Positions 1 to 64,000 of a DNA stretch of 64,000 bases are shown piece by piece. Each line of letters starts with the position of its first letter. Position 1 is the stretch's first letter. The notes below the pieces were generated by a model. That model made no database searches. It saw only the letters and a list, made by a program, of their open reading frames with translations, and had not been told where the DNA came from. A program made the position numbers and the translations under genes. Source of the stretch: an uncultured virus (IMG/VR IMGVR_UViG_3300032227_001252) (lineage: Duplodnaviria; Heunggongvirae; Uroviricota; Caudoviricetes). Location of the stretch: IMG/VR virus record IMGVR_UViG_3300032227_001252. One strand, 5' to 3'.

Positions 1-36
1 GATCACGCCAGACCTCTCTACTCACGGAGCCTCACC

Positions 37-501
37 ATGAACGTCCTACCCTTCCTCTTCCTCTTCCCCCTCGGCGTGGCCTGCGGCAGTGAGGATGGAA
101 GTCTCGCCCTCTACACCAGTCCCGACGGTGGCAAGGAACTCAACTACGTGCCGTGCGCGGACATGGCTCTGGACACTGCAAGTGACGAGAACTCGATCAC
201 TGACCTCGCAGGAACTGGCTGGGTCAGCGGGGACGTGCAACTCGCCCTCAACAACCCCGAAGGGATGTGGAGTGACGGTTGCAGCGGGGGCCACATCCCC
301 GCCCCGTTTGCAGTGTCTGGGGGCAACTTCGAGTGGGACGCTCGCTCCCACGAGGTCGAACCCCAGCCGCTGAAGGTTTCCGGTTTCGTAGTGAGTCGGG
401 ATGCCCTCTGCACGTCCTTCCTATCGCCCGAGGGAGAACTGTATTGGGGGCCGATGCTGTTCTCCGCCACCGACAATATCGAAATCGCGTGGTGCGACTG
501 A
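37..501 (+). CDS. Hypothetical protein, possible lipoprotein
   Basis: 154 aa; GGAG upstream; hydrophobic N-terminus ending LGVAC (lipobox-like). Confidence 0.6.
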   Translation: MNVLPFLFLFPLGVACGSEDGSLALYTSPDGGKELNYVPCADMALDTASDENSITDLAGTGWVSGDVQLALNNPEGMWSDGCSGGHIPAPFAVSGGNFEWDARSHEVEPQPLKVSGFVVSRDALCTSFLSPEGELYWGPMLFSATDNIEIAWCD

Positions 502-528
502 CCCGCCAGCGGTCAAGGAGGAGAAGAC

Positions 529-612
529 ATGAGCGCATCGTGCTGCCGTCGCGTCGAACACTTCACGGACTACATCGAACGCGGCTGGCATCGCCGCGAG
601 GAGGAGGCATGA
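529..612 (+). CDS. 27-aa micro-ORF (MSASCCRRVEHFTDYIERGWHRREEEA)
   Basis: Strong SD AAGGAGG; stop overlaps next ATG (ATGA); C-terminus resembles the end of the 1285-1551 protein. Confidence 0.4.
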   Translation: MSASCCRRVEHFTDYIERGWHRREEEA

Positions 613-1076
613 CCGACAAGTGGGAGCCGACAATCGAGCCGACACCCTGCGTGGACAAGAACGGGGTGTTCATCACCAAGGGCATGACGGTGCGCTGCGA
701 CCGGACGCAGCACACGCCCCCCTTCAATCAGGTCGAGCAGGAGGGGGTCACCATCTCTGATCCCGTTTTCACGCGGAACATCTGGGGCGAGCACTACTGG
801 ATCGTTGACATCAAGGGCAACGGGTGGAGCACCAAGTTCACCCGCGTCCACACGCTTGAGGCCGTCGTCGAGGAGCGCGTGGAGAAACGCCCCTCAGACA
901 TCCAGCTGGAGCGCGACTCCATCGCAGACTGGCTTCGAAGCGAGCCGGAGACTGTGAAGGAGTGCAACGGCCACAGGCACAAGGACGGCAAGAAGTGCCT
1001 CGTCATCATGCCGATGACGCTGGAGGAGCTCGCCGACGCAATCGCGAAGGGCGACTACCCGAAGGAGACGCCATGA
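609..1076 (+). CDS. Hypothetical phage protein
   Basis: ATG at 609 after GAGGAGG; ATGA-coupled to neighbours; ends ERDSIADWLR...LADAIAKGDY. Confidence 0.7.
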   Translation: MTDKWEPTIEPTPCVDKNGVFITKGMTVRCDRTQHTPPFNQVEQEGVTISDPVFTRNIWGEHYWIVDIKGNGWSTKFTRVHTLEAVVEERVEKRPSDIQLERDSIADWLRSEPETVKECNGHRHKDGKKCLVIMPMTLEELADAIAKGDYPKETP

Positions 1077-1285
1077 ACGACCAGAACCCGCACGCCTGCT
1101 CGGACGGAGGCTGTGTCTTCAAGGTGCGAAGCCGATCTAGTGGCATGCACACGAATGGGGGGTGTCACTGCATCCCCGGCCCCGGAAGAACCATGACCAT
1201 GGACGATCGCACGAACATCAGGCTGGCCATCCTCTGGATGAAGTCAGAACTCGAGCGCCTGGACAAGGCCGCGAAGGAGAAGTGA
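1073..1285 (+). CDS. Small Cys-rich hypothetical protein
   Basis: SD AAGGAG; CSDGGC...GMHTNGGCHC; translationally coupled. Confidence 0.65.
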   Translation: MNDQNPHACSDGGCVFKVRSRSSGMHTNGGCHCIPGPGRTMTMDDRTNIRLAILWMKSELERLDKAAKEK

Positions 1286-1551
1286 TGGACTTCGAAGAGC
1301 ACAAGAAGAGGCAGGCGCGCGCTCGAGACCTGGGACTTGACTACGCCAAGATCCGAGAGGTCATCCAGAACGTCCACCTGGACGACATCCACGGCACTTC
1401 GATAGGCCGGGCCGTCGAAGAGATCCGTGAGCTCGCCCTGCAGGCTGTAGAGAAGGCCATCGAAGAGGAGCGGAAGGACGTCACGCGCTGGCTCCGGCTC
1501 ACGACGAAGTGGATCTCGGAAGGCGAACACCGCAGGGAGGACAGGTCGTGA
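1285..1551 (+). CDS. Hypothetical phage protein
   Basis: SD AAGGAG, TGATG coupling; ends ERKDVTRWLR...ISEGEHRRE. Confidence 0.65.
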   Translation: MDFEEHKKRQARARDLGLDYAKIREVIQNVHLDDIHGTSIGRAVEEIRELALQAVEKAIEEERKDVTRWLRLTTKWISEGEHRREDRS

Positions 1552-1754
1552 TGCTGCTCGTTGTGCTTCTGGGGTGCGGCCTGATTCAGGGGAGCGCGAG
1601 CGTGCCGGGTCAAGATCCGCCTCCCGTGCGCGCGGGGTGGAGGCCTCTCCAGCCTCCCCACGCGGGCGTGAGGTGCTGGTACACATCAAGCGTGGGGCAC
1701 GGCGCCGTTTTCTGCGAACCTGACCCCACGGCCACGCATGGAGCGGGGCTCTAA
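1551..1754 (+). CDS. Small putative lipoprotein
   Basis: MLLVVLLGC lipobox-like start; SD GGAGG; coupled to the previous stop. Confidence 0.5.
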   Translation: MLLVVLLGCGLIQGSASVPGQDPPPVRAGWRPLQPPHAGVRCWYTSSVGHGAVFCEPDPTATHGAGL

Positions 1755-2245
1755 GCCGGCCCCGGCTTCGCAGCCTCTTTCTTCGCCTTCTCGCGCGCGT
1801 GTGCGTTCTTGTTGCTGCACGTGCGAGAACAGTACCGAGACGTCATCGTGTGATCGTTCTCACACGGAGGCCAAGCACATTTGGCGTTTCGCAGTATCTC
1901 TGCCTCCAACGCGGCACGGCGTGCGGCCTTCTTCTGCTGCGCCTGCTCCTCCTGCCGCTTGATCTGGGCTTCCTCTTCAGCCTTGCGCGCTGCTTCGGCT
2001 GCCTTCTGCTCTGCTTCAATTGCCAGGCGGAGCATTTCACGGTCTACAGCCAGGCGCTCTTCTTCGCGTCGCTGACGAGCGAGTTCCGCGTCGCGTAGAG
2101 GTCCTACGCGCTCGGGGCCGTAGACGCGAGTACCACAGGTGACGCAGATCAGCACTTCGTCGTTCTGGCCCGACATCCAGGGATGGCGAGGGTACGAGAT
2201 GTGAGTCGCGCGACTGGAACACTTCGGACAGGGGATCTTGACCAT
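1751..2245 (-). CDS. Zn-ribbon/coiled-coil protein
   Basis: CPKC...CVTC at N-terminus, charged helix, C-terminal CAWPPC...YCSRTC. Confidence 0.7.
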   Translation of the reverse strand: MVKIPCPKCSSRATHISYPRHPWMSGQNDEVLICVTCGTRVYGPERVGPLRDAELARQRREEERLAVDREMLRLAIEAEQKAAEAARKAEEEAQIKRQEEQAQQKKAARRAALEAEILRNAKCAWPPCENDHTMTSRYCSRTCSNKNAHAREKAKKEAAKPGPA

Positions 2246-2417
2246 GACCCCCGCTAACACGTCTACGAGGTGCTCCTCAACAAGGCCTGATCTGCACTCT
2301 CTACTTGACGGCCGTCATACTGGAGGGTACACTCAGGATGTACCTCGGGGCAGGCAAGGTCGAGGTCTTCGCGGGCGGTCACGGGCAGGTGACCGCCCGC
2401 TTCTTCTTTGGCCGCTG

Positions 2418-2888
2418 TCAGTCTGTCTCGTCTCCGGTCAGTTTGGCCCAGTCCCGACGACGATCGTCGCGCTTGGGCACCTGGCGGCCCATGTACTTGA
2501 ACATGGCGACTCTGGCCCACTCAGAGATGGAGACACCCTTCTCTGCTGCCGCACGCCTGATGGCAGTCTCTTCCTCTTCCGACATGGCGATGGAGATGGT
2601 GTTCCTCCTGCGCTGGTCTGGTTTCATGCGGGGCCTGCCCGGAGGGTTCGCACTCGGCTTCTCCTCCTTGGGGGCGCGTGTCTCTTTGAACCTCCGAGGC
2701 CAGGCTTCGGGGGTCGAGTACACGCTCAGGTGATCCTGCACGGGAGGCTCGATTTCCGGCGTCGGCTTCACCGGCGGCGGGTCTGTCTGCGTGCGCTGAG
2801 GTGAGGCTGGGGGGTTAGGGGGATTACGTCGCGGCACTTTGTTGACGGACGTAAGTGCGCGAGACCAGATGGTGAGGCGGCTGCTCAT
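2418..2888 (-). CDS. Ribbon-helix-helix (CopG/MobC-like) DNA-binding protein
   Basis: TISIAMSEEEETAIRRAAAEKGVSISEWAR matches the RHH pattern; TATGTT 6 nt before the ATG (leaderless); alternative GTG start at 2837 would give MPRRNP. Confidence 0.7.
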   Translation of the reverse strand: MSSRLTIWSRALTSVNKVPRRNPPNPPASPQRTQTDPPPVKPTPEIEPPVQDHLSVYSTPEAWPRRFKETRAPKEEKPSANPPGRPRMKPDQRRRNTISIAMSEEEETAIRRAAAEKGVSISEWARVAMFKYMGRQVPKRDDRRRDWAKLTGDETD

Positions 2889-2970
2889 GTCAGCAACATA
2901 ACCCGATTCTTACTCGGGCGCCTGTGCGCGCAGGGAGCAAGGGATTACGTCGGGACGCGGAGGTTCCAGA

Positions 2971-5739
2971 GTGCCCACGAAGCCCAAGAACTCGTCTACA
3001 CAGGACGATGCAGTCCGCCGTTCCCGCACCCGCGGGTCCGCAGTTCCTCAGCCTGAGCCGCCCGAAGAGGACGACTTCGAGGACGAGCTCGATGAGGACG
3101 AACTCCAAGACGAGATCGACGACGCGGTCAGTGACGCGTCCGCTCTCCGTGCTCTGAACGACCCCTCCACCATGCCGCTCGGTCCGGCCCCGCTCCTGGG
3201 CGGGTCAGAGACCTCTGTGGGCAACCTCTACGGTCGCGACGCGATGGCGCTCGGCCGTGCGAGCAGTCCCCGTCTGTGGGCACAGGCAGCGCAGTTCCCC
3301 ACCTGCTCGCAGCTCCGTGTTTGGCGCTGGGAGAACGGTATCCCCGTCGGCCTCGGCGCCATCGACGCGGAAGCGAACGAGGAGGACTTCGTCCGCGAGT
3401 TCTTCGAGGCGATGCCCAAGGTCGGTCAGGGCCGCATGATGTTCAAGCTCCGCCCCATCGACATCCGCGGGGAGGAGATGGGCAAGGAGCTGTCTCTGGT
3501 CATAAGCGAGCACCACGCAGCGTTGCAGGCGATCCGCCGTGCGAGGAAGGCAGAAGCAGAGGAGTCCATTCAGATGAACCAGCAGTCCGGCGCCCCCATC
3601 TACATGCCTCCCATGCAGGACGACTCTGGCGCTGCGTACGCCTCCGAGATGTCGCGCATGTTCGAGAAGGCCGTCGAAGCAGCGGACTCCCGCGCCACGG
3701 CTCTTGAAAATGCCCTGCTCGACGAGCGCGAGCGGCTTCGCTCAGAGGACGACAAGAGGGCGCAGGAGCGGATCGACCTGGCGACCAACGCGGCAGCAGG
3801 GGTTCAGGCCATCACCGAGCGCATGATGCGCGACGAGTCGAATCGTGCAGAGCGCGCCATGAAGGCGCAGACGGACCAGTCGCAGATGCTTCTGACGACG
3901 CTGACGCAGATCTTCGCGTCTGCGCAGGCTCAGCAGCACAGCATCAGCGAGACTGCCCGCGCTGCAGACCAGCAGCGCCTCGAGCAGGAGCGCCAGTACG
4001 CAGAGCGAGTGCGTTCAGAGCAGGAGGAGCGCCGCAAGCGCGACCTCCAGGAGATGGAGGAGCGCCGTAAGGCCGAGCAGAACCGCCTCGAAGACGAGCG
4101 CAAGCAGCTCCGCGATCAGCGTGAGTTCGAGATGAAGCAGCTCGAGCTCCGTGCAGAGCGCGAGCGCCAGGAACTCCTCTCGAAGCTGGAGCGGGACAAG
4201 GCAGAAGCCGCCGCCAAGCTCTCGCTCGAAGAGCGTCGTCTGGAGAAGGATCGTCAGGACAACGAGTCCCGCCTCCAGAAGATGCGCGAGGACGAAGAGC
4301 GCAAGCTGTCCGTCGAGAAGAGCGAGATCGACCGCCGCATGGAGCGCGAGCGCCTGGAATGGGAGCACCGCTGGAAGCTGGAGGCTGAAGAGCGCGACCG
4401 GCGCGAGCGCATGGCCCGCGAAGAGCGTGAACGAGTCGCCGCGATCGAGACGGAGCGTCGCCGCATGGAGATGGAGGAGCGCGAGCGCCGGGATCGCATC
4501 GACCGCGAGGAGCGGGATCGCCGTGCGAAGCTCGACGCGGACATGGCCGCGCTCAGGACGGCAGAGATGGAGCGTCGGGCCCGTGCTGAGGACGAGTCCT
4601 CGCGTATTCGCGAGGCGGAACGGCAGCGTGCCCACGAACTGGCCATCAAGCAGATGGAAGTCGCGGCAGGGCGTGACCGCGAGCACGCCGAGCGCATGCT
4701 CCAGATGCAGCAGCTCCAGATGCAGGAGCAGCGCGCCACGATGGAGGCGCGTGAACGCCGTGAGAAGGAAGAGGCGTCCAACCGCGATGCGGATCGCCTC
4801 CGCCAGCACGAGCGCATGCTCAAGGAAGTCGAGCTTCAGGCCCAGAAGGACCGGGAGCACGCTGAACGGATGATGCAGCTCACGCAGATGCAGTACCAGC
4901 AGAAGGCCTTCGGCGGTCTTGGGGAGCTCATCCCGAAGGCGAAGGAGTGGCTGGGCGATCTGGGTCTTGAGCCGGCTGACATCATTCAGCGCGTCTTCTC
5001 TCCTGAGCCCCAGGGCGGGGGAGGCGGCGGTGGCGGCGGCTGGGCCGATGCCATTCCGAAGGTGCTCGGCTCGCTCGCAGAGATGGGCAAGGTTGCCATC
5101 GAGGCACAGGCAGCAGCGAAGATGCCGCCGCGTGGGGCGCAGCAGCAGATCCCGCAGCAGCCCATGATGATGCCTCCGTTCAACCTTCCGCCGGGAGCGT
5201 CGGTCTCTCCCGTTCCGGGGTACCCTGGCATGATGGCGGTGCAGATGCCGTCTCAGCCCGGCACCAACGCGCTCGTCCCCACCAACCCGACGCAGCAGGC
5301 CGTCGACACGATCCTCGACGAGACCGTGTACAACGAGCCGTTCCCCGAGGTCGACCTCACGGCTGGCGAGGAGGCCGAGGGCGCGGAGGGCGGCGAAGAG
5401 CAGCCCGCAGTGGAAGAAGAGCCGGCTCCTCCCGCGGTCGAACCCGAGAAGATGACCATCCAGATGGCGACCGAAGCGGGCCTCTCGATGGCCACGCAGA
5501 AGCGCGCACGAAAGGCGCTTCGAACCTTGGTTCGCAAGTTGGGCGGAACCAAGAAGGAGGACTGGTTCGGGCACATCGCCGCGGCCATCCAGAACGAGAT
5601 CGGCATCTACCACTACGTCAAGGCTGTGACCGTGCGTGCGGCTCTCATCGAGGGCGGTGCGGACGAAGAACTGGCTGGTCGCGTGATGGAAGCCATGCGT
5701 GAATCCGGAATGATCCCCGCTGACGTCGAGTACGAGTAG
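2971..5739 (+). CDS. Large coiled-coil protein (922 aa)
   Basis: Long E/R-rich helical region with internal duplication (DREHAERM x2); acidic N-terminus; Gly/Pro/Gln-rich C-terminal part. Confidence 0.85.
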   Translation: MPTKPKNSSTQDDAVRRSRTRGSAVPQPEPPEEDDFEDELDEDELQDEIDDAVSDASALRALNDPSTMPLGPAPLLGGSETSVGNLYGRDAMALGRASSPRLWAQAAQFPTCSQLRVWRWENGIPVGLGAIDAEANEEDFVREFFEAMPKVGQGRMMFKLRPIDIRGEEMGKELSLVISEHHAALQAIRRARKAEAEESIQMNQQSGAPIYMPPMQDDSGAAYASEMSRMFEKAVEAADSRATALENALLDERERLRSEDDKRAQERIDLATNAAAGVQAITERMMRDESNRAERAMKAQTDQSQMLLTTLTQIFASAQAQQHSISETARAADQQRLEQERQYAERVRSEQEERRKRDLQEMEERRKAEQNRLEDERKQLRDQREFEMKQLELRAERERQELLSKLERDKAEAAAKLSLEERRLEKDRQDNESRLQKMREDEERKLSVEKSEIDRRMERERLEWEHRWKLEAEERDRRERMAREERERVAAIETERRRMEMEERERRDRIDREERDRRAKLDADMAALRTAEMERRARAEDESSRIREAERQRAHELAIKQMEVAAGRDREHAERMLQMQQLQMQEQRATMEARERREKEEASNRDADRLRQHERMLKEVELQAQKDREHAERMMQLTQMQYQQKAFGGLGELIPKAKEWLGDLGLEPADIIQRVFSPEPQGGGGGGGGGWADAIPKVLGSLAEMGKVAIEAQAAAKMPPRGAQQQIPQQPMMMPPFNLPPGASVSPVPGYPGMMAVQMPSQPGTNALVPTNPTQQAVDTILDETVYNEPFPEVDLTAGEEAEGAEGGEEQPAVEEEPAPPAVEPEKMTIQMATEAGLSMATQKRARKALRTLVRKLGGTKKEDWFGHIAAAIQNEIGIYHYVKAVTVRAALIEGGADEELAGRVMEAMRESGMIPADVEYE

Positions 5740-5748
5740 GAGACCGCC

Positions 5749-6393
5749 ATGAAGTACACCTTTGAGTCGAGTGAGACGGAAGTCACGGAGCTGTACGGGC
5801 TCATCGGACTGATCGCCAAGGAGGTCGGCAAGACCGTCCGTCACGCGAATGAGCTCAGGGCTCATACGCGGCACGGCAGCGGTACGCTGAGCACCTCCGC
5901 GGTCCCGCCGCTGCACGTGGTCAGCGACAGTGACGGTGAGTCCGCCGACGCTGACGTCATCGAGTTCCCCCGCCCGTCCGCTCGCAAGACGGAGCAGCAG
6001 ATCGAGGATGAGATCGTAAACGAGCCCGAGCCGCTTCCCGCTGACGTGGTCAAGCAGGCAAAGGCGGAGAAGAAGGGCCGCGACTCGTTCACGGGCTTCA
6101 TCCAGGACTGGCTCGTGGGCATCGACCCCGAGACCATGGCGCTCATCGAGGGGATCGTTCAGCCCGACCGCGCTCAGATGCTGCGAGACCTGCAGAATGG
6201 GCCTCACGCCTACAATCTGCTGATCTTCGTGAAGAAGTGCGGCGGCCTGCAGCGTGCGATCAAGGAAGTGACCGGTTCGGAGTCCCTCGCGCTCGCGCTT
6301 GCTCCGTTCATCGTACCGCCCGCCAGCATCGCCTTCAGCGACTTGGCTGACACCTACGAGTACACCAACCCCTTCGTGAAGGACGAGGATTAG
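5749..6393 (+). CDS. Hypothetical protein
   Basis: SD AGGAG; typical codon bias; in operon. Confidence 0.75.
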   Translation: MKYTFESSETEVTELYGLIGLIAKEVGKTVRHANELRAHTRHGSGTLSTSAVPPLHVVSDSDGESADADVIEFPRPSARKTEQQIEDEIVNEPEPLPADVVKQAKAEKKGRDSFTGFIQDWLVGIDPETMALIEGIVQPDRAQMLRDLQNGPHAYNLLIFVKKCGGLQRAIKEVTGSESLALALAPFIVPPASIAFSDLADTYEYTNPFVKDED

Positions 6394-6395
6394 CC

Positions 6396-6836
6396 ATGAA
6401 CATCCGCTATGAGTGCGCCATCTCCGGCGTGGAAGAAGACGCCTCGCTGGACAAGGTCGCCCCGCTCGGCGGGCTTCCTCTGGGCTGGTTCAAGGTCACG
6501 TTCGCACGTCAGGTGATGAACCCGAAGTGGATCGCGATCCAGCAGCTCAAGGAGGCGATGGTGTCCAACGTGCTGGGCCAGATCCAGAAGGCTGAGGATC
6601 GCGAGCTTCAGCAGGTGGCCGTCTCATTGCAGGTCGAAGCGCAGTTCGCCGCGCTTGAGGCTGCTACGCCGAAGTACCTGACGGAGGAAGACACCGTGTA
6701 CACCGCGCCGCCTGAGGCCGAGGACGCGATCCGCCAGGTGTTCAACGAGATCCGGGAACCGCTCGGACTCTCTTCCTTCTCGCAGGAAGATGCGGCGGAC
6801 GAAGAGGGCGACGCTGCGCCTGCATCGGCCGAGTGA
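6396..6836 (+). CDS. Hypothetical protein
   Basis: SD GAGGA; in operon. Confidence 0.75.
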   Translation: MNIRYECAISGVEEDASLDKVAPLGGLPLGWFKVTFARQVMNPKWIAIQQLKEAMVSNVLGQIQKAEDRELQQVAVSLQVEAQFAALEAATPKYLTEEDTVYTAPPEAEDAIRQVFNEIREPLGLSSFSQEDAADEEGDAAPASAE

Positions 6837-6902
6837 AGAACCGCTTCCCGGCGTAGCACTCGCCCATGGTTCGGGGGCAGCGGCCGGTCTACCATCTGAC
6901 CG

Positions 6903-7856
6903 ATGGAACCGACCACTGCCCCCATCAAGCTCCCCGTGAAGTCCAACCGGATCCCTCTGGATGGACCGAAGGTGCATCATATCCCCACCTGGGGCGCGCT
7001 CGGTGACGGGCAGCGCCTCAACGTGATCCGTCAGATCGCGATGCAGCGAGCACGCGATCCCCGGATCACGACCCTCGCCTTGACGATCATCAAGGGTGCT
7101 GGGGTTCAGCCGCGAGACTACAAGGGGCAGGCCGCGGCGCTCCTGAAGTGGGTCCAGAACCCCCAGAACGTCTATTACATCAACGAGCCTGGTGAGCGCC
7201 TGCAGGACCCGCTGTACACCCTGAAGGTGAAGTACGGCGACTGCGACGACATGGCCCTGCTCCTGTGCTGCTTCTTTGAAGCCGTGAAGCTCGAGTGGAA
7301 GCTCGTCCTGTCTGGCCGCCAGCGCGGCACGGGGCACAAGAAGCGCTACATCGAGGGCGGCGCCATGCCTCCCGCGGTCAACTGGTCGCACATCTACTGC
7401 GTCGTCGGAACCCCGCCGTTCAAGCCGACGAAGTGGTACTTCTGCGAGCCCACGGTCCCGAACGTCCCGCTCGGCTGGGACGTCATCGACGGCGACCACA
7501 CGATGCTTCCCGAGATGGGCGGCACGGGCGTGTCGAAGCGTCCTGCAAACGGTCGTGTTTCTCGTCCCGCATCGAACCCGCTGTCGGGTCTTGCAGGACT
7601 GCTGCCCCTCGGCAACGGCGGCATCTCGTCCGCGGTTGCGAGCGCTGTTGCAACAGAGTTCGAGGACGACGCCCACGACGTCCAGCCTGCACGCCCGAAG
7701 GCGAAGTCAGAGCCTGGCATCTGGGGCATGGAGTTCAAGAAGATGCTGCCCGCCATCGTGATCGGCGTTACGACCTCTGTCGTCTCTCAGCTCCTGATGG
7801 ACGAGATCCGGGCGAGCCGTCAGGCATCCCGTGACGCGAAGAGGGTTCAGGAATGA
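6903..7856 (+). CDS. Transglutaminase-like (papain-fold) Cys enzyme with C-terminal hydrophobic segment; candidate maturation protease
   Basis: GDCDD (Cys), SHIY (His), CEPT (acidic residue); preceded by ...LLKWVQ...YYINEP...LQDP..TL. Confidence 0.8.
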   Translation: MEPTTAPIKLPVKSNRIPLDGPKVHHIPTWGALGDGQRLNVIRQIAMQRARDPRITTLALTIIKGAGVQPRDYKGQAAALLKWVQNPQNVYYINEPGERLQDPLYTLKVKYGDCDDMALLLCCFFEAVKLEWKLVLSGRQRGTGHKKRYIEGGAMPPAVNWSHIYCVVGTPPFKPTKWYFCEPTVPNVPLGWDVIDGDHTMLPEMGGTGVSKRPANGRVSRPASNPLSGLAGLLPLGNGGISSAVASAVATEFEDDAHDVQPARPKAKSEPGIWGMEFKKMLPAIVIGVTTSVVSQLLMDEIRASRQASRDAKRVQE

Positions 7857-10800
7857 CGTTCATCGTCCGCACTCGGATCGGCGACATCGACGTGAATCCC
7901 AAGGGCACCCCGATGGGCCGTCGTGAACTCTTGAAGCGTGCGCAGCGCCTCGTGCAGCGCGCTCTTCAGGAAGGCGAGGCTGCTCTTGTCTTCGAGCGGG
8001 CGAACGGGCGGGAAGCTCAGGTCGATGCGGTAAGCGGGCAGTATGTCCGCACTGGATCGCCCGCGAACGTGGTAGCAGCAGGTCTGCAGCGTCGTGGCGG
8101 TGCGGGTGCTGGCCGCCACCACACGCGCACCCGCGACGTGGCCAAGGGAAGCTCCCGCAAGGCCCGTCACGGCGGACGTGCAGGGGTTCGCGAGCGCGAA
8201 AACCCTGACGACGACTTCACCTTCGAGCACCTCAACCGCCCGCACCCTGAGGAGGAACGCTCCTCGCGGCGCACTTCTACTCCTGGCACCCGCACCACGC
8301 GCCCTTCCAAGGAAGTGTGGAAGCAGATGTCGAAGGAAGAGAAGGCGGAGGTTGAGCAGCAGATCGCGACGGAACTCCTTGCACAGTTGCAGGGTGTGTC
8401 CCTCGAATCGCTGACGTCCGTGCTCGAAAAGGGCGCGGTGCCGAGCTACCCTGGCTCCGACACGCCTGTGAATCCGTTCGGGTTGCAGATCTTCTCCGAC
8501 GTGCCGGACGTTGTCGCTGCGGCGAACGCGCTCAAGATCCCCGTCTCTGAAGTGGTCTATTACGAGCCCGAAAAGGGCCCGCCCTGGCAGGGCGAGATCC
8601 ACGTCGACAACGAGATGTCGACTGAAGGGGCGGTGTTTGGCCTCTCCTACCCCCCGCGCGCGCCCCGCGTCGAGATCGCGGATCGCGCAGCGAAGGGTTT
8701 CTCTCCGTTCAGTTGGACTGCCCTGACCGCACTCTCGAAGTGGCTTCGCGACAACGACATCCACAGCGTCCTGATCAAGGCTCGTCCCCCGTACGGACGC
8801 TTCGGCGATCCTGTTGCCTACCCCGCAGCAGGCGACGCAGTCTTCCTGCTCTCGACGCTGCCCGAAGTGCAGCCCGGGCGGGTCTCGGAGTCGTTTCTCC
8901 GCTCCCCCGTGTCTGGGAAGGTGGTCAACATCACCCCCAGTTACGTCGAGATCGAAGAGGGGAAGAACTACGCGAGCGAGTACTCTCGCCTGGCGAACGT
9001 CGTCGCCGATGCTCGCGCTGCTCTGACCAGCCTTCAGGCTCACGCGGGTAAGCACGAGCGGAAGGTCGTTGCCCGTCGCCGGGAACTCGCCGGAGAGCGA
9101 GAGGCGCTGGTGCGCAGCCCCAGTACTGATCGCAACCGCGCTTCTATCGCACGACTCGACCGAGAGATCGCGGAGCTGAACGCGTCGTTGGGAAGTGCCC
9201 GAAAGCAAGACTGGCGTGAGGATCTCGAGTACGAGAACGCCCACGCTGCCTTCTACGGGAACGCGCGGCCCGAAACCTGGATGTTCACCAGCTTCGAGGG
9301 CACAAGCACGACCCTGAGGCGCCCCACGGAACTCCCGCGTGCCATTCCGCCGCTCATCCCCGCACTCGGATACGAGTCCGCGAAGGGCTACCCCTCGTTG
9401 AGTCAGGAAGCCTCGCTCGACGAGGTGCGCCGCGCTTCGCAGGCGCTCTTCGCGCCTGATCTCCAGAGCGAGAGCATCGTCGTGCGGCCTGAAGGTCGCG
9501 AACTGTGGCGGGTTCAGGTCGTCGCACGCCAGCCCGTGCACGAAGCAGAAGTGGCGCAGGCTTTGGCTCGTGCCGCAGTTCTGGAACGGGAACACGCGAA
9601 CGTGACCGAGCACCTCCTGATGCTCGAGTCTCGCGAGCCCGGGGCGCTGCCGCTCATCACAGCGGCACGCGAGCGCATCCTCGAGGAGCGGACGGCTGCT
9701 GCGACGCTTCAGCGTGAGCAGGCCCGATCCAAGCGTGAGTTCCGCCCTCTGGCGCAGGCGCTCGGAAAGGCTCTGAACATCGACGAGCCGCAGGCGGATC
9801 AGGGGCCTGTGCAGGTTGAAGCACCTGCTGACATCAACAACATGGCCCGCCTGCGCGCCATGTCGGACGTGAAGGACAAGCTCGACCGCATCGACGGAGA
9901 ACTTCGTAAGGTGCGTGCGCTCCTGCGTGACAAGTCCGTCTCTCGGATGGTCTTCCGCGGCGCAATCGTTCGGCGTGTGCGTGTCCCCACCGGAGGACGG
10001 TCTGCTTCCCTGGCTGACGGCGTCGAGATCGGTGCGACCATCACGGCCGGGCAGCAGCTCACGAAGGTTCCTGAACGGGCAGCGCTGGTGCCTTCGGGCC
10101 GTAGCACTTCGGCCGCTCCTGCGCAGGCGTCAGCTCCTCGAATCCGCCCCATCAACGTCTACCTGCGTCGCGACACGGACGTGGACGCTATCGCAGGGAT
10201 GTTCGCTCCGAAGGGCACGGCGCTTCCAGTTCGCTCTGTCCTCATCCGAGATGGTGTGCGCCTGGCGCCCAACGAGGTGGGCTCGTTCGTGCTCAACTTC
10301 GACGGCACGCCCTACACCGTCTACGCCACCACGAAGACGGAAACTCCGCTGAAGGTGGAACCCACTATCCGCATGCTCGGAGGTCTTGGGAACTTCCTCG
10401 AGAAGCTCGGCATCCTCGCTGCGGCAGACGTGGCTCGTATGACCCCTGCCGCCCGAGAGTCCTTCACGCTTCCAGCAGCGCAGGTGCAGAGCGTGGCATC
10501 GACTGCGTTCGGTGATGACCCCCGCATGACGCGGTGGCTCAAGGGCGAGACGGCAGCACACGCCCTGTTCCTCAGCACGGAACCCCCGGCCGGAGCCGTG
10601 CGCGGCTACGGTGCTGGCTCCGGAGCACCGGAAACGAAGTTTCTGGCACCCCTCAACCGTACGGATCGTGACGCGGTTCCGGTCGATGAGATTATCGGGC
10701 TGACCCTGTACGCCTTCGTTCATACGCGCCCTCTCGACATCGCGCCAATGAAGGTCGTGAAGGGTCGTGAACTGATGGAGGGCGGGGTGTCGTTCGCTGA

Positions 10801-13800
10801 CGCCCTCGCAGAGGCGTCTGCACTTCAGGACAAGATTCAGTCTCGCGTTCGGCAGATGGAAGCAGAGGTGGAGGCGGTCCCGCGTAATCAACGGGTTGAG
10901 GTCTTCGTTCAGCCTGCTGATGTCGTCGTAGCGGGGAAGCGCGCTCAGGCGTACGGCAACGAGCAGGACATTCGCTCTGCGATCAACCGTCTCGTGCGCA
11001 AGCGCCTGACAGCGATGGTCGCTGAGGGCGGTCAGGAAATCCTCGCGAAGATCAACGCGGCGGATCCCGAGAACAAGATGAGCCCGTTCCGGAAGCTGGC
11101 TGAAGCCGCTCGCCGCACGGACCCGTCCATGGCTGAAGTCACTACGGAAGACTTCCTTCGCTCGATCAGGCCTCGCGTCGAGGACGTGAGCGCGATGCTC
11201 GACATGTATCGGGCCCTGTCCGAAGGGAAGCTCTCCAAGGCTGACCTCGCTTCGCAGGCACTCCAGATCAAGATGAACGACCCGAACAAGGGTGTGGCGA
11301 ACGCCGTATCTGCGATGGAGGGCTTCGACGAAGTCCTGCGCATCCGCAAGACGATGCTCGAGCCTCGCGTCATCGAAGATCCGATGGGTGAAGTCCTTCT
11401 GGTCGCGACGCGCAAGCCTGACAACAGCGGCCGCAGTCGCCCCAAGTTTGAGGTCGTCATTCGCGATGGCGTGCCCTACAAGGGCTACGGCGGCAAGCCG
11501 ATGACTCACAAGATCAACGCCTTCAAGCGCATCGAGGCGATCGGGTACGTTCCGAGCGAGATGCCTGCGACCAAGGAACTCAAGTTCGCCCGCAAGGATC
11601 TTGCCGCTGCGACGTCGATGTCCTCTTCAGTCGCTCTTGCCGCTGCCCGCGGGGGCCTCCGCACGGAGCACATCGGCGGATACGGTGCTCGGAGCCTCAC
11701 CCCGTCTGCGACCCGCGGCGGAGTCATCTACGGCGAGGGTTCCGCCATCGTCGGCGCCAAGGGTGCAGGTGTGCCTGCTGCTGAAGCTGGCGGAGACCGC
11801 GGCTCGTTCGGCACTCTGGCCGGCGTCTCGCCTGAGAGCCGCATGGAGTCGATCCTTTACCGCTACCGCTCCATGTTCCCCGATGAAGCGGAGGCAGCAG
11901 AGGCGCAGATGGGTGCGCGTGGCACTTCCAGCGAGCGAATCGCGGAGAAGCGCTACTCCATCGCAGAAGCGGCCCGGCAGGCTGGGGTTGAGATGCCCCT
12001 CACCGTCGAAGAGGCAGCCGAGCGCCGCCGCCAGGCGACGATCGGGAAGCGTGAGACCGTTGCGTCGGTCTTCTCTGCGCCCGCGGAGAAGGAAGTCACC
12101 GAAGACGATTTCACTGGACTCAACAACCCGCGAGGCCGCATGCGCCGGAGCCGTGTCGTTCGCCGCAGGAACCCGTGGGGCGATGATCTCTTCGCGATCC
12201 TGAACGCGAGCACGAACGTCGAGCAGAAGCTCGCGTCGGGCATCGCCACGGCACTCGAGGTACTCGCATCTGCACCCACGGTAGCACTTCCGCCCGAAGC
12301 GGCGCGCTCCGTTGACGCGGCGGGTTTCTACCTAGGCGCGATGACGTGGGGCTTCCGGTCTCTCGGCGAAGAGGGAATGGCAGACGCTGCGGCTGTCTCG
12401 GCCATGCTCGATCAAGTTCTTGCGCCGGATTTCCTCAAGGCGATGGGTTCGGGGGCACCTGCCGCCGTGACCGTAATGGGTCAGACTTACACGCCGACCG
12501 ACAGCGACCGTCGCTCCTTCTTCCGCCAGTGGAAGGCGGGCCCGTTCTACTCAGTTCGTCCTGATGGCGGGGTGGAAGAACGTCGTCTCGCAACCGCGGC
12601 CGCCCTCTTTGTTCGTGGGCTCCGCTGGGGCGCTTGGCTGGCAGTGCGTTCCGCGTTCGAGACCTCGGAGGCGGAGCGCACCGCAATCAGCCAGAGTTCT
12701 GTCGCCTTCCAGCAGCAGATGGCGGACGCGGCTGAGAACATTCAGAAGCTGCGCACCCTCGACCCTAAGCGTCTTGGCAATGCCGCGCGCGTTCTCGCGC
12801 GGGAAGACGACAAGATCGTCGTCAAGCAGAGTGGCTTCGTCCTCACGCGCTCTTCCCTAGACGTGCTCGGGGGCCGCGCTGATGTAGGGGAAGCCGTCGC
12901 CTCTGTGCAGGCTCTCCGCAATCAGGCTGAAGGGGCCTACGCCGACTTCATGGCAGACGTCATGGGCGCGAGCCAGGGAGAGACGGTCGATCGGAGCGCG
13001 CTCACCGCCAAGATGGAGCGGTACGAGCGCGCCGGTACGGCCCTGCGTGAGCAGCTTCGCAACCTCGAGTTGCGCGGCCTTCCACTGGACAAGGATCCTG
13101 CAGTCGTGAGCATGATCGAGTCGGGTGTGGTCCACTACCTTGCGGGACGCACTCGTCCTGGCGAGCGCCCGGCACCGCGAGACACCCGTCTTCTTCGGCT
13201 CCGCGAGTCTGTGTCCCGGCTCCTGGACATGTACGGCCGCCCGGTGATCCCTGTTGATCAGAGGACGCTGCAGGCTCTCGGCCTGCGGGCACTCAACTAC
13301 GGCGAGGGCTATACCCTCGAGAGTCGACCCTCCCTCCTGGAAGCGCGCGAGATCATCGTCCGCACTACAGCGAAGGGCGAGAAGGCTCCTCCTGCCACGG
13401 CCACCCTCATGTGCCGCCCCGGGACCCGTGCTGTTCGCGAGTTCCCTGCGCCGTTCAAGCAGTACCGCCCTGCGGAGTGGGACGGCAAGGGCTTCCTCAA
13501 CGTGATCTGGCTCTCTCCTGACGGCCAGCTCGCGCGCCTGTACCGTGCTGGGGCTTCGGTCTGCATCCTGCGCCGTCACCCCAACGAGGGCCTGCAGCCG
13601 TTCCTGGACGAGGTGGCTGAGAACTGGAACCTGTGGCTCACCGACCCCGAGCACCAGCGCCAGGCCCGCGATCAGGCCTTGAACGTGTGGATGGGCCAGT
13701 CGGGTGACATCTCTGGCGCGATGTTCAAGCTCAACACTAAGGGTGATCGAGGCGCTCTGAGCCGCAACGTCATGGCCGCGCGCATGCGCCGGGCAGGCGT

Positions 13801-14923
13801 TGGCGTTGCCGCAGACGGCAACTCCATCGTCCCCGTGCAGCGCACCGCGAACTTCTTCAAGGAGAAGATCGACGCCGGCTACCTCACGAAGTGGGGCGAC
13901 AGCGACGCCGTCGAAGCGGATGCCCGTCTCTTCTCGGACGCGATGGAGCAGGCAGGTCTGGTCACGCCCAAGGAAGCGGATGAGGCCCTCAACCGGCTTC
14001 TGGGCGACCGTGCAGGTGCGGCTCAGGCCGCGGGTGCCGACGCCTCCCGCGATGCAGCAACAAGCCTCGTTGTGCTGGCGCCCGCGCTGGCAGAGTATGC
14101 AGGCGGAGAAATCCGTGGCATCGGTGGCGACGGGCGTTTGCCCGAGGGTGCCGACCGCGTAGTCAACTTCATCCTCGGACAGCCTGCAAGCGGCACGGTT
14201 CGTGTGTACGACCAGGCCTACATCTCAGACGGAAACGTCCGACTTCGCTCCCTCGAAGCGGCACTCCTCACGGGCTCGGATGAGGTCAACAACCGTGCAC
14301 TCCGGCTGGTCAACCTGTCGCTGGCTGGTTCGCTCATCGTCGCTCGCGCGAAGGAAGACTCTGAAAGCGGGCCGAAGCTCGAGATCGTGGCGGGCAACCC
14401 GGCGGGGCGCTCAGGCGCGGAGGTCAACGCTCTTCAGAACGAACTGACGAAGAGCTCTGAAGGCGACATCACCTTCAACGCACGCGCCGCTGTTCTGCCT
14501 CAGACTCGAGTCGATGATCTCACGCAGATCGCGCTCTCCGCGGGCGCGCCTGTTCTCGTGGTGGACACTCACGATGTTCCGGATCTCGTTCCCAACGACA
14601 AGTCGGCCCTGCTCCTGTTCGCCAATGCTGTTGCCAAGATGGTTCGGTCTGGCACCGTGAGCCCGATCGTGTACGTGACCCCCGAGGAGTCCGAACGCGC
14701 AAGGATCAGTGTGAACGTCGTTCGCATGGATGCGGCCCAGAAGCTGGGCATTCAGCCCGAAGAAGTGCCGGTCATGTACGCGACGTACGCGACCCTGAAC
14801 AGGGTGAAGTCGCTTCTGACTCGGGTCGCAGCCAACCCGCTTCGTCGCCGCATGAACCCGCGCCAGCGTGAAGTCCGGCAGGTCGCCGCATCCTGGATGC
14901 GCGCTTATCCGTTCCCCGGTTGA
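7853..14923 (+). CDS. Giant hypothetical protein (2356 aa), probable virion/core polyprotein
   Basis: Uninterrupted ORF with ATGA coupling; Arg-rich NP linkers (ERENP, LNNP...RRRNP, AANP...RRMNP). Confidence 0.8.
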   Translation: MTFIVRTRIGDIDVNPKGTPMGRRELLKRAQRLVQRALQEGEAALVFERANGREAQVDAVSGQYVRTGSPANVVAAGLQRRGGAGAGRHHTRTRDVAKGSSRKARHGGRAGVRERENPDDDFTFEHLNRPHPEEERSSRRTSTPGTRTTRPSKEVWKQMSKEEKAEVEQQIATELLAQLQGVSLESLTSVLEKGAVPSYPGSDTPVNPFGLQIFSDVPDVVAAANALKIPVSEVVYYEPEKGPPWQGEIHVDNEMSTEGAVFGLSYPPRAPRVEIADRAAKGFSPFSWTALTALSKWLRDNDIHSVLIKARPPYGRFGDPVAYPAAGDAVFLLSTLPEVQPGRVSESFLRSPVSGKVVNITPSYVEIEEGKNYASEYSRLANVVADARAALTSLQAHAGKHERKVVARRRELAGEREALVRSPSTDRNRASIARLDREIAELNASLGSARKQDWREDLEYENAHAAFYGNARPETWMFTSFEGTSTTLRRPTELPRAIPPLIPALGYESAKGYPSLSQEASLDEVRRASQALFAPDLQSESIVVRPEGRELWRVQVVARQPVHEAEVAQALARAAVLEREHANVTEHLLMLESREPGALPLITAARERILEERTAAATLQREQARSKREFRPLAQALGKALNIDEPQADQGPVQVEAPADINNMARLRAMSDVKDKLDRIDGELRKVRALLRDKSVSRMVFRGAIVRRVRVPTGGRSASLADGVEIGATITAGQQLTKVPERAALVPSGRSTSAAPAQASAPRIRPINVYLRRDTDVDAIAGMFAPKGTALPVRSVLIRDGVRLAPNEVGSFVLNFDGTPYTVYATTKTETPLKVEPTIRMLGGLGNFLEKLGILAAADVARMTPAARESFTLPAAQVQSVASTAFGDDPRMTRWLKGETAAHALFLSTEPPAGAVRGYGAGSGAPETKFLAPLNRTDRDAVPVDEIIGLTLYAFVHTRPLDIAPMKVVKGRELMEGGVSFADALAEASALQDKIQSRVRQMEAEVEAVPRNQRVEVFVQPADVVVAGKRAQAYGNEQDIRSAINRLVRKRLTAMVAEGGQEILAKINAADPENKMSPFRKLAEAARRTDPSMAEVTTEDFLRSIRPRVEDVSAMLDMYRALSEGKLSKADLASQALQIKMNDPNKGVANAVSAMEGFDEVLRIRKTMLEPRVIEDPMGEVLLVATRKPDNSGRSRPKFEVVIRDGVPYKGYGGKPMTHKINAFKRIEAIGYVPSEMPATKELKFARKDLAAATSMSSSVALAAARGGLRTEHIGGYGARSLTPSATRGGVIYGEGSAIVGAKGAGVPAAEAGGDRGSFGTLAGVSPESRMESILYRYRSMFPDEAEAAEAQMGARGTSSERIAEKRYSIAEAARQAGVEMPLTVEEAAERRRQATIGKRETVASVFSAPAEKEVTEDDFTGLNNPRGRMRRSRVVRRRNPWGDDLFAILNASTNVEQKLASGIATALEVLASAPTVALPPEAARSVDAAGFYLGAMTWGFRSLGEEGMADAAAVSAMLDQVLAPDFLKAMGSGAPAAVTVMGQTYTPTDSDRRSFFRQWKAGPFYSVRPDGGVEERRLATAAALFVRGLRWGAWLAVRSAFETSEAERTAISQSSVAFQQQMADAAENIQKLRTLDPKRLGNAARVLAREDDKIVVKQSGFVLTRSSLDVLGGRADVGEAVASVQALRNQAEGAYADFMADVMGASQGETVDRSALTAKMERYERAGTALREQLRNLELRGLPLDKDPAVVSMIESGVVHYLAGRTRPGERPAPRDTRLLRLRESVSRLLDMYGRPVIPVDQRTLQALGLRALNYGEGYTLESRPSLLEAREIIVRTTAKGEKAPPATATLMCRPGTRAVREFPAPFKQYRPAEWDGKGFLNVIWLSPDGQLARLYRAGASVCILRRHPNEGLQPFLDEVAENWNLWLTDPEHQRQARDQALNVWMGQSGDISGAMFKLNTKGDRGALSRNVMAARMRRAGVGVAADGNSIVPVQRTANFFKEKIDAGYLTKWGDSDAVEADARLFSDAMEQAGLVTPKEADEALNRLLGDRAGAAQAAGADASRDAATSLVVLAPALAEYAGGEIRGIGGDGRLPEGADRVVNFILGQPASGTVRVYDQAYISDGNVRLRSLEAALLTGSDEVNNRALRLVNLSLAGSLIVARAKEDSESGPKLEIVAGNPAGRSGAEVNALQNELTKSSEGDITFNARAAVLPQTRVDDLTQIALSAGAPVLVVDTHDVPDLVPNDKSALLLFANAVAKMVRSGTVSPIVYVTPEESERARISVNVVRMDAAQKLGIQPEEVPVMYATYATLNRVKSLLTRVAANPLRRRMNPRQREVRQVAASWMRAYPFPG

Positions 14924-14957
14924 CGCCGTGCCCCTGCATGAATAATGTCGGGGCATG
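14920..14957 (+). promoter_or_regulatory. Sigma70-type leaderless promoter
   Basis: TTGACG(14920)-17 bp-TAATGT(14943), then 6 nt to ATG 14955; no SD. Confidence 0.65.
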
Positions 14958-15323
14958 GCTGCACACGTCGAACTGGAAGAGTGGATCACCCCTGAACTCG
15001 TGGAGGCGGCCTACAGGACTGCCATCCGCATGCAGCAGGCGCGAGCGGAGTGGTGGGCGAACGTCGGGTGGAAAGCGGCCCAGCAGCGCGACCCCAAGCT
15101 CCTGAAGGCGCTCGAGAAGGCCGCAGAAGTCGTCACCAAGATGGACGAAGAGCAGCGCGGCCGCACGCGGCGGCACGCTCAGTACCTCAACCATCAGACT
15201 GAGACGACGGAGACGCAGCTCTTCCGTGAGTCGTACCGCCTGATGGACGAAGGTCGGCCCATCGAGAACCTGAAGTGGATCTACGGCGCCGGCGCTTGGC
15301 TCTGCGGCTACAACAACGCGTAG
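14955..15323 (+). CDS. Hypothetical protein
   Basis: 122 aa; leaderless promoter; codon bias. Confidence 0.7.
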   Translation: MAAHVELEEWITPELVEAAYRTAIRMQQARAEWWANVGWKAAQQRDPKLLKALEKAAEVVTKMDEEQRGRTRRHAQYLNHQTETTETQLFRESYRLMDEGRPIENLKWIYGAGAWLCGYNNA

Positions 15324-15377
15324 CACAGGCCGCCACTCGAGCTGCCCCCCTCGCCGTAGAGTGAGCGGGAGGTCCAC

Positions 15378-15881
15378 ATGCGCCGCATCCGTCCCGTCAG
15401 TTTGACGATCCGCAGGAACCCGTCCGAGTTCTGGAAGCAGCACCTCCCTAAGGCGATTGAAGAGTTCAAAGCCCGCCGGAGCCTGATGCTGGGTTACATC
15501 CCTGGAGAAGCCGAAGGTAGGGATCTGTCTGGTGCCGACCTCAGAGGCGTCCGCCTTCAAGGAGCCACCCTTGAAAGCAGCCTACTCACGGACGCTAACC
15601 TTGAGGACGCTGACCTCACGGGTGCCCGCCTGACGAACGCCAACCTCGACGGCGCCAACCTCACGGGGGCTAACCTCAGGGACGCCAAACTCAACAATGC
15701 CTTCTTGGCGGACGCTGACCTTACCGGCGCCAACCTCGTGTATGCAGACTTCCGGGACGCTGACCTCTCCCGCGCTAAGCTCGATGAAGCTGAGCTCTGG
15801 CATGCCAACTTCACGTTCGCATGGGGCCTGTCAGCGGAGCAGAAGGCGGACTTCAAGAGGCGGGGCGCCATCGTCGACTGA
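15378..15881 (+). CDS. Pentapeptide-repeat protein with N-terminal RRNP leader
   Basis: A(D/N)LxG repeats (ADLRG, ANLED, ADLTG, ANLDG, ANLTG...). Confidence 0.9.
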   Translation: MRRIRPVSLTIRRNPSEFWKQHLPKAIEEFKARRSLMLGYIPGEAEGRDLSGADLRGVRLQGATLESSLLTDANLEDADLTGARLTNANLDGANLTGANLRDAKLNNAFLADADLTGANLVYADFRDADLSRAKLDEAELWHANFTFAWGLSAEQKADFKRRGAIVD

Positions 15882-15899
15882 ACGGGTTAGCGTCGGGTC

Positions 15900-16334
15900 A
15901 TGAGCCACTACGTCGACTCGCGAGTTCAGAAGTTCTACGACGAAGCGAGCGCAGCCAAGAAGGAACTTCGACGCCTGGCGGTGGACATTGCCGGGTGGCG
16001 AATCGACCACGCGGACATGCCCGTGTTCGACACTCCGCGGCTGCACTTGAGTTCTCAAGTGATCCCTGACGTGGTCTGGGCGCTGGAGAACGGGCGGCTG
16101 GACATCGCCAGTCGCATCATCGAGATGGTGGATCAGTACAACAACTCCATGGGCTCGGCCGCGATGATGCAGCTGCGCGTCCATCGAGAGCTGCACGAGA
16201 AAGCAGTGCAGGCGCACGATGGCGGCGACGTGCCGGACTACCTCGACGACGAGGACGAGGATCCTCCTGTGCTGCGGCTCTCCCCTGAGGAGGCACAGGC
16301 GGCGTTCGGGCCGATCGAAGTCGAAGAGGACTAA
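15900..16334 (+). CDS. Hypothetical protein
   Basis: 144 aa; TAGCGT-6 nt-ATG; acidic C-terminus. Confidence 0.7.
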   Translation: MSHYVDSRVQKFYDEASAAKKELRRLAVDIAGWRIDHADMPVFDTPRLHLSSQVIPDVVWALENGRLDIASRIIEMVDQYNNSMGSAAMMQLRVHRELHEKAVQAHDGGDVPDYLDDEDEDPPVLRLSPEEAQAAFGPIEVEED

Positions 16335-16402
16335 AGCACCGCGGTGCTATCTGCGCGTTGCCGGGTGCTCGGTCGCTCCGTATCATTCGACCCGAGGCCG
16401 AC

Positions 16403-17959
16403 ATGAACGACAACAACAACGCCGCCCTCCTTGCAGAGGCGAAGTCCCTCGACACCCTCATCTCGAACCTCGAGGTTGAGGCATTCCGTCAGTCGAGTGC
16501 GGGAGCGCCGCACCGTGCGATGGAATCTGCGCGTCGGGCCAAGGACCTCCGCGAGCGGCGGGCCGCGATCCTCGAACAGCTCCGCGTCCGGCAGGTGCTC
16601 GGCGAGTTCGACAGCCTGGGCGCGGCGGATGCCGGGGGAAAGCGGGTCAGCGGCATTACGCAGGCTGAGTACGAGGCCGCGAACAGGGCTTACGTTGCAG
16701 CAGAGCAGACTGTCCTCGCGCAGGAGAATTTGCTCGCGAAGATCGCCAAGCTGACGGCAGGAAAGGCTCTTGCCGCTGCGAAGGGCATCATGCCTGACGA
16801 CGTCCTTGCGGCGTACTCCAAGATGACCCGGGCTTCGGCTGACATGATGGATGCCGCCGGCACCCGTGAAGCCTTCAGCAGCAAGAACCTCCTGCGTCGT
16901 GCATACGGCGAGCGCCTCCAGGGCCAGCGTTCGCTCGAACGTCACGAGAAGTTCTGGGCAAAGCTCCCCCAGAAGTTGGCGAAGGCGCAGGCTGAGGCGT
17001 TCCAGAAGGGCCGCGCAACTCTCCGCACGTTCATCCTGAAGCGCGCACGCGCTGCCGGGGCTACTCCGGCTGCTGTGACTGCTGCGCCTGCTGCAGCAGC
17101 GCCGAAGGTCAGGCACGTGCGCCGCTACTCGGTGACCTGCCGTCCTGGCGACCGGTGCTTCAAGTTGGCGGATCGCGTCACTGCCATCCGCCGTCGCGAG
17201 GTCTCCCCCACGAAGCTCCGTGCAGTGAAGCGCCGTCTAGCTCTCCAGCAGGGCGCACGCCTCCCTGATCCGATCGTGCTGCGGCTCATCGCGAATCGCA
17301 TCGCGAAGCGCTACCCCCGCCCCTCCAGCATGCGTGAAGAAGTCTACGGGGATCTCATCCTCGAGCTGACCAAGCGCGCCGCCATCCACACGGCGAACGC
17401 ACAGGCCGGCGGCACTCCCGCTCCGAAGGCAGCAGAGGCAGCCGCGGCCCAGGTCGTGTCTCAGGATCTCGCAGCGGTCAAGGAAGAGGTCACCACGGGT
17501 GTTTCGGCCCCCGCGGGCGAGCAGGTGGCGGCTGCTGCCGTGGCGTCTGCTGCGGCTCAGGTTCTGCAGGGTGCTGCAGACGCGGGCACCATGCCGTCCG
17601 TTCCCGCAACACCTGCTGCTGTTCAGCAGCAGGTCGTGCAGGTGGCATCGGCTCCGGATCCGGCAGCAGCCGCAGCCACGACGCCCGACGTCGAGATTTC
17701 GATGTCGGAAGACTTCTTGATGGACGATCTCGCCCCGACGGAAGCGTCCGCAGAGCTGGCACCCAGCGCATCTGCTGACGCTGCTACCGCGGATACTGTG
17801 ACGGAAGTCTCTGTCGCCGACGATTCGGAACCCTTCTACAAGAAGCCGCTGTTCTGGGCCGCGGCTGCAGGTGTAGTCGGCGTTGGATACATGGTCCTTC
17901 GCAAGAAGGGAGAGGAGGCCGGGGCGGTCCCGGCTCCTGCTCCTGAACTTGCGGAGTGA
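16403..17959 (+). CDS. Ala-rich tail-anchored membrane protein
   Basis: TTGCCG-17-TATCAT promoter upstream; C-terminal TM KPLFWAAAAGVVGVGYMVLRKK. Confidence 0.8.
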   Translation: MNDNNNAALLAEAKSLDTLISNLEVEAFRQSSAGAPHRAMESARRAKDLRERRAAILEQLRVRQVLGEFDSLGAADAGGKRVSGITQAEYEAANRAYVAAEQTVLAQENLLAKIAKLTAGKALAAAKGIMPDDVLAAYSKMTRASADMMDAAGTREAFSSKNLLRRAYGERLQGQRSLERHEKFWAKLPQKLAKAQAEAFQKGRATLRTFILKRARAAGATPAAVTAAPAAAAPKVRHVRRYSVTCRPGDRCFKLADRVTAIRRREVSPTKLRAVKRRLALQQGARLPDPIVLRLIANRIAKRYPRPSSMREEVYGDLILELTKRAAIHTANAQAGGTPAPKAAEAAAAQVVSQDLAAVKEEVTTGVSAPAGEQVAAAAVASAAAQVLQGAADAGTMPSVPATPAAVQQQVVQVASAPDPAAAAATTPDVEISMSEDFLMDDLAPTEASAELAPSASADAATADTVTEVSVADDSEPFYKKPLFWAAAAGVVGVGYMVLRKKGEEAGAVPAPAPELAE

Positions 17960-17961
17960 TC

Positions 17962-18213
17962 ATGAAGTGGAATCCGATGGCCATGCTCCCCCTCGTCAGC
18001 AAGCTGGGGGAGTACCTCAAGGAAGGGTTCGAGCACTACGCTACTCTTCATGCGAGCGGTCAGAAGCTCAGCCCTGACATGCTTGCCGTCTTCATGTCCA
18101 TGAAGATGGCGAACTGGAACCCGCAGATGAACGGCAAGAACCTGATGGATGACGATACGCGGCAGGCCGCGGCGCGCTTCCTCGCAGGGGTTGCCATCAA
18201 CATGGCGAAGTGA
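17962..18213 (+). CDS. Small hypothetical protein
   Basis: SD GGAG; coupled within operon. Confidence 0.7.
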   Translation: MKWNPMAMLPLVSKLGEYLKEGFEHYATLHASGQKLSPDMLAVFMSMKMANWNPQMNGKNLMDDDTRQAAARFLAGVAINMAK

Positions 18214-18219
18214 GGCAGG

Positions 18220-19608
18220 ATGTACGACGACAACGGCTACGCAGGCATCCCTGACGAACTCCCCAGCGGGTACGGCTACGCCGACTCGCAGCCTGCAACC
18301 GTGCACGCGAACGCGGACACGGCGAAGGCCGCAGAACTGTTCGCGCCGCAGGCGTCGTACTCCATGACCACGACCTCGGACGGTCGGGGGTCGGTGCAGC
18401 AGCACCCTGGCAACGTGCGGCCTTCGATGCTGCCGCCCCGCCAGACGTTCACTGCTCCTCCCCCTCCTCGTGCACGCGTCGTCGGGCCGCGTGGATTCCA
18501 GTCTTCTGGTCTCCACACCACCCCGTCGAACGCGATCAGCATGCGGGCACGCCCCACCGAGCAGCAGATCCCTTCCGGCGTGCCGAAGGCGATCCGCTAC
18601 GAAGACCTCCCCGGGAACGCACTCGACGGGGACGACGATGACGCACTCGGCGCAGACTACGGTCTGACCTCCGAGGAGAAGGCGGCCAAGAAGAAGGCCA
18701 AGGAAGAAGCCAAGGCCAAGGCCGCCGCAGAGAAGGCCGCAGGCAAGCAGCGCAAGGCAGCGGAGAAGTCCGCCTCGAAGGAAGCCCTTCGCGGCTGGCA
18801 GCAGGCGGCTCAGCTCGGCCTTCGCTTCGACCAGGCCCGGGGCAAGTGGTACCGCGACGTCAAGATCGCGGGCGGGGCTGTCGAAGTCACGCAGGAGGCC
18901 CGGCCTCTTCTGACTCTCAAGGCCAAGGGCCCCGCGGTCAAGCGCCTGCAGAGCCTCCTCGCCCAGCGGGGTTTCCCTGCAGGGACGAGCGGCACGTACG
19001 ATGCCGCGGTCAAGCAGCAGGTGATTGCCTTCCAGAACAGCGTGGGTCTTGAAGGCGACGGGAAGGTGGGCGCGGAGACGTGGGAGGCTCTTGATCCCAC
19101 GCAGAAGGACGCTCCTGGCGGCCGCACTGTCCGGCAGTATCAGGAAGGCGCTGTCGCCATCATGAAGGGCTCCTTGCCTGCGGGAGCATCCGCCGGTGTC
19201 GTCCTCTCACCCACGAAGTTCAAGGATCTGGTGCTCACGCTCAAGGCAGACGTGGAAGAAGGCTACGGCCCGTTCCCGCTGCCCGGCCTGACGCCCCCGC
19301 CCGCGAACTGGGACTTCAAGCTGGGTAAGATGAAGCCCGGCTTCACCCTGGACGTGGCCGCTCTCGAGAAGCAGCTCACCAAGGTCGCCAGCAAGTTCAA
19401 GCCCTCCGGCACCGCGGCTCCCGCCGAAGAGTCCCTCGCAACGGACATGACTGTGCCTGGCGGCACGCCTTCGACCGGGGAGAAGCCCACCAACTGGCTT
19501 TTGATCGGCGGAATCGCGGCCGGCGTGCTCGTGATCGGCGGTCTGTTCATCGCCTTCAGCGGAGGAGACGACAAGAAGGCGGCTCCTGCCGCGGGCGCAG
19601 AGGGGTAG
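18220..19608 (+). CDS. Peptidoglycan-binding-domain protein with C-terminal TM anchor
   Basis: PG_binding_1-like GPAVKRLQSLL...VIAFQNSVGLEGDGKVGAETWEAL; TM NWLLIGGIAAGVLVIGGLFIAF. Confidence 0.85.
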   Translation: MYDDNGYAGIPDELPSGYGYADSQPATVHANADTAKAAELFAPQASYSMTTTSDGRGSVQQHPGNVRPSMLPPRQTFTAPPPPRARVVGPRGFQSSGLHTTPSNAISMRARPTEQQIPSGVPKAIRYEDLPGNALDGDDDDALGADYGLTSEEKAAKKKAKEEAKAKAAAEKAAGKQRKAAEKSASKEALRGWQQAAQLGLRFDQARGKWYRDVKIAGGAVEVTQEARPLLTLKAKGPAVKRLQSLLAQRGFPAGTSGTYDAAVKQQVIAFQNSVGLEGDGKVGAETWEALDPTQKDAPGGRTVRQYQEGAVAIMKGSLPAGASAGVVLSPTKFKDLVLTLKADVEEGYGPFPLPGLTPPPANWDFKLGKMKPGFTLDVAALEKQLTKVASKFKPSGTAAPAEESLATDMTVPGGTPSTGEKPTNWLLIGGIAAGVLVIGGLFIAFSGGDDKKAAPAAGAEG

Positions 19609-19611
19609 GAC

Positions 19612-20049
19612 ATGTTCCACACGAGCTACCAGCCGTACAAGCCGTTGACGCCCTACGCCCCCACAGGGCAGGGCGCGCAGTTCGGCTTCGGTGCTGCTGC
19701 GGACAGCATGGAGACGGACACCACCCGTCTTGTGTCCCAGGGCGCGGACATCGCCTCTACCCTTATCGGTAAGGGGATCACGGCCCGTTCTGCGCGGAAG
19801 CTCGAGCAGGAAAAGCGAAAGACAGCCAAGGTCACGAAGAAGTACGACATCAAGATCTCGGCCTCGAAGGCGAAGCAAGAAGAAGCGAGGGCTCAAGCCG
19901 CCGCTGCTGAAGCAGAAGCCCGCCGTGTTGAGGCGGAGCAGGCCGCGAAGGCACAGACCACGAAGTACGCAGTGCTCGGAGGTGTTGGCCTCGCAGCCGT
20001 TCTCGCGGGAGTCATCATCGTGAAGACGCTGAAGAGGAGGACGGCATGA
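19612..20049 (+). CDS. Tail-anchored membrane protein
   Basis: FGFGA motif, basic coiled coil, C-terminal TM followed by KRR. Confidence 0.8.
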   Translation: MFHTSYQPYKPLTPYAPTGQGAQFGFGAAADSMETDTTRLVSQGADIASTLIGKGITARSARKLEQEKRKTAKVTKKYDIKISASKAKQEEARAQAAAAEAEARRVEAEQAAKAQTTKYAVLGGVGLAAVLAGVIIVKTLKRRTA

Positions 20050-20543
20050 GCCAGTTTCAGACCACGTTCCAGCCGTTCCGCACGGGGTGGGGCGCCGACG
20101 CGTCGGGTGTAGAAGTTACCCCAGAAAACGCACAGGCGGCAGTGAACTCTCTCGCGACCCCGCCCTCGACGGTCGGCGAATACGACGAGTACATCTCCTA
20201 CTTCAACAAATCTGCCGAAGGCCTGAAGACCCTGCTCTTCGGGAAGGACGCCCGCACTACGGCGGCCATCCTGCAAGCGCGCTTGGTCAACCTCAAGGGT
20301 GACAAGAAGCGCTACGGCAAGATCCCTGTCGTGGGCAAGCTCGTGAGCGGGTTCATCGACAACCAGATTCGATCCGCACAGGCTGAGTACAACGCCGCGG
20401 CAACGCAGGCGCAGGAAGAGCAGTACGCGGCCAACACCAAGTTGGTCATCGGCACGCTCACCGTCGGCCTTGGTGTCCTCGGTTCTGTTGCACTTCTGCA
20501 GTACATCGCGTTCCTGCGCGCTCGTACGAAGGCGATCAGCTGA
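20046..20543 (+). CDS. Tail-anchored membrane protein
   Basis: SD GAGGAGG; WGAD motif; C-terminal TM. Confidence 0.8.
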   Translation: MSQFQTTFQPFRTGWGADASGVEVTPENAQAAVNSLATPPSTVGEYDEYISYFNKSAEGLKTLLFGKDARTTAAILQARLVNLKGDKKRYGKIPVVGKLVSGFIDNQIRSAQAEYNAAATQAQEEQYAANTKLVIGTLTVGLGVLGSVALLQYIAFLRARTKAIS

Positions 20544-21193
20544 TGAAGCCGCTCCTCAACAAGGGTGATTCGTGGGCAGGACGCTCCTACGAGGAGATCT
20601 CGAAGGATCCTCGCTACACTGAGGCGTACACGCGCTGGCACTGGGGCGTGAACCCGGTTCAGGCTGCCGAGTGGGAAGACAAATCGAAGGATGCACGGGG
20701 CCGCGCTATCTACCCCGACGCTCTCACAGAGTGCGGCCGTCTGTTTGAGCTCCGCTTCCGCATCCCAGGCACGCGCCGGGACATGGCGATGAAACTGGAG
20801 CCGGAACAGGCCAACCGTAGCCACCTTGCCTTCGACCCCGACCATCCTCACGAGCGGCTCTACATCCTTCTGCCGAAGGACGTACTCCGCGGGGCCAAGC
20901 AGGCCTACTGGACGCAGAACAAGTTCGACGCGATGGACATGAACGACCTCGCCTCCTTCGTGGGCGGGCGTCACGGCAAGACCGCCGACTACCCTCGTCT
21001 CATCGTCAAGCCCGTCGGGATCTTCACTTCGTTCGTGTACGCATGCGAGAAGAAGGGCGACGGTTTCTCGCTCTACGTCCACCGAATGGGCGAGGAAAGC
21101 GGCATTCGCCCGGTCATCGCAGCGGATGAGCAGGGTCGCATTTGGGTCGTGGGCGGTAACTACACCTCCCCGACTCCGGGCGTGACAGACTGA
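20543..21193 (+). CDS. Globular hypothetical protein, probably virion-related
   Basis: 216 aa; TGATG coupling; YVHRMGEESG...VVGGNY. Confidence 0.75.
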   Translation: MKPLLNKGDSWAGRSYEEISKDPRYTEAYTRWHWGVNPVQAAEWEDKSKDARGRAIYPDALTECGRLFELRFRIPGTRRDMAMKLEPEQANRSHLAFDPDHPHERLYILLPKDVLRGAKQAYWTQNKFDAMDMNDLASFVGGRHGKTADYPRLIVKPVGIFTSFVYACEKKGDGFSLYVHRMGEESGIRPVIAADEQGRIWVVGGNYTSPTPGVTD

Positions 21194-21194
21194 C

Positions 21195-21584
21195 CTAGGG
21201 CTCGAACAGGTCTTCTTCGTCCTCTTCGGGCTCGAGACCCTCCGCGAGGAGCGCGTCCAGTTCGTTCAGGGCGTTCTCCGCTTCGAGCACCTCTGCCTCC
21301 TCGCCGAGGGCGTCGTCCTCTTCGTTCGTCTGAACAGGCGGGAGTGAGAGCGGACTCGGGACGAAGACCTTCTTCATGACGTCAGCCTGCGAAGCAAGAC
21401 GCTTCGCGCTGGCGTTGATGTGCAGCCAGTCCATGATCGCCGACCGGACCAGGTCGCTGACGGTCGTGTACTCGCCTGTGAGGTGGGTCTCTTCCATCGC
21501 TGCGGCCTGCAGTTCGTAGAAGTGCTGCTTCTTCACGCGCACGCGAAGGAGATGGAAAGAGCTGTCGGGGCTTTTGGACGGCAT
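21195..21584 (-). CDS. Ribbon-helix-helix-like regulator with acidic tail
   Basis: HLLRVRVKKQHFYELQAAA...TVSDLVRSAIMDWL; very acidic C-terminus; divergent from the structural operon. Confidence 0.65.
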   Translation of the reverse strand: MPSKSPDSSFHLLRVRVKKQHFYELQAAAMEETHLTGEYTTVSDLVRSAIMDWLHINASAKRLASQADVMKKVFVPSPLSLPPVQTNEEDDALGEEAEVLEAENALNELDALLAEGLEPEEDEEDLFEP

Positions 21585-21686
21585 AGCACACCTCGAGGGC
21601 ACAGGGGATAGCACTCGACTTGTAACAGCCGCTTGGCTCATACGGAAGGGGCATGTCATGTTGCCCCTGAACCCCCAGGAGGCTCC

Positions 21687-23762
21687 ATGGCCGATTTCTT
21701 CAACAACCCGATGCCCATCAGCGGCGCTCACTACGTGGAGAACCCCGCGAAGGTGACCGTCGAGCGTATCGCTCGTGCCATCGAGTACGACGCTGACCTC
21801 GCTTCCAAGTACAACAGCGGTACCTTCTTCGACGACGCGTCGAACATCCGCCGCGCGTTCGACCTCTCGCGCAGCTTCCGCGACGGCAAGGGCCGTGAGA
21901 TCCGCCACCTCAAGGCACAGCTCGGTTCCCGCGGCAAGCGCGGCAAGAAGGGCGAGCCCCTCGATGAGACGGCACGCAAGTTCGACGAGCGCGTTCTTGC
22001 AGCCTGGGGCGGTTCGCTCCCCACCAAGCAGACCAACGTCGGCGAGGGCGGGCGCAAGGCCATCGCAGCGGCCATCGGCCGTGCGCGCGGCTTCGTGAAG
22101 ACCAACATCCGCAACCGTGGCCGCTACCTCAAGGTGTACGGACAGGTGTCCGGCGTCAAGATGGGCCAGATCAAGAGCCGCAAATGGGGCAGCAACCGCG
22201 GCCTCGCAGCCTGGAAGTTCGGCGACGAGAATGCCTCCAACGCTGGCAAGACCTACGGGCGTAGCCGCGAGGGCGGCAGCCTCATGAAGTTCGGCCCTGG
22301 CGCCTCGTCCTCGAGCGACTTCAAGAAGGCCGAGCTCGCCAAGATCCGCAAGCAGTTCGCCGCCCAGATCAAGGACGCGGGCGGCCGCTGGTGGGAAGTG
22401 CCGGCAGCGAAGGCCGCGTACGACAGCGCCGTCAAGGGCCGTCGTCACAGCGAGCACCTCACCGCCGAGCAGTCCAACGCACGCATGTTCGCCCGCTTCG
22501 GCGGCAAGAACCTCGCGAGCCGTTACTCCGGTGAGACCTACGGCCTCGCTGGCCGTCGCACGCTCCGCGCCGCTCCCGCTCGCGCCTTCCCCCGCCCCTT
22601 CGGTGGCGGTCGCGCTTCGGCGGTCGGTGAGGCAGCAGCAGCCGGCGCAGCGGCAGGCTTCGAGGCTGGCGTTGCAGCGGGCTCCGAGCTGGCAGCGGGC
22701 GGCGAGGCTCCCGTCGCGGCTCCCACCCGTCGCCGTCGTAGTCGTCGTGCTGAGGCGCCCCTCGAGAACCCGTTCGGCAGCCTCGGCTACGGCGAGTTCG
22801 GTGACCTGGCTCTGTCGAACCCCACGGGCATCGGCATGCTGGACAGCCTCGAGAACAGCGTCGAAGGCCTCCCGGTCGTCGGCCCTGTCATCGCCCCGAT
22901 CATCGCTCCCGCGGCTCTCGGCGCGGCGGCTGCTGCGGTGCACATCCTCGTCGTCCCCCGCCTCGAGGGCTACCTCCCGGCATGGGCACAGCCGTACAGC
23001 TACTCCATCGGCGGCGCTGCTGTCGGCATGGTGAGCGGTGTCGTGGCTGCGAAGTCGAACGACAGCACCGTCCGCACCGCAGCCGGCCTCATCGGCGGCG
23101 CAGCGGTCGCGATCGGCCTCGGCATCGACGCCTACCGTCACTTCATCGCCAAGAGCGGTGGGATGAGCGGCGCCGATGAGATGGGCGATCTCGCTCTCTC
23201 GGGCGACGACATGGGCGACCTCGCCCTGTCCGGCCTGAGCGGCGAGCTCGGCGGCGAGCGCGCAGCCTTCGGCGACCGCGCAGCGTTCGGCGACGGCGGT
23301 GCGTACCAGGTGCAGACCCTCGGGTTCGCGGGCGACCACAGCGCCCTCAGCTCGATGTACGCCGACAGCTCCATGGCTGACGCGTACTTCTCGGGTCCGG
23401 ACCTCGACGGCGTTGAGGGTGAGGCGGCTCTCGCAGGCCCCTCGTCCTTCATGGGCACGTTCGGCGCCGCACCGGTCCGCGCAGCGGGTCAGAAGCGCAT
23501 GCAGAGCCGTCACGCTGGTCTCCGCGGTCACCGCTGGGGCTGGATGATCAAGATGGTCGGCTACGAGAACTTCCAGAAGATCGTCGCCCTCCCCCCGGAG
23601 CAGCGCGTCAGCGTCATCAAGCAGCTCCGTGAGCAGGCGATGGCGTCCGTGCAGCGCTTCGTGGACGAGAGCAAGGCCGCGCAGCTGGCTTCCAAGCCGG
23701 TCACCGCTCCCGATGCGCTCTCTGGTTACGGTACGACCCTGTTCAGCGGCGGCAGCTACTGA
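21687..23762 (+). CDS. Probable major core/membrane polyprotein
   Basis: SD AGGAGG; strong C-ending codon bias; basic N-half, hydrophobic central segments; NP motifs and MGDLALSG/RAAFGD repeats. Confidence 0.8.
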   Translation: MADFFNNPMPISGAHYVENPAKVTVERIARAIEYDADLASKYNSGTFFDDASNIRRAFDLSRSFRDGKGREIRHLKAQLGSRGKRGKKGEPLDETARKFDERVLAAWGGSLPTKQTNVGEGGRKAIAAAIGRARGFVKTNIRNRGRYLKVYGQVSGVKMGQIKSRKWGSNRGLAAWKFGDENASNAGKTYGRSREGGSLMKFGPGASSSSDFKKAELAKIRKQFAAQIKDAGGRWWEVPAAKAAYDSAVKGRRHSEHLTAEQSNARMFARFGGKNLASRYSGETYGLAGRRTLRAAPARAFPRPFGGGRASAVGEAAAAGAAAGFEAGVAAGSELAAGGEAPVAAPTRRRRSRRAEAPLENPFGSLGYGEFGDLALSNPTGIGMLDSLENSVEGLPVVGPVIAPIIAPAALGAAAAAVHILVVPRLEGYLPAWAQPYSYSIGGAAVGMVSGVVAAKSNDSTVRTAAGLIGGAAVAIGLGIDAYRHFIAKSGGMSGADEMGDLALSGDDMGDLALSGLSGELGGERAAFGDRAAFGDGGAYQVQTLGFAGDHSALSSMYADSSMADAYFSGPDLDGVEGEAALAGPSSFMGTFGAAPVRAAGQKRMQSRHAGLRGHRWGWMIKMVGYENFQKIVALPPEQRVSVIKQLREQAMASVQRFVDESKAAQLASKPVTAPDALSGYGTTLFSGGSY

Positions 23763-23865
23763 TACAGTGTCCGTGTGAGAGTGAGGGGCGAGCGCCTGAA
23801 CGCCGCCCCTCACCACCCCACACCGCTTTCTTCACCCTCTCTTCCCAAACTCCCAGGAGTCTCAC

Positions 23866-24567
23866 ATGTTCGGTGCACCTCTCACCTCCCCCGACGCTGG
23901 CCCGATCCCCGGCGTTCCGATGGAGCAGCCCAAGAACCTCTTCCGCTTCGGCGAGCAGACGATCTGGTCCACGCAGTACCACGCGTCGGGCGCCCCGATC
24001 GCCTCGGGCACCTTCCGCCTCTTCACGACCCCCCTCGGTCAGGTCGGCCAGGGCTTCAACCAGGCTCTCTCCATCGGTGAGACCAACCTGAAGGAAGGCG
24101 GCCGCGTGCCCAGCGGCGTCGCATATGACGTCTTCGGCGTCGCATGCCAGGTCGAGGAGTCGTCCACGCTCAACGAGCAGAACGGCGTCGCCACTCTCAA
24201 CCTCCCGGTCAACAGCCCGGAGGCGGTCGGCAACCTCGTCAACATCATCCAGAACGGCATCCTGAGCTGGGACTTCACCCAGACCCAGGTCGACATCTGC
24301 CCGATCACCCTCGCGGGTGCCGGCGGTGGCGCGTTCGGTGCGGTTGCGACGGCTGACGCCGGCACCCCTGTCACGACCGGTCACATGAACAACGGCGCCG
24401 GCGGCGTGTGGATGTATCGCAAGCACCCCGTCGCGCTCCCGGGCACGACGACCTTCGCGATCGTCCTCCGCTACGGCTCCCGCGCGGCGACCATCGGTGC
24501 GAACGGCTCTTGCGCCGTCCGCGTCACGCTCCTCGGCTACTACAAGAACGTGATCGAGATTGGGTAG
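23866..24567 (+). CDS. Candidate major capsid protein (single jelly-roll-like)
   Basis: 233 aa, beta-rich; strongest codon bias; pyrimidine-rich leader plus CAGGAG; followed by a terminator. Fold is inferred, not shown. Confidence 0.55.
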   Translation: MFGAPLTSPDAGPIPGVPMEQPKNLFRFGEQTIWSTQYHASGAPIASGTFRLFTTPLGQVGQGFNQALSIGETNLKEGGRVPSGVAYDVFGVACQVEESSTLNEQNGVATLNLPVNSPEAVGNLVNIIQNGILSWDFTQTQVDICPITLAGAGGGAFGAVATADAGTPVTTGHMNNGAGGVWMYRKHPVALPGTTTFAIVLRYGSRAATIGANGSCAVRVTLLGYYKNVIEIG

Positions 24568-24616
24568 TATTCAGAAGATCGCCCCGGCGGTCAACTGAGC
24601 GTCGACCCAACGATGC

Positions 24617-24662
24617 AAGAAGGCCCACTCCGAAGGCAACTTCGGGGTGGGTTCTTCGTTTT
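24617..24662 (+). terminator. Intrinsic terminator
   Basis: Stem CCCACTCCGAAG-GCAA-CTTCGGGGTGGG followed by TTCTTCGTTTT. Confidence 0.8.
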
Positions 24663-24718
24663 GGCCTTGCGCGGTACGAGGGAAGCGGGTAGTTTCTGCT
24701 GAAGGAGGATTTCAGCAG

Positions 24719-25486
24719 ATGCGCATGTGGAAGCCGGAAGATGAGGACGCAGAAGCGTTGTCGAGAGAAGGTGTGGAAGTTTGGTCACCCGTTGAAGAGG
24801 CGCCGGGTCGCTACTTTGTCAGCAATCTCGGCAATGTCGCCAGCGCTGCACAGACTCGCGGCGCGCCGCGTCTCATGACGCTGACGCAAATGCCGTCCGG
24901 GTACCTCAGCGTGGGTCTGGTGAAGTCGGTCGGGGAGAAGGCAGCTTTCCGGCTGGTGCACAAACTGGTGGTTCAGGCGTTCCGGGGGGACAAGCCCACC
25001 CTTGAACACACGGACGTGAGACACAAGGACAGGAACAAGACGAACAACCGTCTACTCAACGTGGTCTGGGGCACCCGCAGTGAGAACATGCTGGATGTCT
25101 GGGAACACCGCAAGACTGGCACTTCAGGCACACCTTCGGAAGTCCGGGATCCTGGGATGTACGTAGGCGACACGAATGACGTCCGACTCCTCACGGTCGG
25201 GCTCGAACTGCACCGAGAAGGCAAGCTCAACACCGCAGATCTCGCACGGCTCTGGGGGTGCTCAGACGACGTAGCGTTCAACATCGTCCACGGTAAAAGG
25301 AAGGCTCACTGCGCGCAGACGGGCGCTGTGCCGACGAAGAAGTACCGCAGCCCGGAGCAGAAGGCCGCCATCTCTGAACTCGTCGCCGCGGGCAAGGGCT
25401 TCAAGGAGATCAACGAGGCCCTCGGTGAGACACTCACCGCCCAGGACGTGTACTACTACCGCTCGAAGGCTGCCGCGAAGAAGTGA
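24719..25486 (+). CDS. NUMOD4-HNH homing endonuclease
   Basis: WSPVEEAPGRYFVSNLGNV (NUMOD4); VHKLVVQAF...VRHKDRNKTNNRLLNVVWGTRSEN (HNH); SD AAGGAGG. Confidence 0.9.
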   Translation: MRMWKPEDEDAEALSREGVEVWSPVEEAPGRYFVSNLGNVASAAQTRGAPRLMTLTQMPSGYLSVGLVKSVGEKAAFRLVHKLVVQAFRGDKPTLEHTDVRHKDRNKTNNRLLNVVWGTRSENMLDVWEHRKTGTSGTPSEVRDPGMYVGDTNDVRLLTVGLELHREGKLNTADLARLWGCSDDVAFNIVHGKRKAHCAQTGAVPTKKYRSPEQKAAISELVAAGKGFKEINEALGETLTAQDVYYYRSKAAAKK

Positions 25487-25555
25487 GAGCGTCGAGTGCC
25501 CTCGAGACGTGCTCTGTGCTACTCGTGAGGATACGCTGACAAGCGGAGCTACCTC

Positions 25556-26236
25556 ATGCCGTACGACCAGTTCGGCCGCCCGATCCCCGGCGGCGCACCC
25601 ACTCACGAACCCCACTACAACTATGGCCAGGCAGAGTCCGGCCATGGGTACGGGGACGCGTCCGGGATGGGCGGAGGCCCCCACGAGGGCTATCGTCAGG
25701 CTCTGCTTGCGATGCCGTCCGCGGGACAGCTCGGTGGACCCGGCCCTGTGCCGTTCGTCCGTTACCCCTTCTTCCCGACCGCGCCCTTCTACAGCACGAA
25801 CCCCAATGTGGGGTATCAGACCCGGTTCTACTCGACGGGAGTCCAGTACACGGACGCGGACTACACGGTCGGTTCGGAGATGATCCGGACGATCCAGTTC
25901 GACATCCCGTGCCGTCTCGTGGCGTTCAACGGCTCCGCACTCTACTACTTCGGCAGCCCGGCCGTGCCCGCGGCACTGCCGCTGGGTGTCAAGCCGAACG
26001 ACACCTACCTGTTCCGTGGCGAGTACACGACGGGCGACAAGCTCCACATCGCAGCCCGTCTCGGCTCCACGGTCGTGGGCTCTGACGAGAATCCTGGCGA
26101 GATCGGCGGAACCGGCTACACCATCGACGCCGGCGCCTCGTTCGTGATCGGCATCACGCCGCTCATCGCCAACCTTCGCATTGACGTCACCCTCGTCTGC
26201 CTCGAGATGCGCGGTCCGCGAAACTTCTCCCGGTAA
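25556..26236 (+). CDS. Beta-rich structural protein (second capsid-like protein candidate)
   Basis: Gly-rich leader with YG/MG motifs, then a beta-strand pattern. Confidence 0.6.
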   Translation: MPYDQFGRPIPGGAPTHEPHYNYGQAESGHGYGDASGMGGGPHEGYRQALLAMPSAGQLGGPGPVPFVRYPFFPTAPFYSTNPNVGYQTRFYSTGVQYTDADYTVGSEMIRTIQFDIPCRLVAFNGSALYYFGSPAVPAALPLGVKPNDTYLFRGEYTTGDKLHIAARLGSTVVGSDENPGEIGGTGYTIDAGASFVIGITPLIANLRIDVTLVCLEMRGPRNFSR

Positions 26237-26245
26237 GAGGTCCCC

Positions 26246-26869
26246 TTGCCCCCCTCGAACATCCCGCCGTACCAGATGCGTCAGTTCCCGGGGCAACCGC
26301 TTCCGGGGACAGACGGCAACTACGAGACCGGGAGCATGTTTCAGAACCCGGCTGGGACGATGCCGTTCCCGGCGCCGTTCAACATGCCGTACGCGCAGTG
26401 GCAGTCGGCCAGGACGCCTCTCAACTGGACGAACCCGGGGTCTCTCGACGCCGGGTACGTCACCGCGGCCTACTGGTCGTCTCCGCTGTTCGACCTTCGG
26501 CCGGAAATCAAGAGCGCGGACGGTTCCAAGGCTTCTGGCGTCCCGATCTGGGGTTCTGGCGGCAGGAAACTGTGGGTTCAGGTGGACGGGCTCCTCAGCG
26601 TGACCGACGGCGTGGTGGCGACTGCGGAGCTGTACGTGGTCTCGCGCGAGTACTCGAACATCTTCGACCCGAATCAGGTTCAGCGTGTTCTTGCGGACGC
26701 AGACATCAGCGCGGACTGGGCTTCTGGAACGAACCAGCCGCCCAGCATCATTCTGAGCTTCAACCCGATCGGATCCGGGTACTCGGTGCGTTACTGGCGT
26801 TGCGAGCTGGCGTTCCGACGTCTCGACCGCGTCACCCACCCTCTGGCCATTTCGGCGGCGTTCTACTGA
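26246..26869 (+). CDS. Beta-rich structural protein
   Basis: TTG start after GAGG; in structural operon. Confidence 0.6.
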   Translation: MPPSNIPPYQMRQFPGQPLPGTDGNYETGSMFQNPAGTMPFPAPFNMPYAQWQSARTPLNWTNPGSLDAGYVTAAYWSSPLFDLRPEIKSADGSKASGVPIWGSGGRKLWVQVDGLLSVTDGVVATAELYVVSREYSNIFDPNQVQRVLADADISADWASGTNQPPSIILSFNPIGSGYSVRYWRCELAFRRLDRVTHPLAISAAFY

Positions 26870-26870
26870 T

Positions 26871-27287
26871 ATGCCCCTCAACCGCACCCCACTCACCGGC
26901 AATCAGATCGTCGCAATGGCGAACGTGTCGCTGCAGCGCAACTACACGCTGCAGGGCGCCGCCGTCGTCGGCCAGAACACGTTCGTCATTGTCAATGAAC
27001 TGAACGTCCTCGGCCTGCCCTCGCTCACGTACTGGGTGCGGCTCAACTCGGGCAACCCGAGCATCGTCTTCACGCCCCTGTTCTCGGTGCAGAACACCAC
27101 CGTAGGCGGCACGACGACTGTTCCAGACTGGCTGCCGTTCACGAACGGATCCGTGCTCGTGCCCGGCAACGTGTTCACCTTCATCGTCCGTTCCGCTGTA
27201 GCGAACGCTGCGGTGGAGTTCACGATCCCGGGCGCGATCCCCGCAGCAACCGTCAACGTTGACGTTGTCATCACGGCAGGTGGCTGA
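26871..27287 (+). CDS. Small beta-rich structural protein
   Basis: V/T/N-rich, few charged residues; coupled. Confidence 0.6.
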   Translation: MPLNRTPLTGNQIVAMANVSLQRNYTLQGAAVVGQNTFVIVNELNVLGLPSLTYWVRLNSGNPSIVFTPLFSVQNTTVGGTTTVPDWLPFTNGSVLVPGNVFTFIVRSAVANAAVEFTIPGAIPAATVNVDVVITAGG

Positions 27288-27814
27288 TGCCGCTCAATCC
27301 CGCGTCCTCAACTCTGGGGCTGGCGCCCATTCAGTTCGCCTACGTCGCTACTGACCTGGCTGTGCGCGCGTGGGTGTTCCCCACCAACCGAGCACAAACC
27401 ACGTTCCAGTGGCCGTCGTCAAACACGCGCCAGATCGTGATCTTGAACACGGGTAACGCTCCTCTTCTGTTCGGCCTTCAGGGGTACTCCGACAGCACGC
27501 AGTTGCCGGGTCAGGCTACCGTCGGACTTGCAGAGCCCTACGCCCTGCCCGCGATTGCGTACCCGACGGCTATCGGCGCCGGACCCGTGCCTGTTGAGGG
27601 CAACAACTGCACGCGCATCCCTGCAGGAGCCTCATTCAGCATCGACCTGCTGTCCTTCGAAGAGCGTGGCAACTTCGTGCCCATCAGCCCCCTCGCGTTC
27701 GGCGGGCCGACGCTGCTGAAGACGGCCTTCCCGACCTACTTGCTCTTCTTCAGCTCCGTGGGCGGGAACACGACTGCTGACCTCACCTACGTCAACAAGT
27801 TCGGGACGTTCTGA
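27287..27814 (+). CDS. Small beta-rich structural protein
   Basis: TGATG coupling; QIVILNTGNAPLLFG strand pattern. Confidence 0.6.
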   Translation: MPLNPASSTLGLAPIQFAYVATDLAVRAWVFPTNRAQTTFQWPSSNTRQIVILNTGNAPLLFGLQGYSDSTQLPGQATVGLAEPYALPAIAYPTAIGAGPVPVEGNNCTRIPAGASFSIDLLSFEERGNFVPISPLAFGGPTLLKTAFPTYLLFFSSVGGNTTADLTYVNKFGTF

Positions 27815-27876
27815 GTAGCACAGCGGCGCCTGCCAGAAGGCGGTTCGGGTGGTAGCCTGCTCCTGTCGGAGTACAG

Positions 27877-30800
27877 ATGCCAGCGCCCAAGGTCGGAGAT
27901 CGCGTCGTTGAAGGTCGCCGTTTTGGCGAGGTCGTCGCCCTACGCCCCCAGAACATGGTGGACGTGGTGTTTTCCGATCTGGACTACCCGATCCGTCGCC
28001 CCGCAGGAGCGCTCACTGTGATGCAGCGGAACCCGAAGCCCAAGATGCCCGTGTTCATCGCAGCGGTGCTCACGCCCGATGCGAAGAAGAAGCTGTATCG
28101 CTGGTGGTCGACTCAGCCCCTGGCACCCGACCCGCTTCCCATCACGAAGTCCACTCACATGACCATCCAGTTCCGCCCCTCGTTGGCGGATGTGGCTGCT
28201 GCGCCGATCGGCTCTGACGTCATGCTGCAGATCACGGGCTGGGCCGCGGACAACCAGATTCAGGCGGTTTCCGTCAAGCCGCAGGGCGTCGGCTCTGCGA
28301 ACGCGGTGCCGCACGTGACGTTCGCCATCAAGGATGCTTCTGTCGCTCCGAAGCTCTCGAACGACCTGTTCGTGACGCCGGGCGTGAAGAAGAAAGAGGT
28401 CGAGGGCCCCCTTCTCGCTGCCCGCGTGGGCTGGAGCGACGGCGGGACGTACCACTACGAGATGCCTGAGGGTGTGCAGAGCAACCCCGGCCCGCGGGGC
28501 GGCCTGACGGCTCGCGAACGCGAGCAGCTCGAGGGCTCTGCCTTCGCTCTGCCCGGCCGCCGCTGGCCGATCAACGACCGCCGTCACGCCGTCATCGCGA
28601 TGCAGTACATGCTGCGCGGCTTCGGCAGCGCGTCGGACTACCCCTCCATCCTCAAGGCGATCGCCAAGCGCTACCCCATGTCGGACAAGCGCAACGCCGA
28701 GATCTGGACGTTCTACGGGAAGCACAAGCAGAGCTTGGGCCGCCGCAAGATCGCCGCGAACCCCAGCACGGATCTCGCTGCTGCCAGCAAGTATCTGGAA
28801 GTGGCGTACGATGACGCGCCCGCCTACTTCGCAGCCGAGCCCCTCAGCGTGAAGATCAGGGGAAAGCAGAGTCAGTTCGAGGGTCGGTGGGTCATGCCCG
28901 GCGGGCCCCTCTCCCGCGTGTCGGCTGTGTTCGGCGAGGCTGTTGCTAACTTCATGGCGGACAAGTTCAGGGGTGGCGAGAAGAACTATCGCCCCACGAG
29001 GGCAGACCGCGAGGCCGTCTTCGAGCGCGTGAACCGCTCTTCTGGCTCCCCGTTCACGTCGCTGGAGGACTTCGAGCGTCAGCAGAAGCGTGCATTTGAG
29101 CGCTTCGAGAAGTTCATGAATGCCTTCCACGCAGCGCCTCCCGCCGTACAGCGCGAACTCACGACGACGCTTCAGTTGAGGACCCCCCTTCGTAAGGGTG
29201 TCATCGACCTGCACACGAACCCGGCCGAGGATGTCTACGACCCTGCCAAGGAGCAGTTCCGCTCCGTAGTGCAGGGCGTGTACGAGAGCCAGGTTCGCAA
29301 GTCCCTGAGACTGCCCTACAACGCACCCTTCACGGATGCGCGCGGGCACCGCTTGGACTCTTCCCTCGACGACGGGGCGAAGCGCAAGCTGCTTTCCAGC
29401 GCATACGCCATCGCGACCCGTCAGGGCCAGAAGCACGGCTGGCTCATGCCCGGCACACAGACGCCGACAGAAAAGGGGCAGGCACGCGCGTTCGAGAGGC
29501 TCTCTCAGCAGCAGGCGGAGCATGCTGCCCAGAACCGAATGGACTACGAGCGCACGCTCGGTGCCGCCCGCAAGAGTGGCTACTACCGTGTCGTCGCCGA
29601 AGAAGTCACCACCGGCTCGGGGCGTAAGGCGCTCCAGTACAAGGTTCAGCCCACCCCGCCTCGGGAGGCAGGTCTCCCCGCCTACCGCCTCTCGCAGCGT
29701 GCTGCGGAGCAGGACGCCGCCAAGGCCGAGCGGTTTCGTTCCTCCGCGCCCTCCCAGGCCCGTCTTCGAATGAATCCTGACCGCACCAAGCGTCGTGAGC
29801 AGTCCCCCGGGACGCAGGGGGAGCTGGAGTACATGGCGCGGATGGAGGATTTCCTCGATAAGCCGGTCGCGGAAGCCCGCGAGGCTTTCCGCTGGGACAT
29901 TGACAACCATGTTCGAGTCGAAAGCTCCCTGCGCAGGCAGATCGCAGAGAAGGGTCTCGACTGGGACGATGACAGCGAGCAGAAAGCTGTCGCCGTGTCG
30001 CGCCGCATCGTGAATCGCAACCGGGCCTTCTTGGAGAAGAAGTATGAGGCCCGCGAGTCCGACCTCGAAGACATGAAGCCCTCCATGGACGAGAAGCTCA
30101 CCTCGGCGCAGCGAATCGCCCCTGACCCCATGCTCTTCAAGCAGATCCAGCACATTCGAACCTTGCAGCGTCGCGACGACCCTCTGTTCCGCGATGCGAT
30201 GGCGAAGTGGATCCCTCACCGAAACATGCTCGACATCGAAACCGTTCGCGCCATGACTGAAGGCGCGAAGCTGGGCGGTATTGCAGGTAGCGGCAAGAAC
30301 CGCAAGGACTCCGACGAGACCGGACGTGTATTCATCCCTGCGCTCCAGGCCTTGAACGCCGCGTCTCGCAGCCGCGGTGAGCCCGAACTCACCGACGACA
30401 CGTTCGCGGTCATTGAGCCGAAGCAGGCGATCGACGACTTCCTTCGAGCGACCTCCACCGAGGAGGAGCTCGCAGGAAAGATCCGTCTTGACGACATCCC
30501 CTTGGAGCTGCGTTCCAACATCGTCGAGGAGCGCGACAAGAAGGGTCGCGTCACCAAGATGACCCTCGTCCTGCCCTACATGCAACTGGAGAAGGGCGTG
30601 ATCGCCCCCGTCGAGGGCGAAGGGAAGAGCGAGCAGCAGGAAAACGCGCTCGATCGTGCCCAGGAACAGCGTGAGACGAAGAAGCTCATCCAGACCGTTC
30701 AGCGTGGCTTTGACGCGAACGAACCCTTCTGGGACGTTGAACGCACGGTGCTCCTCTACTTCCCCAAGAAGGACGAGAAGGGGCAGCCGGTCGTGGGCTC

Positions 30801-32220
30801 GTCAGGCTACCCGCTGAAGCAGTACGTCAACTACACCATGCGCCCCAAGCAGACGCTGGAGCAGGTGTTCGAAGAGACTGGCTTCCGTCCGTTCGCTGTT
30901 CCTTCTGGCAAGGAAGGGCAGGTCTCGATCGAGCGCCCTGAGATCCAGATGCGCTATGTGATGTACATCCCGCGCGTCCGTCGCGCGATTGTCCGCAAGC
31001 TCAAGACCGGTATCGCTCAGACCCTGTCTACGGCGGACATCCAGAACCTCAAGGCCGTGCGCTCTCCCAAGGGTCTGGGTCTTCGCCTTGAGCAGCTCCC
31101 GGAGCAGACGGGCCGCCGTAAGCGCACGACGCCGTACTGGTCGGATCGAGGCATCACCGATCCCGACATCGTGTCTGTGTACCCCAGCATGATCCTGTCC
31201 AAGTACTTCGTCGTGACCGACGAAAACGGCATCGGGGCTGAGGGCAAGAAGGCCGCCGCCGACACCGACCTGCTGGAGTCTGCTGCGACCACGGCCCAGC
31301 GCGCCGCAGAGATGGCGGAAGCGGTCGGAACGGTCGACGCGCTGACGGTCGAAGGCGTGCCCATCGAGCAGCTCATGCTGCAGCGTCAGCGGGAACGCAA
31401 CGCAGCCGCGCGTGCAAAGGGGAAGACCACCAAGGACAGCGGTCGAGTCTTCCTCTCGCCTGAGAACAACTGGGTGAAGTACAACAAGCTCTCGAACTCC
31501 TTCCGTCGGCTCCGTAAGGGCCGCTGGGACGAGAACGCGAACGAGGGCCGCGGCGGGTACGTCGATGGCGTCGAGATCCCCCAGTACGACGTGTTCTACA
31601 CCCTGAGCGCGCCCCTGGCGTACCTCACCTTCAAGTACTTCAACACTCCCGACGCGCTCCCGCACGTCGAGGCGAAGATGGAAGACGTGGCGAACGTCTT
31701 GAAAGTCCTCGCCCCCAAGCGCGTGCCCAACAGCAAGACCCGCGAGGTTGAGGAGTACGAGCAGGTTGAGCCTGTGCGCGTGGGCTCAATCGCTGTCATC
31801 GGTCTCGATCAGAAGCTGGCTGACGTGCTGCGTCGCCCCTCCGAGCGTCCTGTCCGTAGTCGGGCCGAGACCCTTGGCGGTCTCTCCGTGTCCGAGAGCG
31901 AGTTCATGATCTCGCCGCTCAACCTCCTGATGGTCGGTGACCTTGTCACGGCTCAGGAGCAGGCGCGCAAGCACGCTGCGATGCGCGAGCAGGGTCTCGA
32001 AGACAGGTTGAGCCTGACGCTGAAGTTGCAGGAGCAGGCGCACAGGGAAGGCACCCGCGTCGGCGAGTTCCAGGGCCGTCAGGTCTACGCTCTCCCTTCC
32101 CCGAAGGCGCCCGAGGCCGCGACGCCTGTCGGAGAGTCTGACTTCGACCTCGATGATCTGCTCGGCAACCCCCGCCCGCGCCGGTCCGCAGTTCACCGCA
32201 CGTCCCGAAAGAGGTACTGA
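27877..32220 (+). CDS. Modular polyprotein (1447 aa): SH3-like module, 2H phosphoesterase-like module, DUF6582-like module, unknown modules
   Basis: HMTIQF and HVTFA (two HxT motifs); FALPGRRWPINDRRHA; modules bounded by NP motifs. Confidence 0.75.
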   Translation: MPAPKVGDRVVEGRRFGEVVALRPQNMVDVVFSDLDYPIRRPAGALTVMQRNPKPKMPVFIAAVLTPDAKKKLYRWWSTQPLAPDPLPITKSTHMTIQFRPSLADVAAAPIGSDVMLQITGWAADNQIQAVSVKPQGVGSANAVPHVTFAIKDASVAPKLSNDLFVTPGVKKKEVEGPLLAARVGWSDGGTYHYEMPEGVQSNPGPRGGLTAREREQLEGSAFALPGRRWPINDRRHAVIAMQYMLRGFGSASDYPSILKAIAKRYPMSDKRNAEIWTFYGKHKQSLGRRKIAANPSTDLAAASKYLEVAYDDAPAYFAAEPLSVKIRGKQSQFEGRWVMPGGPLSRVSAVFGEAVANFMADKFRGGEKNYRPTRADREAVFERVNRSSGSPFTSLEDFERQQKRAFERFEKFMNAFHAAPPAVQRELTTTLQLRTPLRKGVIDLHTNPAEDVYDPAKEQFRSVVQGVYESQVRKSLRLPYNAPFTDARGHRLDSSLDDGAKRKLLSSAYAIATRQGQKHGWLMPGTQTPTEKGQARAFERLSQQQAEHAAQNRMDYERTLGAARKSGYYRVVAEEVTTGSGRKALQYKVQPTPPREAGLPAYRLSQRAAEQDAAKAERFRSSAPSQARLRMNPDRTKRREQSPGTQGELEYMARMEDFLDKPVAEAREAFRWDIDNHVRVESSLRRQIAEKGLDWDDDSEQKAVAVSRRIVNRNRAFLEKKYEARESDLEDMKPSMDEKLTSAQRIAPDPMLFKQIQHIRTLQRRDDPLFRDAMAKWIPHRNMLDIETVRAMTEGAKLGGIAGSGKNRKDSDETGRVFIPALQALNAASRSRGEPELTDDTFAVIEPKQAIDDFLRATSTEEELAGKIRLDDIPLELRSNIVEERDKKGRVTKMTLVLPYMQLEKGVIAPVEGEGKSEQQENALDRAQEQRETKKLIQTVQRGFDANEPFWDVERTVLLYFPKKDEKGQPVVGSSGYPLKQYVNYTMRPKQTLEQVFEETGFRPFAVPSGKEGQVSIERPEIQMRYVMYIPRVRRAIVRKLKTGIAQTLSTADIQNLKAVRSPKGLGLRLEQLPEQTGRRKRTTPYWSDRGITDPDIVSVYPSMILSKYFVVTDENGIGAEGKKAAADTDLLESAATTAQRAAEMAEAVGTVDALTVEGVPIEQLMLQRQRERNAAARAKGKTTKDSGRVFLSPENNWVKYNKLSNSFRRLRKGRWDENANEGRGGYVDGVEIPQYDVFYTLSAPLAYLTFKYFNTPDALPHVEAKMEDVANVLKVLAPKRVPNSKTREVEEYEQVEPVRVGSIAVIGLDQKLADVLRRPSERPVRSRAETLGGLSVSESEFMISPLNLLMVGDLVTAQEQARKHAAMREQGLEDRLSLTLKLQEQAHREGTRVGEFQGRQVYALPSPKAPEAATPVGESDFDLDDLLGNPRPRRSAVHRTSRKRY

Positions 32221-33003
32221 ATGGCCACCATCACTTCGCCCCAGGGCGCTCGCTTCAAGGTGTTGTCGAGGGGCTTTCAGGTCAGCACCTTCCCTCCGTA
32301 CCTCGCCAGCCCGTTCTGGCCGACGGCGCCCTACGTTCCGGCTCCGAAGTTCGTGATCATGCCCCAGAACGTGCGCTTCGTTCCGGAGTACAACTGGGGC
32401 TGCCCGGATCACATGCCGGATCCCAACTGCGCATGCCGGCGGGGGGATGACAGCGATGAGTTCGGGGCTCTCGGCGATGCCGCTGCCCGTAAGCGCCGCG
32501 CCAAGAAGAAGGCCGCGAAGCTGCGCGCGAAGGCCATCAAGATCGAGAAGAAGGCAGGCATCGTCAAGAAGGTGAAGAAGGCCGTAGCCCCGAAGAAGGA
32601 CGGGAAGTCACTCTTCCAGAAGGCTTCCGCCGTACCGGCTGCGCCCGCACAGCAGGAGGCTCAGGAGGAGCCTGCAGAGGCGCTCCCCACGCCCGAGGGC
32701 GTGCCTCAGAACGCCGAAGAAGGCTCGAGCAACATGAAGCTCATCATCGGCGGGACTCTCGCGCTGATGGCCGCCATCGGTATCGGCTTCGCGATGCAGC
32801 AGAGCAGGAAGAGGTCTGCCTACGCGACCGCACCCGCAGCCCCGATGCCGACGATGGTGCCTGCTCGTGCCCCGGTCGCAACCCTCCCTGCGCCCGCACC
32901 CGTGAGGACTGCAGACGAAGTGGCCGCGGAGTTCGCCGAGATGCCGATCTCTGCGAACCCCCGCGGCCGGGCGATGTTGACTGTTCGGCCCTCGCGGGTC
33001 TGA
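32221..33003 (+). CDS. Membrane protein with Lys-rich segment
   Basis: EFGALGD motif; TM LIIGGTLALMAAIGIGFAM; C-terminal SANPRGR. Confidence 0.75.
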   Translation: MATITSPQGARFKVLSRGFQVSTFPPYLASPFWPTAPYVPAPKFVIMPQNVRFVPEYNWGCPDHMPDPNCACRRGDDSDEFGALGDAAARKRRAKKKAAKLRAKAIKIEKKAGIVKKVKKAVAPKKDGKSLFQKASAVPAAPAQQEAQEEPAEALPTPEGVPQNAEEGSSNMKLIIGGTLALMAAIGIGFAMQQSRKRSAYATAPAAPMPTMVPARAPVATLPAPAPVRTADEVAAEFAEMPISANPRGRAMLTVRPSRV

Positions 33004-34644
33004 TCAGTTGCCGGAGGCCTTCAGGGCGCGCATACGGTCAGCAAAGCCACGTTCAACGAGTTGCGCACCGCGGAGGTCGTCCCCGTCCACGCTCTGGAAG
33101 GGGTAGTACTTCCGCACGCGCTCACCGCCTCCCACCGGCTCGAACCCCTGCACGACGACTCGGCCGTCGTTCATCGTACGGCGGACGACGCAGTGGTGAT
33201 CCTGGGAGGGCATGTAGAGGTGATCGCCCACCTCGACATGATCGGCGGGGTTTGCCAGGCGGCGATGCGGGCCGCGGCGCGCCGGAGCGGAGTAGGCTGC
33301 AGAGCTCCACGCCGCCGCCTCGGAAGCCTTCTTCGAGGCCGCCTGCGCCTGCAGAGTCTTGGACTCAGCCCGCGTGATGAAGCGAGGGTACTGACGGCGG
33401 ATCTCCTCGACGCTCGTGCGGGCGAGCTGAGCCATACGCTGCAGTTCTGCCTCCGTGACGACGGTGTAGTTCACGCCCATGATGTGGGGGTTGGAGAACA
33501 TTTTCAGCGGATCCTTTGGCGCAGTCTTCTTGCGCCGGCGAGGCTTCAGTTTGATGTCGAGAGGGTCATGCGGTGTCTTCAGAACGCTGGGCGTCTTCCC
33601 CCGCATGGAGCGGGCTTCAGCACCTGCCGTACGGAAGATGTTCATGAGCGAGAGCTCGTCCGCTAAACCAGAAGTAGCCAGACTTTCGTCCATCGAGGTC
33701 AGCCGCATAGCACGCAGACCCGCCTCTGCTCCGACAGGCCCCATCGAGACGTCCAGGGTGACGTCCTTCGTGTACGGGGTCATGGGCGACCCGTCTCGAT
33801 TCCTCGGCGACAGAGCATCGGAAATGCCCGCCTCCACGAGTGCGTCTTGACGCAGTTTCTCAAGGTGGGCCAGACGAGCCTCGAAGCTGGCATCCACGGG
33901 CTTGTTCGCAGCCGGCGTAGGGCGTCCCGAGACGCGCCAGGGGCGACCCTCTGCCTCATGGATCCTGCGTGCGCGCCCGATCAGGAAGTAGGGCAGCGCA
34001 ACAGCCGTCCCATCGCCGAAGAAGACGACGTCCTTGTCGGGCACGAACACGACACCCATCATCTCTGAATAGAGGGCTGAGTTCGCCACAGCGTCGGCGT
34101 TGTTGATGGTGCGCTTCGCCTCGTTGACGCCGATGGAGCTCGCGTCCTCCACCGTAACGACGCGGATCGCCTCGATGCGACCCGTAATGGAGGCGAACAG
34201 GCCTTCGTCCGCGATCCAGAGGGTCAGTTCGACGCGAGGCTTCCCATCAACGTCGAGGTCGATGCGGTCCCGCGGCACGGCGCCGCCGAAGAGCACGAAC
34301 TCGATGTCGGGAACCCGCATGACGCCGCGGGCCCAGGCTCGCTGCTCAGGCCGAACCCGACGCAGGAAAGTGCCCTGCGTGCGAGCGTCCTTGGGCGTGT
34401 CGTCGTGATCGAGAACGTCCGTCCATCGGGTCGAAGGGGCGCCCTTCCAGCCTGTGGGCGTAGGGCGCTTCTCTCGCGGCACCTTCTTGCCCGAGATCAG
34501 CGACCCTTCTCGGCCGCCCGTAACCATGACATGCGACTTCCGAAGGTGCTCTGGGTACTCGGTGCGCTTCGGCACGACCCTGCCCGTGGGCCCGACAGAG
34601 TGGCTGAAGTATCGCGGCGCGAGAGAGGTAGGAGCCTTAGCCAC
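33004..34644 (-). CDS. Hypothetical modular protein with NP-bounded C-terminal modules
   Basis: 546 aa; FSNP and RLANP; last module SH3-like (VEVGDHLY...VVRR...GRVVV). Confidence 0.7.
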   Translation of the reverse strand: MAKAPTSLAPRYFSHSVGPTGRVVPKRTEYPEHLRKSHVMVTGGREGSLISGKKVPREKRPTPTGWKGAPSTRWTDVLDHDDTPKDARTQGTFLRRVRPEQRAWARGVMRVPDIEFVLFGGAVPRDRIDLDVDGKPRVELTLWIADEGLFASITGRIEAIRVVTVEDASSIGVNEAKRTINNADAVANSALYSEMMGVVFVPDKDVVFFGDGTAVALPYFLIGRARRIHEAEGRPWRVSGRPTPAANKPVDASFEARLAHLEKLRQDALVEAGISDALSPRNRDGSPMTPYTKDVTLDVSMGPVGAEAGLRAMRLTSMDESLATSGLADELSLMNIFRTAGAEARSMRGKTPSVLKTPHDPLDIKLKPRRRKKTAPKDPLKMFSNPHIMGVNYTVVTEAELQRMAQLARTSVEEIRRQYPRFITRAESKTLQAQAASKKASEAAAWSSAAYSAPARRGPHRRLANPADHVEVGDHLYMPSQDHHCVVRRTMNDGRVVVQGFEPVGGGERVRKYYPFQSVDGDDLRGAQLVERGFADRMRALKASGN

Positions 34645-34957
34645 GCTTGCCCCTGCGCGTCTGATGCTGAGAGTATGCCTCTTCGAGGAGGCCGCCGACT
34701 CCGCCCACGTCGAGCGGGTCGCCGCGGAGCGACTGGTTGACCGCCATCAGTTTCAGGCAGCGATAGCAGGTCACCACCTCCCCCTGTACGCGGTGCAAGA
34801 TCGTGGGGCGCTTGCGGAGCTCCTTCTCATCATCGTTGGGCATGCAGAGGGTGCCAGGCAGCAGAGGATGCTTGACGTGCACCATCTCCCCCTTGCCCAC
34901 GCGGACGAGGTCGGCATCACCAAGACGGCGACCCAGAGGGTTGATGAGGATCCGCAT
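34637..34957 (-). CDS. Small putative Zn-binding protein
   Basis: H...C...CYRC; TAGGAT-6 nt-ATG leaderless start. Confidence 0.65.
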   Translation of the reverse strand: MRILINPLGRRLGDADLVRVGKGEMVHVKHPLLPGTLCMPNDDEKELRKRPTILHRVQGEVVTCYRCLKLMAVNQSLRGDPLDVGGVGGLLEEAYSQHQTRRGKRG

Positions 34958-35025
34958 GAGTGCATCCTACCGCGGAGTGGTCACAGTGCGTACCGTCCGA
35001 TGGCCCCCTGTGCTAGGAGTTCGTC

Positions 35026-36591
35026 ATGCACACACTCAGGCCCTTTCAGCAGGAAGACCTGGACAACCTCACCCAGAACGACTACCGAGCGCTCATCGCG
35101 AACGCTCCCGGCACCGGAAAGACGATCCTCGTCCTGTCGTCCATCCTCCGAAGCCCCCACAAGCTCCTGCCCGCAGTCGTCATCAGCCCTGCCTCCGTTG
35201 TCCGAAACTGGAGGAAGGAAGCGCGCAAGTGGGCGCCGGGCCTTCGTATCCACCTCATCGAAGACACCAGTACGCCTGTCCCCGCTCGCCCCGTGGACAT
35301 CTACATCCTCTCCTGGTCGCTGCTTCCTTCTCGGTGGGCGGAACTCGCGCAGAAGAACCCCCAGCTCATCGTCGGCGACGAGATCCACTTCGCCAAGAAC
35401 GAGGACGCGCTCAGAACGCAGGCCATGGCCTCGCTGTGCGCTCGGACTGCACACCTGCTCCTGCTGTCGGGAACGCCGATCATCAACGACACCGACGAAC
35501 TTGACGCCATCAACAACCTGTTCGGCGCAAAGCGGCCCGTGATGATCCGCCGTCTTCTGGAGGACGTGGCGAAGGACATCCCACCGAAAACACGCGCTCG
35601 CGTTCACGTTGAACTCCCTCCGAGGGTTGAAGCCCGGTATCGCAGTGCTGCAGAGGACTTCGCGGCCTGGCTCGAGAAGGAGATGGCGCAGCGCAAGTCT
35701 CGCGGCGAAGCCGAGGACGCTGCAACACGCGCCTTGGCCGCGGAAGCTCTGGTGAAGGTCGGCTACCTTCGCCGCATTTTGGCCCTCGGAAAGGTGTTCG
35801 CCGCCGCGGACTTCACTGCGCGTCTGGTGCGGGCAGGCGAGCCTGTTGTGCTCTTCGCCGAGCACAAGTCCGTCATCTCCCGCCTTCAGAAGTGCCTCCG
35901 CAAGCAGCGAATCCCCTTCGTGACCATTGACGGGTCAACATCTTCGAAGATGCGCCACCGCGCTGTTGAGGACTTCCAGAGGAACAGAGTGCCGGTGTTC
36001 ATCGGGTCCAAGGCCGCGAAAGAGGGCCTGACGCTGACGACCGCCCGGCACCTCATCTTCGTGGAGCGCTACTGGACTGCGGCCGAGGAGGAGCAGGCAG
36101 AGGATCGCATCCGCCGCATCGGACAGACCTTCCCGACGAAGATCTGGTTCTTGCACGTCCCGCAGACCGTAGACGACCGCATCTCTGCCATCATCGACAG
36201 GAAGCGCCGCATCGTCCGTCAGGCGATCGGAGCCGCCACCATCGCCGAGACACCAGAGCGGACTGTGGAGATGATGATTTCGGAGTGGTCGCGGCACGCG
36301 GGTGCTCCCGTCATGGAGAGCACGGATCTTGGGCGCTCGGAACCGCTTCCTCCGATGCCGCGCAGCCGTGACGTCTACTGCATCCGGTTCAAAGGGGATC
36401 GCTGGAAGCCCGAGAACGCACTCCGCTGGTGCAAGATGCTTGGGTATCGACCCTCACGCAGCACGCCGACGAAGGCGGGCTTCGAGTTCATGCTCAACAC
36501 CCCTGACCTCTATGTGCCAGGGACGTTCACGCTGTTCCGCGTAGCACAGGACATAGCCATGTACACCGGAACTCGTCGGGAAGCGGGATAG
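35026..36591 (+). CDS. SNF2-family (HARP/SMARCAL1-like) helicase
   Basis: LRPFQ, APGTGKT, GDEIH, LLSGTP, KEGLTLT, QAEDRIRRIGQ. Confidence 0.92.
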   Translation: MHTLRPFQQEDLDNLTQNDYRALIANAPGTGKTILVLSSILRSPHKLLPAVVISPASVVRNWRKEARKWAPGLRIHLIEDTSTPVPARPVDIYILSWSLLPSRWAELAQKNPQLIVGDEIHFAKNEDALRTQAMASLCARTAHLLLLSGTPIINDTDELDAINNLFGAKRPVMIRRLLEDVAKDIPPKTRARVHVELPPRVEARYRSAAEDFAAWLEKEMAQRKSRGEAEDAATRALAAEALVKVGYLRRILALGKVFAAADFTARLVRAGEPVVLFAEHKSVISRLQKCLRKQRIPFVTIDGSTSSKMRHRAVEDFQRNRVPVFIGSKAAKEGLTLTTARHLIFVERYWTAAEEEQAEDRIRRIGQTFPTKIWFLHVPQTVDDRISAIIDRKRRIVRQAIGAATIAETPERTVEMMISEWSRHAGAPVMESTDLGRSEPLPPMPRSRDVYCIRFKGDRWKPENALRWCKMLGYRPSRSTPTKAGFEFMLNTPDLYVPGTFTLFRVAQDIAMYTGTRREAG

Positions 36592-36613
36592 TCTGTCAGC
36601 GAGAGAGCGTGCC

Positions 36614-37087
36614 GTGAACGACCAGCAGTTTTCCAATGTACTTCTGGGTCTCCTTGCCGCCTCGCGCGCGCACTACCTGTGGTTCCACGGAGCCCACCAT
36701 GTGACCCGTGGTGTCGGCTTCGAGGGCGACCACAAGCTGTACGCCAAGATCTACGAGACCTACCTCGCCGAGTACGACGCGGCGGCAGAGAAGGCCATCG
36801 CAGCAGTTGGAGAGCGGATCGCTGACCCCATCACGGTCACGGGCGCCGCCCAGCAGATGCTGTCTGGCATGCCCAGCCCGACGTCGATGGCCGCGACCGG
36901 GATCGCGGCTGCTGGTCTCACTCTGACTCGCTCTTTCATCTCCCGTCTCGAGAAGACGCGCGCGGACCTCAACGCAGGGAACCGCCTCAGCCTCGGGATG
37001 GACAACTTCCTCGCCCAGGCCGCGGACGATCACGAGACGTTCGTCTACAAACTCGGTCAGCGGGTCAAGGTCAACGAGGCACGCTGA
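36614..37087 (+). CDS. Dps/ferritin-like protein
   Basis: HGAHHVTRGVGFEGDHKLYAKIY...DAAAEK...DDHETFVY four-helix pattern. Confidence 0.8.
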   Translation: MNDQQFSNVLLGLLAASRAHYLWFHGAHHVTRGVGFEGDHKLYAKIYETYLAEYDAAAEKAIAAVGERIADPITVTGAAQQMLSGMPSPTSMAATGIAAAGLTLTRSFISRLEKTRADLNAGNRLSLGMDNFLAQAADDHETFVYKLGQRVKVNEAR

Positions 37088-37470
37088 TGGAGTCGGACGC
37101 GTACATCAACGCTGTGGCTCTTCTTGGCGGCGGTATCGTCTCGCTGGGGGCTGTCATCGCGGCGGTGGTGCAGATCCGTTCTTGGATCCGCGAGCCGTTC
37201 CAGAAGCTCGAGAGCGCGATCGAGTCCTCGAAGGCAGCCCACGCTGCAGACATCGCCGCACTGGCTTCGCGCGTGAACGTGCTCACGACAGAGATGCAGA
37301 CGCTTCAGGTCCACTTCGACCCCAACGGCGGCAACCTGCGCGGGCGCATCGTCGCGATCGAGCAGAAACTCATCGGCCTTGAGATGAATGGCGCTGCGGA
37401 GCGCGCTGAACTTCGAGGCCTTATCGTTGATCTCCGCCCCATCTTGAACGACCTTCGGGAGCGTCCATGA
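37087..37470 (+). CDS. Membrane protein with N-terminal TM and coiled coil
   Basis: AVALLGGGIVSLGAVIAAVV followed by a heptad pattern. Confidence 0.7.
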   Translation: MESDAYINAVALLGGGIVSLGAVIAAVVQIRSWIREPFQKLESAIESSKAAHAADIAALASRVNVLTTEMQTLQVHFDPNGGNLRGRIVAIEQKLIGLEMNGAAERAELRGLIVDLRPILNDLRERP

Positions 37471-37601
37471 CGGAACGGATTTCTGCGAAGACGCGGGAAG
37501 CTCTCGGAAGGCTGGCACAGGTGGTCTCATGCGCGGACAGAGCGCTGACCCGTGACGTGCTGCATTTCGAGCAGATCACCGAGTACCCGCACACGGACGA
37601 G

Positions 37602-38198
37602 TCAACCGGTGAGGAAGGCGTAGATCCGAGCGGAGATGCGCTCTCCGACAGCGCGGGCAAACGCCTGCTTCTGCGCGTCATTTAGCCGGGCCTTGGCCGT
37701 AATCAGGTCCGCGAACGTGACCGCAGCGGTGAGGCGGATGACCCCCGCACGCGTACGGTTCTCCTCCATGGACACGCAGGCGTCCGCGAACTGACGTCCT
37801 GCTTCCGCGTTGATGACCGTCTCGGTCAAACCCTGCGCTGCCTTGAACGCGGTGCCGAGAACGTCACCCCACGACCCCCACGGAGTGCCTCCCGGCTTCA
37901 CACCCGGAGGTGTGCCAGGAGGGGGCGTCTTCTCTGACCCCGGCGGAGGGCTTCCCGTCCACCACTGCCCGCCTGACGGACCGGCCGGGGGAGGCGGCGG
38001 TTCAGGAGGCTCACCGCGGGCTGCACGCTTCTGCGCGGCGTCCCACCGAAGCGCTTCGAGGCCCAGCCCCGGATACTTCTCTTCCAGGCGCGCACGCGCG
38101 ACCCCAGCCGCACTGCGCTCACCGGGCTCAGTCGACTGCTCGGCGAGGTTGTGCACGCCCATGTACTTCTTGAGGAGTTCTTCGGGGAAGGCTGGCAT
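37602..38198 (-). CDS. Hypothetical protein with DUF2786-like N-terminus
   Basis: NLAEQSTEPGERSAAGVARARLEEKY; Pro/Gly linker. Confidence 0.6.
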   Translation of the reverse strand: MPAFPEELLKKYMGVHNLAEQSTEPGERSAAGVARARLEEKYPGLGLEALRWDAAQKRAARGEPPEPPPPPAGPSGGQWWTGSPPPGSEKTPPPGTPPGVKPGGTPWGSWGDVLGTAFKAAQGLTETVINAEAGRQFADACVSMEENRTRAGVIRLTAAVTFADLITAKARLNDAQKQAFARAVGERISARIYAFLTG

Positions 38199-38258
38199 CA
38201 TCAGCAATCTGTCCCGACGCGTGCTCCGCTGCAAGAGCAGTAGAGCACCTCAAGAGCA

Positions 38259-38795
38259 CTACTTCTGGCGCGCCTGCATGTCCTCGAGGATTTCCTGCGC
38301 GGCGCCGATCATGCCCTCAGGGCTCTTGTCCCCGAGCACGGCCGCGCGACGCTTCACCGTCTCATTGAAGCGGTTGCGGTCAACGGGACGGCCCAGCAGC
38401 TGCTCGATGTCACGCACGATGCCGTCGTACATGCGACGCTTCGCCCTCAGATCTTCCTCATGGGCCGAGGCATCTCGCTGGGCCCCGCGCTGAGCCTCAA
38501 GTTCGTTCGCGATTCGAGCGAGCTGTCCGGCATGGAAACGGGCGATCTGGAGCGCGCGCTGGAAGGCTGCCGAGTCGAGCGGCTGGCGGGCAAGGATCAT
38601 CATGGCGAGGCGCGTGCCGTCAGGCGCGGTGGTCTGGGAGAAGCCTGCGCTGTTGCGGCGCTTCGCGCTGCCGGACGAGCGCTCGTCCTCTGTCTGCCGC
38701 TCGTGGAGGGCAAGGATGGCGCGCTTCACGGCGTCGGGGTTGCCATTGAGGAGGGCCAGGATGTGGTCCTTCGTGAACTTGTTGGACGCGGCCAT
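38259..38795 (-). CDS. Phage-type hypothetical protein
   Basis: SD GGAG; RAILALHERQTEDE...NSAGFS. Confidence 0.7.
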   Translation of the reverse strand: MAASNKFTKDHILALLNGNPDAVKRAILALHERQTEDERSSGSAKRRNSAGFSQTTAPDGTRLAMMILARQPLDSAAFQRALQIARFHAGQLARIANELEAQRGAQRDASAHEEDLRAKRRMYDGIVRDIEQLLGRPVDRNRFNETVKRRAAVLGDKSPEGMIGAAQEILEDMQARQK

Positions 38796-38882
38796 GCGCT
38801 TCATCTCCGCATGAAGTGTAGGAAACGAGTCGCGATTCCCGAACGCGGATGTGCTCTCGAAAGTTTTTCTCGCCTGGAGTGC

Positions 38883-38911
38883 TTGACGGTCTTGGCCAGG
38901 GGGAGTACCTT
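38883..38911 (+). promoter_or_regulatory. Sigma70-type promoter for the DGQHR gene
   Basis: TTGACG-17 bp-TACCTT. Confidence 0.6.
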
Positions 38912-38959
38912 CACACCACCTGGCGCTTCTGCTCAACCCTGCCAGGCGGAGTAAACACA

Positions 38960-40255
38960 ATGTCGACCCTCGCTGACCTCGTCCAGTCCAACAAGCCCAC
39001 GGGCCACCGCCTCATCGAGATCTTCTGCCGCCCCAGCAACAACCTTGGCTCCATCACGCTCACGACCTCCATCGACGTCGGTACCTTCCTCAACCAGTCG
39101 AAGGTCGGCAACGACGCGGCTCTCGGCCACGTCACCCAGCGTCCGCTGAACGAGAAGCACGCCACCGGCATGGCTGCCTTCAACCTGTCCGCGCTCATCA
39201 ACTACACCGTGAAGGACTACGAAGCGAAGCACGGCCCGATCCCCACCGAGATCGTCGAGGTGTTTGACCACGTCTCGCGCAAGTCCTACTACTCGTGGGC
39301 TCCCCTCGTCTGCTCGGTCCGCTTCCCCTTCTCGGAAGTCCTCGCCACGCGCTACGCCACGGGCGAGTACAGCGTCAAGCTGCGGCCCGACCAGCTCCTC
39401 TGGGTGGTGGACGGCCAGCACCGCCGCGTGGGCCTCGAGTTCACCCGCAAGTGGATCGAGGAGATCTCCACCACGCGCAAGTACCCCCGCGTGAAGGACG
39501 CCTTCCCCCCGGGCCTCCGTCAGGTCGGTGACGAGGCGCTCCTGTTCTGGCGCATGGCGGATGAGAAGTTCCAGTCCGAGTTCTCCGTCACCACGGAGGT
39601 GCACTTCGGCATGAGCATCGACCAGGAGCGGCAGCTCTTCTACTTCCTCAACGACCTCGGCCGCGCCGTCCCCGCCGCCATCAGCCAGGCCTTCGATCAG
39701 GACAACCCCATCAACCTCTTCACGCAGACCCTCGTCGCCGACCTGTTCCCCGCGGACTCCGTGGAGATGGTGAAGCCGCAGGTCAACTGGGAGGACGAGA
39801 AGTGGATCCGTCTCGACAGCCTCAACGGCATCAACGCCCGCCTGCTCCTGAACCACGGCAGCATCGACAACGCCAAGGCGTCGGTGGTCAACCCGCGGCT
39901 CGATGAGGCGCGCGCCTTCTGGGAGGTCGTCACCAAGATCCCCGGCGTCTTCGACCGCAAGACCTCCCTCGCGGCCCAGCCCGCGATGCTCAAGGCCATT
40001 GCCAAGTGCTTCTACGACCTCAAGTGGGCCCGCGGGTCCGGTCGCAAGGCTCTCCCCGCTGACATCGCGGAGAAGTTCCTCGCCGCCCTCCCGACCGTGG
40101 ACTTCAGCCACACCAACCCGCTGTTCCAGTCGGCTGGTGGGAACAAGAACATCGGGTCCCTGCACGCGGACGGCACCTTCCGCTTCAGCCCGTCGCACAA
40201 CGAGATCGTTCCTCTTCTCGCGGTTGTGCTCCGCCAGTTGACCCAGACGCTGTAG
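38960..40255 (+). CDS. DGQHR-domain (DndB/ParB-like) protein
   Basis: QRPL...WVVDGQHRR...QERQLFYFLN. Confidence 0.85.
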   Translation: MSTLADLVQSNKPTGHRLIEIFCRPSNNLGSITLTTSIDVGTFLNQSKVGNDAALGHVTQRPLNEKHATGMAAFNLSALINYTVKDYEAKHGPIPTEIVEVFDHVSRKSYYSWAPLVCSVRFPFSEVLATRYATGEYSVKLRPDQLLWVVDGQHRRVGLEFTRKWIEEISTTRKYPRVKDAFPPGLRQVGDEALLFWRMADEKFQSEFSVTTEVHFGMSIDQERQLFYFLNDLGRAVPAAISQAFDQDNPINLFTQTLVADLFPADSVEMVKPQVNWEDEKWIRLDSLNGINARLLLNHGSIDNAKASVVNPRLDEARAFWEVVTKIPGVFDRKTSLAAQPAMLKAIAKCFYDLKWARGSGRKALPADIAEKFLAALPTVDFSHTNPLFQSAGGNKNIGSLHADGTFRFSPSHNEIVPLLAVVLRQLTQTL

Positions 40256-40329
40256 ACTGTAGATAGGCCGCCTGCCCAGAGTGCCCTCGTCTCCCCCTGC
40301 CCAGGGGAGGCGGGGGCTATTCTCGTTCC

Positions 40330-41313
40330 ATGTCGCAGCCCGTCCTGAACCCGGTGAACATCGGAGCCGTCGGCGCTGCCGTTCTGCTCGGCGGGCTCGG
40401 GTACGCCTTCACGAACAAGCCCGGATACGCCGCGGCAGGCGCTGTGACCGGCCTCGGGCTCGTACTCGGGTACTTCAAGGTCATCGAGCCGGGCCGCATC
40501 TACATGTTCGCCAAGCTCCGCCCTGGAGCCCGCGGGCTCGCAGTGGCCAAGGCCCAAGAGCGGCTCCTGAAGCACGGGTACCCGCCCCTCGCGGGTGAGA
40601 CCCCTGGCGTGTTCGGCACCTTCACTCAAGACGCCGTGAAGAAGTTCCAGAACGCACGCGGGCTCCCGACGACCGGCGTCATTGACTCCGCCACATGGTC
40701 TGAACTCGCTGCCCGCCCCAAGCAGGGTCTTACCGAGTACGACACCAACGACATCCTCAAGACCATGCGCCGCCTCGGCTACAAGGTGTCGGAGGACGGC
40801 AAGTGGAACATCGTCGGCCTGCGGTCGCGCGCAGGCTCGACCAACTCCTTCGACGACGAGATGCACCTCCTTCGCAAGACCGCGAAGGGGTGGGAGCACT
40901 ACGCCTACCCGATGACGGCTGACCCCGGCACCTATTACCTGACTACACCCTACAACGGGCAGGCAACTTCGGCAGTTGTACCGGGTCAATATCCAGACGC
41001 TTACACGTTCGGGCTGCACCGCGGCCAGTACGAGGCTCTCGTTCAGATTGGTCACCTCAAGGTGTACCGAGACGGGAACAGGGACGAGCGCTTCGACTAC
41101 GATCCGCGGAGCATCGTCACTGGGGTGTACGGCATCAACATCCACAAGGCGAGCGCAGACAGCAAGAGCGTCGACAAGTGGTCTGCTGGCTGTCAGGTCT
41201 TCGCGCGAGAGCGCGACTTCACCGAGTTCCTCAACCTGCTGAAGCAATCGGGTCAGCAGAAGTTCACCTACACGCTCCTCGCTGAGAACCAGGTGCGAGG
41301 ACTGATCGCGTAG
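40330..41313 (+). CDS. Membrane-anchored peptidoglycan-binding protein with YkuD/L,D-transpeptidase-like catalytic domain (lytic enzyme candidate)
   Basis: Two N-terminal TMs; PG_binding_1 (AVKKFQNARGLPTTGVIDSATW); GINIHKA...WSAGCQV His/Cys motif. Confidence 0.75.
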   Translation: MSQPVLNPVNIGAVGAAVLLGGLGYAFTNKPGYAAAGAVTGLGLVLGYFKVIEPGRIYMFAKLRPGARGLAVAKAQERLLKHGYPPLAGETPGVFGTFTQDAVKKFQNARGLPTTGVIDSATWSELAARPKQGLTEYDTNDILKTMRRLGYKVSEDGKWNIVGLRSRAGSTNSFDDEMHLLRKTAKGWEHYAYPMTADPGTYYLTTPYNGQATSAVVPGQYPDAYTFGLHRGQYEALVQIGHLKVYRDGNRDERFDYDPRSIVTGVYGINIHKASADSKSVDKWSAGCQVFARERDFTEFLNLLKQSGQQKFTYTLLAENQVRGLIA

Positions 41314-41373
41314 CACAACCAGAGGCTGCACTACAGGCGAACACGCTACCCTTCATCACAGGATCACCGCACC

Positions 41374-42108
41374 ATGAGCAACTTCCACTCCAGCTTCGGC
41401 GCGTTCGCCGGTGCAGACCTTGGCGATTTCGGCGCTGCTGGCAAGCCCCGCAAGAAGGCGGTCTCGGCCAATCAGCGCACGCAGCTCCTGAAGAAGTACC
41501 GCTGGCTTCGGGACGAGGACGAGCAGCTGAACTTCGCTTACGGCCACAAGATGCCGAAGCAGGCCAAGGCTGTCTTCCGCAAGTTGGCGCGCATGCGCGA
41601 TCACTTCCGCAAGAAGGCGATGGCAGTCATCGCAGGTCGTCAGGCGGGGCAGCTGGCAGGTCGGAGCTACCTCGCTCTGCACACGCTCGGCGTCTCCGAA
41701 CTGGCGCGCCTGGCCCTGAAGAAGCCCATCGCCAAGGCTCACAAGGCACGCGCTGTGAAGATCCTCGCGAAGGCCGACGCCTGCGACATGCTTCTCCGTT
41801 ACTGGGCCGGCAAGTTCCGGCAGCGCGCCGAGGACCTGCGCAAGAAGGCCGCCAAGAACACGGCGTTCGTCGCAGAGTTCCGCGCAGCAGCGGCCGCGGC
41901 TCAGGCTGGCGGTGCAGTTGTGGCTGACGGAGCCACTGAAGGAGCGGCGCCCGAGGCTGATGACATCGACATCACGGCGACGGTCTCCGCCTCCGAAGAG
42001 GACGATGATCAGGAGAGCGGGGACGTGGGCGGATTCATGGGTCTGTCGGGCCGTGAAGTTCTCGCCTTCGGTGCTCTTGGCGCCTTCGCGGGCCTCGCAG
42101 TTTCCTAG
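41374..42108 (+). CDS. Basic tail-anchored membrane protein
   Basis: N-terminal FGAFAGADLGDFGA; C-terminal hydrophobic tail. Confidence 0.75.
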   Translation: MSNFHSSFGAFAGADLGDFGAAGKPRKKAVSANQRTQLLKKYRWLRDEDEQLNFAYGHKMPKQAKAVFRKLARMRDHFRKKAMAVIAGRQAGQLAGRSYLALHTLGVSELARLALKKPIAKAHKARAVKILAKADACDMLLRYWAGKFRQRAEDLRKKAAKNTAFVAEFRAAAAAAQAGGAVVADGATEGAAPEADDIDITATVSASEEDDDQESGDVGGFMGLSGREVLAFGALGAFAGLAVS

Positions 42109-42130
42109 CCCGCCGCGATACGTGAGAGCC

Positions 42131-42358
42131 ATGCAGCGATCCCTCGAAACCGCGAAGTACATGGCTCTCCTCCACGACCTCCTCAAGGAGGCGCACGAGG
42201 ACGGGGTCGACCCTGACGAGATCATGGACGGCCTCATCTGCGGGTTCATCACCGTGGGGATCCACAATAGGATCGAGCCGGAAGCGGTATTCTGGGAGCT
42301 ACGCGAGCGGTGGAGCACTGCTCGCGAACTTCATTCGACAATCGTGTCGGGACACTAA
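42131..42358 (+). CDS. Small hypothetical protein
   Basis: 75 aa from ATG 42131; helical, typical codon bias. Confidence 0.55.
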   Translation: MQRSLETAKYMALLHDLLKEAHEDGVDPDEIMDGLICGFITVGIHNRIEPEAVFWELRERWSTARELHSTIVSGH

Positions 42359-42423
42359 GCGTCCTGCGCCCAGGGACGAAGCCCCGACTGCTTCTGAATG
42401 GTAATCAAGAGTCGGAGGCATCC

Positions 42424-44151
42424 ATGCACGAGGGCGTTCCCCACACCAGCACCACCGCCGTAGGCTACGGCATGCTCAACGCGTTGGGCATCCTCGCCGA
42501 CGCGTTCGCGGATGCTGTGCCCTCCAAGGGTGATTTCGAGGCCGCCGTCGCACGCCAGGGCGCGTTGAAGCTCGGCGGCAAGCCGCTGAAGGCGGCGATC
42601 GCAGCGCTCCGCGGTGCCAACCCCGCAGCCGCGAAGGCTGTGCTCCGCAACCTCACCCGCCTCATTGACGCGACTGTCACTGCGGCACGCCGCGCAGAGA
42701 AGAAGAAGGACAAGGCACGGGCGAAGGCACTTCGTGCCCGCGCTCACGACCTCCGTACCATCTCCCTCTTCGCAGCCACGAGGTTCCGTATTCGCGCGGT
42801 CACCCACGCGCGAGCCGCCGGCATCAAGACCGCTCCTCCGAAGGTCTCCGAGGTCGCGCAGCTCTCCAAGTCGGAGCAGTCGGGCAAGATGACCATCGGC
42901 GAGGAGATCCCCTCTGGCGTGCCCGGTGCGGCGCCCGAGATCTCCTACCTTGGCATCAAGGCTGACGAGATGGCAGGCGACGACTACAGCGACGTGGGCG
43001 CAGCCTTGGCAGGCTACGCCGGTGCATGTGGCTGTGGCTACGGCGACGTGAGCACGCTCTCGGTCGATGACTCTGACATCAACGACCCCGAACTCAACGA
43101 GGACGCCGCGCTCTTCCTCCTTCTCCCGAAGGTTGAGCAGGCTGCTGTCGCTGACGCTGCTCTCGTCTACCCGGGCGCAGCCAAGGCACTCAGCCAGGGC
43201 TTCCTGACCCGCTCCGCTCGACTTGCAGCTCGCGCCTTCACGTTCCTGCGTAAGCAGCGCATCGCGGCGGCCGACATTTCTTGGAGTGCGCCACAGGGTT
43301 CGCTCCAGGCGTCGAGCGCCCGTCGTCACCTTGCAGCCGCCAACAACCTCATCGTCTACTGGGCTCAGCGCTACTACCAGCGCTACCTCGAGGACGCGCT
43401 CGCAGCGAGCGGCAAGCTCCCCAACGGTACCAAGACGCTTCAGGCTCAGGTGACTGCACCTGCAGCGGCGAAGTTTGCTCTGGCAACGCAGCGTGCTGCT
43501 GCTCCCAATCAGGCGATGCAGCTCGCGGCTTCTTCAGCAGCCAAGAACGAGGCAGCCTCCGCAGCAGCAGCGGTCATCAAGGCGTCGAGCGCGACCATGC
43601 CGAGTGTCGCTGCAGCGATCCGCGACACCACGGCGAAGAAGGCCCTCGCGGCAGCGCTCAAGGACTACCGTGAGGAGCTGACCAAGGAGATCTTCGACGA
43701 GGCAGCAGCCTACGGTCGTGCGACCGCGCGCTCTCTCGCAGTGCCCGCGCAGCATCACCGTGCTCGTCTCCGCGATCTCCTCGCGAAGCGGCGTGCGGTC
43801 ATCGTTCGTGAGCTGGGTCTGACGGCAGGTCAGGCCAAGCAGCTCTTCGCGCTCGAGTCCCGCATCATGACGGTGTTGGCGGACAAGGCGGGCAACGAGT
43901 ACCGCGTGTCCGTCGCCAAGACGCCGCCGGTTCGCGCGAAGCTCACTGCGAAGATCACCAACAACGAGAAGATCCTGGCTGCCCTCCGCGAGAAGCGTCG
44001 TCTGCTCCTGAAGTTCGCCAAGGCTGGAAAGCCCTCCGGCCTCGCGGGCCTCATGGTGGACGTCGGTGACGCAGTGTCGGATCTCGGGTGGGCAGGCTTC
44101 GGTCTCGGTGCCGCAGGTCTGGTGATCGGCGGGGCACTGGGCTCCCGGTAG
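42424..44151 (+). CDS. Ala/Lys/Arg-rich tail-anchored protein
   Basis: SD GGAGG; YG/LG motifs (GYAGACGCGYGD); C-terminal TM. Confidence 0.8.
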   Translation: MHEGVPHTSTTAVGYGMLNALGILADAFADAVPSKGDFEAAVARQGALKLGGKPLKAAIAALRGANPAAAKAVLRNLTRLIDATVTAARRAEKKKDKARAKALRARAHDLRTISLFAATRFRIRAVTHARAAGIKTAPPKVSEVAQLSKSEQSGKMTIGEEIPSGVPGAAPEISYLGIKADEMAGDDYSDVGAALAGYAGACGCGYGDVSTLSVDDSDINDPELNEDAALFLLLPKVEQAAVADAALVYPGAAKALSQGFLTRSARLAARAFTFLRKQRIAAADISWSAPQGSLQASSARRHLAAANNLIVYWAQRYYQRYLEDALAASGKLPNGTKTLQAQVTAPAAAKFALATQRAAAPNQAMQLAASSAAKNEAASAAAAVIKASSATMPSVAAAIRDTTAKKALAAALKDYREELTKEIFDEAAAYGRATARSLAVPAQHHRARLRDLLAKRRAVIVRELGLTAGQAKQLFALESRIMTVLADKAGNEYRVSVAKTPPVRAKLTAKITNNEKILAALREKRRLLLKFAKAGKPSGLAGLMVDVGDAVSDLGWAGFGLGAAGLVIGGALGSR

Positions 44152-44159
44152 GGTGCCCC

Positions 44160-44990
44160 GTGAAAGAGGTCGCCGAGTGTAAGAGGTTCGAGACCGCCTT
44201 CGACAAGGCCAAGGCTGCGCGCAAGGACACCAAGCTCTTCTCTGCGAAGCGGAAGGCCGCCAAGAAGAAGGAGGCTGAGGCCAAGCGCGCGCTGAAGACC
44301 TGCATCAAGTCCAACACCGGTAAGGGCGGGCTCCGTTTCACGAAGGGGCTCGCACGCGCCGCGGCTGACGCCAAGGTCAAGTTCCCGCTCAGGCGGGACT
44401 TCCACAAGCACGCGGGCCTCTTCAAGGCTGACAACCTCACTCGGGACGCCTTCAAGGTGAAGACCGACGACGAGGTCATGCCCGCAGCTCGGAAGTTCGC
44501 CAAGAAGAACGACCTCGACGAAGCAGCTCAACACGCAGCCGCGGTCTACATCCTTCAGGACGCGCTGAAGGGGACACAGGCCGGTTTCATCACCGCGCAG
44601 GTCACCCTCGCGGTGCTGGACGCGCTCGTTGGAGTTGTGTCCCTCGGCTCTTACGCCGCTGCAGCCCCCTTCATCCATGCGGGCGTGGGTGCAGGTCAGA
44701 CTGTGTCCGTGGCGGCCATCAAGGCCGACATGAACAAGCACGAGGAGATGTACAAGAACGCCCTCGCCAAGCGCAAATCGAAGCGAGACGCGGCAGCGGC
44801 TCTGAAGGCGCAGAAGGAGCAGGAGAAAGCGGCCGGTGAACTGGCTGCGTCCGCAGCGGAGCGCAAGCAGACCGCCCTCACAGCGATGGCTTCTGTGAAG
44901 CCCTGGTACACGGAGCCGCTCGTGATCGGCGCCGCTGTCCTGCTTGGGGCTTCTGTCGTCGGCTTCGTGGCCACGAAAGATCGCTCGTGA
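44160..44990 (+). CDS. Basic membrane protein
   Basis: GTG start; internal hydrophobic segment and C-terminal TM. Confidence 0.7.
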   Translation: MKEVAECKRFETAFDKAKAARKDTKLFSAKRKAAKKKEAEAKRALKTCIKSNTGKGGLRFTKGLARAAADAKVKFPLRRDFHKHAGLFKADNLTRDAFKVKTDDEVMPAARKFAKKNDLDEAAQHAAAVYILQDALKGTQAGFITAQVTLAVLDALVGVVSLGSYAAAAPFIHAGVGAGQTVSVAAIKADMNKHEEMYKNALAKRKSKRDAAAALKAQKEQEKAAGELAASAAERKQTALTAMASVKPWYTEPLVIGAAVLLGASVVGFVATKDRS

Positions 44991-45625
44991 CCGCCCCGCG
45001 CATCGTCCTCGTTGGGGACAGTCAGGCTGAGGCGCTCTGGCCGCGTGTCCAGAAGCTGATGCCCGAAGCGGACTTCGTACTGTCTCGCTTCCAGCGCGGG
45101 TGGTCAGAGTGGAGCTACAAGAAGGACGGCACCTTGGCAGAGCAGCTCGCCGCTGCGCGCCCAGACCTCGTCGTCATCGAACTGGGCGGCAACAACTCCT
45201 TCCTCTCGGAAGCGAAGTACCGCCCGAACATCGACTGGGTGCTGAACGCAGCGAAGGCTTCGGGCGCCCGCAAGATCCTGTGGCTCGGACCGGCTGCTGC
45301 CACCAAGGAGCCGTTCAAGTCCAACAAGGAGTGGACACGCGCCTACCAGAGTCAGTATCTGCCCCAGATGGGCGTCCTCTGGTACGACAACTTCCCGCAC
45401 ACGCAGGCGGGCCACGTTGATGGCGTCCACTTCGGCGGGAACGTCTACAACGCCTGGGCGCCTGCCCTCGTAGAGCAGATCAAGAAGGCTCTGACCGAAG
45501 CGCCTTCTGAAGTTGTTCCCCATTCAGCGCGCTCTTCCGACAAGACTGCCCTCTACGCAGGTCTTGGAGTCCTAGCTGGAGGCGTCCTTCTGGCGTTCGC
45601 GCTCCGGCGGCTGACCTCGACTTGA
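44987..45625 (+). CDS. SGNH/GDSL hydrolase with C-terminal TM anchor
   Basis: VLVGDSQ, IELGGNN, DGVH. Confidence 0.88.
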   Translation: MTAPRIVLVGDSQAEALWPRVQKLMPEADFVLSRFQRGWSEWSYKKDGTLAEQLAAARPDLVVIELGGNNSFLSEAKYRPNIDWVLNAAKASGARKILWLGPAAATKEPFKSNKEWTRAYQSQYLPQMGVLWYDNFPHTQAGHVDGVHFGGNVYNAWAPALVEQIKKALTEAPSEVVPHSARSSDKTALYAGLGVLAGGVLLAFALRRLTST

Positions 45626-45684
45626 GTGCTACGCTGGACTGTCTCGTCCTTCCTCTTCATGCTCTACTTCAGGTGGAGGCCGTC

Positions 45685-45873
45685 ATGGCAAAGAACCGCA
45701 AGAAGAACCCCGGCGTCGAGACGTTCTACGCCGAGATGGCAGACATGGGCGTTCCCGCTCTCGAGAACCCCCGGGGCAAGGGCCGCAAGGGTGGCGGCGT
45801 CAACCGTGGCGTCGAGAGCTCGTACTCGGCCCTCGCCGACGAGATCGCTGAAGCCACCGGCCAGTTCAAGTAG
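45685..45873 (+). CDS. Small NP-motif protein
   Basis: SD GGAGG; MAKNRKKNP...ALENPRGK. Confidence 0.7.
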   Translation: MAKNRKKNPGVETFYAEMADMGVPALENPRGKGRKGGGVNRGVESSYSALADEIAEATGQFK

Positions 45874-45914
45874 ACCCTGCTCCGCGCGGTTATAGGCCTG
45901 CGCGAGGAGGATAC

Positions 45915-46283
45915 GTGAACGACCCGATCTTCACCGCTGCGATGTCCAACGTCGAGGCTCTCTTGCGCGCCGCTGTGCGTGCTGGAGAGACCGGCGATGC
46001 TGGAGCCGTCGGAGCGGAGCTCGTGCGTGCAGCCTTGAACATCGGGGTCCAGATCGGATCCCTCAAGACGCGCTACGCGGCGAACTACCCCAGCACCCCT
46101 CAGGCGAAGCAGATCGAGAAGGCGCTTCGCATGCTGCAGACGACTGCCGTACGGGCGTACGCCCGTGTCGAAGAACTCCGAGGAGCAGAGACCGAGGACG
46201 AGATCCTCGATGAGCCCGCGCAGCCTACCGCTGAGTTCGAGACGCCGTACAGTGAGGAAGAGGAGAGCGAGTACATCCCATGA
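45915..46283 (+). CDS. Hypothetical protein
   Basis: SD GAGGAGG with GTG start. Confidence 0.7.
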   Translation: MNDPIFTAAMSNVEALLRAAVRAGETGDAGAVGAELVRAALNIGVQIGSLKTRYAANYPSTPQAKQIEKALRMLQTTAVRAYARVEELRGAETEDEILDEPAQPTAEFETPYSEEEESEYIP

Positions 46284-46534
46284 GCGTCAGCATGCGAGAC
46301 CGCCTCCTCGACGTCGCCGCGACCCAGATGGGTCTGAAGGTCGATCCTGTCGTGCAGAAGAGGCGCGAGGAGCAGGCTGCTTTCAAGACGTATCAGGCGA
46401 AGCAGGCTCTTGGTCTCGCAAAGGTGTCCAGGCAGGTAGCCTACGTCGGCGCCGGTCTTACAGCCTTCTCCATCGTCGCGGTCATGCTCTTCCTCGCCAA
46501 GCGCAGTGTCTCCGCGCAGTCCATCGAGGGATAG
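46280..46534 (+). CDS. Small membrane protein
   Basis: C-terminal TM; ATGA coupling. Confidence 0.7.
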   Translation: MSVSMRDRLLDVAATQMGLKVDPVVQKRREEQAAFKTYQAKQALGLAKVSRQVAYVGAGLTAFSIVAVMLFLAKRSVSAQSIEG

Positions 46535-46592
46535 CACTCGCGTGACCGCCCCATCCCGTCGACCGCCTACTCTCCACCAGTAGAGGTTCCGG

Positions 46593-47228
46593 ATGAGCAC
46601 GAAGTCGTACGCGGCAAGCAAGCGCAGCGCCCATGCTGAGCTGGGCCACGCCATCCGCAATCTCCAGGGCGAGATCCGCCGCCGCAACGAGCAGATCCAG
46701 AAGCTCACCAACCGCGCCGGGAAGACGAGCTGGAGCGAGGTTGGAAAGCGCCAGTACCTCGGCAACGAAGTTGAGGAACTGAAGCGCCAGAACGCCAAGG
46801 ACGCGGCCAAGATCAAGAGCCTCGAGAAGGACGCAAAGGCTGCTCTCGCGCTGCTCAACGAGGCGCTCGAGATCGAGCGTGGAGCAGAGGCTTTCCGCCG
46901 CAAATACACCGGGCTCGTCCTCGACGCCAACCAGCGGCACGCCGCCTTGAGCGTAGACATCAAGAAGATCGACGCCAAGATCCGAGAGCTGGAGGCGGAC
47001 TACAACCGCGCCGGGACGCTCGACATCGCCGCGAAGGGCTTCATCCGTGACCGACAGAAGGCGCTCAAGGCCAAGCGGAACGCCGCGGTGCTCGGTCAGC
47101 AGAAGCAGATCGAGCGCAAGCGCCACTTCGAGTCCAAGATCGCTCTCGTCGACAAGGTGACGTCTTCGGGCCTCGCAGGGTGGGGCGTTGCCGCACTCGG
47201 CGGTCTGTTCGTCGCCGCCAACATCTGA
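46593..47228 (+). CDS. Coiled-coil tail-anchored protein
   Basis: Heptad pattern; C-terminal GWGVAALGGLFVAANI. Confidence 0.75.
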   Translation: MSTKSYAASKRSAHAELGHAIRNLQGEIRRRNEQIQKLTNRAGKTSWSEVGKRQYLGNEVEELKRQNAKDAAKIKSLEKDAKAALALLNEALEIERGAEAFRRKYTGLVLDANQRHAALSVDIKKIDAKIRELEADYNRAGTLDIAAKGFIRDRQKALKAKRNAAVLGQQKQIERKRHFESKIALVDKVTSSGLAGWGVAALGGLFVAANI

Positions 47229-47255
47229 CCCCTCTCTCACCTACAGGAGCCTATC

Positions 47256-47798
47256 ATGGCCAACTTCGTCGAAGTCCAGTCTTCCGTCAGCGTCCAGTTC
47301 TTCGCCGCTGATGCAGGCGTCGTTCAGCAGAACCTCGTCGCCAACCCTCTCACCGTCCTCGCCAACCGCTCCTACAACGTGGCTGACTTCGCCGTGTGCG
47401 TGCTTGTCGGCGGCGGCGCAGGCAACCCCGGCGTCGACCAGGCTCGCATCAACATCGACGAGTACACGACCGCTGGCGCACTCGTGACGGCTCTCGGTAC
47501 GGTGCCGGCAGACAACGCCAACGCCAACACCTGGATCCGCCCGGCGAGCGCCACCATCACCGTGGCTCCGGCGGCTGCAACTGCGGCCCTGATCGGCAGC
47601 GCGACTGTGGCTCGCGGCAACAACCTCCGCATCTCTGCTTCGTCCTCGGGCGCCAGCGTGGCGTCCAACGTCCGTGCTCTCGGCACACTCCGAGTCCTTC
47701 CGGGCAACCGCTACAGCGCGACCACCTTGACGACCGCTTACTACGCGAACAACACCGCGTCGGGCGCGCAGGGCAGCTCCGCGACTCAGTCCATCTAG
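47256..47798 (+). CDS. Beta-rich structural protein, paralog A
   Basis: SD CAGGAG; ends LPGNRYSA...AYYANN.ASGAQGSSA.QSI. Confidence 0.75.
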   Translation: MANFVEVQSSVSVQFFAADAGVVQQNLVANPLTVLANRSYNVADFAVCVLVGGGAGNPGVDQARINIDEYTTAGALVTALGTVPADNANANTWIRPASATITVAPAAATAALIGSATVARGNNLRISASSSGASVASNVRALGTLRVLPGNRYSATTLTTAYYANNTASGAQGSSATQSI

Positions 47799-47828
47799 TC
47801 TTTCACCCTCTTCTCACAGGAGCCTCTC

Positions 47829-48311
47829 ATGGCCAACACCATCTCCGTCCGTTCCTCCCAGGTCGTTCAGTTCAACCTCGACACCAACGGCGCTGGCGCC
47901 ACCGCGCCCAAGCTCACGCTGCTCTGCAACCGTGACTACAACGTGGTCGACTACCTCGTTCTCGTCACGGCGGCCGCGGGCGGCGCAGGCAACCTGACCG
48001 TGCAGTCCACGGACATCCAGGCGGTGCCCGTCACCACGACGATCGGTTTCGTGACCGGCGTCGCCGCGAACGCCTACCAGCGCCCCACTCAGAGCAACGT
48101 CGCTGCCAACACCGGTTACCTCCCGGCCTCGGCAGTCGTCGTTCGCGGCGGCACGCTCACTCTCGCGTCCACCGACGCCGGTGACTTCAGCCAGGGCTAC
48201 CTGACGATCCTCCCGGGCAACCGCTACAGCGCAGTGACGTCGGGCACGGCGTACTACGCCAACAACGTGACCTCGGGCGCTCAGGGCTCCAGCGCAGTCG
48301 CTTCGATCTGA
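47829..48311 (+). CDS. Beta-rich structural protein, paralog B
   Basis: Shares NRxYNVxD and the whole C-terminus with 47256-47798. Confidence 0.75.
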   Translation: MANTISVRSSQVVQFNLDTNGAGATAPKLTLLCNRDYNVVDYLVLVTAAAGGAGNLTVQSTDIQAVPVTTTIGFVTGVAANAYQRPTQSNVAANTGYLPASAVVVRGGTLTLASTDAGDFSQGYLTILPGNRYSAVTSGTAYYANNVTSGAQGSSAVASI

Positions 48312-48340
48312 TCTGATCGACGATCCGTCCCTACACGGAT

Positions 48341-48381
48341 ACACAGGGGCGTGGTTCCTTCGGGGGCCACGCCCTTCGTGT
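48341..48381 (+). terminator. Stem-loop with cUUCGg tetraloop (terminator or mRNA stabiliser)
   Basis: GGGGCGTGGTTCC-TTCG-GGGGCCACGCCCT; weak U-tract. Confidence 0.7.
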
Positions 48382-48391
48382 TGGGAGTCAC

Positions 48392-48787
48392 ATGAGCGCG
48401 CTCTGGGATCGGACTGTACGTTTCCTCCGCAGGATCAAGGCCTTCGTCTTTCCCGTCGCGGGCTGGAAGAAGCGCATCGCCAAGTACCGAGGCGGTCAGA
48501 CTGCGTGGGCCCTCCCTGGAGCCCCCGAGGGCGCGCCGGGTGTCGGGCCTTGGCCTCTCGAGTGGACTCCCTGCATCGTCACGTTCGAGCATGACGAGGA
48601 GGGCAAGCCAACCGGCGCCAAGCTCGAGTTCCTGAACTTCACCTCGGACGTGTCCGGCCGTATGGCTGAAGACGAAGAGGCGGTAGCCTGTGCCCGGTGC
48701 GGCATCCACATGCACGTTGCCGACACCGACATGGAGACGAACCTCGACGTTCCGCTGTGCCCTTGGTGTGTCCGCGTTGCCGAGTAG
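48392..48787 (+). CDS. Small Zn-ribbon protein
   Basis: CARC...CPWC; SD GGGAG. Confidence 0.65.
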   Translation: MSALWDRTVRFLRRIKAFVFPVAGWKKRIAKYRGGQTAWALPGAPEGAPGVGPWPLEWTPCIVTFEHDEEGKPTGAKLEFLNFTSDVSGRMAEDEEAVACARCGIHMHVADTDMETNLDVPLCPWCVRVAE

Positions 48788-48820
48788 ACATGATACCCTC
48801 TTCTCGACTGGAGTCCCTCC

Positions 48821-49180
48821 ATGGCCAATCGCTTCGCCATCCGCAACCCGCAGACGATCCGCCTCGTCGTTGACTCTGACGCGACCGGTGCAGGTGTCAG
48901 CTACACGGCTCTGGGCCCGTTCGAGATCATCGAGTCTTGGGTCATCAACACCGTGGCTGTGGCCAACAACACGACCATCAAAAATGGCGCGACCACGCTC
49001 GCGACGGTCGCCTCTGGCGCTGCTGTCGGCGACGTCGATTACGCCATCCCGCTCGGCGCCGCGGACATCACCAAGCTCTACTTCGGCCCCGGTGACGTCT
49101 TGAACGTCACTGCGAGCGCTGGGACGGCACGCTTCGAGGCGTTCTTCACCATCCTTCCTGGCGTCACTGCCGCGACCTGA
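48821..49180 (+). CDS. Small beta-rich structural protein
   Basis: FEIIESWV...FGPGDVLNV; SD GGAG. Confidence 0.65.
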   Translation: MANRFAIRNPQTIRLVVDSDATGAGVSYTALGPFEIIESWVINTVAVANNTTIKNGATTLATVASGAAVGDVDYAIPLGAADITKLYFGPGDVLNVTASAGTARFEAFFTILPGVTAAT

Positions 49181-49192
49181 TAGGAGCACGCC

Positions 49193-49555
49193 ATGGCGAA
49201 CACGCAGAACTACTACTACGCAGTCCAGACCCACTACTTCAAGCTGGACACGGACATCACCGCGGGCCTGCTGAGCCCCGTCTTCAACCGGAACTTCCGA
49301 GTTCTGGATGCAACGGTGTTCGTGACTGCACCTGTCGGCGGGGCCACGCTGACGATCAACCGCATCCGTGGCGGAGTGGCGACCACCGTTGCGGTTCTCG
49401 ACGTGTCGGGTGTCGGCCGCGCGCCCTTCGTCCTGGACATCAGCCAGACCAATGGACTCTTCGAGAGCGGCGACCAACTGCAGCTCCTCACGAGCGCGGG
49501 TGCAGGTGCGGTCGATGCGAACGTCATCGTCTACCTGCAGCAGTTCAGCGTTTGA
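49193..49555 (+). CDS. Small beta-rich structural protein
   Basis: RNFRVLDATV...FESGDQLQL; SD AGGAG. Confidence 0.65.
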   Translation: MANTQNYYYAVQTHYFKLDTDITAGLLSPVFNRNFRVLDATVFVTAPVGGATLTINRIRGGVATTVAVLDVSGVGRAPFVLDISQTNGLFESGDQLQLLTSAGAGAVDANVIVYLQQFSV

Positions 49556-49572
49556 CGCGTTAGTGTCGGGGC

Positions 49573-49920
49573 ATGACCTCGACACCTCGGTTCAAATCTC
49601 CAGCCCTTATCGAGCTCACGACTGACCGCGAAGGGCTGTCGAGCGTTACCCTCACTCGCGACGTGAAGGTGGTTGACGCCTTCGCGTTCGCCCACGGCGT
49701 CGCTGACGGGGCGTTCTTTCAGATCACCGTTCTGGACGGGCCTGCTATGCAGAACTGGAACCTGATCGGCGAGACGATGTTCGTCAACGACACCATCGTC
49801 AGGGCTGCGCACCTGAACTCCGCCAAGGCTTTGGTGAAGACCGGCCAGAGCCTGGCTGTCATCATGAGCGGACAGGCGACCGCCACGATCTGCTTGTGGG
49901 TCATCCCCCAGCCGAAATAG
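49573..49920 (+). CDS. Small beta-rich structural protein
   Basis: RDVKVVDAFA...VKTGQSLAV; leaderless start. Confidence 0.6.
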   Translation: MTSTPRFKSPALIELTTDREGLSSVTLTRDVKVVDAFAFAHGVADGAFFQITVLDGPAMQNWNLIGETMFVNDTIVRAAHLNSAKALVKTGQSLAVIMSGQATATICLWVIPQPK

Positions 49921-49970
49921 CAGGGCACACGCAGCCGCGCCGAAGCGTGTAGCCGTGCTACCCTGCCAAC

Positions 49971-50423
49971 ATGCCGTCCCGCGACCCGTACGCACCGCCG
50001 CCCATGCTGCCTCGTCAGTGGCTCCCGCTCAATCCGGGAACCATCGTCGGGACTCCTGCGAACCTGCCCGCGCCCAACCCGTTCAGCGTGAACTGGCCCA
50101 AGGCGCAGTTCTCCAACCCGTCCTACGTCGGGAGCAAGGTGGCCTTCAAGCCGCTGACTGCAATCCCGGCCAAGGAGCGGGTGGGTGCAGGGCCGATGCA
50201 CTGGTCGTGGGCCCAGTTCGGCAATGGCAAGCAGACCCTTCCGCGGTTCGCTCCGAACGCGCAGCAGAAGCCGCCTCGCGTGCTCTACAGCGGGCCCGAT
50301 CTGGGTGCAGCAGAGGACGCCGTTCCCAAGAGCGGCGGCAGCCTGCTCCCCTTCCTCATGGGCGCTCTCACCCTGGCCGCCTTCGTGATCGTCGCAGATC
50401 GGACGCTCGCTCCGGCACGCTGA
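49971..50423 (+). CDS. Pro-rich tail-anchored membrane protein
   Basis: DLGAAED motif; C-terminal TM; TACCCT-6 nt-ATG. Confidence 0.7.
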   Translation: MPSRDPYAPPPMLPRQWLPLNPGTIVGTPANLPAPNPFSVNWPKAQFSNPSYVGSKVAFKPLTAIPAKERVGAGPMHWSWAQFGNGKQTLPRFAPNAQQKPPRVLYSGPDLGAAEDAVPKSGGSLLPFLMGALTLAAFVIVADRTLAPAR

Positions 50424-50424
50424 C

Positions 50425-50883
50425 ATGACTGAAGACCAGCTCGCATCGCTCTTCGAGCGCCGTCTGACCGAAGTCCGTCAGGCGTGCGGCCCCATGACGA
50501 TCTGTCTCATGGAGGCAGGGAACGACCTGTTCCCGATGCGGCGTTCGTACGCGTTCTTCTCCGTGAGCTGCAAGCCGTACCTTATCGCTCCGCCTGGAAC
50601 CTCCGTGATCGCGTTCGCGGAGAAGTACAAGAACGCTCCGCTGAGTCGCATCGAGGCTGTCTTGATGCACGAGTTCGGGCACGCGATGGACTTCCTCGCG
50701 CACCGCTACCCCACCTTGCCCTCCGATCGCGCATCCGACCCCGCGGTACACCGTCAAGGTACCGAGCGACGTGCAGATGCCCTCGCGGAGGGGCTCTGGG
50801 GCGTGAAGATCAAGTACGACGATGACACCGTGCAGTCTCTCTGCTGCGGTGTCCGCCCTCGCCCGAGTGCTCTGGGACTCTGA
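50425..50883 (+). CDS. Small zincin-like metallopeptidase
   Basis: LMHEFGH (HExxH) and downstream ERRAD. Confidence 0.65.
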   Translation: MTEDQLASLFERRLTEVRQACGPMTICLMEAGNDLFPMRRSYAFFSVSCKPYLIAPPGTSVIAFAEKYKNAPLSRIEAVLMHEFGHAMDFLAHRYPTLPSDRASDPAVHRQGTERRADALAEGLWGVKIKYDDDTVQSLCCGVRPRPSALGL

Positions 50884-50923
50884 GGTCGGGCGAGGCTCGA
50901 GATAGCATCTTCAGGAGGCTCCC

Positions 50924-51241
50924 ATGCACGATCTCCCTCCGGGCTTCGGCTCACCTGACCTTGCTGACCAGCACCTCGGCTTCGCGCCCTTCGGCCCGCA
51001 GGGTCCGGTTCAGGCCGTTCAGTTCGGACAGTCCTCCGCGCTGGGCAACCCCGGCGTGCTCGAGGGCATGAACCCTTGGGTTCTGGCTTCCATCGGAGCC
51101 GTCGTCGCGGGTGCTGCAGGTGGGGCCATCGGCTACCAGAAGTCGCCGCAGGTCGCGGCGATCGCAGGTGGCGCTGGCGCGCTCGTGGGAGGACTGCTGG
51201 GCTACTACGGCCCCTCGCTCTTCGCCCGACTGACGAAGTAG
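50924..51241 (+). CDS. Small glycine-zipper membrane protein
   Basis: SD AGGAGG; two Gly-rich TM segments. Confidence 0.75.
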   Translation: MHDLPPGFGSPDLADQHLGFAPFGPQGPVQAVQFGQSSALGNPGVLEGMNPWVLASIGAVVAGAAGGAIGYQKSPQVAAIAGGAGALVGGLLGYYGPSLFARLTK

Positions 51242-51247
51242 GCCCTC

Positions 51248-52036
51248 GTGAGCCTGCAGGAGCATCTCGCCCAACAGCAGCTCCTTCCCTCAACGAAGGC
51301 GCAGTACAAGTCCATCCTCTCACGCACAGAGGGGAAGGACCCCATCTCCTGGCTGAAGAGCAGGATTCACGCCCGCACGCCCATCGGCACGGTTCTGCCG
51401 TACCGCGCTGCGGTCAAGCACTACCTCATGTCCGAGCAGGGCTACACAGAGGAGGAGCTCAAGGAGCTGCTCCCCAAGGCCAAGGGGCGCCCGACCGCGT
51501 ACCGCCACGCTCTGACTCCAGAGGCTTTGGCGACGTACCATGCTGCGGTTGAGGACGTACCCGACCCCTCCATGACGATCCTCACCTTGCTGCCCAAGAC
51601 GGGACTGCGCATCAGCGAGATCTGCGGTCTGCAGGTCGGCGATGTGCAGAACGTCTCGGGTGTCAGGGCGTTCGTGTTCCGCGGCAAGAGGGACAAGCAG
51701 CGGGTGGTGCCGCTGACGAAGTCAGCGGAGACGACGCTGGATGCGTACCTCGCCTCTCACCAGCCCACGAAGTGGCTCTTCACAGGGCAGATGGGTGGAC
51801 CTCTGACACCGCACGCCGTGCGAAAGCACACGCGCGCGATTGCCGCTCTGAACCCTGACCTCAACGAACTCAGTCCTCACGTCCTCCGCCACACCTACGC
51901 GACCCTGTTGGTGGCTCGTGGTGTCGACTTGAAGACGATCCAGAACCTCCTCGGGCACGAGAGCATCGAGACGACCTCTCGGTATTTGCACCCGACCGTC
52001 TCCGACCTCGCGGTTGCCGCCGCGAAACTGGAGTAG
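51248..52036 (+). CDS. Tyrosine recombinase (XerC/D-like)
   Basis: TGLRISE, GKRDKQR, HVLRH, LLGHE, TSRYLH: full R-K-H-R-H-Y set. Confidence 0.93.
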   Translation: MSLQEHLAQQQLLPSTKAQYKSILSRTEGKDPISWLKSRIHARTPIGTVLPYRAAVKHYLMSEQGYTEEELKELLPKAKGRPTAYRHALTPEALATYHAAVEDVPDPSMTILTLLPKTGLRISEICGLQVGDVQNVSGVRAFVFRGKRDKQRVVPLTKSAETTLDAYLASHQPTKWLFTGQMGGPLTPHAVRKHTRAIAALNPDLNELSPHVLRHTYATLLVARGVDLKTIQNLLGHESIETTSRYLHPTVSDLAVAAAKLE

Positions 52037-52038
52037 GT

Positions 52039-52431
52039 GTGAAGTCCCTCTCCTCCATGCGCCGTACCATCGACGCCTTCCTCGCATTTCACGGCCTGAG
52101 CCCTGAGACGCCCTACATGGTGACTGCAGGCGCCGCCCTGTACGTCTGGGGTCTTCGCGAGACCTACTCGGACATCGACATCATCGTTCCCGCTCTCCCA
52201 GAGGAGCACAGCGCCCTCGACATCTACGGTCAGGAGATCGAGGGCGGCAACCTCGCGGGCTGGCGCAACATCCCCAACTTCAGCATCGACAGGGAGTGGT
52301 CGGAGCGGCGGCTGGTGGACGGCATCTGGGTGATGTCCCTCGCAGGCATCCTGCGCTTCAAGGTCGCGCTCAACCGCCCGAAGGATCAGGCGGACATCGA
52401 GAAGCTCCTGCGGATCCTTCGTCATGTATGA
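52039..52431 (+). CDS. Minimal nucleotidyltransferase-fold protein
   Basis: AGAALYVWGLRETYSDIDI...NRPKDQADIE. Confidence 0.7.
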   Translation: MKSLSSMRRTIDAFLAFHGLSPETPYMVTAGAALYVWGLRETYSDIDIIVPALPEEHSALDIYGQEIEGGNLAGWRNIPNFSIDREWSERRLVDGIWVMSLAGILRFKVALNRPKDQADIEKLLRILRHV

Positions 52432-52717
52432 CGTGCTGGAGTGTGACCGCAGACCAACCGGCTTCGGCGAGGCGATGTACGTCCGCATACACCGTAAAGA
52501 CATGGCCGTCATGGGCTTCCGCGAGCTCTGGGATCTCTTCGACAGGCTGTACCCGAGTCTGTGGGCCGTGCAGGTGTTCCCGCCTCGGGAGAGCCTCCTG
52601 GATCAGGCAAACAAGTACCACCTGTTCGTCTACGCCCACAAGCCTGAAGGGCTGAGCCTCATGGACGGCCCGCCTCGTGGCTCGACGCTCATCGCCAACC
52701 AGCGCCAGGTCGAGTAA
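52424..52717 (+). CDS. Small phage-type hypothetical protein
   Basis: AVQVFPPRESLLDQANKYHLF. Confidence 0.7.
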   Translation: MYDVLECDRRPTGFGEAMYVRIHRKDMAVMGFRELWDLFDRLYPSLWAVQVFPPRESLLDQANKYHLFVYAHKPEGLSLMDGPPRGSTLIANQRQVE

Positions 52718-53298
52718 TGCGCGTTCGACTCCTGCCCACCGTGAGGCGGAACCCTGCCGTCGCGTTCGTGACGGATCCCATGGCGTTCCTTCGGACAACC
52801 TCAGCAGCATGGGCAGAGGGGGACGGGACCCTGCGCTTGATCCCTGAAGGGAGAGAGCACAGCACGTTCGTTGACTGGCAGAAGGTCGAGCAGATGGGCG
52901 GCCCTACGGAAGACGAAGCGTGGGCTTTCGGCGATGAGCACAGTCTCAGCGCGGACGCGGCAGTGCTCGATAGGCTCCACTGGGTCGCCATAGGCAGCAT
53001 CCTGCAGGGGCGAACCTCCCAGCCCGCGGACCGCCGCGCGATGGAAGCTCTCGCCCTCTTCCTGGCCAGTGCTGTGCTCCACTTCGCACGGCAGCGCGCC
53101 AGCCTGTTGGAGCAGGACTTCATCCTCTACGACACCAACCACCCCTTCGACCGAGGGGCCCACATCAACATCGGCGACCTGATCTCGCGCCACGCCGCGC
53201 AGGGTGTCGAGGAAGCCATGTACGACCAGTTGTCGCGGCTGCCCACTCCGACCCACCCTGTGAACATCTTCGGGACGCCCACGAAGCGCCGCAAGTAG
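52717..53298 (+). CDS. Hypothetical protein with N-terminal RRNP leader
   Basis: MRVRLLPTVRRNP; TAATG coupling. Confidence 0.7.
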   Translation: MRVRLLPTVRRNPAVAFVTDPMAFLRTTSAAWAEGDGTLRLIPEGREHSTFVDWQKVEQMGGPTEDEAWAFGDEHSLSADAAVLDRLHWVAIGSILQGRTSQPADRRAMEALALFLASAVLHFARQRASLLEQDFILYDTNHPFDRGAHINIGDLISRHAAQGVEEAMYDQLSRLPTPTHPVNIFGTPTKRRK

Positions 53299-53299
53299 G

Positions 53300-53545
53300 C
53301 CTGCTCAGGGGTGAAGGGTTAGTTGTGTTAGTTGTCGACACGGTAAACATACCTGTGTACGCTCTATAGTACATATAGAAGTAGGCTGTAGAAGCACAAC
53401 GAAGTTTTTCATCCCCTTCGTGTTCTTGAGACCAGAGCGCGCGGAAAGGTTTGTTTACCGATAACATACTGGATAAAAATGAAGAACCGGGCGCGAGGGC
53501 CCGGTCCTTGATTCCCGTTCGAGCAGCCTGCTCGAATGTCTACGC
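53300..53545. other. AT-rich non-coding region with inverted repeats at a transcription convergence point
   Basis: IR 53341-53354/53447-53460; TTAGTTGT x2; palindrome 53518-53536. Confidence 0.6.
53474..53505 (-). terminator. Intrinsic terminator for the minus-strand block
   Basis: On the minus strand, ACCGGGC-CCTCGC-GCCCGGT followed by TCTTCATTTTT. Confidence 0.55.
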
Positions 53546-53548
53546 GCC

Positions 53549-53971
53549 TCAGTCCCCGTACCCGAACGGGTTCTGCAGGAGGTGCGCCGTTCCAGGTGCC
53601 GTCGGCTTGCTGCCCGGAATCCGCGCAGGACGGGCCTTGCGGCCGCTGCGGAGGATGGCCATGTACTTGGGGTAGGACAGGCCGAACTGCGCGCGGACTT
53701 CGGCGTGCGAGACGCCGCTGTCCAGGAGACGCTTCAGCTTGAGCCGCATGTGCTCCATCTCCGCGGGGGAGAGGCGGTCAGGCATTTCGGCGGGGTTCAT
53801 CCGATACGGGTTGGCCAGGGGCTCGCCGTGAGCGTCAACGGGGTACTCCCCCCGTGCGCCGAGCTCCTTCTTCATGCGGTACTCGAACTCTGCGAACGCG
53901 CCGCCACCACGAGGGGCCGGGTTGCCGCGAGTGGCGAGCATCTCGTAGAACGCTTCCTGATGCTTTCCCAT
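53549..53971 (-). CDS. NP-modular protein with HTH-like module
   Basis: Four NP motifs; LDSGVSHAEVRAQFGLSYP is shared with the neighbouring gene. Confidence 0.75.
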   Translation of the reverse strand: MGKHQEAFYEMLATRGNPAPRGGGAFAEFEYRMKKELGARGEYPVDAHGEPLANPYRMNPAEMPDRLSPAEMEHMRLKLKRLLDSGVSHAEVRAQFGLSYPKYMAILRSGRKARPARIPGSKPTAPGTAHLLQNPFGYGD

Positions 53972-53980
53972 GAGAGCCTC

Positions 53981-55474
53981 CTACTTGGTCCAGTGCGAGC
54001 GGAGCACCATCATGTAGATGGGGTACGAGAGGCCCATCTCGGCGCGGACGTCGTTGTGCGACATGCCGCTGTCGAGCTTGGCCAGGATCTGCGAGCGCAT
54101 CTGGAGCTTCGTGGCACCGCTGGCGCGCTTGACCGAGGCGTCGTTCGCCCCTGCACCCTTCGGGTTGGCCAGGTAGTCAGAGATGCGCGCGTGCTGGGGG
54201 AGCTGTCCAGACCGCATGGCGCCGTAGTAGCCACGCTGCACGTCACGCTCGGCGGCACGGGCGTTCATCGCCTGAGCCTTCGAGACGAAGCGGGCACCGA
54301 TGGCGGCTTCCGAGCGCGCGATCGCCTTCGCCTGAGACTTCTTGAGGGCCGCGGCAGCACGAGCAGACTTGCTCTTCGCCCCCGCAAACGTGCGGGGGTT
54401 GTTGTACATCTTGTCTTCGTACATCGCCGCTTCGTACTCGGCCTGGCGGGTGATGTCAGCCATGCGGCGCTGCGACGATGCGATGTGGCGGCCGGAGCGC
54501 TTCTTGGCTGCGGTTGCGCGCTGCGAGCCGCTCATCTGGCTGCGGTGACGGGAGGGGTTGTCGAGAGCGGAGTCCGAGTAGTCAGGCGTGAACACGATGC
54601 CCGGCTCGAGCTCTTCGTAGAGGCCGAACGGGTTGCGGCGCATCGGGCCCATCATCTGGGACATAGCGGAGGGCATCGTCGGAGTACGAACGTACTGGTG
54701 GTGGCTCGACGCTGCGGAGTGCTCCGCCTGCGCCTGGCTTGCCGAGACGCTGCTGCCCGAGTCCTGATCGTACATCTCGCCGTAGTACCGCCCGAACGGG
54801 TTCGAGCGTGCACCGAGAGCGCGCTCAACCTCGCCAGGGGCCAGCATGCGAGAGCCCATCTTCATGATCTGGTTCGGAGTCATGTAGAGCGTCTTGCCAC
54901 GCTTCGACTGCACTTCGATGCGCCCCTCGCCCGGCTCAGTGATGGGCTTGAAGGGGTTGTGGAGGAGGTGAGCAGTCCCATGGGCGGCAGGCATTTTTGG
55001 CATCTCCGATGTTTTGAGCTTGGCCCGCGCCGCTTCGAGCCCGCGAGCGAACTCGGGATCCACGTTATGGATTCCCCCCTTGCGGTACAAGAAAAGATCC
55101 GCAGCCGCCAGGGCCGCCCGTTCGCGCTTGGAGATGTGAGCCCCCGGCAGGTTGAGAGCACGGTAAATGAGTCCCCGAAGCGCAACCACGAACTTCTGGT
55201 CAGGGGGAACCTTGCCGCTGGTCACATCGCCGATCTTCTTGAGGGCCTGCGCGACGTTGTCCGGCTTCAGGAAGGAAGGAGGGAGCTCGCCGCTGAGCGG
55301 GTTGTTGTGGGTGACGAGGTTCGACATGTTGCTCTGGAGGGTGTTGGAAGGGGGAAGAGGAACTTCCGAACCCGAGTTGACACCACCAGAGGGCGTGTAC
55401 TTGGGCCAGAGGACCCGGGCAGCATAGCCACGAGCCGAGAGGATGGGCGAGATGCCGGGGTTGCGGCGGGCCAT
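53981..55474 (-). CDS. NP-delimited polyprotein (8 NP motifs)
   Basis: Starts MARRNP; SD GGAG. Confidence 0.8.
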   Translation of the reverse strand: MARRNPGISPILSARGYAARVLWPKYTPSGGVNSGSEVPLPPSNTLQSNMSNLVTHNNPLSGELPPSFLKPDNVAQALKKIGDVTSGKVPPDQKFVVALRGLIYRALNLPGAHISKRERAALAAADLFLYRKGGIHNVDPEFARGLEAARAKLKTSEMPKMPAAHGTAHLLHNPFKPITEPGEGRIEVQSKRGKTLYMTPNQIMKMGSRMLAPGEVERALGARSNPFGRYYGEMYDQDSGSSVSASQAQAEHSAASSHHQYVRTPTMPSAMSQMMGPMRRNPFGLYEELEPGIVFTPDYSDSALDNPSRHRSQMSGSQRATAAKKRSGRHIASSQRRMADITRQAEYEAAMYEDKMYNNPRTFAGAKSKSARAAAALKKSQAKAIARSEAAIGARFVSKAQAMNARAAERDVQRGYYGAMRSGQLPQHARISDYLANPKGAGANDASVKRASGATKLQMRSQILAKLDSGMSHNDVRAEMGLSYPIYMMVLRSHWTK

Positions 55475-55504
55475 GGAGGTCTCCGTAGTCGTAGGTAGGC
55501 TACG

Positions 55505-55819
55505 TCAGGAAGTAGAGGTTGGGGAGGTGGGGGTAGCACTCTGGAGAGCAGCCTCGACCTTGCGGTACGAAGCGGCGTGCCAATAGGTGCACGCCCCGCC
55601 GAGCGCGGCGATGAACAAACCGTAGATCGGCTTATCCTTCATGAGCAGCAGGCCCGCCACAGCGACCGCGGGACCTCCGACTGTATAGGCGAACTTCCTC
55701 TGATGCTGCAGCACGCGCTCAGACTCGACGTCGAGGCAGAGTGCAGTGATGTTCCCTGCGGCATCACGCTGCGCGGTAACCTGTGGCGACGCGGGGATCA
55801 TGTAGAGGATGGAGTTCAT
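55505..55819 (-). CDS. Small membrane protein
   Basis: Two hydrophobic segments; TGATG coupling. Confidence 0.7.
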   Translation of the reverse strand: MNSILYMIPASPQVTAQRDAAGNITALCLDVESERVLQHQRKFAYTVGGPAVAVAGLLLMKDKPIYGLFIAALGGACTYWHAASYRKVEAALQSATPTSPTSTS

Positions 55820-56742
55820 CAGTAATCCCGGCTCGGGTACTTGGAGTCCATGAGGCGGGCTTCCTGACGATAGCGGTCTTCGCGGATCTTCTCTTCACGA
55901 GCCTCGGCGAGGTCGTGAGAGACCTGCTCGTAGTGCTCGTCGATGGCGGCCTGCGAAGCCGCGGCCCCACGCGCACCGCGCTTCGCGGCACGGGCACTGC
56001 GGAAGCGATCCTTCGGGTTCTGACGCGGAGCGCCCCGAACCGAGGGGTACTGCTGGTAGATGGGGGCCTGAGCGCGGGTGTCTGCGAAGAGACCCAGCAC
56101 ATGAGGACGAAGACTGTCTGCCGTGGCGCTGTCCCCCGTCGCGGACGCGATGATGTACTCTGCCATCATCCGGCGGTTGTAGTAGTCGCCCATGGTGTTG
56201 TCCCACAGGGGGTCGGACTCGTACACCATGCTCATCGCAACGCCGAGGTGCTTCGGCTTCGGGTACTGCTTCATGACCGCCCCGAACTGCGCGATCATGT
56301 TGTTCAAGGTCTGGATCGCCTTGGCCATGGAGGCGTCGTGGCGGGCGTGCTGCCCGGCGATGTACCCGGAGTGAGCAGCCTGAGCGGCGTCGAACTGCGC
56401 GAGTTCGCGCTCAGGGCGCATCGCAGAACGAGCCTGAACTTGGCGGCTGGAGGGCTTGCGGTCGATGTCCGTGCGGCGGGGGTTGAAGCGCATGTACTTC
56501 TCCTGTGGCGTGACAGAGAACGGGGTCCCACGCACGCGGTCGATGTTTCCGGTCAGCCTGGCGAACTGTCTGGAGGCCTCGTGGACGTCTGACCACGGGC
56601 CAAGAAGCCGCCGACCAGAAGCAGCCTCGACGATGTAATAGACGCTGTCCCCGCCCTCGCGGACCTCTGCAACAGTGTACGGAGTGGCAGAGTCAGGGCC
56701 CATCCCCGTTGTAGAGAGGAACGCGGACGGGTTGCGGCGCAT
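55819..56742 (-). CDS. NP-modular protein
   Basis: MRRNP, MRFNP, PRQNP. Confidence 0.75.
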   Translation of the reverse strand: MRRNPSAFLSTTGMGPDSATPYTVAEVREGGDSVYYIVEAASGRRLLGPWSDVHEASRQFARLTGNIDRVRGTPFSVTPQEKYMRFNPRRTDIDRKPSSRQVQARSAMRPERELAQFDAAQAAHSGYIAGQHARHDASMAKAIQTLNNMIAQFGAVMKQYPKPKHLGVAMSMVYESDPLWDNTMGDYYNRRMMAEYIIASATGDSATADSLRPHVLGLFADTRAQAPIYQQYPSVRGAPRQNPKDRFRSARAAKRGARGAAASQAAIDEHYEQVSHDLAEAREEKIREDRYRQEARLMDSKYPSRDY

Positions 56743-56744
56743 GA

Positions 56745-57314
56745 TCAGAAGCCACTCCGCTGGAACCGACCAGCAGAGGGCTGGAAGCCTGCGAGCGGCG
56801 CCTTGCCCTTCGGTGCGAGACCTTCCGCGGCGAAGAGATCCGCCTCGTACTTCCTGCGTGCAGCCAGGCCCTTGAGGACCTTGCCGCCTGCCGTCTTCGG
56901 CCCGTCAGCGATGGCCTTCTTGGCGCCTGCGTAATCGCCCGAGTTGAGCTTGGAGAGGATGGCCTTGAAGGACTTGGCGCCGAAGCCGGTGTTGAACCCG
57001 AACGAGAACACCGCGTCGAACATGCTCTGCGTCACAGGGACAGTGATCATGCTCGTGAGCTTGGACTCACGGGGGTTGAACGTCTCGTCGATGACCTTCT
57101 TGAGCGCGGCACCCTCGAGCTTGGCCTTGCCTGCAAGGTAGGAGGCGAAGTTCTTCTTCTCGTGGGACTCGATCTTCTTCCCGAGAGCGATCGTGGGGTT
57201 GCCCTTGAGCGCTGCCCATGACGAGACATCCTTTCCCGTCGCGTCGTCATAGACGTGCGGGCGGATGGCCTCCATCTTCTTCATGTGCTCAAACAGAGTG
57301 GCGCTGATCTTCAT
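56745..57314 (-). CDS. Phage lysozyme (GH24)
   Basis: E-x8-D...PTIALG; QSMFDAVFSFGFNTG; GGKVLKGLAARRKYEADLF. Confidence 0.9.
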   Translation of the reverse strand: MKISATLFEHMKKMEAIRPHVYDDATGKDVSSWAALKGNPTIALGKKIESHEKKNFASYLAGKAKLEGAALKKVIDETFNPRESKLTSMITVPVTQSMFDAVFSFGFNTGFGAKSFKAILSKLNSGDYAGAKKAIADGPKTAGGKVLKGLAARRKYEADLFAAEGLAPKGKAPLAGFQPSAGRFQRSGF

Positions 57315-57553
57315 CAGTTCCTCCGTGCCAGCGCGAGGCCGATGCCCAAGAAGCCGAAAGCGACCGCAGCGATACCCGCACCGATCGCCCAGGTGGGGAT
57401 GGCAACCATCTGAACGCCGCCCGGTGCGAGCTGCGCCACTTCGAGCGGCGCGGAGCCGGGCTCGTTGGTCAGGTCGTCACCTGGCTGCGGATCGGGAGCC
57501 GGAGTGTTCTTCGCGGCTGCGGGCGGGACGGGGCGTCCCTTGCTCTTGGCCAT
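57314..57553 (-). CDS. Small tail-anchored membrane protein
   Basis: C-terminal WAIGAGIAAVAFGFLGIGLALARR; coupled to the lysozyme gene. Confidence 0.7.
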   Translation of the reverse strand: MAKSKGRPVPPAAAKNTPAPDPQPGDDLTNEPGSAPLEVAQLAPGGVQMVAIPTWAIGAGIAAVAFGFLGIGLALARRN

Positions 57554-57562
57554 GGGATGCTC

Positions 57563-57994
57563 CTACCGACGCCGCGGGTTGGCGCGCCAGTGCATGATCC
57601 CAGCACGGTTGAGATCCCAGTTCGCCCATTCCTGGCCGTCGATGTCCGCGATCACCTCCTCGAGGGAGATGCCGGGTACAGGGGACGGGTTGTGGCGGTA
57701 GGGGTTCGTGCGGCGGAGCATCTTCCCGAGGATCTCCTGACCGCGGCTCGGGGTGGAAGCGTACTTGCCGGTCGATGCGCCCGTCTGCGCGTCCACGACG
57801 TGCCAGAAGCCGTCGCTCAGCTGCTTGAGGATGTAGCGGCGGCCTTCCGTCTCGTGGCGCTGCGTGTGCTTCGCAGTTGCTGCCCACGTGCTCTTCTCTT
57901 CATCGCCCCAGGGGACAGCCTGTCCACCAGTGGTGACCATGAAGGGGTTGCGCCGGGCCTTCCGCGGACGCTTGGGGGGCTTGTAGCCGGCCAT
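57563..57994 (-). CDS. NP-modular protein
   Basis: SD AGGAG; ARRNP, RTNP, RHNP, RANP. Confidence 0.75.
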   Translation of the reverse strand: MAGYKPPKRPRKARRNPFMVTTGGQAVPWGDEEKSTWAATAKHTQRHETEGRRYILKQLSDGFWHVVDAQTGASTGKYASTPSRGQEILGKMLRRTNPYRHNPSPVPGISLEEVIADIDGQEWANWDLNRAGIMHWRANPRRR

Positions 57995-58016
57995 GAGGTA
58001 GCTCCTGATGGCCAGA

Positions 58017-59516
58017 CTACCTCCTCTTGCGGCGGACCGGGCCTCCCAGGTAGCACTCCCGCACGAGGGTCGCGTTGAAGTCACCGTTCGCACTTCGCTT
58101 CGCGACGCCCTCTACGGCCGTCCACCCTCCCGCGGGGAGAGCGAAGGGCACCGTGACGTTGATGTAGGTCTGCGGAGCGACACCGACCGTGAGGAAGGTG
58201 AGCTTCGTCTTGTCCTTCTTCGAGTACCAGACACGCGAAGCGGCGATCGGGCCACAGAACTTCCAGCGGTCGGAGCCGTCAACCAGTTCAGAGAACTCGG
58301 ATCCCGGCGGCATCTGCGGGGATGACCAGTAGCCGAACTTCGACCACTCCTGTCGGAGTGTCAGACTGAACAACTCCTCCTGGCGGGGGCGCGTGTCTAC
58401 GAAGGGCGCCGCCTCGTGAGGGTGGACCCACGGGCGGTACATGGAGTGCGCGTGCGCCAGCGTGGACTTCCAGAAGCGGTGCGGGTCTCGAGCCTTGTGG
58501 TAGGCGAGCGCCCACACGACCGCGCCGTAGGCCACGCCGTGGGACTTGCAGAAGGCGTAGGCTCTGAACGCCTCCACCCGCTTGCGGAGGGCTGCGTCTT
58601 TGAGGATGGGCTCTCCGTCGGCTCCTCTGATCTCCTCTCCTCGCCCCTTCACGATGGCACGACGGACAGCATCGGCGATCTCTGGAGAACAGCGGCACGC
58701 CTTCGCGATGGCGGAGATGACGTCGTCCTCGTAGACCAGCGGCTCCTCGCTCTTCTTGTCCTCGGCAGCGGCCGGGCGGATGAGGGACGTGGCCAGCATG
58801 GCATCCTCCATCCGCTGCACGCCGATGCTCACAGCCGCCTTGCGGAACGCGGGGCTCTCTCCACCGATGATGCCGATGGAGTTGCCACTCGAGAGCACCT
58901 GCGCGGCCAGGGGATCCTCCTTGGGGTAGTCGAAGAGCGGACGGTCGCTGATGCCGTCGAGCTGCGCGAGCGCACGGGAGGACAGCAGGTCGACCTTGTA
59001 GAAGCCTGCCTTCTCCACGTCGTCCTTGTTCATGTTCAACTGCCCGGGCTTGAGCAGCATGTGGGACGGGATGGCGTCGTCCATGATGATGAGCCCGCCG
59101 CAGTGCAGGGACCAGTGGTGGAACTCTCCGTCGCGGTGGACCTTGTTGCTCACGCGGGCGACGCGGTTCCCGTACTTGCGGAAGACCCTCTCGAACACTT
59201 CATCTCTGCGGTTGTACGGGACGTCGATGTCGATGTCTGGGGCATCGGGTCGAAGGTCGTGCATGAACCGCGTGACCGGGATCTCCCACGCAACAGGGTC
59301 GATCTCCGTGATGCCGAGGTAGTAGCAGAGGAGGCTCGACCCTGCAGAGCCGCGGATGTTGTGCGGCACGTCGGGCATGAGGTCGAGGATCTCTCTGACC
59401 TGCACGAACATGCGCTCCAGGCCGTGCTTCTCGGCGATGCGCAGTTCTTCTTGAAGCCGTTGGGCGTACACGTCCGAGGTCGGAAGTGGCCGACGGAAGT
59501 AGGGCAGCAGGTTCAT
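58017..59516 (-). CDS. dnaE: Compact family-C DNA polymerase (DnaE-like, 499 aa, no PHP domain)
   Basis: RGSAGSSLLCYYLGITEIDP, PDIDID, KVDLL, YAFCKSHGVAY; OB-like C-terminus; ATG 59516 after GGAG. Confidence 0.88.
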   Translation of the reverse strand: MNLLPYFRRPLPTSDVYAQRLQEELRIAEKHGLERMFVQVREILDLMPDVPHNIRGSAGSSLLCYYLGITEIDPVAWEIPVTRFMHDLRPDAPDIDIDVPYNRRDEVFERVFRKYGNRVARVSNKVHRDGEFHHWSLHCGGLIIMDDAIPSHMLLKPGQLNMNKDDVEKAGFYKVDLLSSRALAQLDGISDRPLFDYPKEDPLAAQVLSSGNSIGIIGGESPAFRKAAVSIGVQRMEDAMLATSLIRPAAAEDKKSEEPLVYEDDVISAIAKACRCSPEIADAVRRAIVKGRGEEIRGADGEPILKDAALRKRVEAFRAYAFCKSHGVAYGAVVWALAYHKARDPHRFWKSTLAHAHSMYRPWVHPHEAAPFVDTRPRQEELFSLTLRQEWSKFGYWSSPQMPPGSEFSELVDGSDRWKFCGPIAASRVWYSKKDKTKLTFLTVGVAPQTYINVTVPFALPAGGWTAVEGVAKRSANGDFNATLVRECYLGGPVRRKRR

Positions 59517-59618
59517 GGCGGTCTCCGGGCAGGGACGCCTCTGCGTATCCAGGGGTTTGCCAGTTGACAAACGGGCAGGGCTGTAGCGAGGGCGGGCGGC
59601 GGAGGTTATGAGGTCAGC

Positions 59619-60080
59619 ATGAGCTACCCCCGCTGGTTGACCGAGCCTCTCGACGAGATGAACCTCCGCGAAGTGTCCTCCCGACTCTACGTCGGTGACG
59701 AGCGGGCGCCCCTGCGTGGAGGGTGGAACACGATCATCGACTTCTACGGTCACTCCGACGGCACCGTGCGGGCCGCGCACAGGAAGGCGAAGCACTACCT
59801 CTGCCTGCCCTTCGACGACGGAGACGCCTTCCCTACGGGCGCACTCGACGCAGCGTGGAAGGCTTGGCAGGATGCACATGCCGAGGGCGGCGACACGCTG
59901 CTCCACTGCCAGGCGGGCCTGAGCCGGAGTGCCTCCGCGGCCTACGCCCTGCTTCGAAAGCGCTTTGCGCTGAGCCACCCTGAGGCGCTCAAGCGCGTCG
60001 TCACTCCCTACACGTCACACCAGTTCCCGATGCCCGACACCCTTCGCTCCGCAGAGACGTGGGTGCGACGGAAGTCCTAG
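59619..60080 (+). CDS. Dual-specificity/tyrosine protein phosphatase
   Basis: HCQAGLSRS (CX5R) and upstream PFDD loop. Confidence 0.9.
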   Translation: MSYPRWLTEPLDEMNLREVSSRLYVGDERAPLRGGWNTIIDFYGHSDGTVRAAHRKAKHYLCLPFDDGDAFPTGALDAAWKAWQDAHAEGGDTLLHCQAGLSRSASAAYALLRKRFALSHPEALKRVVTPYTSHQFPMPDTLRSAETWVRRKS

Positions 60081-60700
60081 CGGAACTCGATCTGGTTGCC
60101 CAGTTCAAAGTTCATCGTGCACCGCAGCGTGAGCGGGACGGGGCAGTTGAAGGCGTTCTTCATGTCAATGCGGAAGCCGAACTGCGACCCCGTGGGAATG
60201 TTCAGGGGCTTCGGGAAGGTCACCGGAGCTTGAGCGTACTGCGCCTCGGGGCGCATGCCCCCGACTACGACCGTGGAGAGCGGCAGGGTCATCCATCGCG
60301 TAGATCCCGTGTCGACGCTGAACAGGGCCGAGAGGAAGAACCCGCAGGGCGTCTCCCAGAGCGGGCGATTCGCGAAGCTCTCGGTCGAGCGCGCGATGTC
60401 CTCAAGACCGCTGGATGGCGGCGTGACGAAGACCTCCCAGATGACCTGGTTCACGAGCTGAAGCGCGCCGGCAGGGATGGGCGTGAGATGGAAGCACTTC
60501 CCGCCGTGCTGCTCGTCCGCGGGGACTTTCATCTCCATGCTGGAGCTCCCAGAGCCGACCCGCAGGTAGGAGGGCGTGGGGGAAGCGGAGTAGGCGTTGC
60601 TCGACCACAAGTTGCTGTGGGAGATGATCGTCCCGCTCAGGTTCACGTTCCCGAGCGTAGTGTTGATCGAAGGGCCGCTGTGTGGGGGATGGTTCGCCAT
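60077..60700 (-). CDS. Beta-rich protein resembling the capsid-like genes
   Basis: SD AGGAG; PIPAGALQLVNQV...PKPLNIPTGSQFGFRI...LRCTM. Confidence 0.55.
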   Translation of the reverse strand: MANHPPHSGPSINTTLGNVNLSGTIISHSNLWSSNAYSASPTPSYLRVGSGSSSMEMKVPADEQHGGKCFHLTPIPAGALQLVNQVIWEVFVTPPSSGLEDIARSTESFANRPLWETPCGFFLSALFSVDTGSTRWMTLPLSTVVVGGMRPEAQYAQAPVTFPKPLNIPTGSQFGFRIDMKNAFNCPVPLTLRCTMNFELGNQIEFR

Positions 60701-60885
60701 CAGGGCGCTCCTGCGGGGAGGACGAGGGTGTAGTAGAGCACCGCCAAGATGCTTGCCATCACGAAGATGCGCAGAACCCGTCCGACCTTGCGGATCCAGC
60801 GGGCAACAGCACGATCGGCAGCCATGAGCACGAGCGCAGCGATGACGAAGAGTGTCATGCCCTCCCCTACCATCAACTTTGACAA
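60700..60885 (-). CDS. Small two-TM membrane protein
   Basis: Two hydrophobic segments; start uncertain. Confidence 0.5.
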   Translation of the reverse strand: MSKLMVGEGMTLFVIAALVLMAADRAVARWIRKVGRVLRIFVMASILAVLYYTLVLPAGAP

Positions 60886-60902
60886 CCGTCAACCGCGCCG
60901 GG

Positions 60903-61589
60903 TCAAGCGTCTACGCCAGTCATCGCCCTGCCGAACTGGGCCAAGGCGAAGCGGCCAGGGGCCGTGTCGAACCACGCCTCCACGGTGGGGCGCAAGGGGC
61001 CGTTCTGCTCGTAGTTGACGTCCTTGGTGTACTGCCACACCAGCCGCGCCTCATCAGGCACGTCGAAGCGGAACCAGCGGAACACTTCGGTGAGGTGCTG
61101 GGCGACGGCACCGGTCTTCCAGTGCAACCCGCCCGCGACCACGCCCAGGCGTTTCCCTGCCATCGGGTACGGCTCTCCCCAAGATGAGCCACGGTTCTCG
61201 AGCGTGTCCATGCGCTCGATGATGGTCTGCGCCAGCGCAGAGTGGCTGCCCCACCGAGTCGAGGTGCAGAACAGCACCGTGTCCGCCCACTTGAGCCCGT
61301 CGTAGATGACCGGCATCTGATCGAAGCCGCCGTACTTCGCGGGGTCGCGCAGGGACTCCTGATGTGCCCAGCAGCGGTACGGGCCTGACGCGGGGTTCGC
61401 ACAGTCGCGCTTGCCGTTGGCGTAGCAGCTCAAGTTCTTGACGATGTGGAGCTTGTTCGCGTCGATCACGCGCACTTCCGAGCGCGGTACGCGACGCTGC
61501 AGTTCGCCGACTGCGGCCTGTCCCATCGCCCAGCTCGTGGACTTCGCAGGGTCGTGCGTGGTGGTCATCACAGCAAGGATGCGTCGCAA
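60903..61589 (-). CDS. Flavodoxin-fold / NADPH-dependent FMN reductase-like protein
   Basis: DQMPVIYDGLKWADTVLFCTSTRWGSHSALAQTIIERM...AGKRLGVV; TTG start after GAGGA. Confidence 0.8.
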   Translation of the reverse strand: MRRILAVMTTTHDPAKSTSWAMGQAAVGELQRRVPRSEVRVIDANKLHIVKNLSCYANGKRDCANPASGPYRCWAHQESLRDPAKYGGFDQMPVIYDGLKWADTVLFCTSTRWGSHSALAQTIIERMDTLENRGSSWGEPYPMAGKRLGVVAGGLHWKTGAVAQHLTEVFRWFRFDVPDEARLVWQYTKDVNYEQNGPLRPTVEAWFDTAPGRFALAQFGRAMTGVDA

Positions 61590-61593
61590 CTCG

Positions 61594-61995
61594 TTAGTCC
61601 TCGTCGCCGTACGCGCTCTCTTCCGCGGAGGCCTCTTCAACCAGTTCCCGCCACGCGTGAAGCGGGAGTTTCGCGCGGTTGACCGTGCGGTCGAAGAGAT
61701 CCTTGAAGCCCACAGCGTGGCGGGCCTTGAACGCGCCCGGCTTCAGGGGCGCGACTCCAGGCGCGACGGTGTGAGAGCAGTTGGTGGCCGCGAGGTCGAG
61801 GAGCAGAGGCATCAGCGCAGGGTCGTCCGCGTACACAGACTGCAGTTCGGCGGAGCCGCCGAAGGTCATCACAGCGGCTCCAGCCACGAGGCGGCGCGTC
61901 TTGAGGTCGTACAGGAACACCCAGTAGGTGTCCTCGTCCTGTGCGCGTGCTGCGGCGAGGTGGTCTGTCGGCGGTGCGGTGTGGAGTCGAGCCAT
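61594..61995 (-). CDS. Hypothetical protein
   Basis: SD GAGG; extended -10 TGcTAGTCT upstream. Confidence 0.65.
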   Translation of the reverse strand: MARLHTAPPTDHLAAARAQDEDTYWVFLYDLKTRRLVAGAAVMTFGGSAELQSVYADDPALMPLLLDLAATNCSHTVAPGVAPLKPGAFKARHAVGFKDLFDRTVNRAKLPLHAWRELVEEASAEESAYGDED

Positions 61996-62062
61996 GGGGT
62001 CCTCGCCGTCCAGACTAGCACGACCCGCTCCCGTACGGGGAGCAGCAGTCCCCCCGTCCAGA

Positions 62063-62090
62063 GGTACGGAAATACCTCATTATCGTAACT
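62063..62090. other. dif-like 28-bp recombination site candidate
   Basis: GGTACGGAAAT-ACCTCA-TTATCGTAACT in an intergenic region. Confidence 0.35.
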
Positions 62091-62190
62091 CCTACGGAAG
62101 TGCCCGTAGAACCTGCGTTTTCGCCGGTTTTGGGCTTTCGATGGCACTCCGCGCGTGTGCGCGCTCGCGGGAGGCGCGTAGGGTGCACCC

Positions 62191-62670
62191 ATGCGGCGAA
62201 ACCCCGACTACACCTGCTCCGTCTGCGGCGCGACCTTCCCCAGTAGGTCGCAGCTCAAGAGCCACGCCTACAAGGAACACGAGGTGTACGTCACCGCGGG
62301 GAAAGCCCCGACCAGTGTGCTCTACAGCGGTCCGCGGTGGAAGTGCTCCACGTGCGGGGAGGCGTTCTACACGAAGGCTGAACTGTCGAAGCACATGGAT
62401 CAGTACGCTAGGCGGTCGGCTGCGAACGCGACGCATGAGTACTTGGCAGAGGTTGCCCGGCGGCAGGCCGCGTACGAGCGCGCGCAGGAAGAACTCATGC
62501 GGAGGCAGCGCGCCGCTGCCGTTCAGGAGCGCAGTGTGTCTACCCAGCGCGCGCCCCAGAGAACGGGCGACAAGGGCGGCGCCAATGACATCGTGGTGTT
62601 GGCGACGTTGGCTATGCTCGCCGGCGGGCTCATGCTCGCGAATGATCGCAAGAAGGCAAAGAAGAAGTAG
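62191..62670 (+). CDS. C2H2 zinc-finger protein with RRNP leader and C-terminal hydrophobic segment
   Basis: CSVCGATFPSRSQLKSHAYKEH; CSTCGEAFYTKAELSKH. Confidence 0.8.
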   Translation: MRRNPDYTCSVCGATFPSRSQLKSHAYKEHEVYVTAGKAPTSVLYSGPRWKCSTCGEAFYTKAELSKHMDQYARRSAANATHEYLAEVARRQAAYERAQEELMRRQRAAAVQERSVSTQRAPQRTGDKGGANDIVVLATLAMLAGGLMLANDRKKAKKK

Positions 62671-62688
62671 ACCGGTTACTGTCGGGGC

Positions 62689-63291
62689 ATGGAAGACACC
62701 CCCTTCGCTGAAGCCGAGCGTGTGTTCGAGCACGTTCTTGATCTGATGGAGCAGGCCATTGAGGCCAAGTACCCGGGTGCAGGCGCGCTCCAGTACCACT
62801 TCCACTGGATGGGCGATCTGGCCGAGTACCGGCGCATCGGAGCCACCTTCAGGGACGCGCAGGATCGCTCCCGCGAGGCGGTTTTCCACCTGCCGGGCTC
62901 CACAGCGTTCACCTCCCACACGCGGGAGCGGCTACTCAGCAGCGAGCTGCAGTTGACGAGTCAAGACTACGCGCTGTTCCTCGACCTCGTGCACCTGGGC
63001 GGGTGCATCGGCTGCTGGAAGGTGGACGGCTTGATGTCGAAGAAGGCCAACGCGGAGGTGTACGGGCCCGGCATCACGTTGGGCCCCCTGCCGATCCAGC
63101 GCTACACCTACATCACGCCACTCGCCATCCTGGCCGCGTTTGCGGGAGGGACGCTCGAAGAGGCATGGCCTGACCGCAGGTTCCACATCGAGACCGCGTG
63201 GTACTTGTGGCAGGCGCGCCACGCCGAAGTGCGCGTAGCAGAGACCCCTGACGTCTTCCCTGAGGATCTGGACGCGCCCTCGTACCTGTAG
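62689..63291 (+). CDS. Hypothetical protein
   Basis: 200 aa; TACTGT-6 nt-ATG leaderless start. Confidence 0.65.
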   Translation: MEDTPFAEAERVFEHVLDLMEQAIEAKYPGAGALQYHFHWMGDLAEYRRIGATFRDAQDRSREAVFHLPGSTAFTSHTRERLLSSELQLTSQDYALFLDLVHLGGCIGCWKVDGLMSKKANAEVYGPGITLGPLPIQRYTYITPLAILAAFAGGTLEEAWPDRRFHIETAWYLWQARHAEVRVAETPDVFPEDLDAPSYL

Positions 63292-63353
63292 GTGTGCTAC
63301 CAGGAGGCCTCGGCGGGCCGCAGGACTGCTACACCTTGACACGAGAGGACATC

Positions 63354-63761
63354 ATGGCCCGCACCACTCTTCGAGCACTTCGGACCCGCATCGACACCAT
63401 CAACTCCGCGCTCGTGAACGCGGAGGCGCAGCTCCGCCGGCACTACGCGATGGGCGCTTTTTTCCGCGACCCGCGCTCCATCGAGCTTGAGGCGCAGGTC
63501 AAGATGCTGGAAGAAGCTGCGATGAAGGCAGCGGAAGAGGCGTACATGGTCTACCGCAACGAGGATGTGGCTATGGAGGCTGCACGGCACTCCGCCCCTG
63601 CCCTCCAGCGCCTCAGCGAACTCATCCGCAAGAAGGATAGCATCCGCTCCTCGCGGAACATCACGTTCCGCCGGAACCCGAACCGCGAGCTCGACCTGCA
63701 GCCCGATTCGCGCTCGATGGCTCAGGGGAACATGATGCGCAAGGCCTGGATGCGTGGGTAG
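63354..63761 (+). CDS. Helical hypothetical protein with C-terminal RRNP
   Basis: SD GAGGA; FRRNPNR. Confidence 0.7.
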   Translation: MARTTLRALRTRIDTINSALVNAEAQLRRHYAMGAFFRDPRSIELEAQVKMLEEAAMKAAEEAYMVYRNEDVAMEAARHSAPALQRLSELIRKKDSIRSSRNITFRRNPNRELDLQPDSRSMAQGNMMRKAWMRG

Positions 63762-63764
63762 AAG

Positions 63765-63841
63765 TGGCTCCCGCTCCCTGACTCGAACAGGGGACCCCTT
63801 CGTTAACAGCGAAGTGCTCTAACCAACTGAGCTAAGCGGGA
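63765..63841 (-). tRNA. tRNA-Asn(GTT)
   Basis: Full cloverleaf: acceptor TCCCGCT/AGCGGGA, D GCTC/GAGC, anticodon CTTCG-CTGTTAA-CGAAG, T CCCTG-TTCGAGT-CAGGG, encoded CCA. Confidence 0.97.
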
Positions 63842-63866
63842 ACGTGAGGACGCCTAACCGGTCGGG

Positions 63867-64000
63867 TCAGAAGATGTCGATCTCAATGACCATGTCTGCG
63901 GCGGCGCCCGCGGCCGGGATGCCGTCCGTCTGAACGGCGAGGTACTCGCCCTGTAGGAAGTCCACGCTGACGCCGTACTGCACCGCCGAGGTGCTGGCGC
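63867..64000 (-). CDS. 3' end of a beta-rich protein (partial)
   Basis: ...VDFLQGEYLAVQTDG...DMVIEIDIF*, similar to the F.xGD.L.V pattern of 48821-49920. Confidence 0.5.
   Translation of the reverse strand, partial: ASTSAVQYGVSVDFLQGEYLAVQTDGIPAAGAAADMVIEIDIF

Follow-up and report, generated by a model that had tools for sequence, protein, structure and literature searches.

Asn-Pro pairs in four neighbouring genes

What role do Asn-Pro (NP) pairs have in an uncultured freshwater virus in which they punctuate four neighbouring genes? The genes lie at 53549-57994 of the window, by which is meant the whole stretch of 64,000 nucleotides (64 kb) that was analysed, part of a contig of about 178 kb. 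An earlier note on this DNA had described the range as a cluster of NP arrays. The description applies to gene A (53549..53971, 140 aa), gene B (53981..55474, 497 aa), gene D (55819..56742, 307 aa) and gene G (57563..57994, 143 aa), all on the minus strand, and not to genes C, E and F within the same range, which hold 0, 2 and 0 NP pairs. The eight NP sites reported for B and the four, three and four reported for its neighbours A, D and G were all correct on recount, the tetrapeptides listed for B were exact, and the end given for G agreed with an ATG at 57994 behind AGGAG. That NP is often followed by Phe was true of three of the eight sites in B.

Genes A, B, D and G together contain 19 NP pairs, compared to 2.8 expected (shuffle mean 2.77; maximum 11 in 20,000 shuffles; binomial P 2.5e-12), and Pro directly follows 19 of their 39 Asn residues. 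The expected numbers for the single genes were 1.44 for B, 0.40 for A, 0.47 for D and 0.41 for G. A milder enrichment was observed in the remaining proteins of the window (61 versus 31.7 expected), and NP was the most over-represented dipeptide among the window's proteins (2.31x). RRNP occurred 10 times in these proteins (0.23 expected), and NP was found within the first 17 residues of 12 of the 67 proteins (4.3 expected). In the nearest deposited phage, a stretch of 41.6 kb showed no NP excess (21 versus 23.1 expected). The array proteins are basic, with net charges of +31 (B), +10 (G), +9 (D) and +6 (A).

Organization of the cluster and its surroundings

Gene B consists of a 6-aa leader (residues 1-6, MARRNP) and eight modules, and the Asn of its NP sites are residues 5, 58, 173, 225, 281, 306, 359 and 437. 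Module M2 (54953..55297, minus strand, residues 60-174) is a helical bundle with NP at both sides, M3 (54797..54952, minus strand, residues 175-226) has the order strand-strand-helix-helix, and M8 (53984..54160, minus strand, residues 439-497) is a helix-turn-helix and a paralogue of the module at 53567-53791 in gene A. Gene A opens with a short module resembling a leader (MGKHQEAFYEML..NP) and a helical module of acidic/basic character; a spacer of 5 aa separates these from the helix-turn-helix-like module, behind which comes the trailer NPFGYGD. A separate Shine-Dalgarno sequence, AGGAGG, serves this gene, which starts in frame 9 nt after the TAG stop codon of B. Gene D begins with the leader MRRNP and continues with a module of 83 aa, a core of 155 aa and a basic tail of 64 aa. 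In gene G, a 17-aa basic leader ending in RRNP is followed by an 81-aa module, the 5-aa YRHNP, a 37-aa module (SPVPGIS..W.ANP) and the trailer RRR.

The three remaining genes of the range are also on the minus strand. Gene C (55505..55819, 104 aa) has two hydrophobic stretches and no match in Pfam, PHROG or NCBIfam; by inspection it appears holin-like, and it is kept at the same place in three relatives (L001, L002 and L004). Gene E (56745..57314, 189 aa) encodes a phage lysozyme of the GH24 type and is not an NP array. It matched Pfam PF00959 over profile positions 1-125 of 125 (65.1 bits, cut-off 22.3, E 1e-17) and also PHROG endolysin families. Gene F (57314..57553, 79 aa) has one C-terminal hydrophobic helix and ends in ARRN followed by the stop codon.

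The [R/L/K]-x-N-P leader is not confined to the arrays. It is common to B, D, G and three further proteins, namely a C2H2 zinc-finger protein (62191..62670, plus strand) that begins with MRRNP and is otherwise unrelated, and two proteins with an RRNP leader, a pentapeptide-repeat protein (15378-15881) and a protein at 52717-53298. The surroundings of the cluster comprise lysozyme, membrane proteins and DNA polymerase, and no recognisable head genes adjoin it. A 152-aa protein with the sequence HEFGH (50425..50883, plus strand), 2.7 kb from the cluster and conserved in one relative (L003), is a candidate minimal zinc metallopeptidase. Its fold model was poor (pLDDT 43), and the order of the modelled elements (a helix, three strands, the HExxH helix and a helix with Glu) is the same as in the zincin core (PMC5512222).

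Modules are shuffled at the seams

The 63 proteins of the family were cut at each NP, and the resulting 425 segments fell into about 29 families by single linkage, many of very narrow length range (for example 34-37, 33-37, 63-64 and 24 aa). The same approximately 29 module families recurred in metagenomic relatives in different orders, copy numbers and genes. Among indels of at least 8 aa, 16 of 38 began exactly behind one NP and ended exactly with another (null mean 0.2, maximum 3), and both ends were at most 3 aa from an NP in 19 of the 30 indels of at least 19 aa (null mean 0.63, maximum 4). A strain with 96-98% identity was without exactly one NP-bounded module, M2 of B. M2 is absent in P0002, which reads THNNP-FKPITE, and in contigs of runs X2, X3 and X4 positions 54908 and 55302 were joined through 48 different letters, so that 115 codons net were lost.

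Genes were fused, split and exchanged at the same points. Gene A is separate here and free-standing in a relative (homologue P0059). In P0004-P0006, P0034 and P0182, and in the relatives L002 and L003, a fusion places its modules at the C-terminal end of the B homologue. In L002, the D homologue has no first module, its homology beginning exactly behind NP at RRTDI, and the G homologue carries a 37-aa module in place of YRHNP. The last module of G closes eight proteins (P0025-P0032) whose front halves contain B-type modules. A protein outside the cluster (33004..34644, minus strand, 546 aa) shares its N-terminal domain with P0023, P0024, P0037 and P0043, where the domain is fused to B-type NP modules (residues 35-119, E 4e-17 by tblastn and BLASTP). 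The N-terminal module of B is also found internally elsewhere, with about three tandem copies in P0041, P0046 and P0050 and two in P0053. A free-standing 80-aa gene of Gordonia phage LittleFella corresponds to a single module (P0041 residues 299-371, 46% identity, E 3e-10), which is matched by 39 actinophage records in all. No free-standing single-module homologue was found for B's own modules; the shortest match was 137 aa, and a search for shorter homologues gave eight matches, all of at least 198 aa.

The modules which had been proposed to recur between genes were compared by BLASTP against a database of seven proteins. The helix-turn-helix-like match was upheld (A 41-109 versus B 423-493, 44% identity, E 3e-11), as was the GTAHLL[QH]NPF repeat (A 101-136 versus B 140-175, E 1.3e-4), and the two blocks stand in opposite order in A and B. 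The weaker pair YYIVEAASG and WHVVDAQTG found no support (BLASTP E 3.5; hhalign probability 0.4% for the G-type module family versus the first module of D). The central proposal, that NP-bounded units are building blocks which are duplicated, lost and moved between genes, was borne out by the indel ends and by the architectures of the relatives. The related genomes showed no fixed single-domain proteins, and the proposal withstood both refuting conditions set out in the earlier note. Modules are gained, lost, tandemly duplicated and moved between genes at the seams, even in strains of 96-98% identity. A, B, D and G are very probably mosaics of small autonomous modules of 13-155 aa. Judged from the sequences, these modules are almost always joined or closed by [R/L/K]-x-Asn-Pro, behind which Phe, Arg or Lys is frequent. 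Most of the units are small folded or disordered modules of this size rather than the small basic peptides, possibly genome-condensing or injected, that had been envisaged.

Predicted folds and family assignment

The AlphaFold2 model of B had a mean pLDDT of 67, with eight of eight NP sites between confident units; N306-P307 is placed immediately before a helix starting at 307. M2 was modelled with a pLDDT of about 80-88 and gave just generic three-helix-bundle matches (Z at most 7.4). M3 (pLDDT 93-95) is the most widespread module, with the pattern KRGKT..M[TS]..Q[IV]..[ML]G..ML..GE..R.L..NP and 12 invariant columns across 21 sequences. Its segment family comprises 57 segments in 44 of the 63 proteins, a single-linkage grouping which includes a second, longer module type. 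M3 had no match in Pfam, PHROG, NCBIfam or PDB sequences. M8 (pLDDT 93-97) showed a weak structural likeness to the helix-turn-helix of KorB (8qa8_A, VIA-align Z 5.4, rmsd 2.2, 42 aa) and P1 ParB (1zx4_A, Z 5.3, rmsd 2.2, 44 aa), and may be a ParB/KorB-like helix-turn-helix.

No significant matches were obtained for A, B, D and G in Pfam, PHROG and NCBIfam; the one NCBIfam row for D was far below threshold (18.3 bits, cut-off 250). The search of 13 relatives against Pfam and PHROGs gave nothing except one PHROG whose function is unknown. Among the 47 + 12 scanned proteins of the 64-kb window, none was assigned to a capsid, portal or protease family.

The seam motif

The seam consensus is [R/L/K]-x-N-P-[F/R/K]. 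Over 267 distinct contexts, from a family total of 363 NP sites, position -2 was R in 45%, L in 16% and K in 10%, and position +1 was F in 23%, 8.5x background; these frequencies are counts over phylogenetically related proteins and therefore not independent. The residue at +1 is otherwise often R, K, A, S or G, so that the invariant part is two residues, Asn then Pro in 19 of 19 cluster seams. R or L at -2 recurs across many of the 29 unrelated module families. The motif also makes short N-terminal leaders such as MARRNP and 3-residue C-terminal trailers. The first Asn-Pro was at residues 5-6 in 24 of the 63 family proteins, and exactly three residues followed the last one in 14 of the 63. 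The RRN before the stop codon of F is the upstream half of the motif, and the L002 homologue ends likewise in SRRN.

What the seams may do

The Asn-Pro pair looks like a code for "cut here" or "dock here". The most likely mechanism, put forward tentatively, is that the seams act as signals by which modular polyproteins are processed and targeted; the caution refers to the processing step alone and not to the mosaic architecture. The seam would be recognised in proteolytic processing, perhaps in combination with targeting, and the polyproteins would yield numerous small proteins, most of them basic and some DNA-binding. The closest working model is provided by the short P3-x-P1 propeptide and maturation motifs at which the prohead proteases of T4 and giant phages act on internal and ejection proteins, with Asn replacing Glu in the P1 position. 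The cutter could be an enzyme, or the Asn could drive self-cleavage of the Asn-Pro bond.

This reading is favoured because the seams are independent of module identity, 29 unrelated families all ending in NP, and because the motif occurs in leaders and trailers, where there is nothing to link. It is further favoured by the free choice of module order, copy number and host gene, with genes fusing and splitting at seams; by the LittleFella module that makes up an entire gene; by the position of all eight B seams between confidently folded units; and by the native RRN end of F, the very end that cleavage of the Asn-Pro bond would produce. Precedents are gp245 of SPN3US and the proteins FlhB, YscU and HrcU. 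The reading is weakened since the 64-kb window yielded neither a prohead protease nor any other protease for processing, the HEFGH protein being a candidate at motif level with a poorly modelled fold. Most endopeptidases disfavour Pro after the scissile bond, and the known Asn-Pro self-cleavers need a specific folded NPTH context, which also weakens it. So do the missing single-module homologues of B's modules, the location of the cluster away from recognisable head genes and the relatedness of the proteins behind the motif frequencies.

Uncleaved proteins, arranged as beads on a string, are a possible but rather doubtful alternative. As an Asx-Pro turn or helix N-cap, NP would form a structural seam insulating neighbouring mini-domains, illegitimate recombination would shuffle them with only in-frame seam joins surviving, and the whole proteins would act as multivalent, basic, partly DNA-binding scaffolds. 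The predicted placement of all B NP sites in linkers, N306-P307 preceding a helix, is consistent with this, and the tandem arrays of one module in P0041, P0046 and P0050 suit multivalent binding. The window has yielded no protease and the searches no free single B modules, and C2H2 zinc-finger arrays, with the conserved linker TGEKP between shuffled DNA-binding modules, are a precedent. However, a passive linker leaves unexplained the seams five residues from the N-terminus or three from the C-terminus, the RRNP leader on unrelated single-domain proteins and the R/L preference at -2 across unrelated modules.

Peptide ligands typically show flank preferences of the kind seen here, with R at -2 and an aromatic residue at +1. 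[R/K]-x-N-P-[F/Y/W] could be a short linear docking motif, repeated for avidity, that tethers its bearers to one partner, for example a hub protein of the host, a compartment, the portal or the inside of the capsid, with microhomology for shuffling as a by-product of the coding DNA. Terminal positions are common, the seam is found on unrelated proteins of the genome, and a second genome-wide tag, a C-terminal basic tail, is present in 8 of 67 proteins including the DNA polymerase (null mean 1.2). Docking is nevertheless unlikely, as Phe follows NP at just 23% of sites, the invariant core is two residues, no partner is known and a docking motif need not be placed at every module boundary.

A signal in the DNA, with AACCC as a recombinase target or cassette-exchange hotspot and NP its translation, is already disfavoured and very improbable. 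NP codons do form direct repeats at both indel ends, and a tyrosine recombinase gene (51248-52036) lies 1.5 kb from the cluster. However, AACCC is frame-specific, with 73 occurrences in the codon frame, 7 and 4 in the two remaining sense frames and 8-16 in each antisense frame, the Pro codon is CCG, CCC or CCT and a few Asn codons are AAT, the flanking preferences are at the protein level, and 5-8 shared bases fit ordinary microhomology. On the coding sequences, the seam is a protein motif and not a DNA word. Translational separation by ribosome skipping in the style of 2A peptides, which end in NPG followed by P, can be dismissed as barely conceivable, as NPGP is found at 2 of 363 family seams (one seam in two proteins, NPGA in homologues) and at none of the 19 in the cluster, the consensus D(V/I)ExNPGP is absent, and 2A activity is to our knowledge confined to eukaryotic ribosomes whereas these genes have Shine-Dalgarno sites.

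Returning to seams as processing signals, small effector or DNA-binding proteins could then be added, dropped and reordered without new starts, stops or promoters, and a two-residue seam code of this kind would explain the whole-module differences between near-identical strains. If cut, the seams would imply a protease specificity or self-cleaving chemistry not known for phage maturation, allow cargo proteins of uncultured viruses to be sought by a simple sequence rule and delimit a natural set of minimal autonomous domains. If uncut, they would still be a universal linker of unrelated modules in need of an explanation; no description of NP seams in such a role between shuffled viral modules was found in the literature searched. 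A bolder and rather improbable extension is a virus-wide seam code, in which dozens of otherwise unrelated mini-proteins, strung end to end in freely shuffled polyproteins, would be freed at the Asn-Pro bond by a dedicated endopeptidase of new specificity or by protease-free Asn cyclisation. The products would be directed by RRNP leaders and basic tails, one possible destination being the capsid, from which they would be injected along with the DNA. If true, this would be an RNA-virus-like polyprotein strategy in a prokaryotic dsDNA virus, with plug-and-play evolution of cargo.

Comparison with known systems

In polymorphic toxins a demarcating motif, for example VENN of CdiA, marks the point at which variable cassettes are swapped. 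The NP seam resembles it as a short conserved peptide at a cassette-swap point that may serve both recombination and release. Polymorphic toxins have one such motif, in front of a C-terminal toxin with a cognate immunity gene, whereas in the NP arrays a single protein has many seams, and neither a toxin domain nor an immunity gene is present.

In the account of Iyer et al. 2017 (PMC5512222), polyvalent proteins of phages and conjugative elements have 2-15 domains in variable architectures. They are thought to be delivered with the DNA and in part set free by zincin peptidases, either built in or neighbouring. The NP arrays are likewise multi-domain proteins of a mobile element whose domain order is highly variable among relatives; B has eight modules, and architectures differ among the 63 family proteins. 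The repertoire described there (MPTase, ArdC-N, ParB-like nuclease, methylase-helicase, ART, anti-restriction) was not found in the NP modules, which are much smaller than the domains of polyvalent proteins. No conserved junction motif is named in that paper, which has no mentions of linker, boundar, Asn or proline.

Reovirus mu1 undergoes autocatalytic Asn-Pro cleavage (asparagine peptide lyases). In FlhB, YscU and HrcU the Asn side chain cyclises and thereby cuts an Asn-Pro bond autocatalytically, with no protease (PMC3052322). The scissile bond would be the same here. The sites of FlhB, YscU and HrcU lie in one conserved folded domain with fixed NPTH, whereas the NP seams are diverse and mostly unstructured. 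An FlhB-type autocleavage domain was rejected, with 0 NPTH among 363 family sites and no Pfam match.

Prohead proteases recognise L/I-x-E in T4 and S/A/G-x-E in phiKZ. The protease gp245 of phage SPN3US cuts after A-x-E and removes N-terminal propeptides of 20-254 residues, those of ejection proteins being cut several times (PMC10052503). The NP arrays have no sequence relationship to the substrate families of these proteases. The seam residue is Asn followed by Pro and not the Glu of L/I-x-E or A-x-E, and the seams split heterologous modules throughout, whereas each prohead substrate has one propeptide and one mature part. The substrates of T4 gp21, phiKZ gp175 and SPN3US gp245 nevertheless resemble the seams in their very short motifs with P3 and P1 defined and P2 free, the counterpart in the seams being [R/L/K]-x-N. 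They are alike also in the occurrence of the motif on several unrelated proteins of one virus, in the short N-terminal leaders and in the repetition of the motif within paralogous, fast-evolving, basic cargo proteins.

Asn-Pro excess in the array genes

Four minus-strand genes, A (53549-53971), B (53981-55474), D (55819-56742) and G (57563-57994), encode arrays in which the pair Asn-Pro (NP) recurs, and the NP counts given for them in the earlier note were exact on recount. Together the four proteins contain 19 NP, compared to a mean of 2.77 and a maximum of 11 in 20,000 shuffles (binomial P = 2.5e-12). Pro follows 19 of their 39 Asn residues; in the remaining 63 window proteins, whose Pro frequency is 0.06, it follows 61 of 540. 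The NP excess is a protein-level feature: AACCC concentrates in the codon register (73 occurrences vs 7 and 4 in the other sense frames and 8-16 per antisense frame). The whole window was found to be mildly enriched (80 NP vs 34.5 expected), NP being its most over-represented dipeptide, and no excess was seen in 41.6 kb of a distant 484-kb phage (21 vs 23.1 expected).

Two giant open reading frames on the plus strand, 7853-14923 (2,356 aa) and 27877-32220 (1,447 aa), had no family match, and their NP sites (8 vs 4.07 and 6 vs 2.66 expected, respectively) cluster near the termini. Directly upstream of the first, 6903-7856 is weakly transglutaminase-like with a papain-like fold (E 8.7e-4). Five consecutive plus-strand genes in 25556-32220 start with Met-Pro, one of them by an alternative start, and the dipeptide is 1.59-fold over-represented; once Met is removed Pro would come first, as it would in products of a cut between Asn and Pro.

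The seam motif and its terminal forms

Modules are closed by a [R/L/K]-x-N-P motif, here called the seam. In 267 distinct contexts, whose frequencies are not independent since family members are related, position -2 was R in 45%, L in 16% and K in 10%, position -1 was S in 27%, and position +1 was F in 23% (8.5 times background), R in 16% and K in 13%. The same motif doubles as a terminal leader and trailer. A leader of the M-A-R-R-N-P type, in which residue 5 is Asn, was present in 24 of 63 family proteins, and in 14 of the 63 exactly three residues follow the last NP, as NPFGG, NPFGY or NPRRR. NP lies within the first 17 residues of 12 of the 67 window proteins (4.3 expected). RRNP was found 10 times in window proteins (0.23 expected) and serves as leader to the protein at 52717-53298 as well as to a pentapeptide-repeat protein and a C2H2 zinc-finger protein. 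Gene F ends in ..RRN-stop both in the window and in the related locus on metagenome contig L002. The seam is probably more than a linker.

The zinc-finger protein (62191-62670, plus strand) carries a eukaryote-type C2H2 finger (PF00096, E 7.6e-11) directly after its MRRNP leader, which is unusual for a prokaryotic virus. A homologue search with the pentapeptide-repeat protein, asking whether its RRNP leader is lineage-specific, yielded no close orthologue among 3,060 generic repeat proteins. At least four K or R were observed in the last 8 residues of 8 of the 67 window proteins (null mean 1.2, maximum 6), namely 19612-20049, 24647-25486, 27877-32220, 34637-34957, 52717-53298, 57563-57994, 58017-59516 and 62191-62670; they include a DNA polymerase III alpha-like protein, an HNH endonuclease and the zinc-finger protein. 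These basic C-termini may constitute a second, genome-wide C-terminal tag.

Exchange of modules at seams

The array proteins are lineage-specific mosaics whose modules are exchanged at the conserved [R/L/K]-x-N-P seam. In alignments of B relatives, entire blocks are present or absent, with breaks at NP; the metagenome homologue P0002 reads ..THNNP followed by FKPITE.. where B carries 115 more residues ending ..LLHNP before FKPITE... Among 32 B-related proteins, 38 distinct indels of at least 8 aa with well-aligned flanks were found; in 16 of them both boundaries fall exactly at NP (null mean 0.2, maximum 3 of 2,000), the events not all being independent, as the same indel recurs among related proteins. 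For indels of at least 19 aa, both ends lay within 3 residues of NP in 19 of 30 distinct cases (null mean 0.63, maximum 4). Exceptions included a 92-aa deletion off the seam in homologue P0007 and small indels within a basic stretch of low complexity. BLAST HSP boundaries, a blunter measure than indels, lay within 3 aa of NP for 38% of 564 starts and 25% of 1,309 ends (null 10.7%), so that most HSP ends sit farther off.

Cutting the 63 family proteins at every NP gave 425 segments (median length 51 aa) that form 29 families, many with tight lengths; P0054 (a leucine-rich-repeat protein matched by chance) and P0060 were left out of this set, and single-linkage clustering merged the N-terminal and helix-turn-helix modules in error. 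Module architectures vary widely. The last module of G forms the terminus of eight proteins with B-type modules in their front halves, and the "N-terminal" module of B is internal in P0039 and P0040 and in tandem in P0041, P0046 and P0050 (about three copies) and P0053 (two copies). A gene that stands by itself in the window (33004-34644) is homologous to the large N-terminal domain found in P0023, P0024, P0037 and P0043. Of three similarities between genes quoted in the earlier note, two were significant, in opposite order in A and B, and the third was not. An hhalign comparison of the 81-aa module family of G with the FWVTPQG.. family gave a probability of just 40%.

Module turnover is recent. 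Over 54531-57691, assembled contigs from three runs of one study represent a strain with 96-98% identity to the window. On one of them, 48 other letters stand between 54908 and 55302, so that a net 115 codons are missing, exactly the second module of B, M2 (residues 60-174). Two more joints from this comparison (54332 to 56026; 57814 to 57912), with short sides of 21-26 letters, were not relied on. Among the sequencing runs listed as containing the sequence, none is of RNA.

Gene order and genome context

The window, with a G+C content of 64% along its whole length, looks like a piece of a large, very novel phage-like genome. Few phage-family matches were obtained from family libraries among the 59 predicted window proteins scanned: a tyrosine integrase, an HNH endonuclease, an SNF2 helicase, a DndB-like protein, a short DNA polymerase III alpha-like protein and three peptidoglycan-hydrolase-like proteins. 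In the protein collection the contig recorded for gene B is 178,212 bp long, and those of its relatives measure 152-180 kb. The polymerase (58017-59516, minus strand, 499 aa) is minimal, with only NTPase and finger domains, and its closest deposited phage relative, at 33% identity, is in the 484-kb uncultured phage LR756508.1.

With gene starts adjusted by ribosome-binding sites, the polymerase is followed in minus-strand order by G, F (57314-57553, one hydrophobic helix), E (56745-57314, a lysozyme, PF00959, E 1e-17), D, C (55505-55819, two hydrophobic stretches), B and, last, A. This order is kept on L002, where the modules of A belong to B. Because relatives carry the modules of A fused to B, the A/B boundary looks like a seam at which one gene was recently split in two. 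At 53972-53983, the TAG stop of B is followed by three in-frame codons with an AGGAGG ribosome-binding site and then the ATG of A.

The peptidoglycan-hydrolase-like genes are three separate ones, 18220-19608 and 40330-41313 on the plus strand and 56745-57314 on the minus strand, two with PG_binding_1 domains; lysis therefore need not be carried out by E, the lysozyme in the NP cluster. Four small plus-strand genes in 47256-49555 (starting at 47256, 47829, 48821 and 49193), conserved in metagenome contig L003, each start with M-A-N, two end in GSSA..SI, and they look like a paralogous family.

Relatives and module structure

Relatives of B are few, with 32 clusters among 5.8 billion proteins and 33 representatives at E <= 1e-3 among 1.84 billion, and all those found are metagenome proteins without a name. 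No matches were obtained by blastn of the cluster against 50,697 phage records, by tblastn of B and its homologues P0026 and P0055 against deposited phages, or in IMG/VR with B and homologue P0006; a JGI metagenome scan gave just 5 short contigs (1.3-7.6 kb). A, B, C, D, F and G had no matches in Pfam, PHROG or NCBIfam. For D, a row to the type III effector EspF at 18 bits was disregarded, the cut-off being 250. The sequence profiles A1 and A3 matched nothing in the PDB at E up to 10, Foldseek with the B model gave no match at E 1e-3 or better, and the ESM Atlas gave no usable match, its own model having a pLDDT of 0.50.

An AlphaFold2 model of B, from a shallow 29-row alignment (mean pLDDT 67, pTM 0.30), is a string of separate units: a helical bundle (66-156), a strand-strand-helix-helix unit (180-222, pLDDT 93-95), long helices (307-353 and 369-422) and a helix-turn-helix (443-491, pLDDT 93-97), with low confidence in 1-65, 224-301 and short linkers. 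The bundle retrieved only generic three-helix bundles (Z <= 7.4), and the last module weakly resembled the helix-turn-helix of KorB and P1 ParB (Z 5.3-5.4, rmsd 2.2, 42-44 residues). The proteins are basic: the net charge of B is +31, and the K+R fraction is 0.163 in the family compared to 0.128 in the window. In Gordonia phage LittleFella, a hypothetical gene of 80 aa consists entirely of the counterpart of the C-terminal module of P0041, which matches 39 actinophage records; elsewhere, therefore, at least one module of the family exists as a small protein in its own right. For the modules of B itself, protein database searches gave no homologue that stands free as a single module.

Possible roles of the seam

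The motif does not depend on which module it closes and also occurs at positions with nothing to link, so that something probably reads it. In decreasing order, the readings are proteolytic processing, an uncleaved structural seam, a docking motif, a DNA recombination signal and 2A-like skipping. Proteolytic processing, with or without targeting, is tentatively preferred, and cutting at the seams would make the genes modular polyproteins. An uncleaved structural seam agrees with the model of B, in which 8 of 8 NP sites lie between units; with the motif also serving as leader and trailer, this reading is somewhat less likely. A repeated docking motif is unlikely. That the seam acts as a DNA recombination signal is very improbable: the joints do fall at NP, but AACCC follows the codon register and the repeats flanking M2, with about 8 bases in common, are ordinary microhomology. 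Skipping of the 2A type, which would also separate modules at NP, can be set aside almost entirely.

A 152-aa protein with an HEFGH motif is encoded next to the integrase, 2.7 kb from the cluster (50425-50883, plus strand), and is 78% identical in L003 (3870-4328, minus strand). Its Pfam rows are weak (Peptidase_M91, E 0.11; SprT-like, E 0.16). In a poor model (mean pLDDT 43, from a 2-sequence alignment), the elements follow one another in the order given for the zincin core in PMC5512222. The protein is a possible candidate for a minimal zinc metallopeptidase, and nothing was found tying it to the seams. Given its place beside the integrase, it could presumably equally be a repressor-cleaving protease.

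Comparison with known systems

Like the polyvalent proteins of Iyer et al. (PMC5512222), the array proteins belong to a mobile element and combine several domains in variable fashion, but they do not fit the domain repertoire of that family. That paper describes no junction motif, with 0 occurrences of "linker", "boundar", "Asn" and "proline". No description of Asn-Pro-delimited phage proteins was found in literature searches on phage Asn-Pro cleavage and asparagine peptide lyases. According to PMC3052322, the Asn-Pro bond is cut without a protease in FlhB, YscU and HrcU; unlike in these proteins, NPTH occurs in 0 seams here. For possible processing at the [R/L/K]-x-N-P seams, the closest working model comes from prohead proteases and their P3-x-P1 maturation motif. 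T4 has an L/I-x-E cleavage motif and capsid-targeting leaders, and phiKZ an S/A/G-x-E cleavage motif. In SPN3US, as given in PMC10052503, gp245 cuts after A-x-E, propeptides of 20-254 residues are removed, and ejection-protein propeptides are cut repeatedly.
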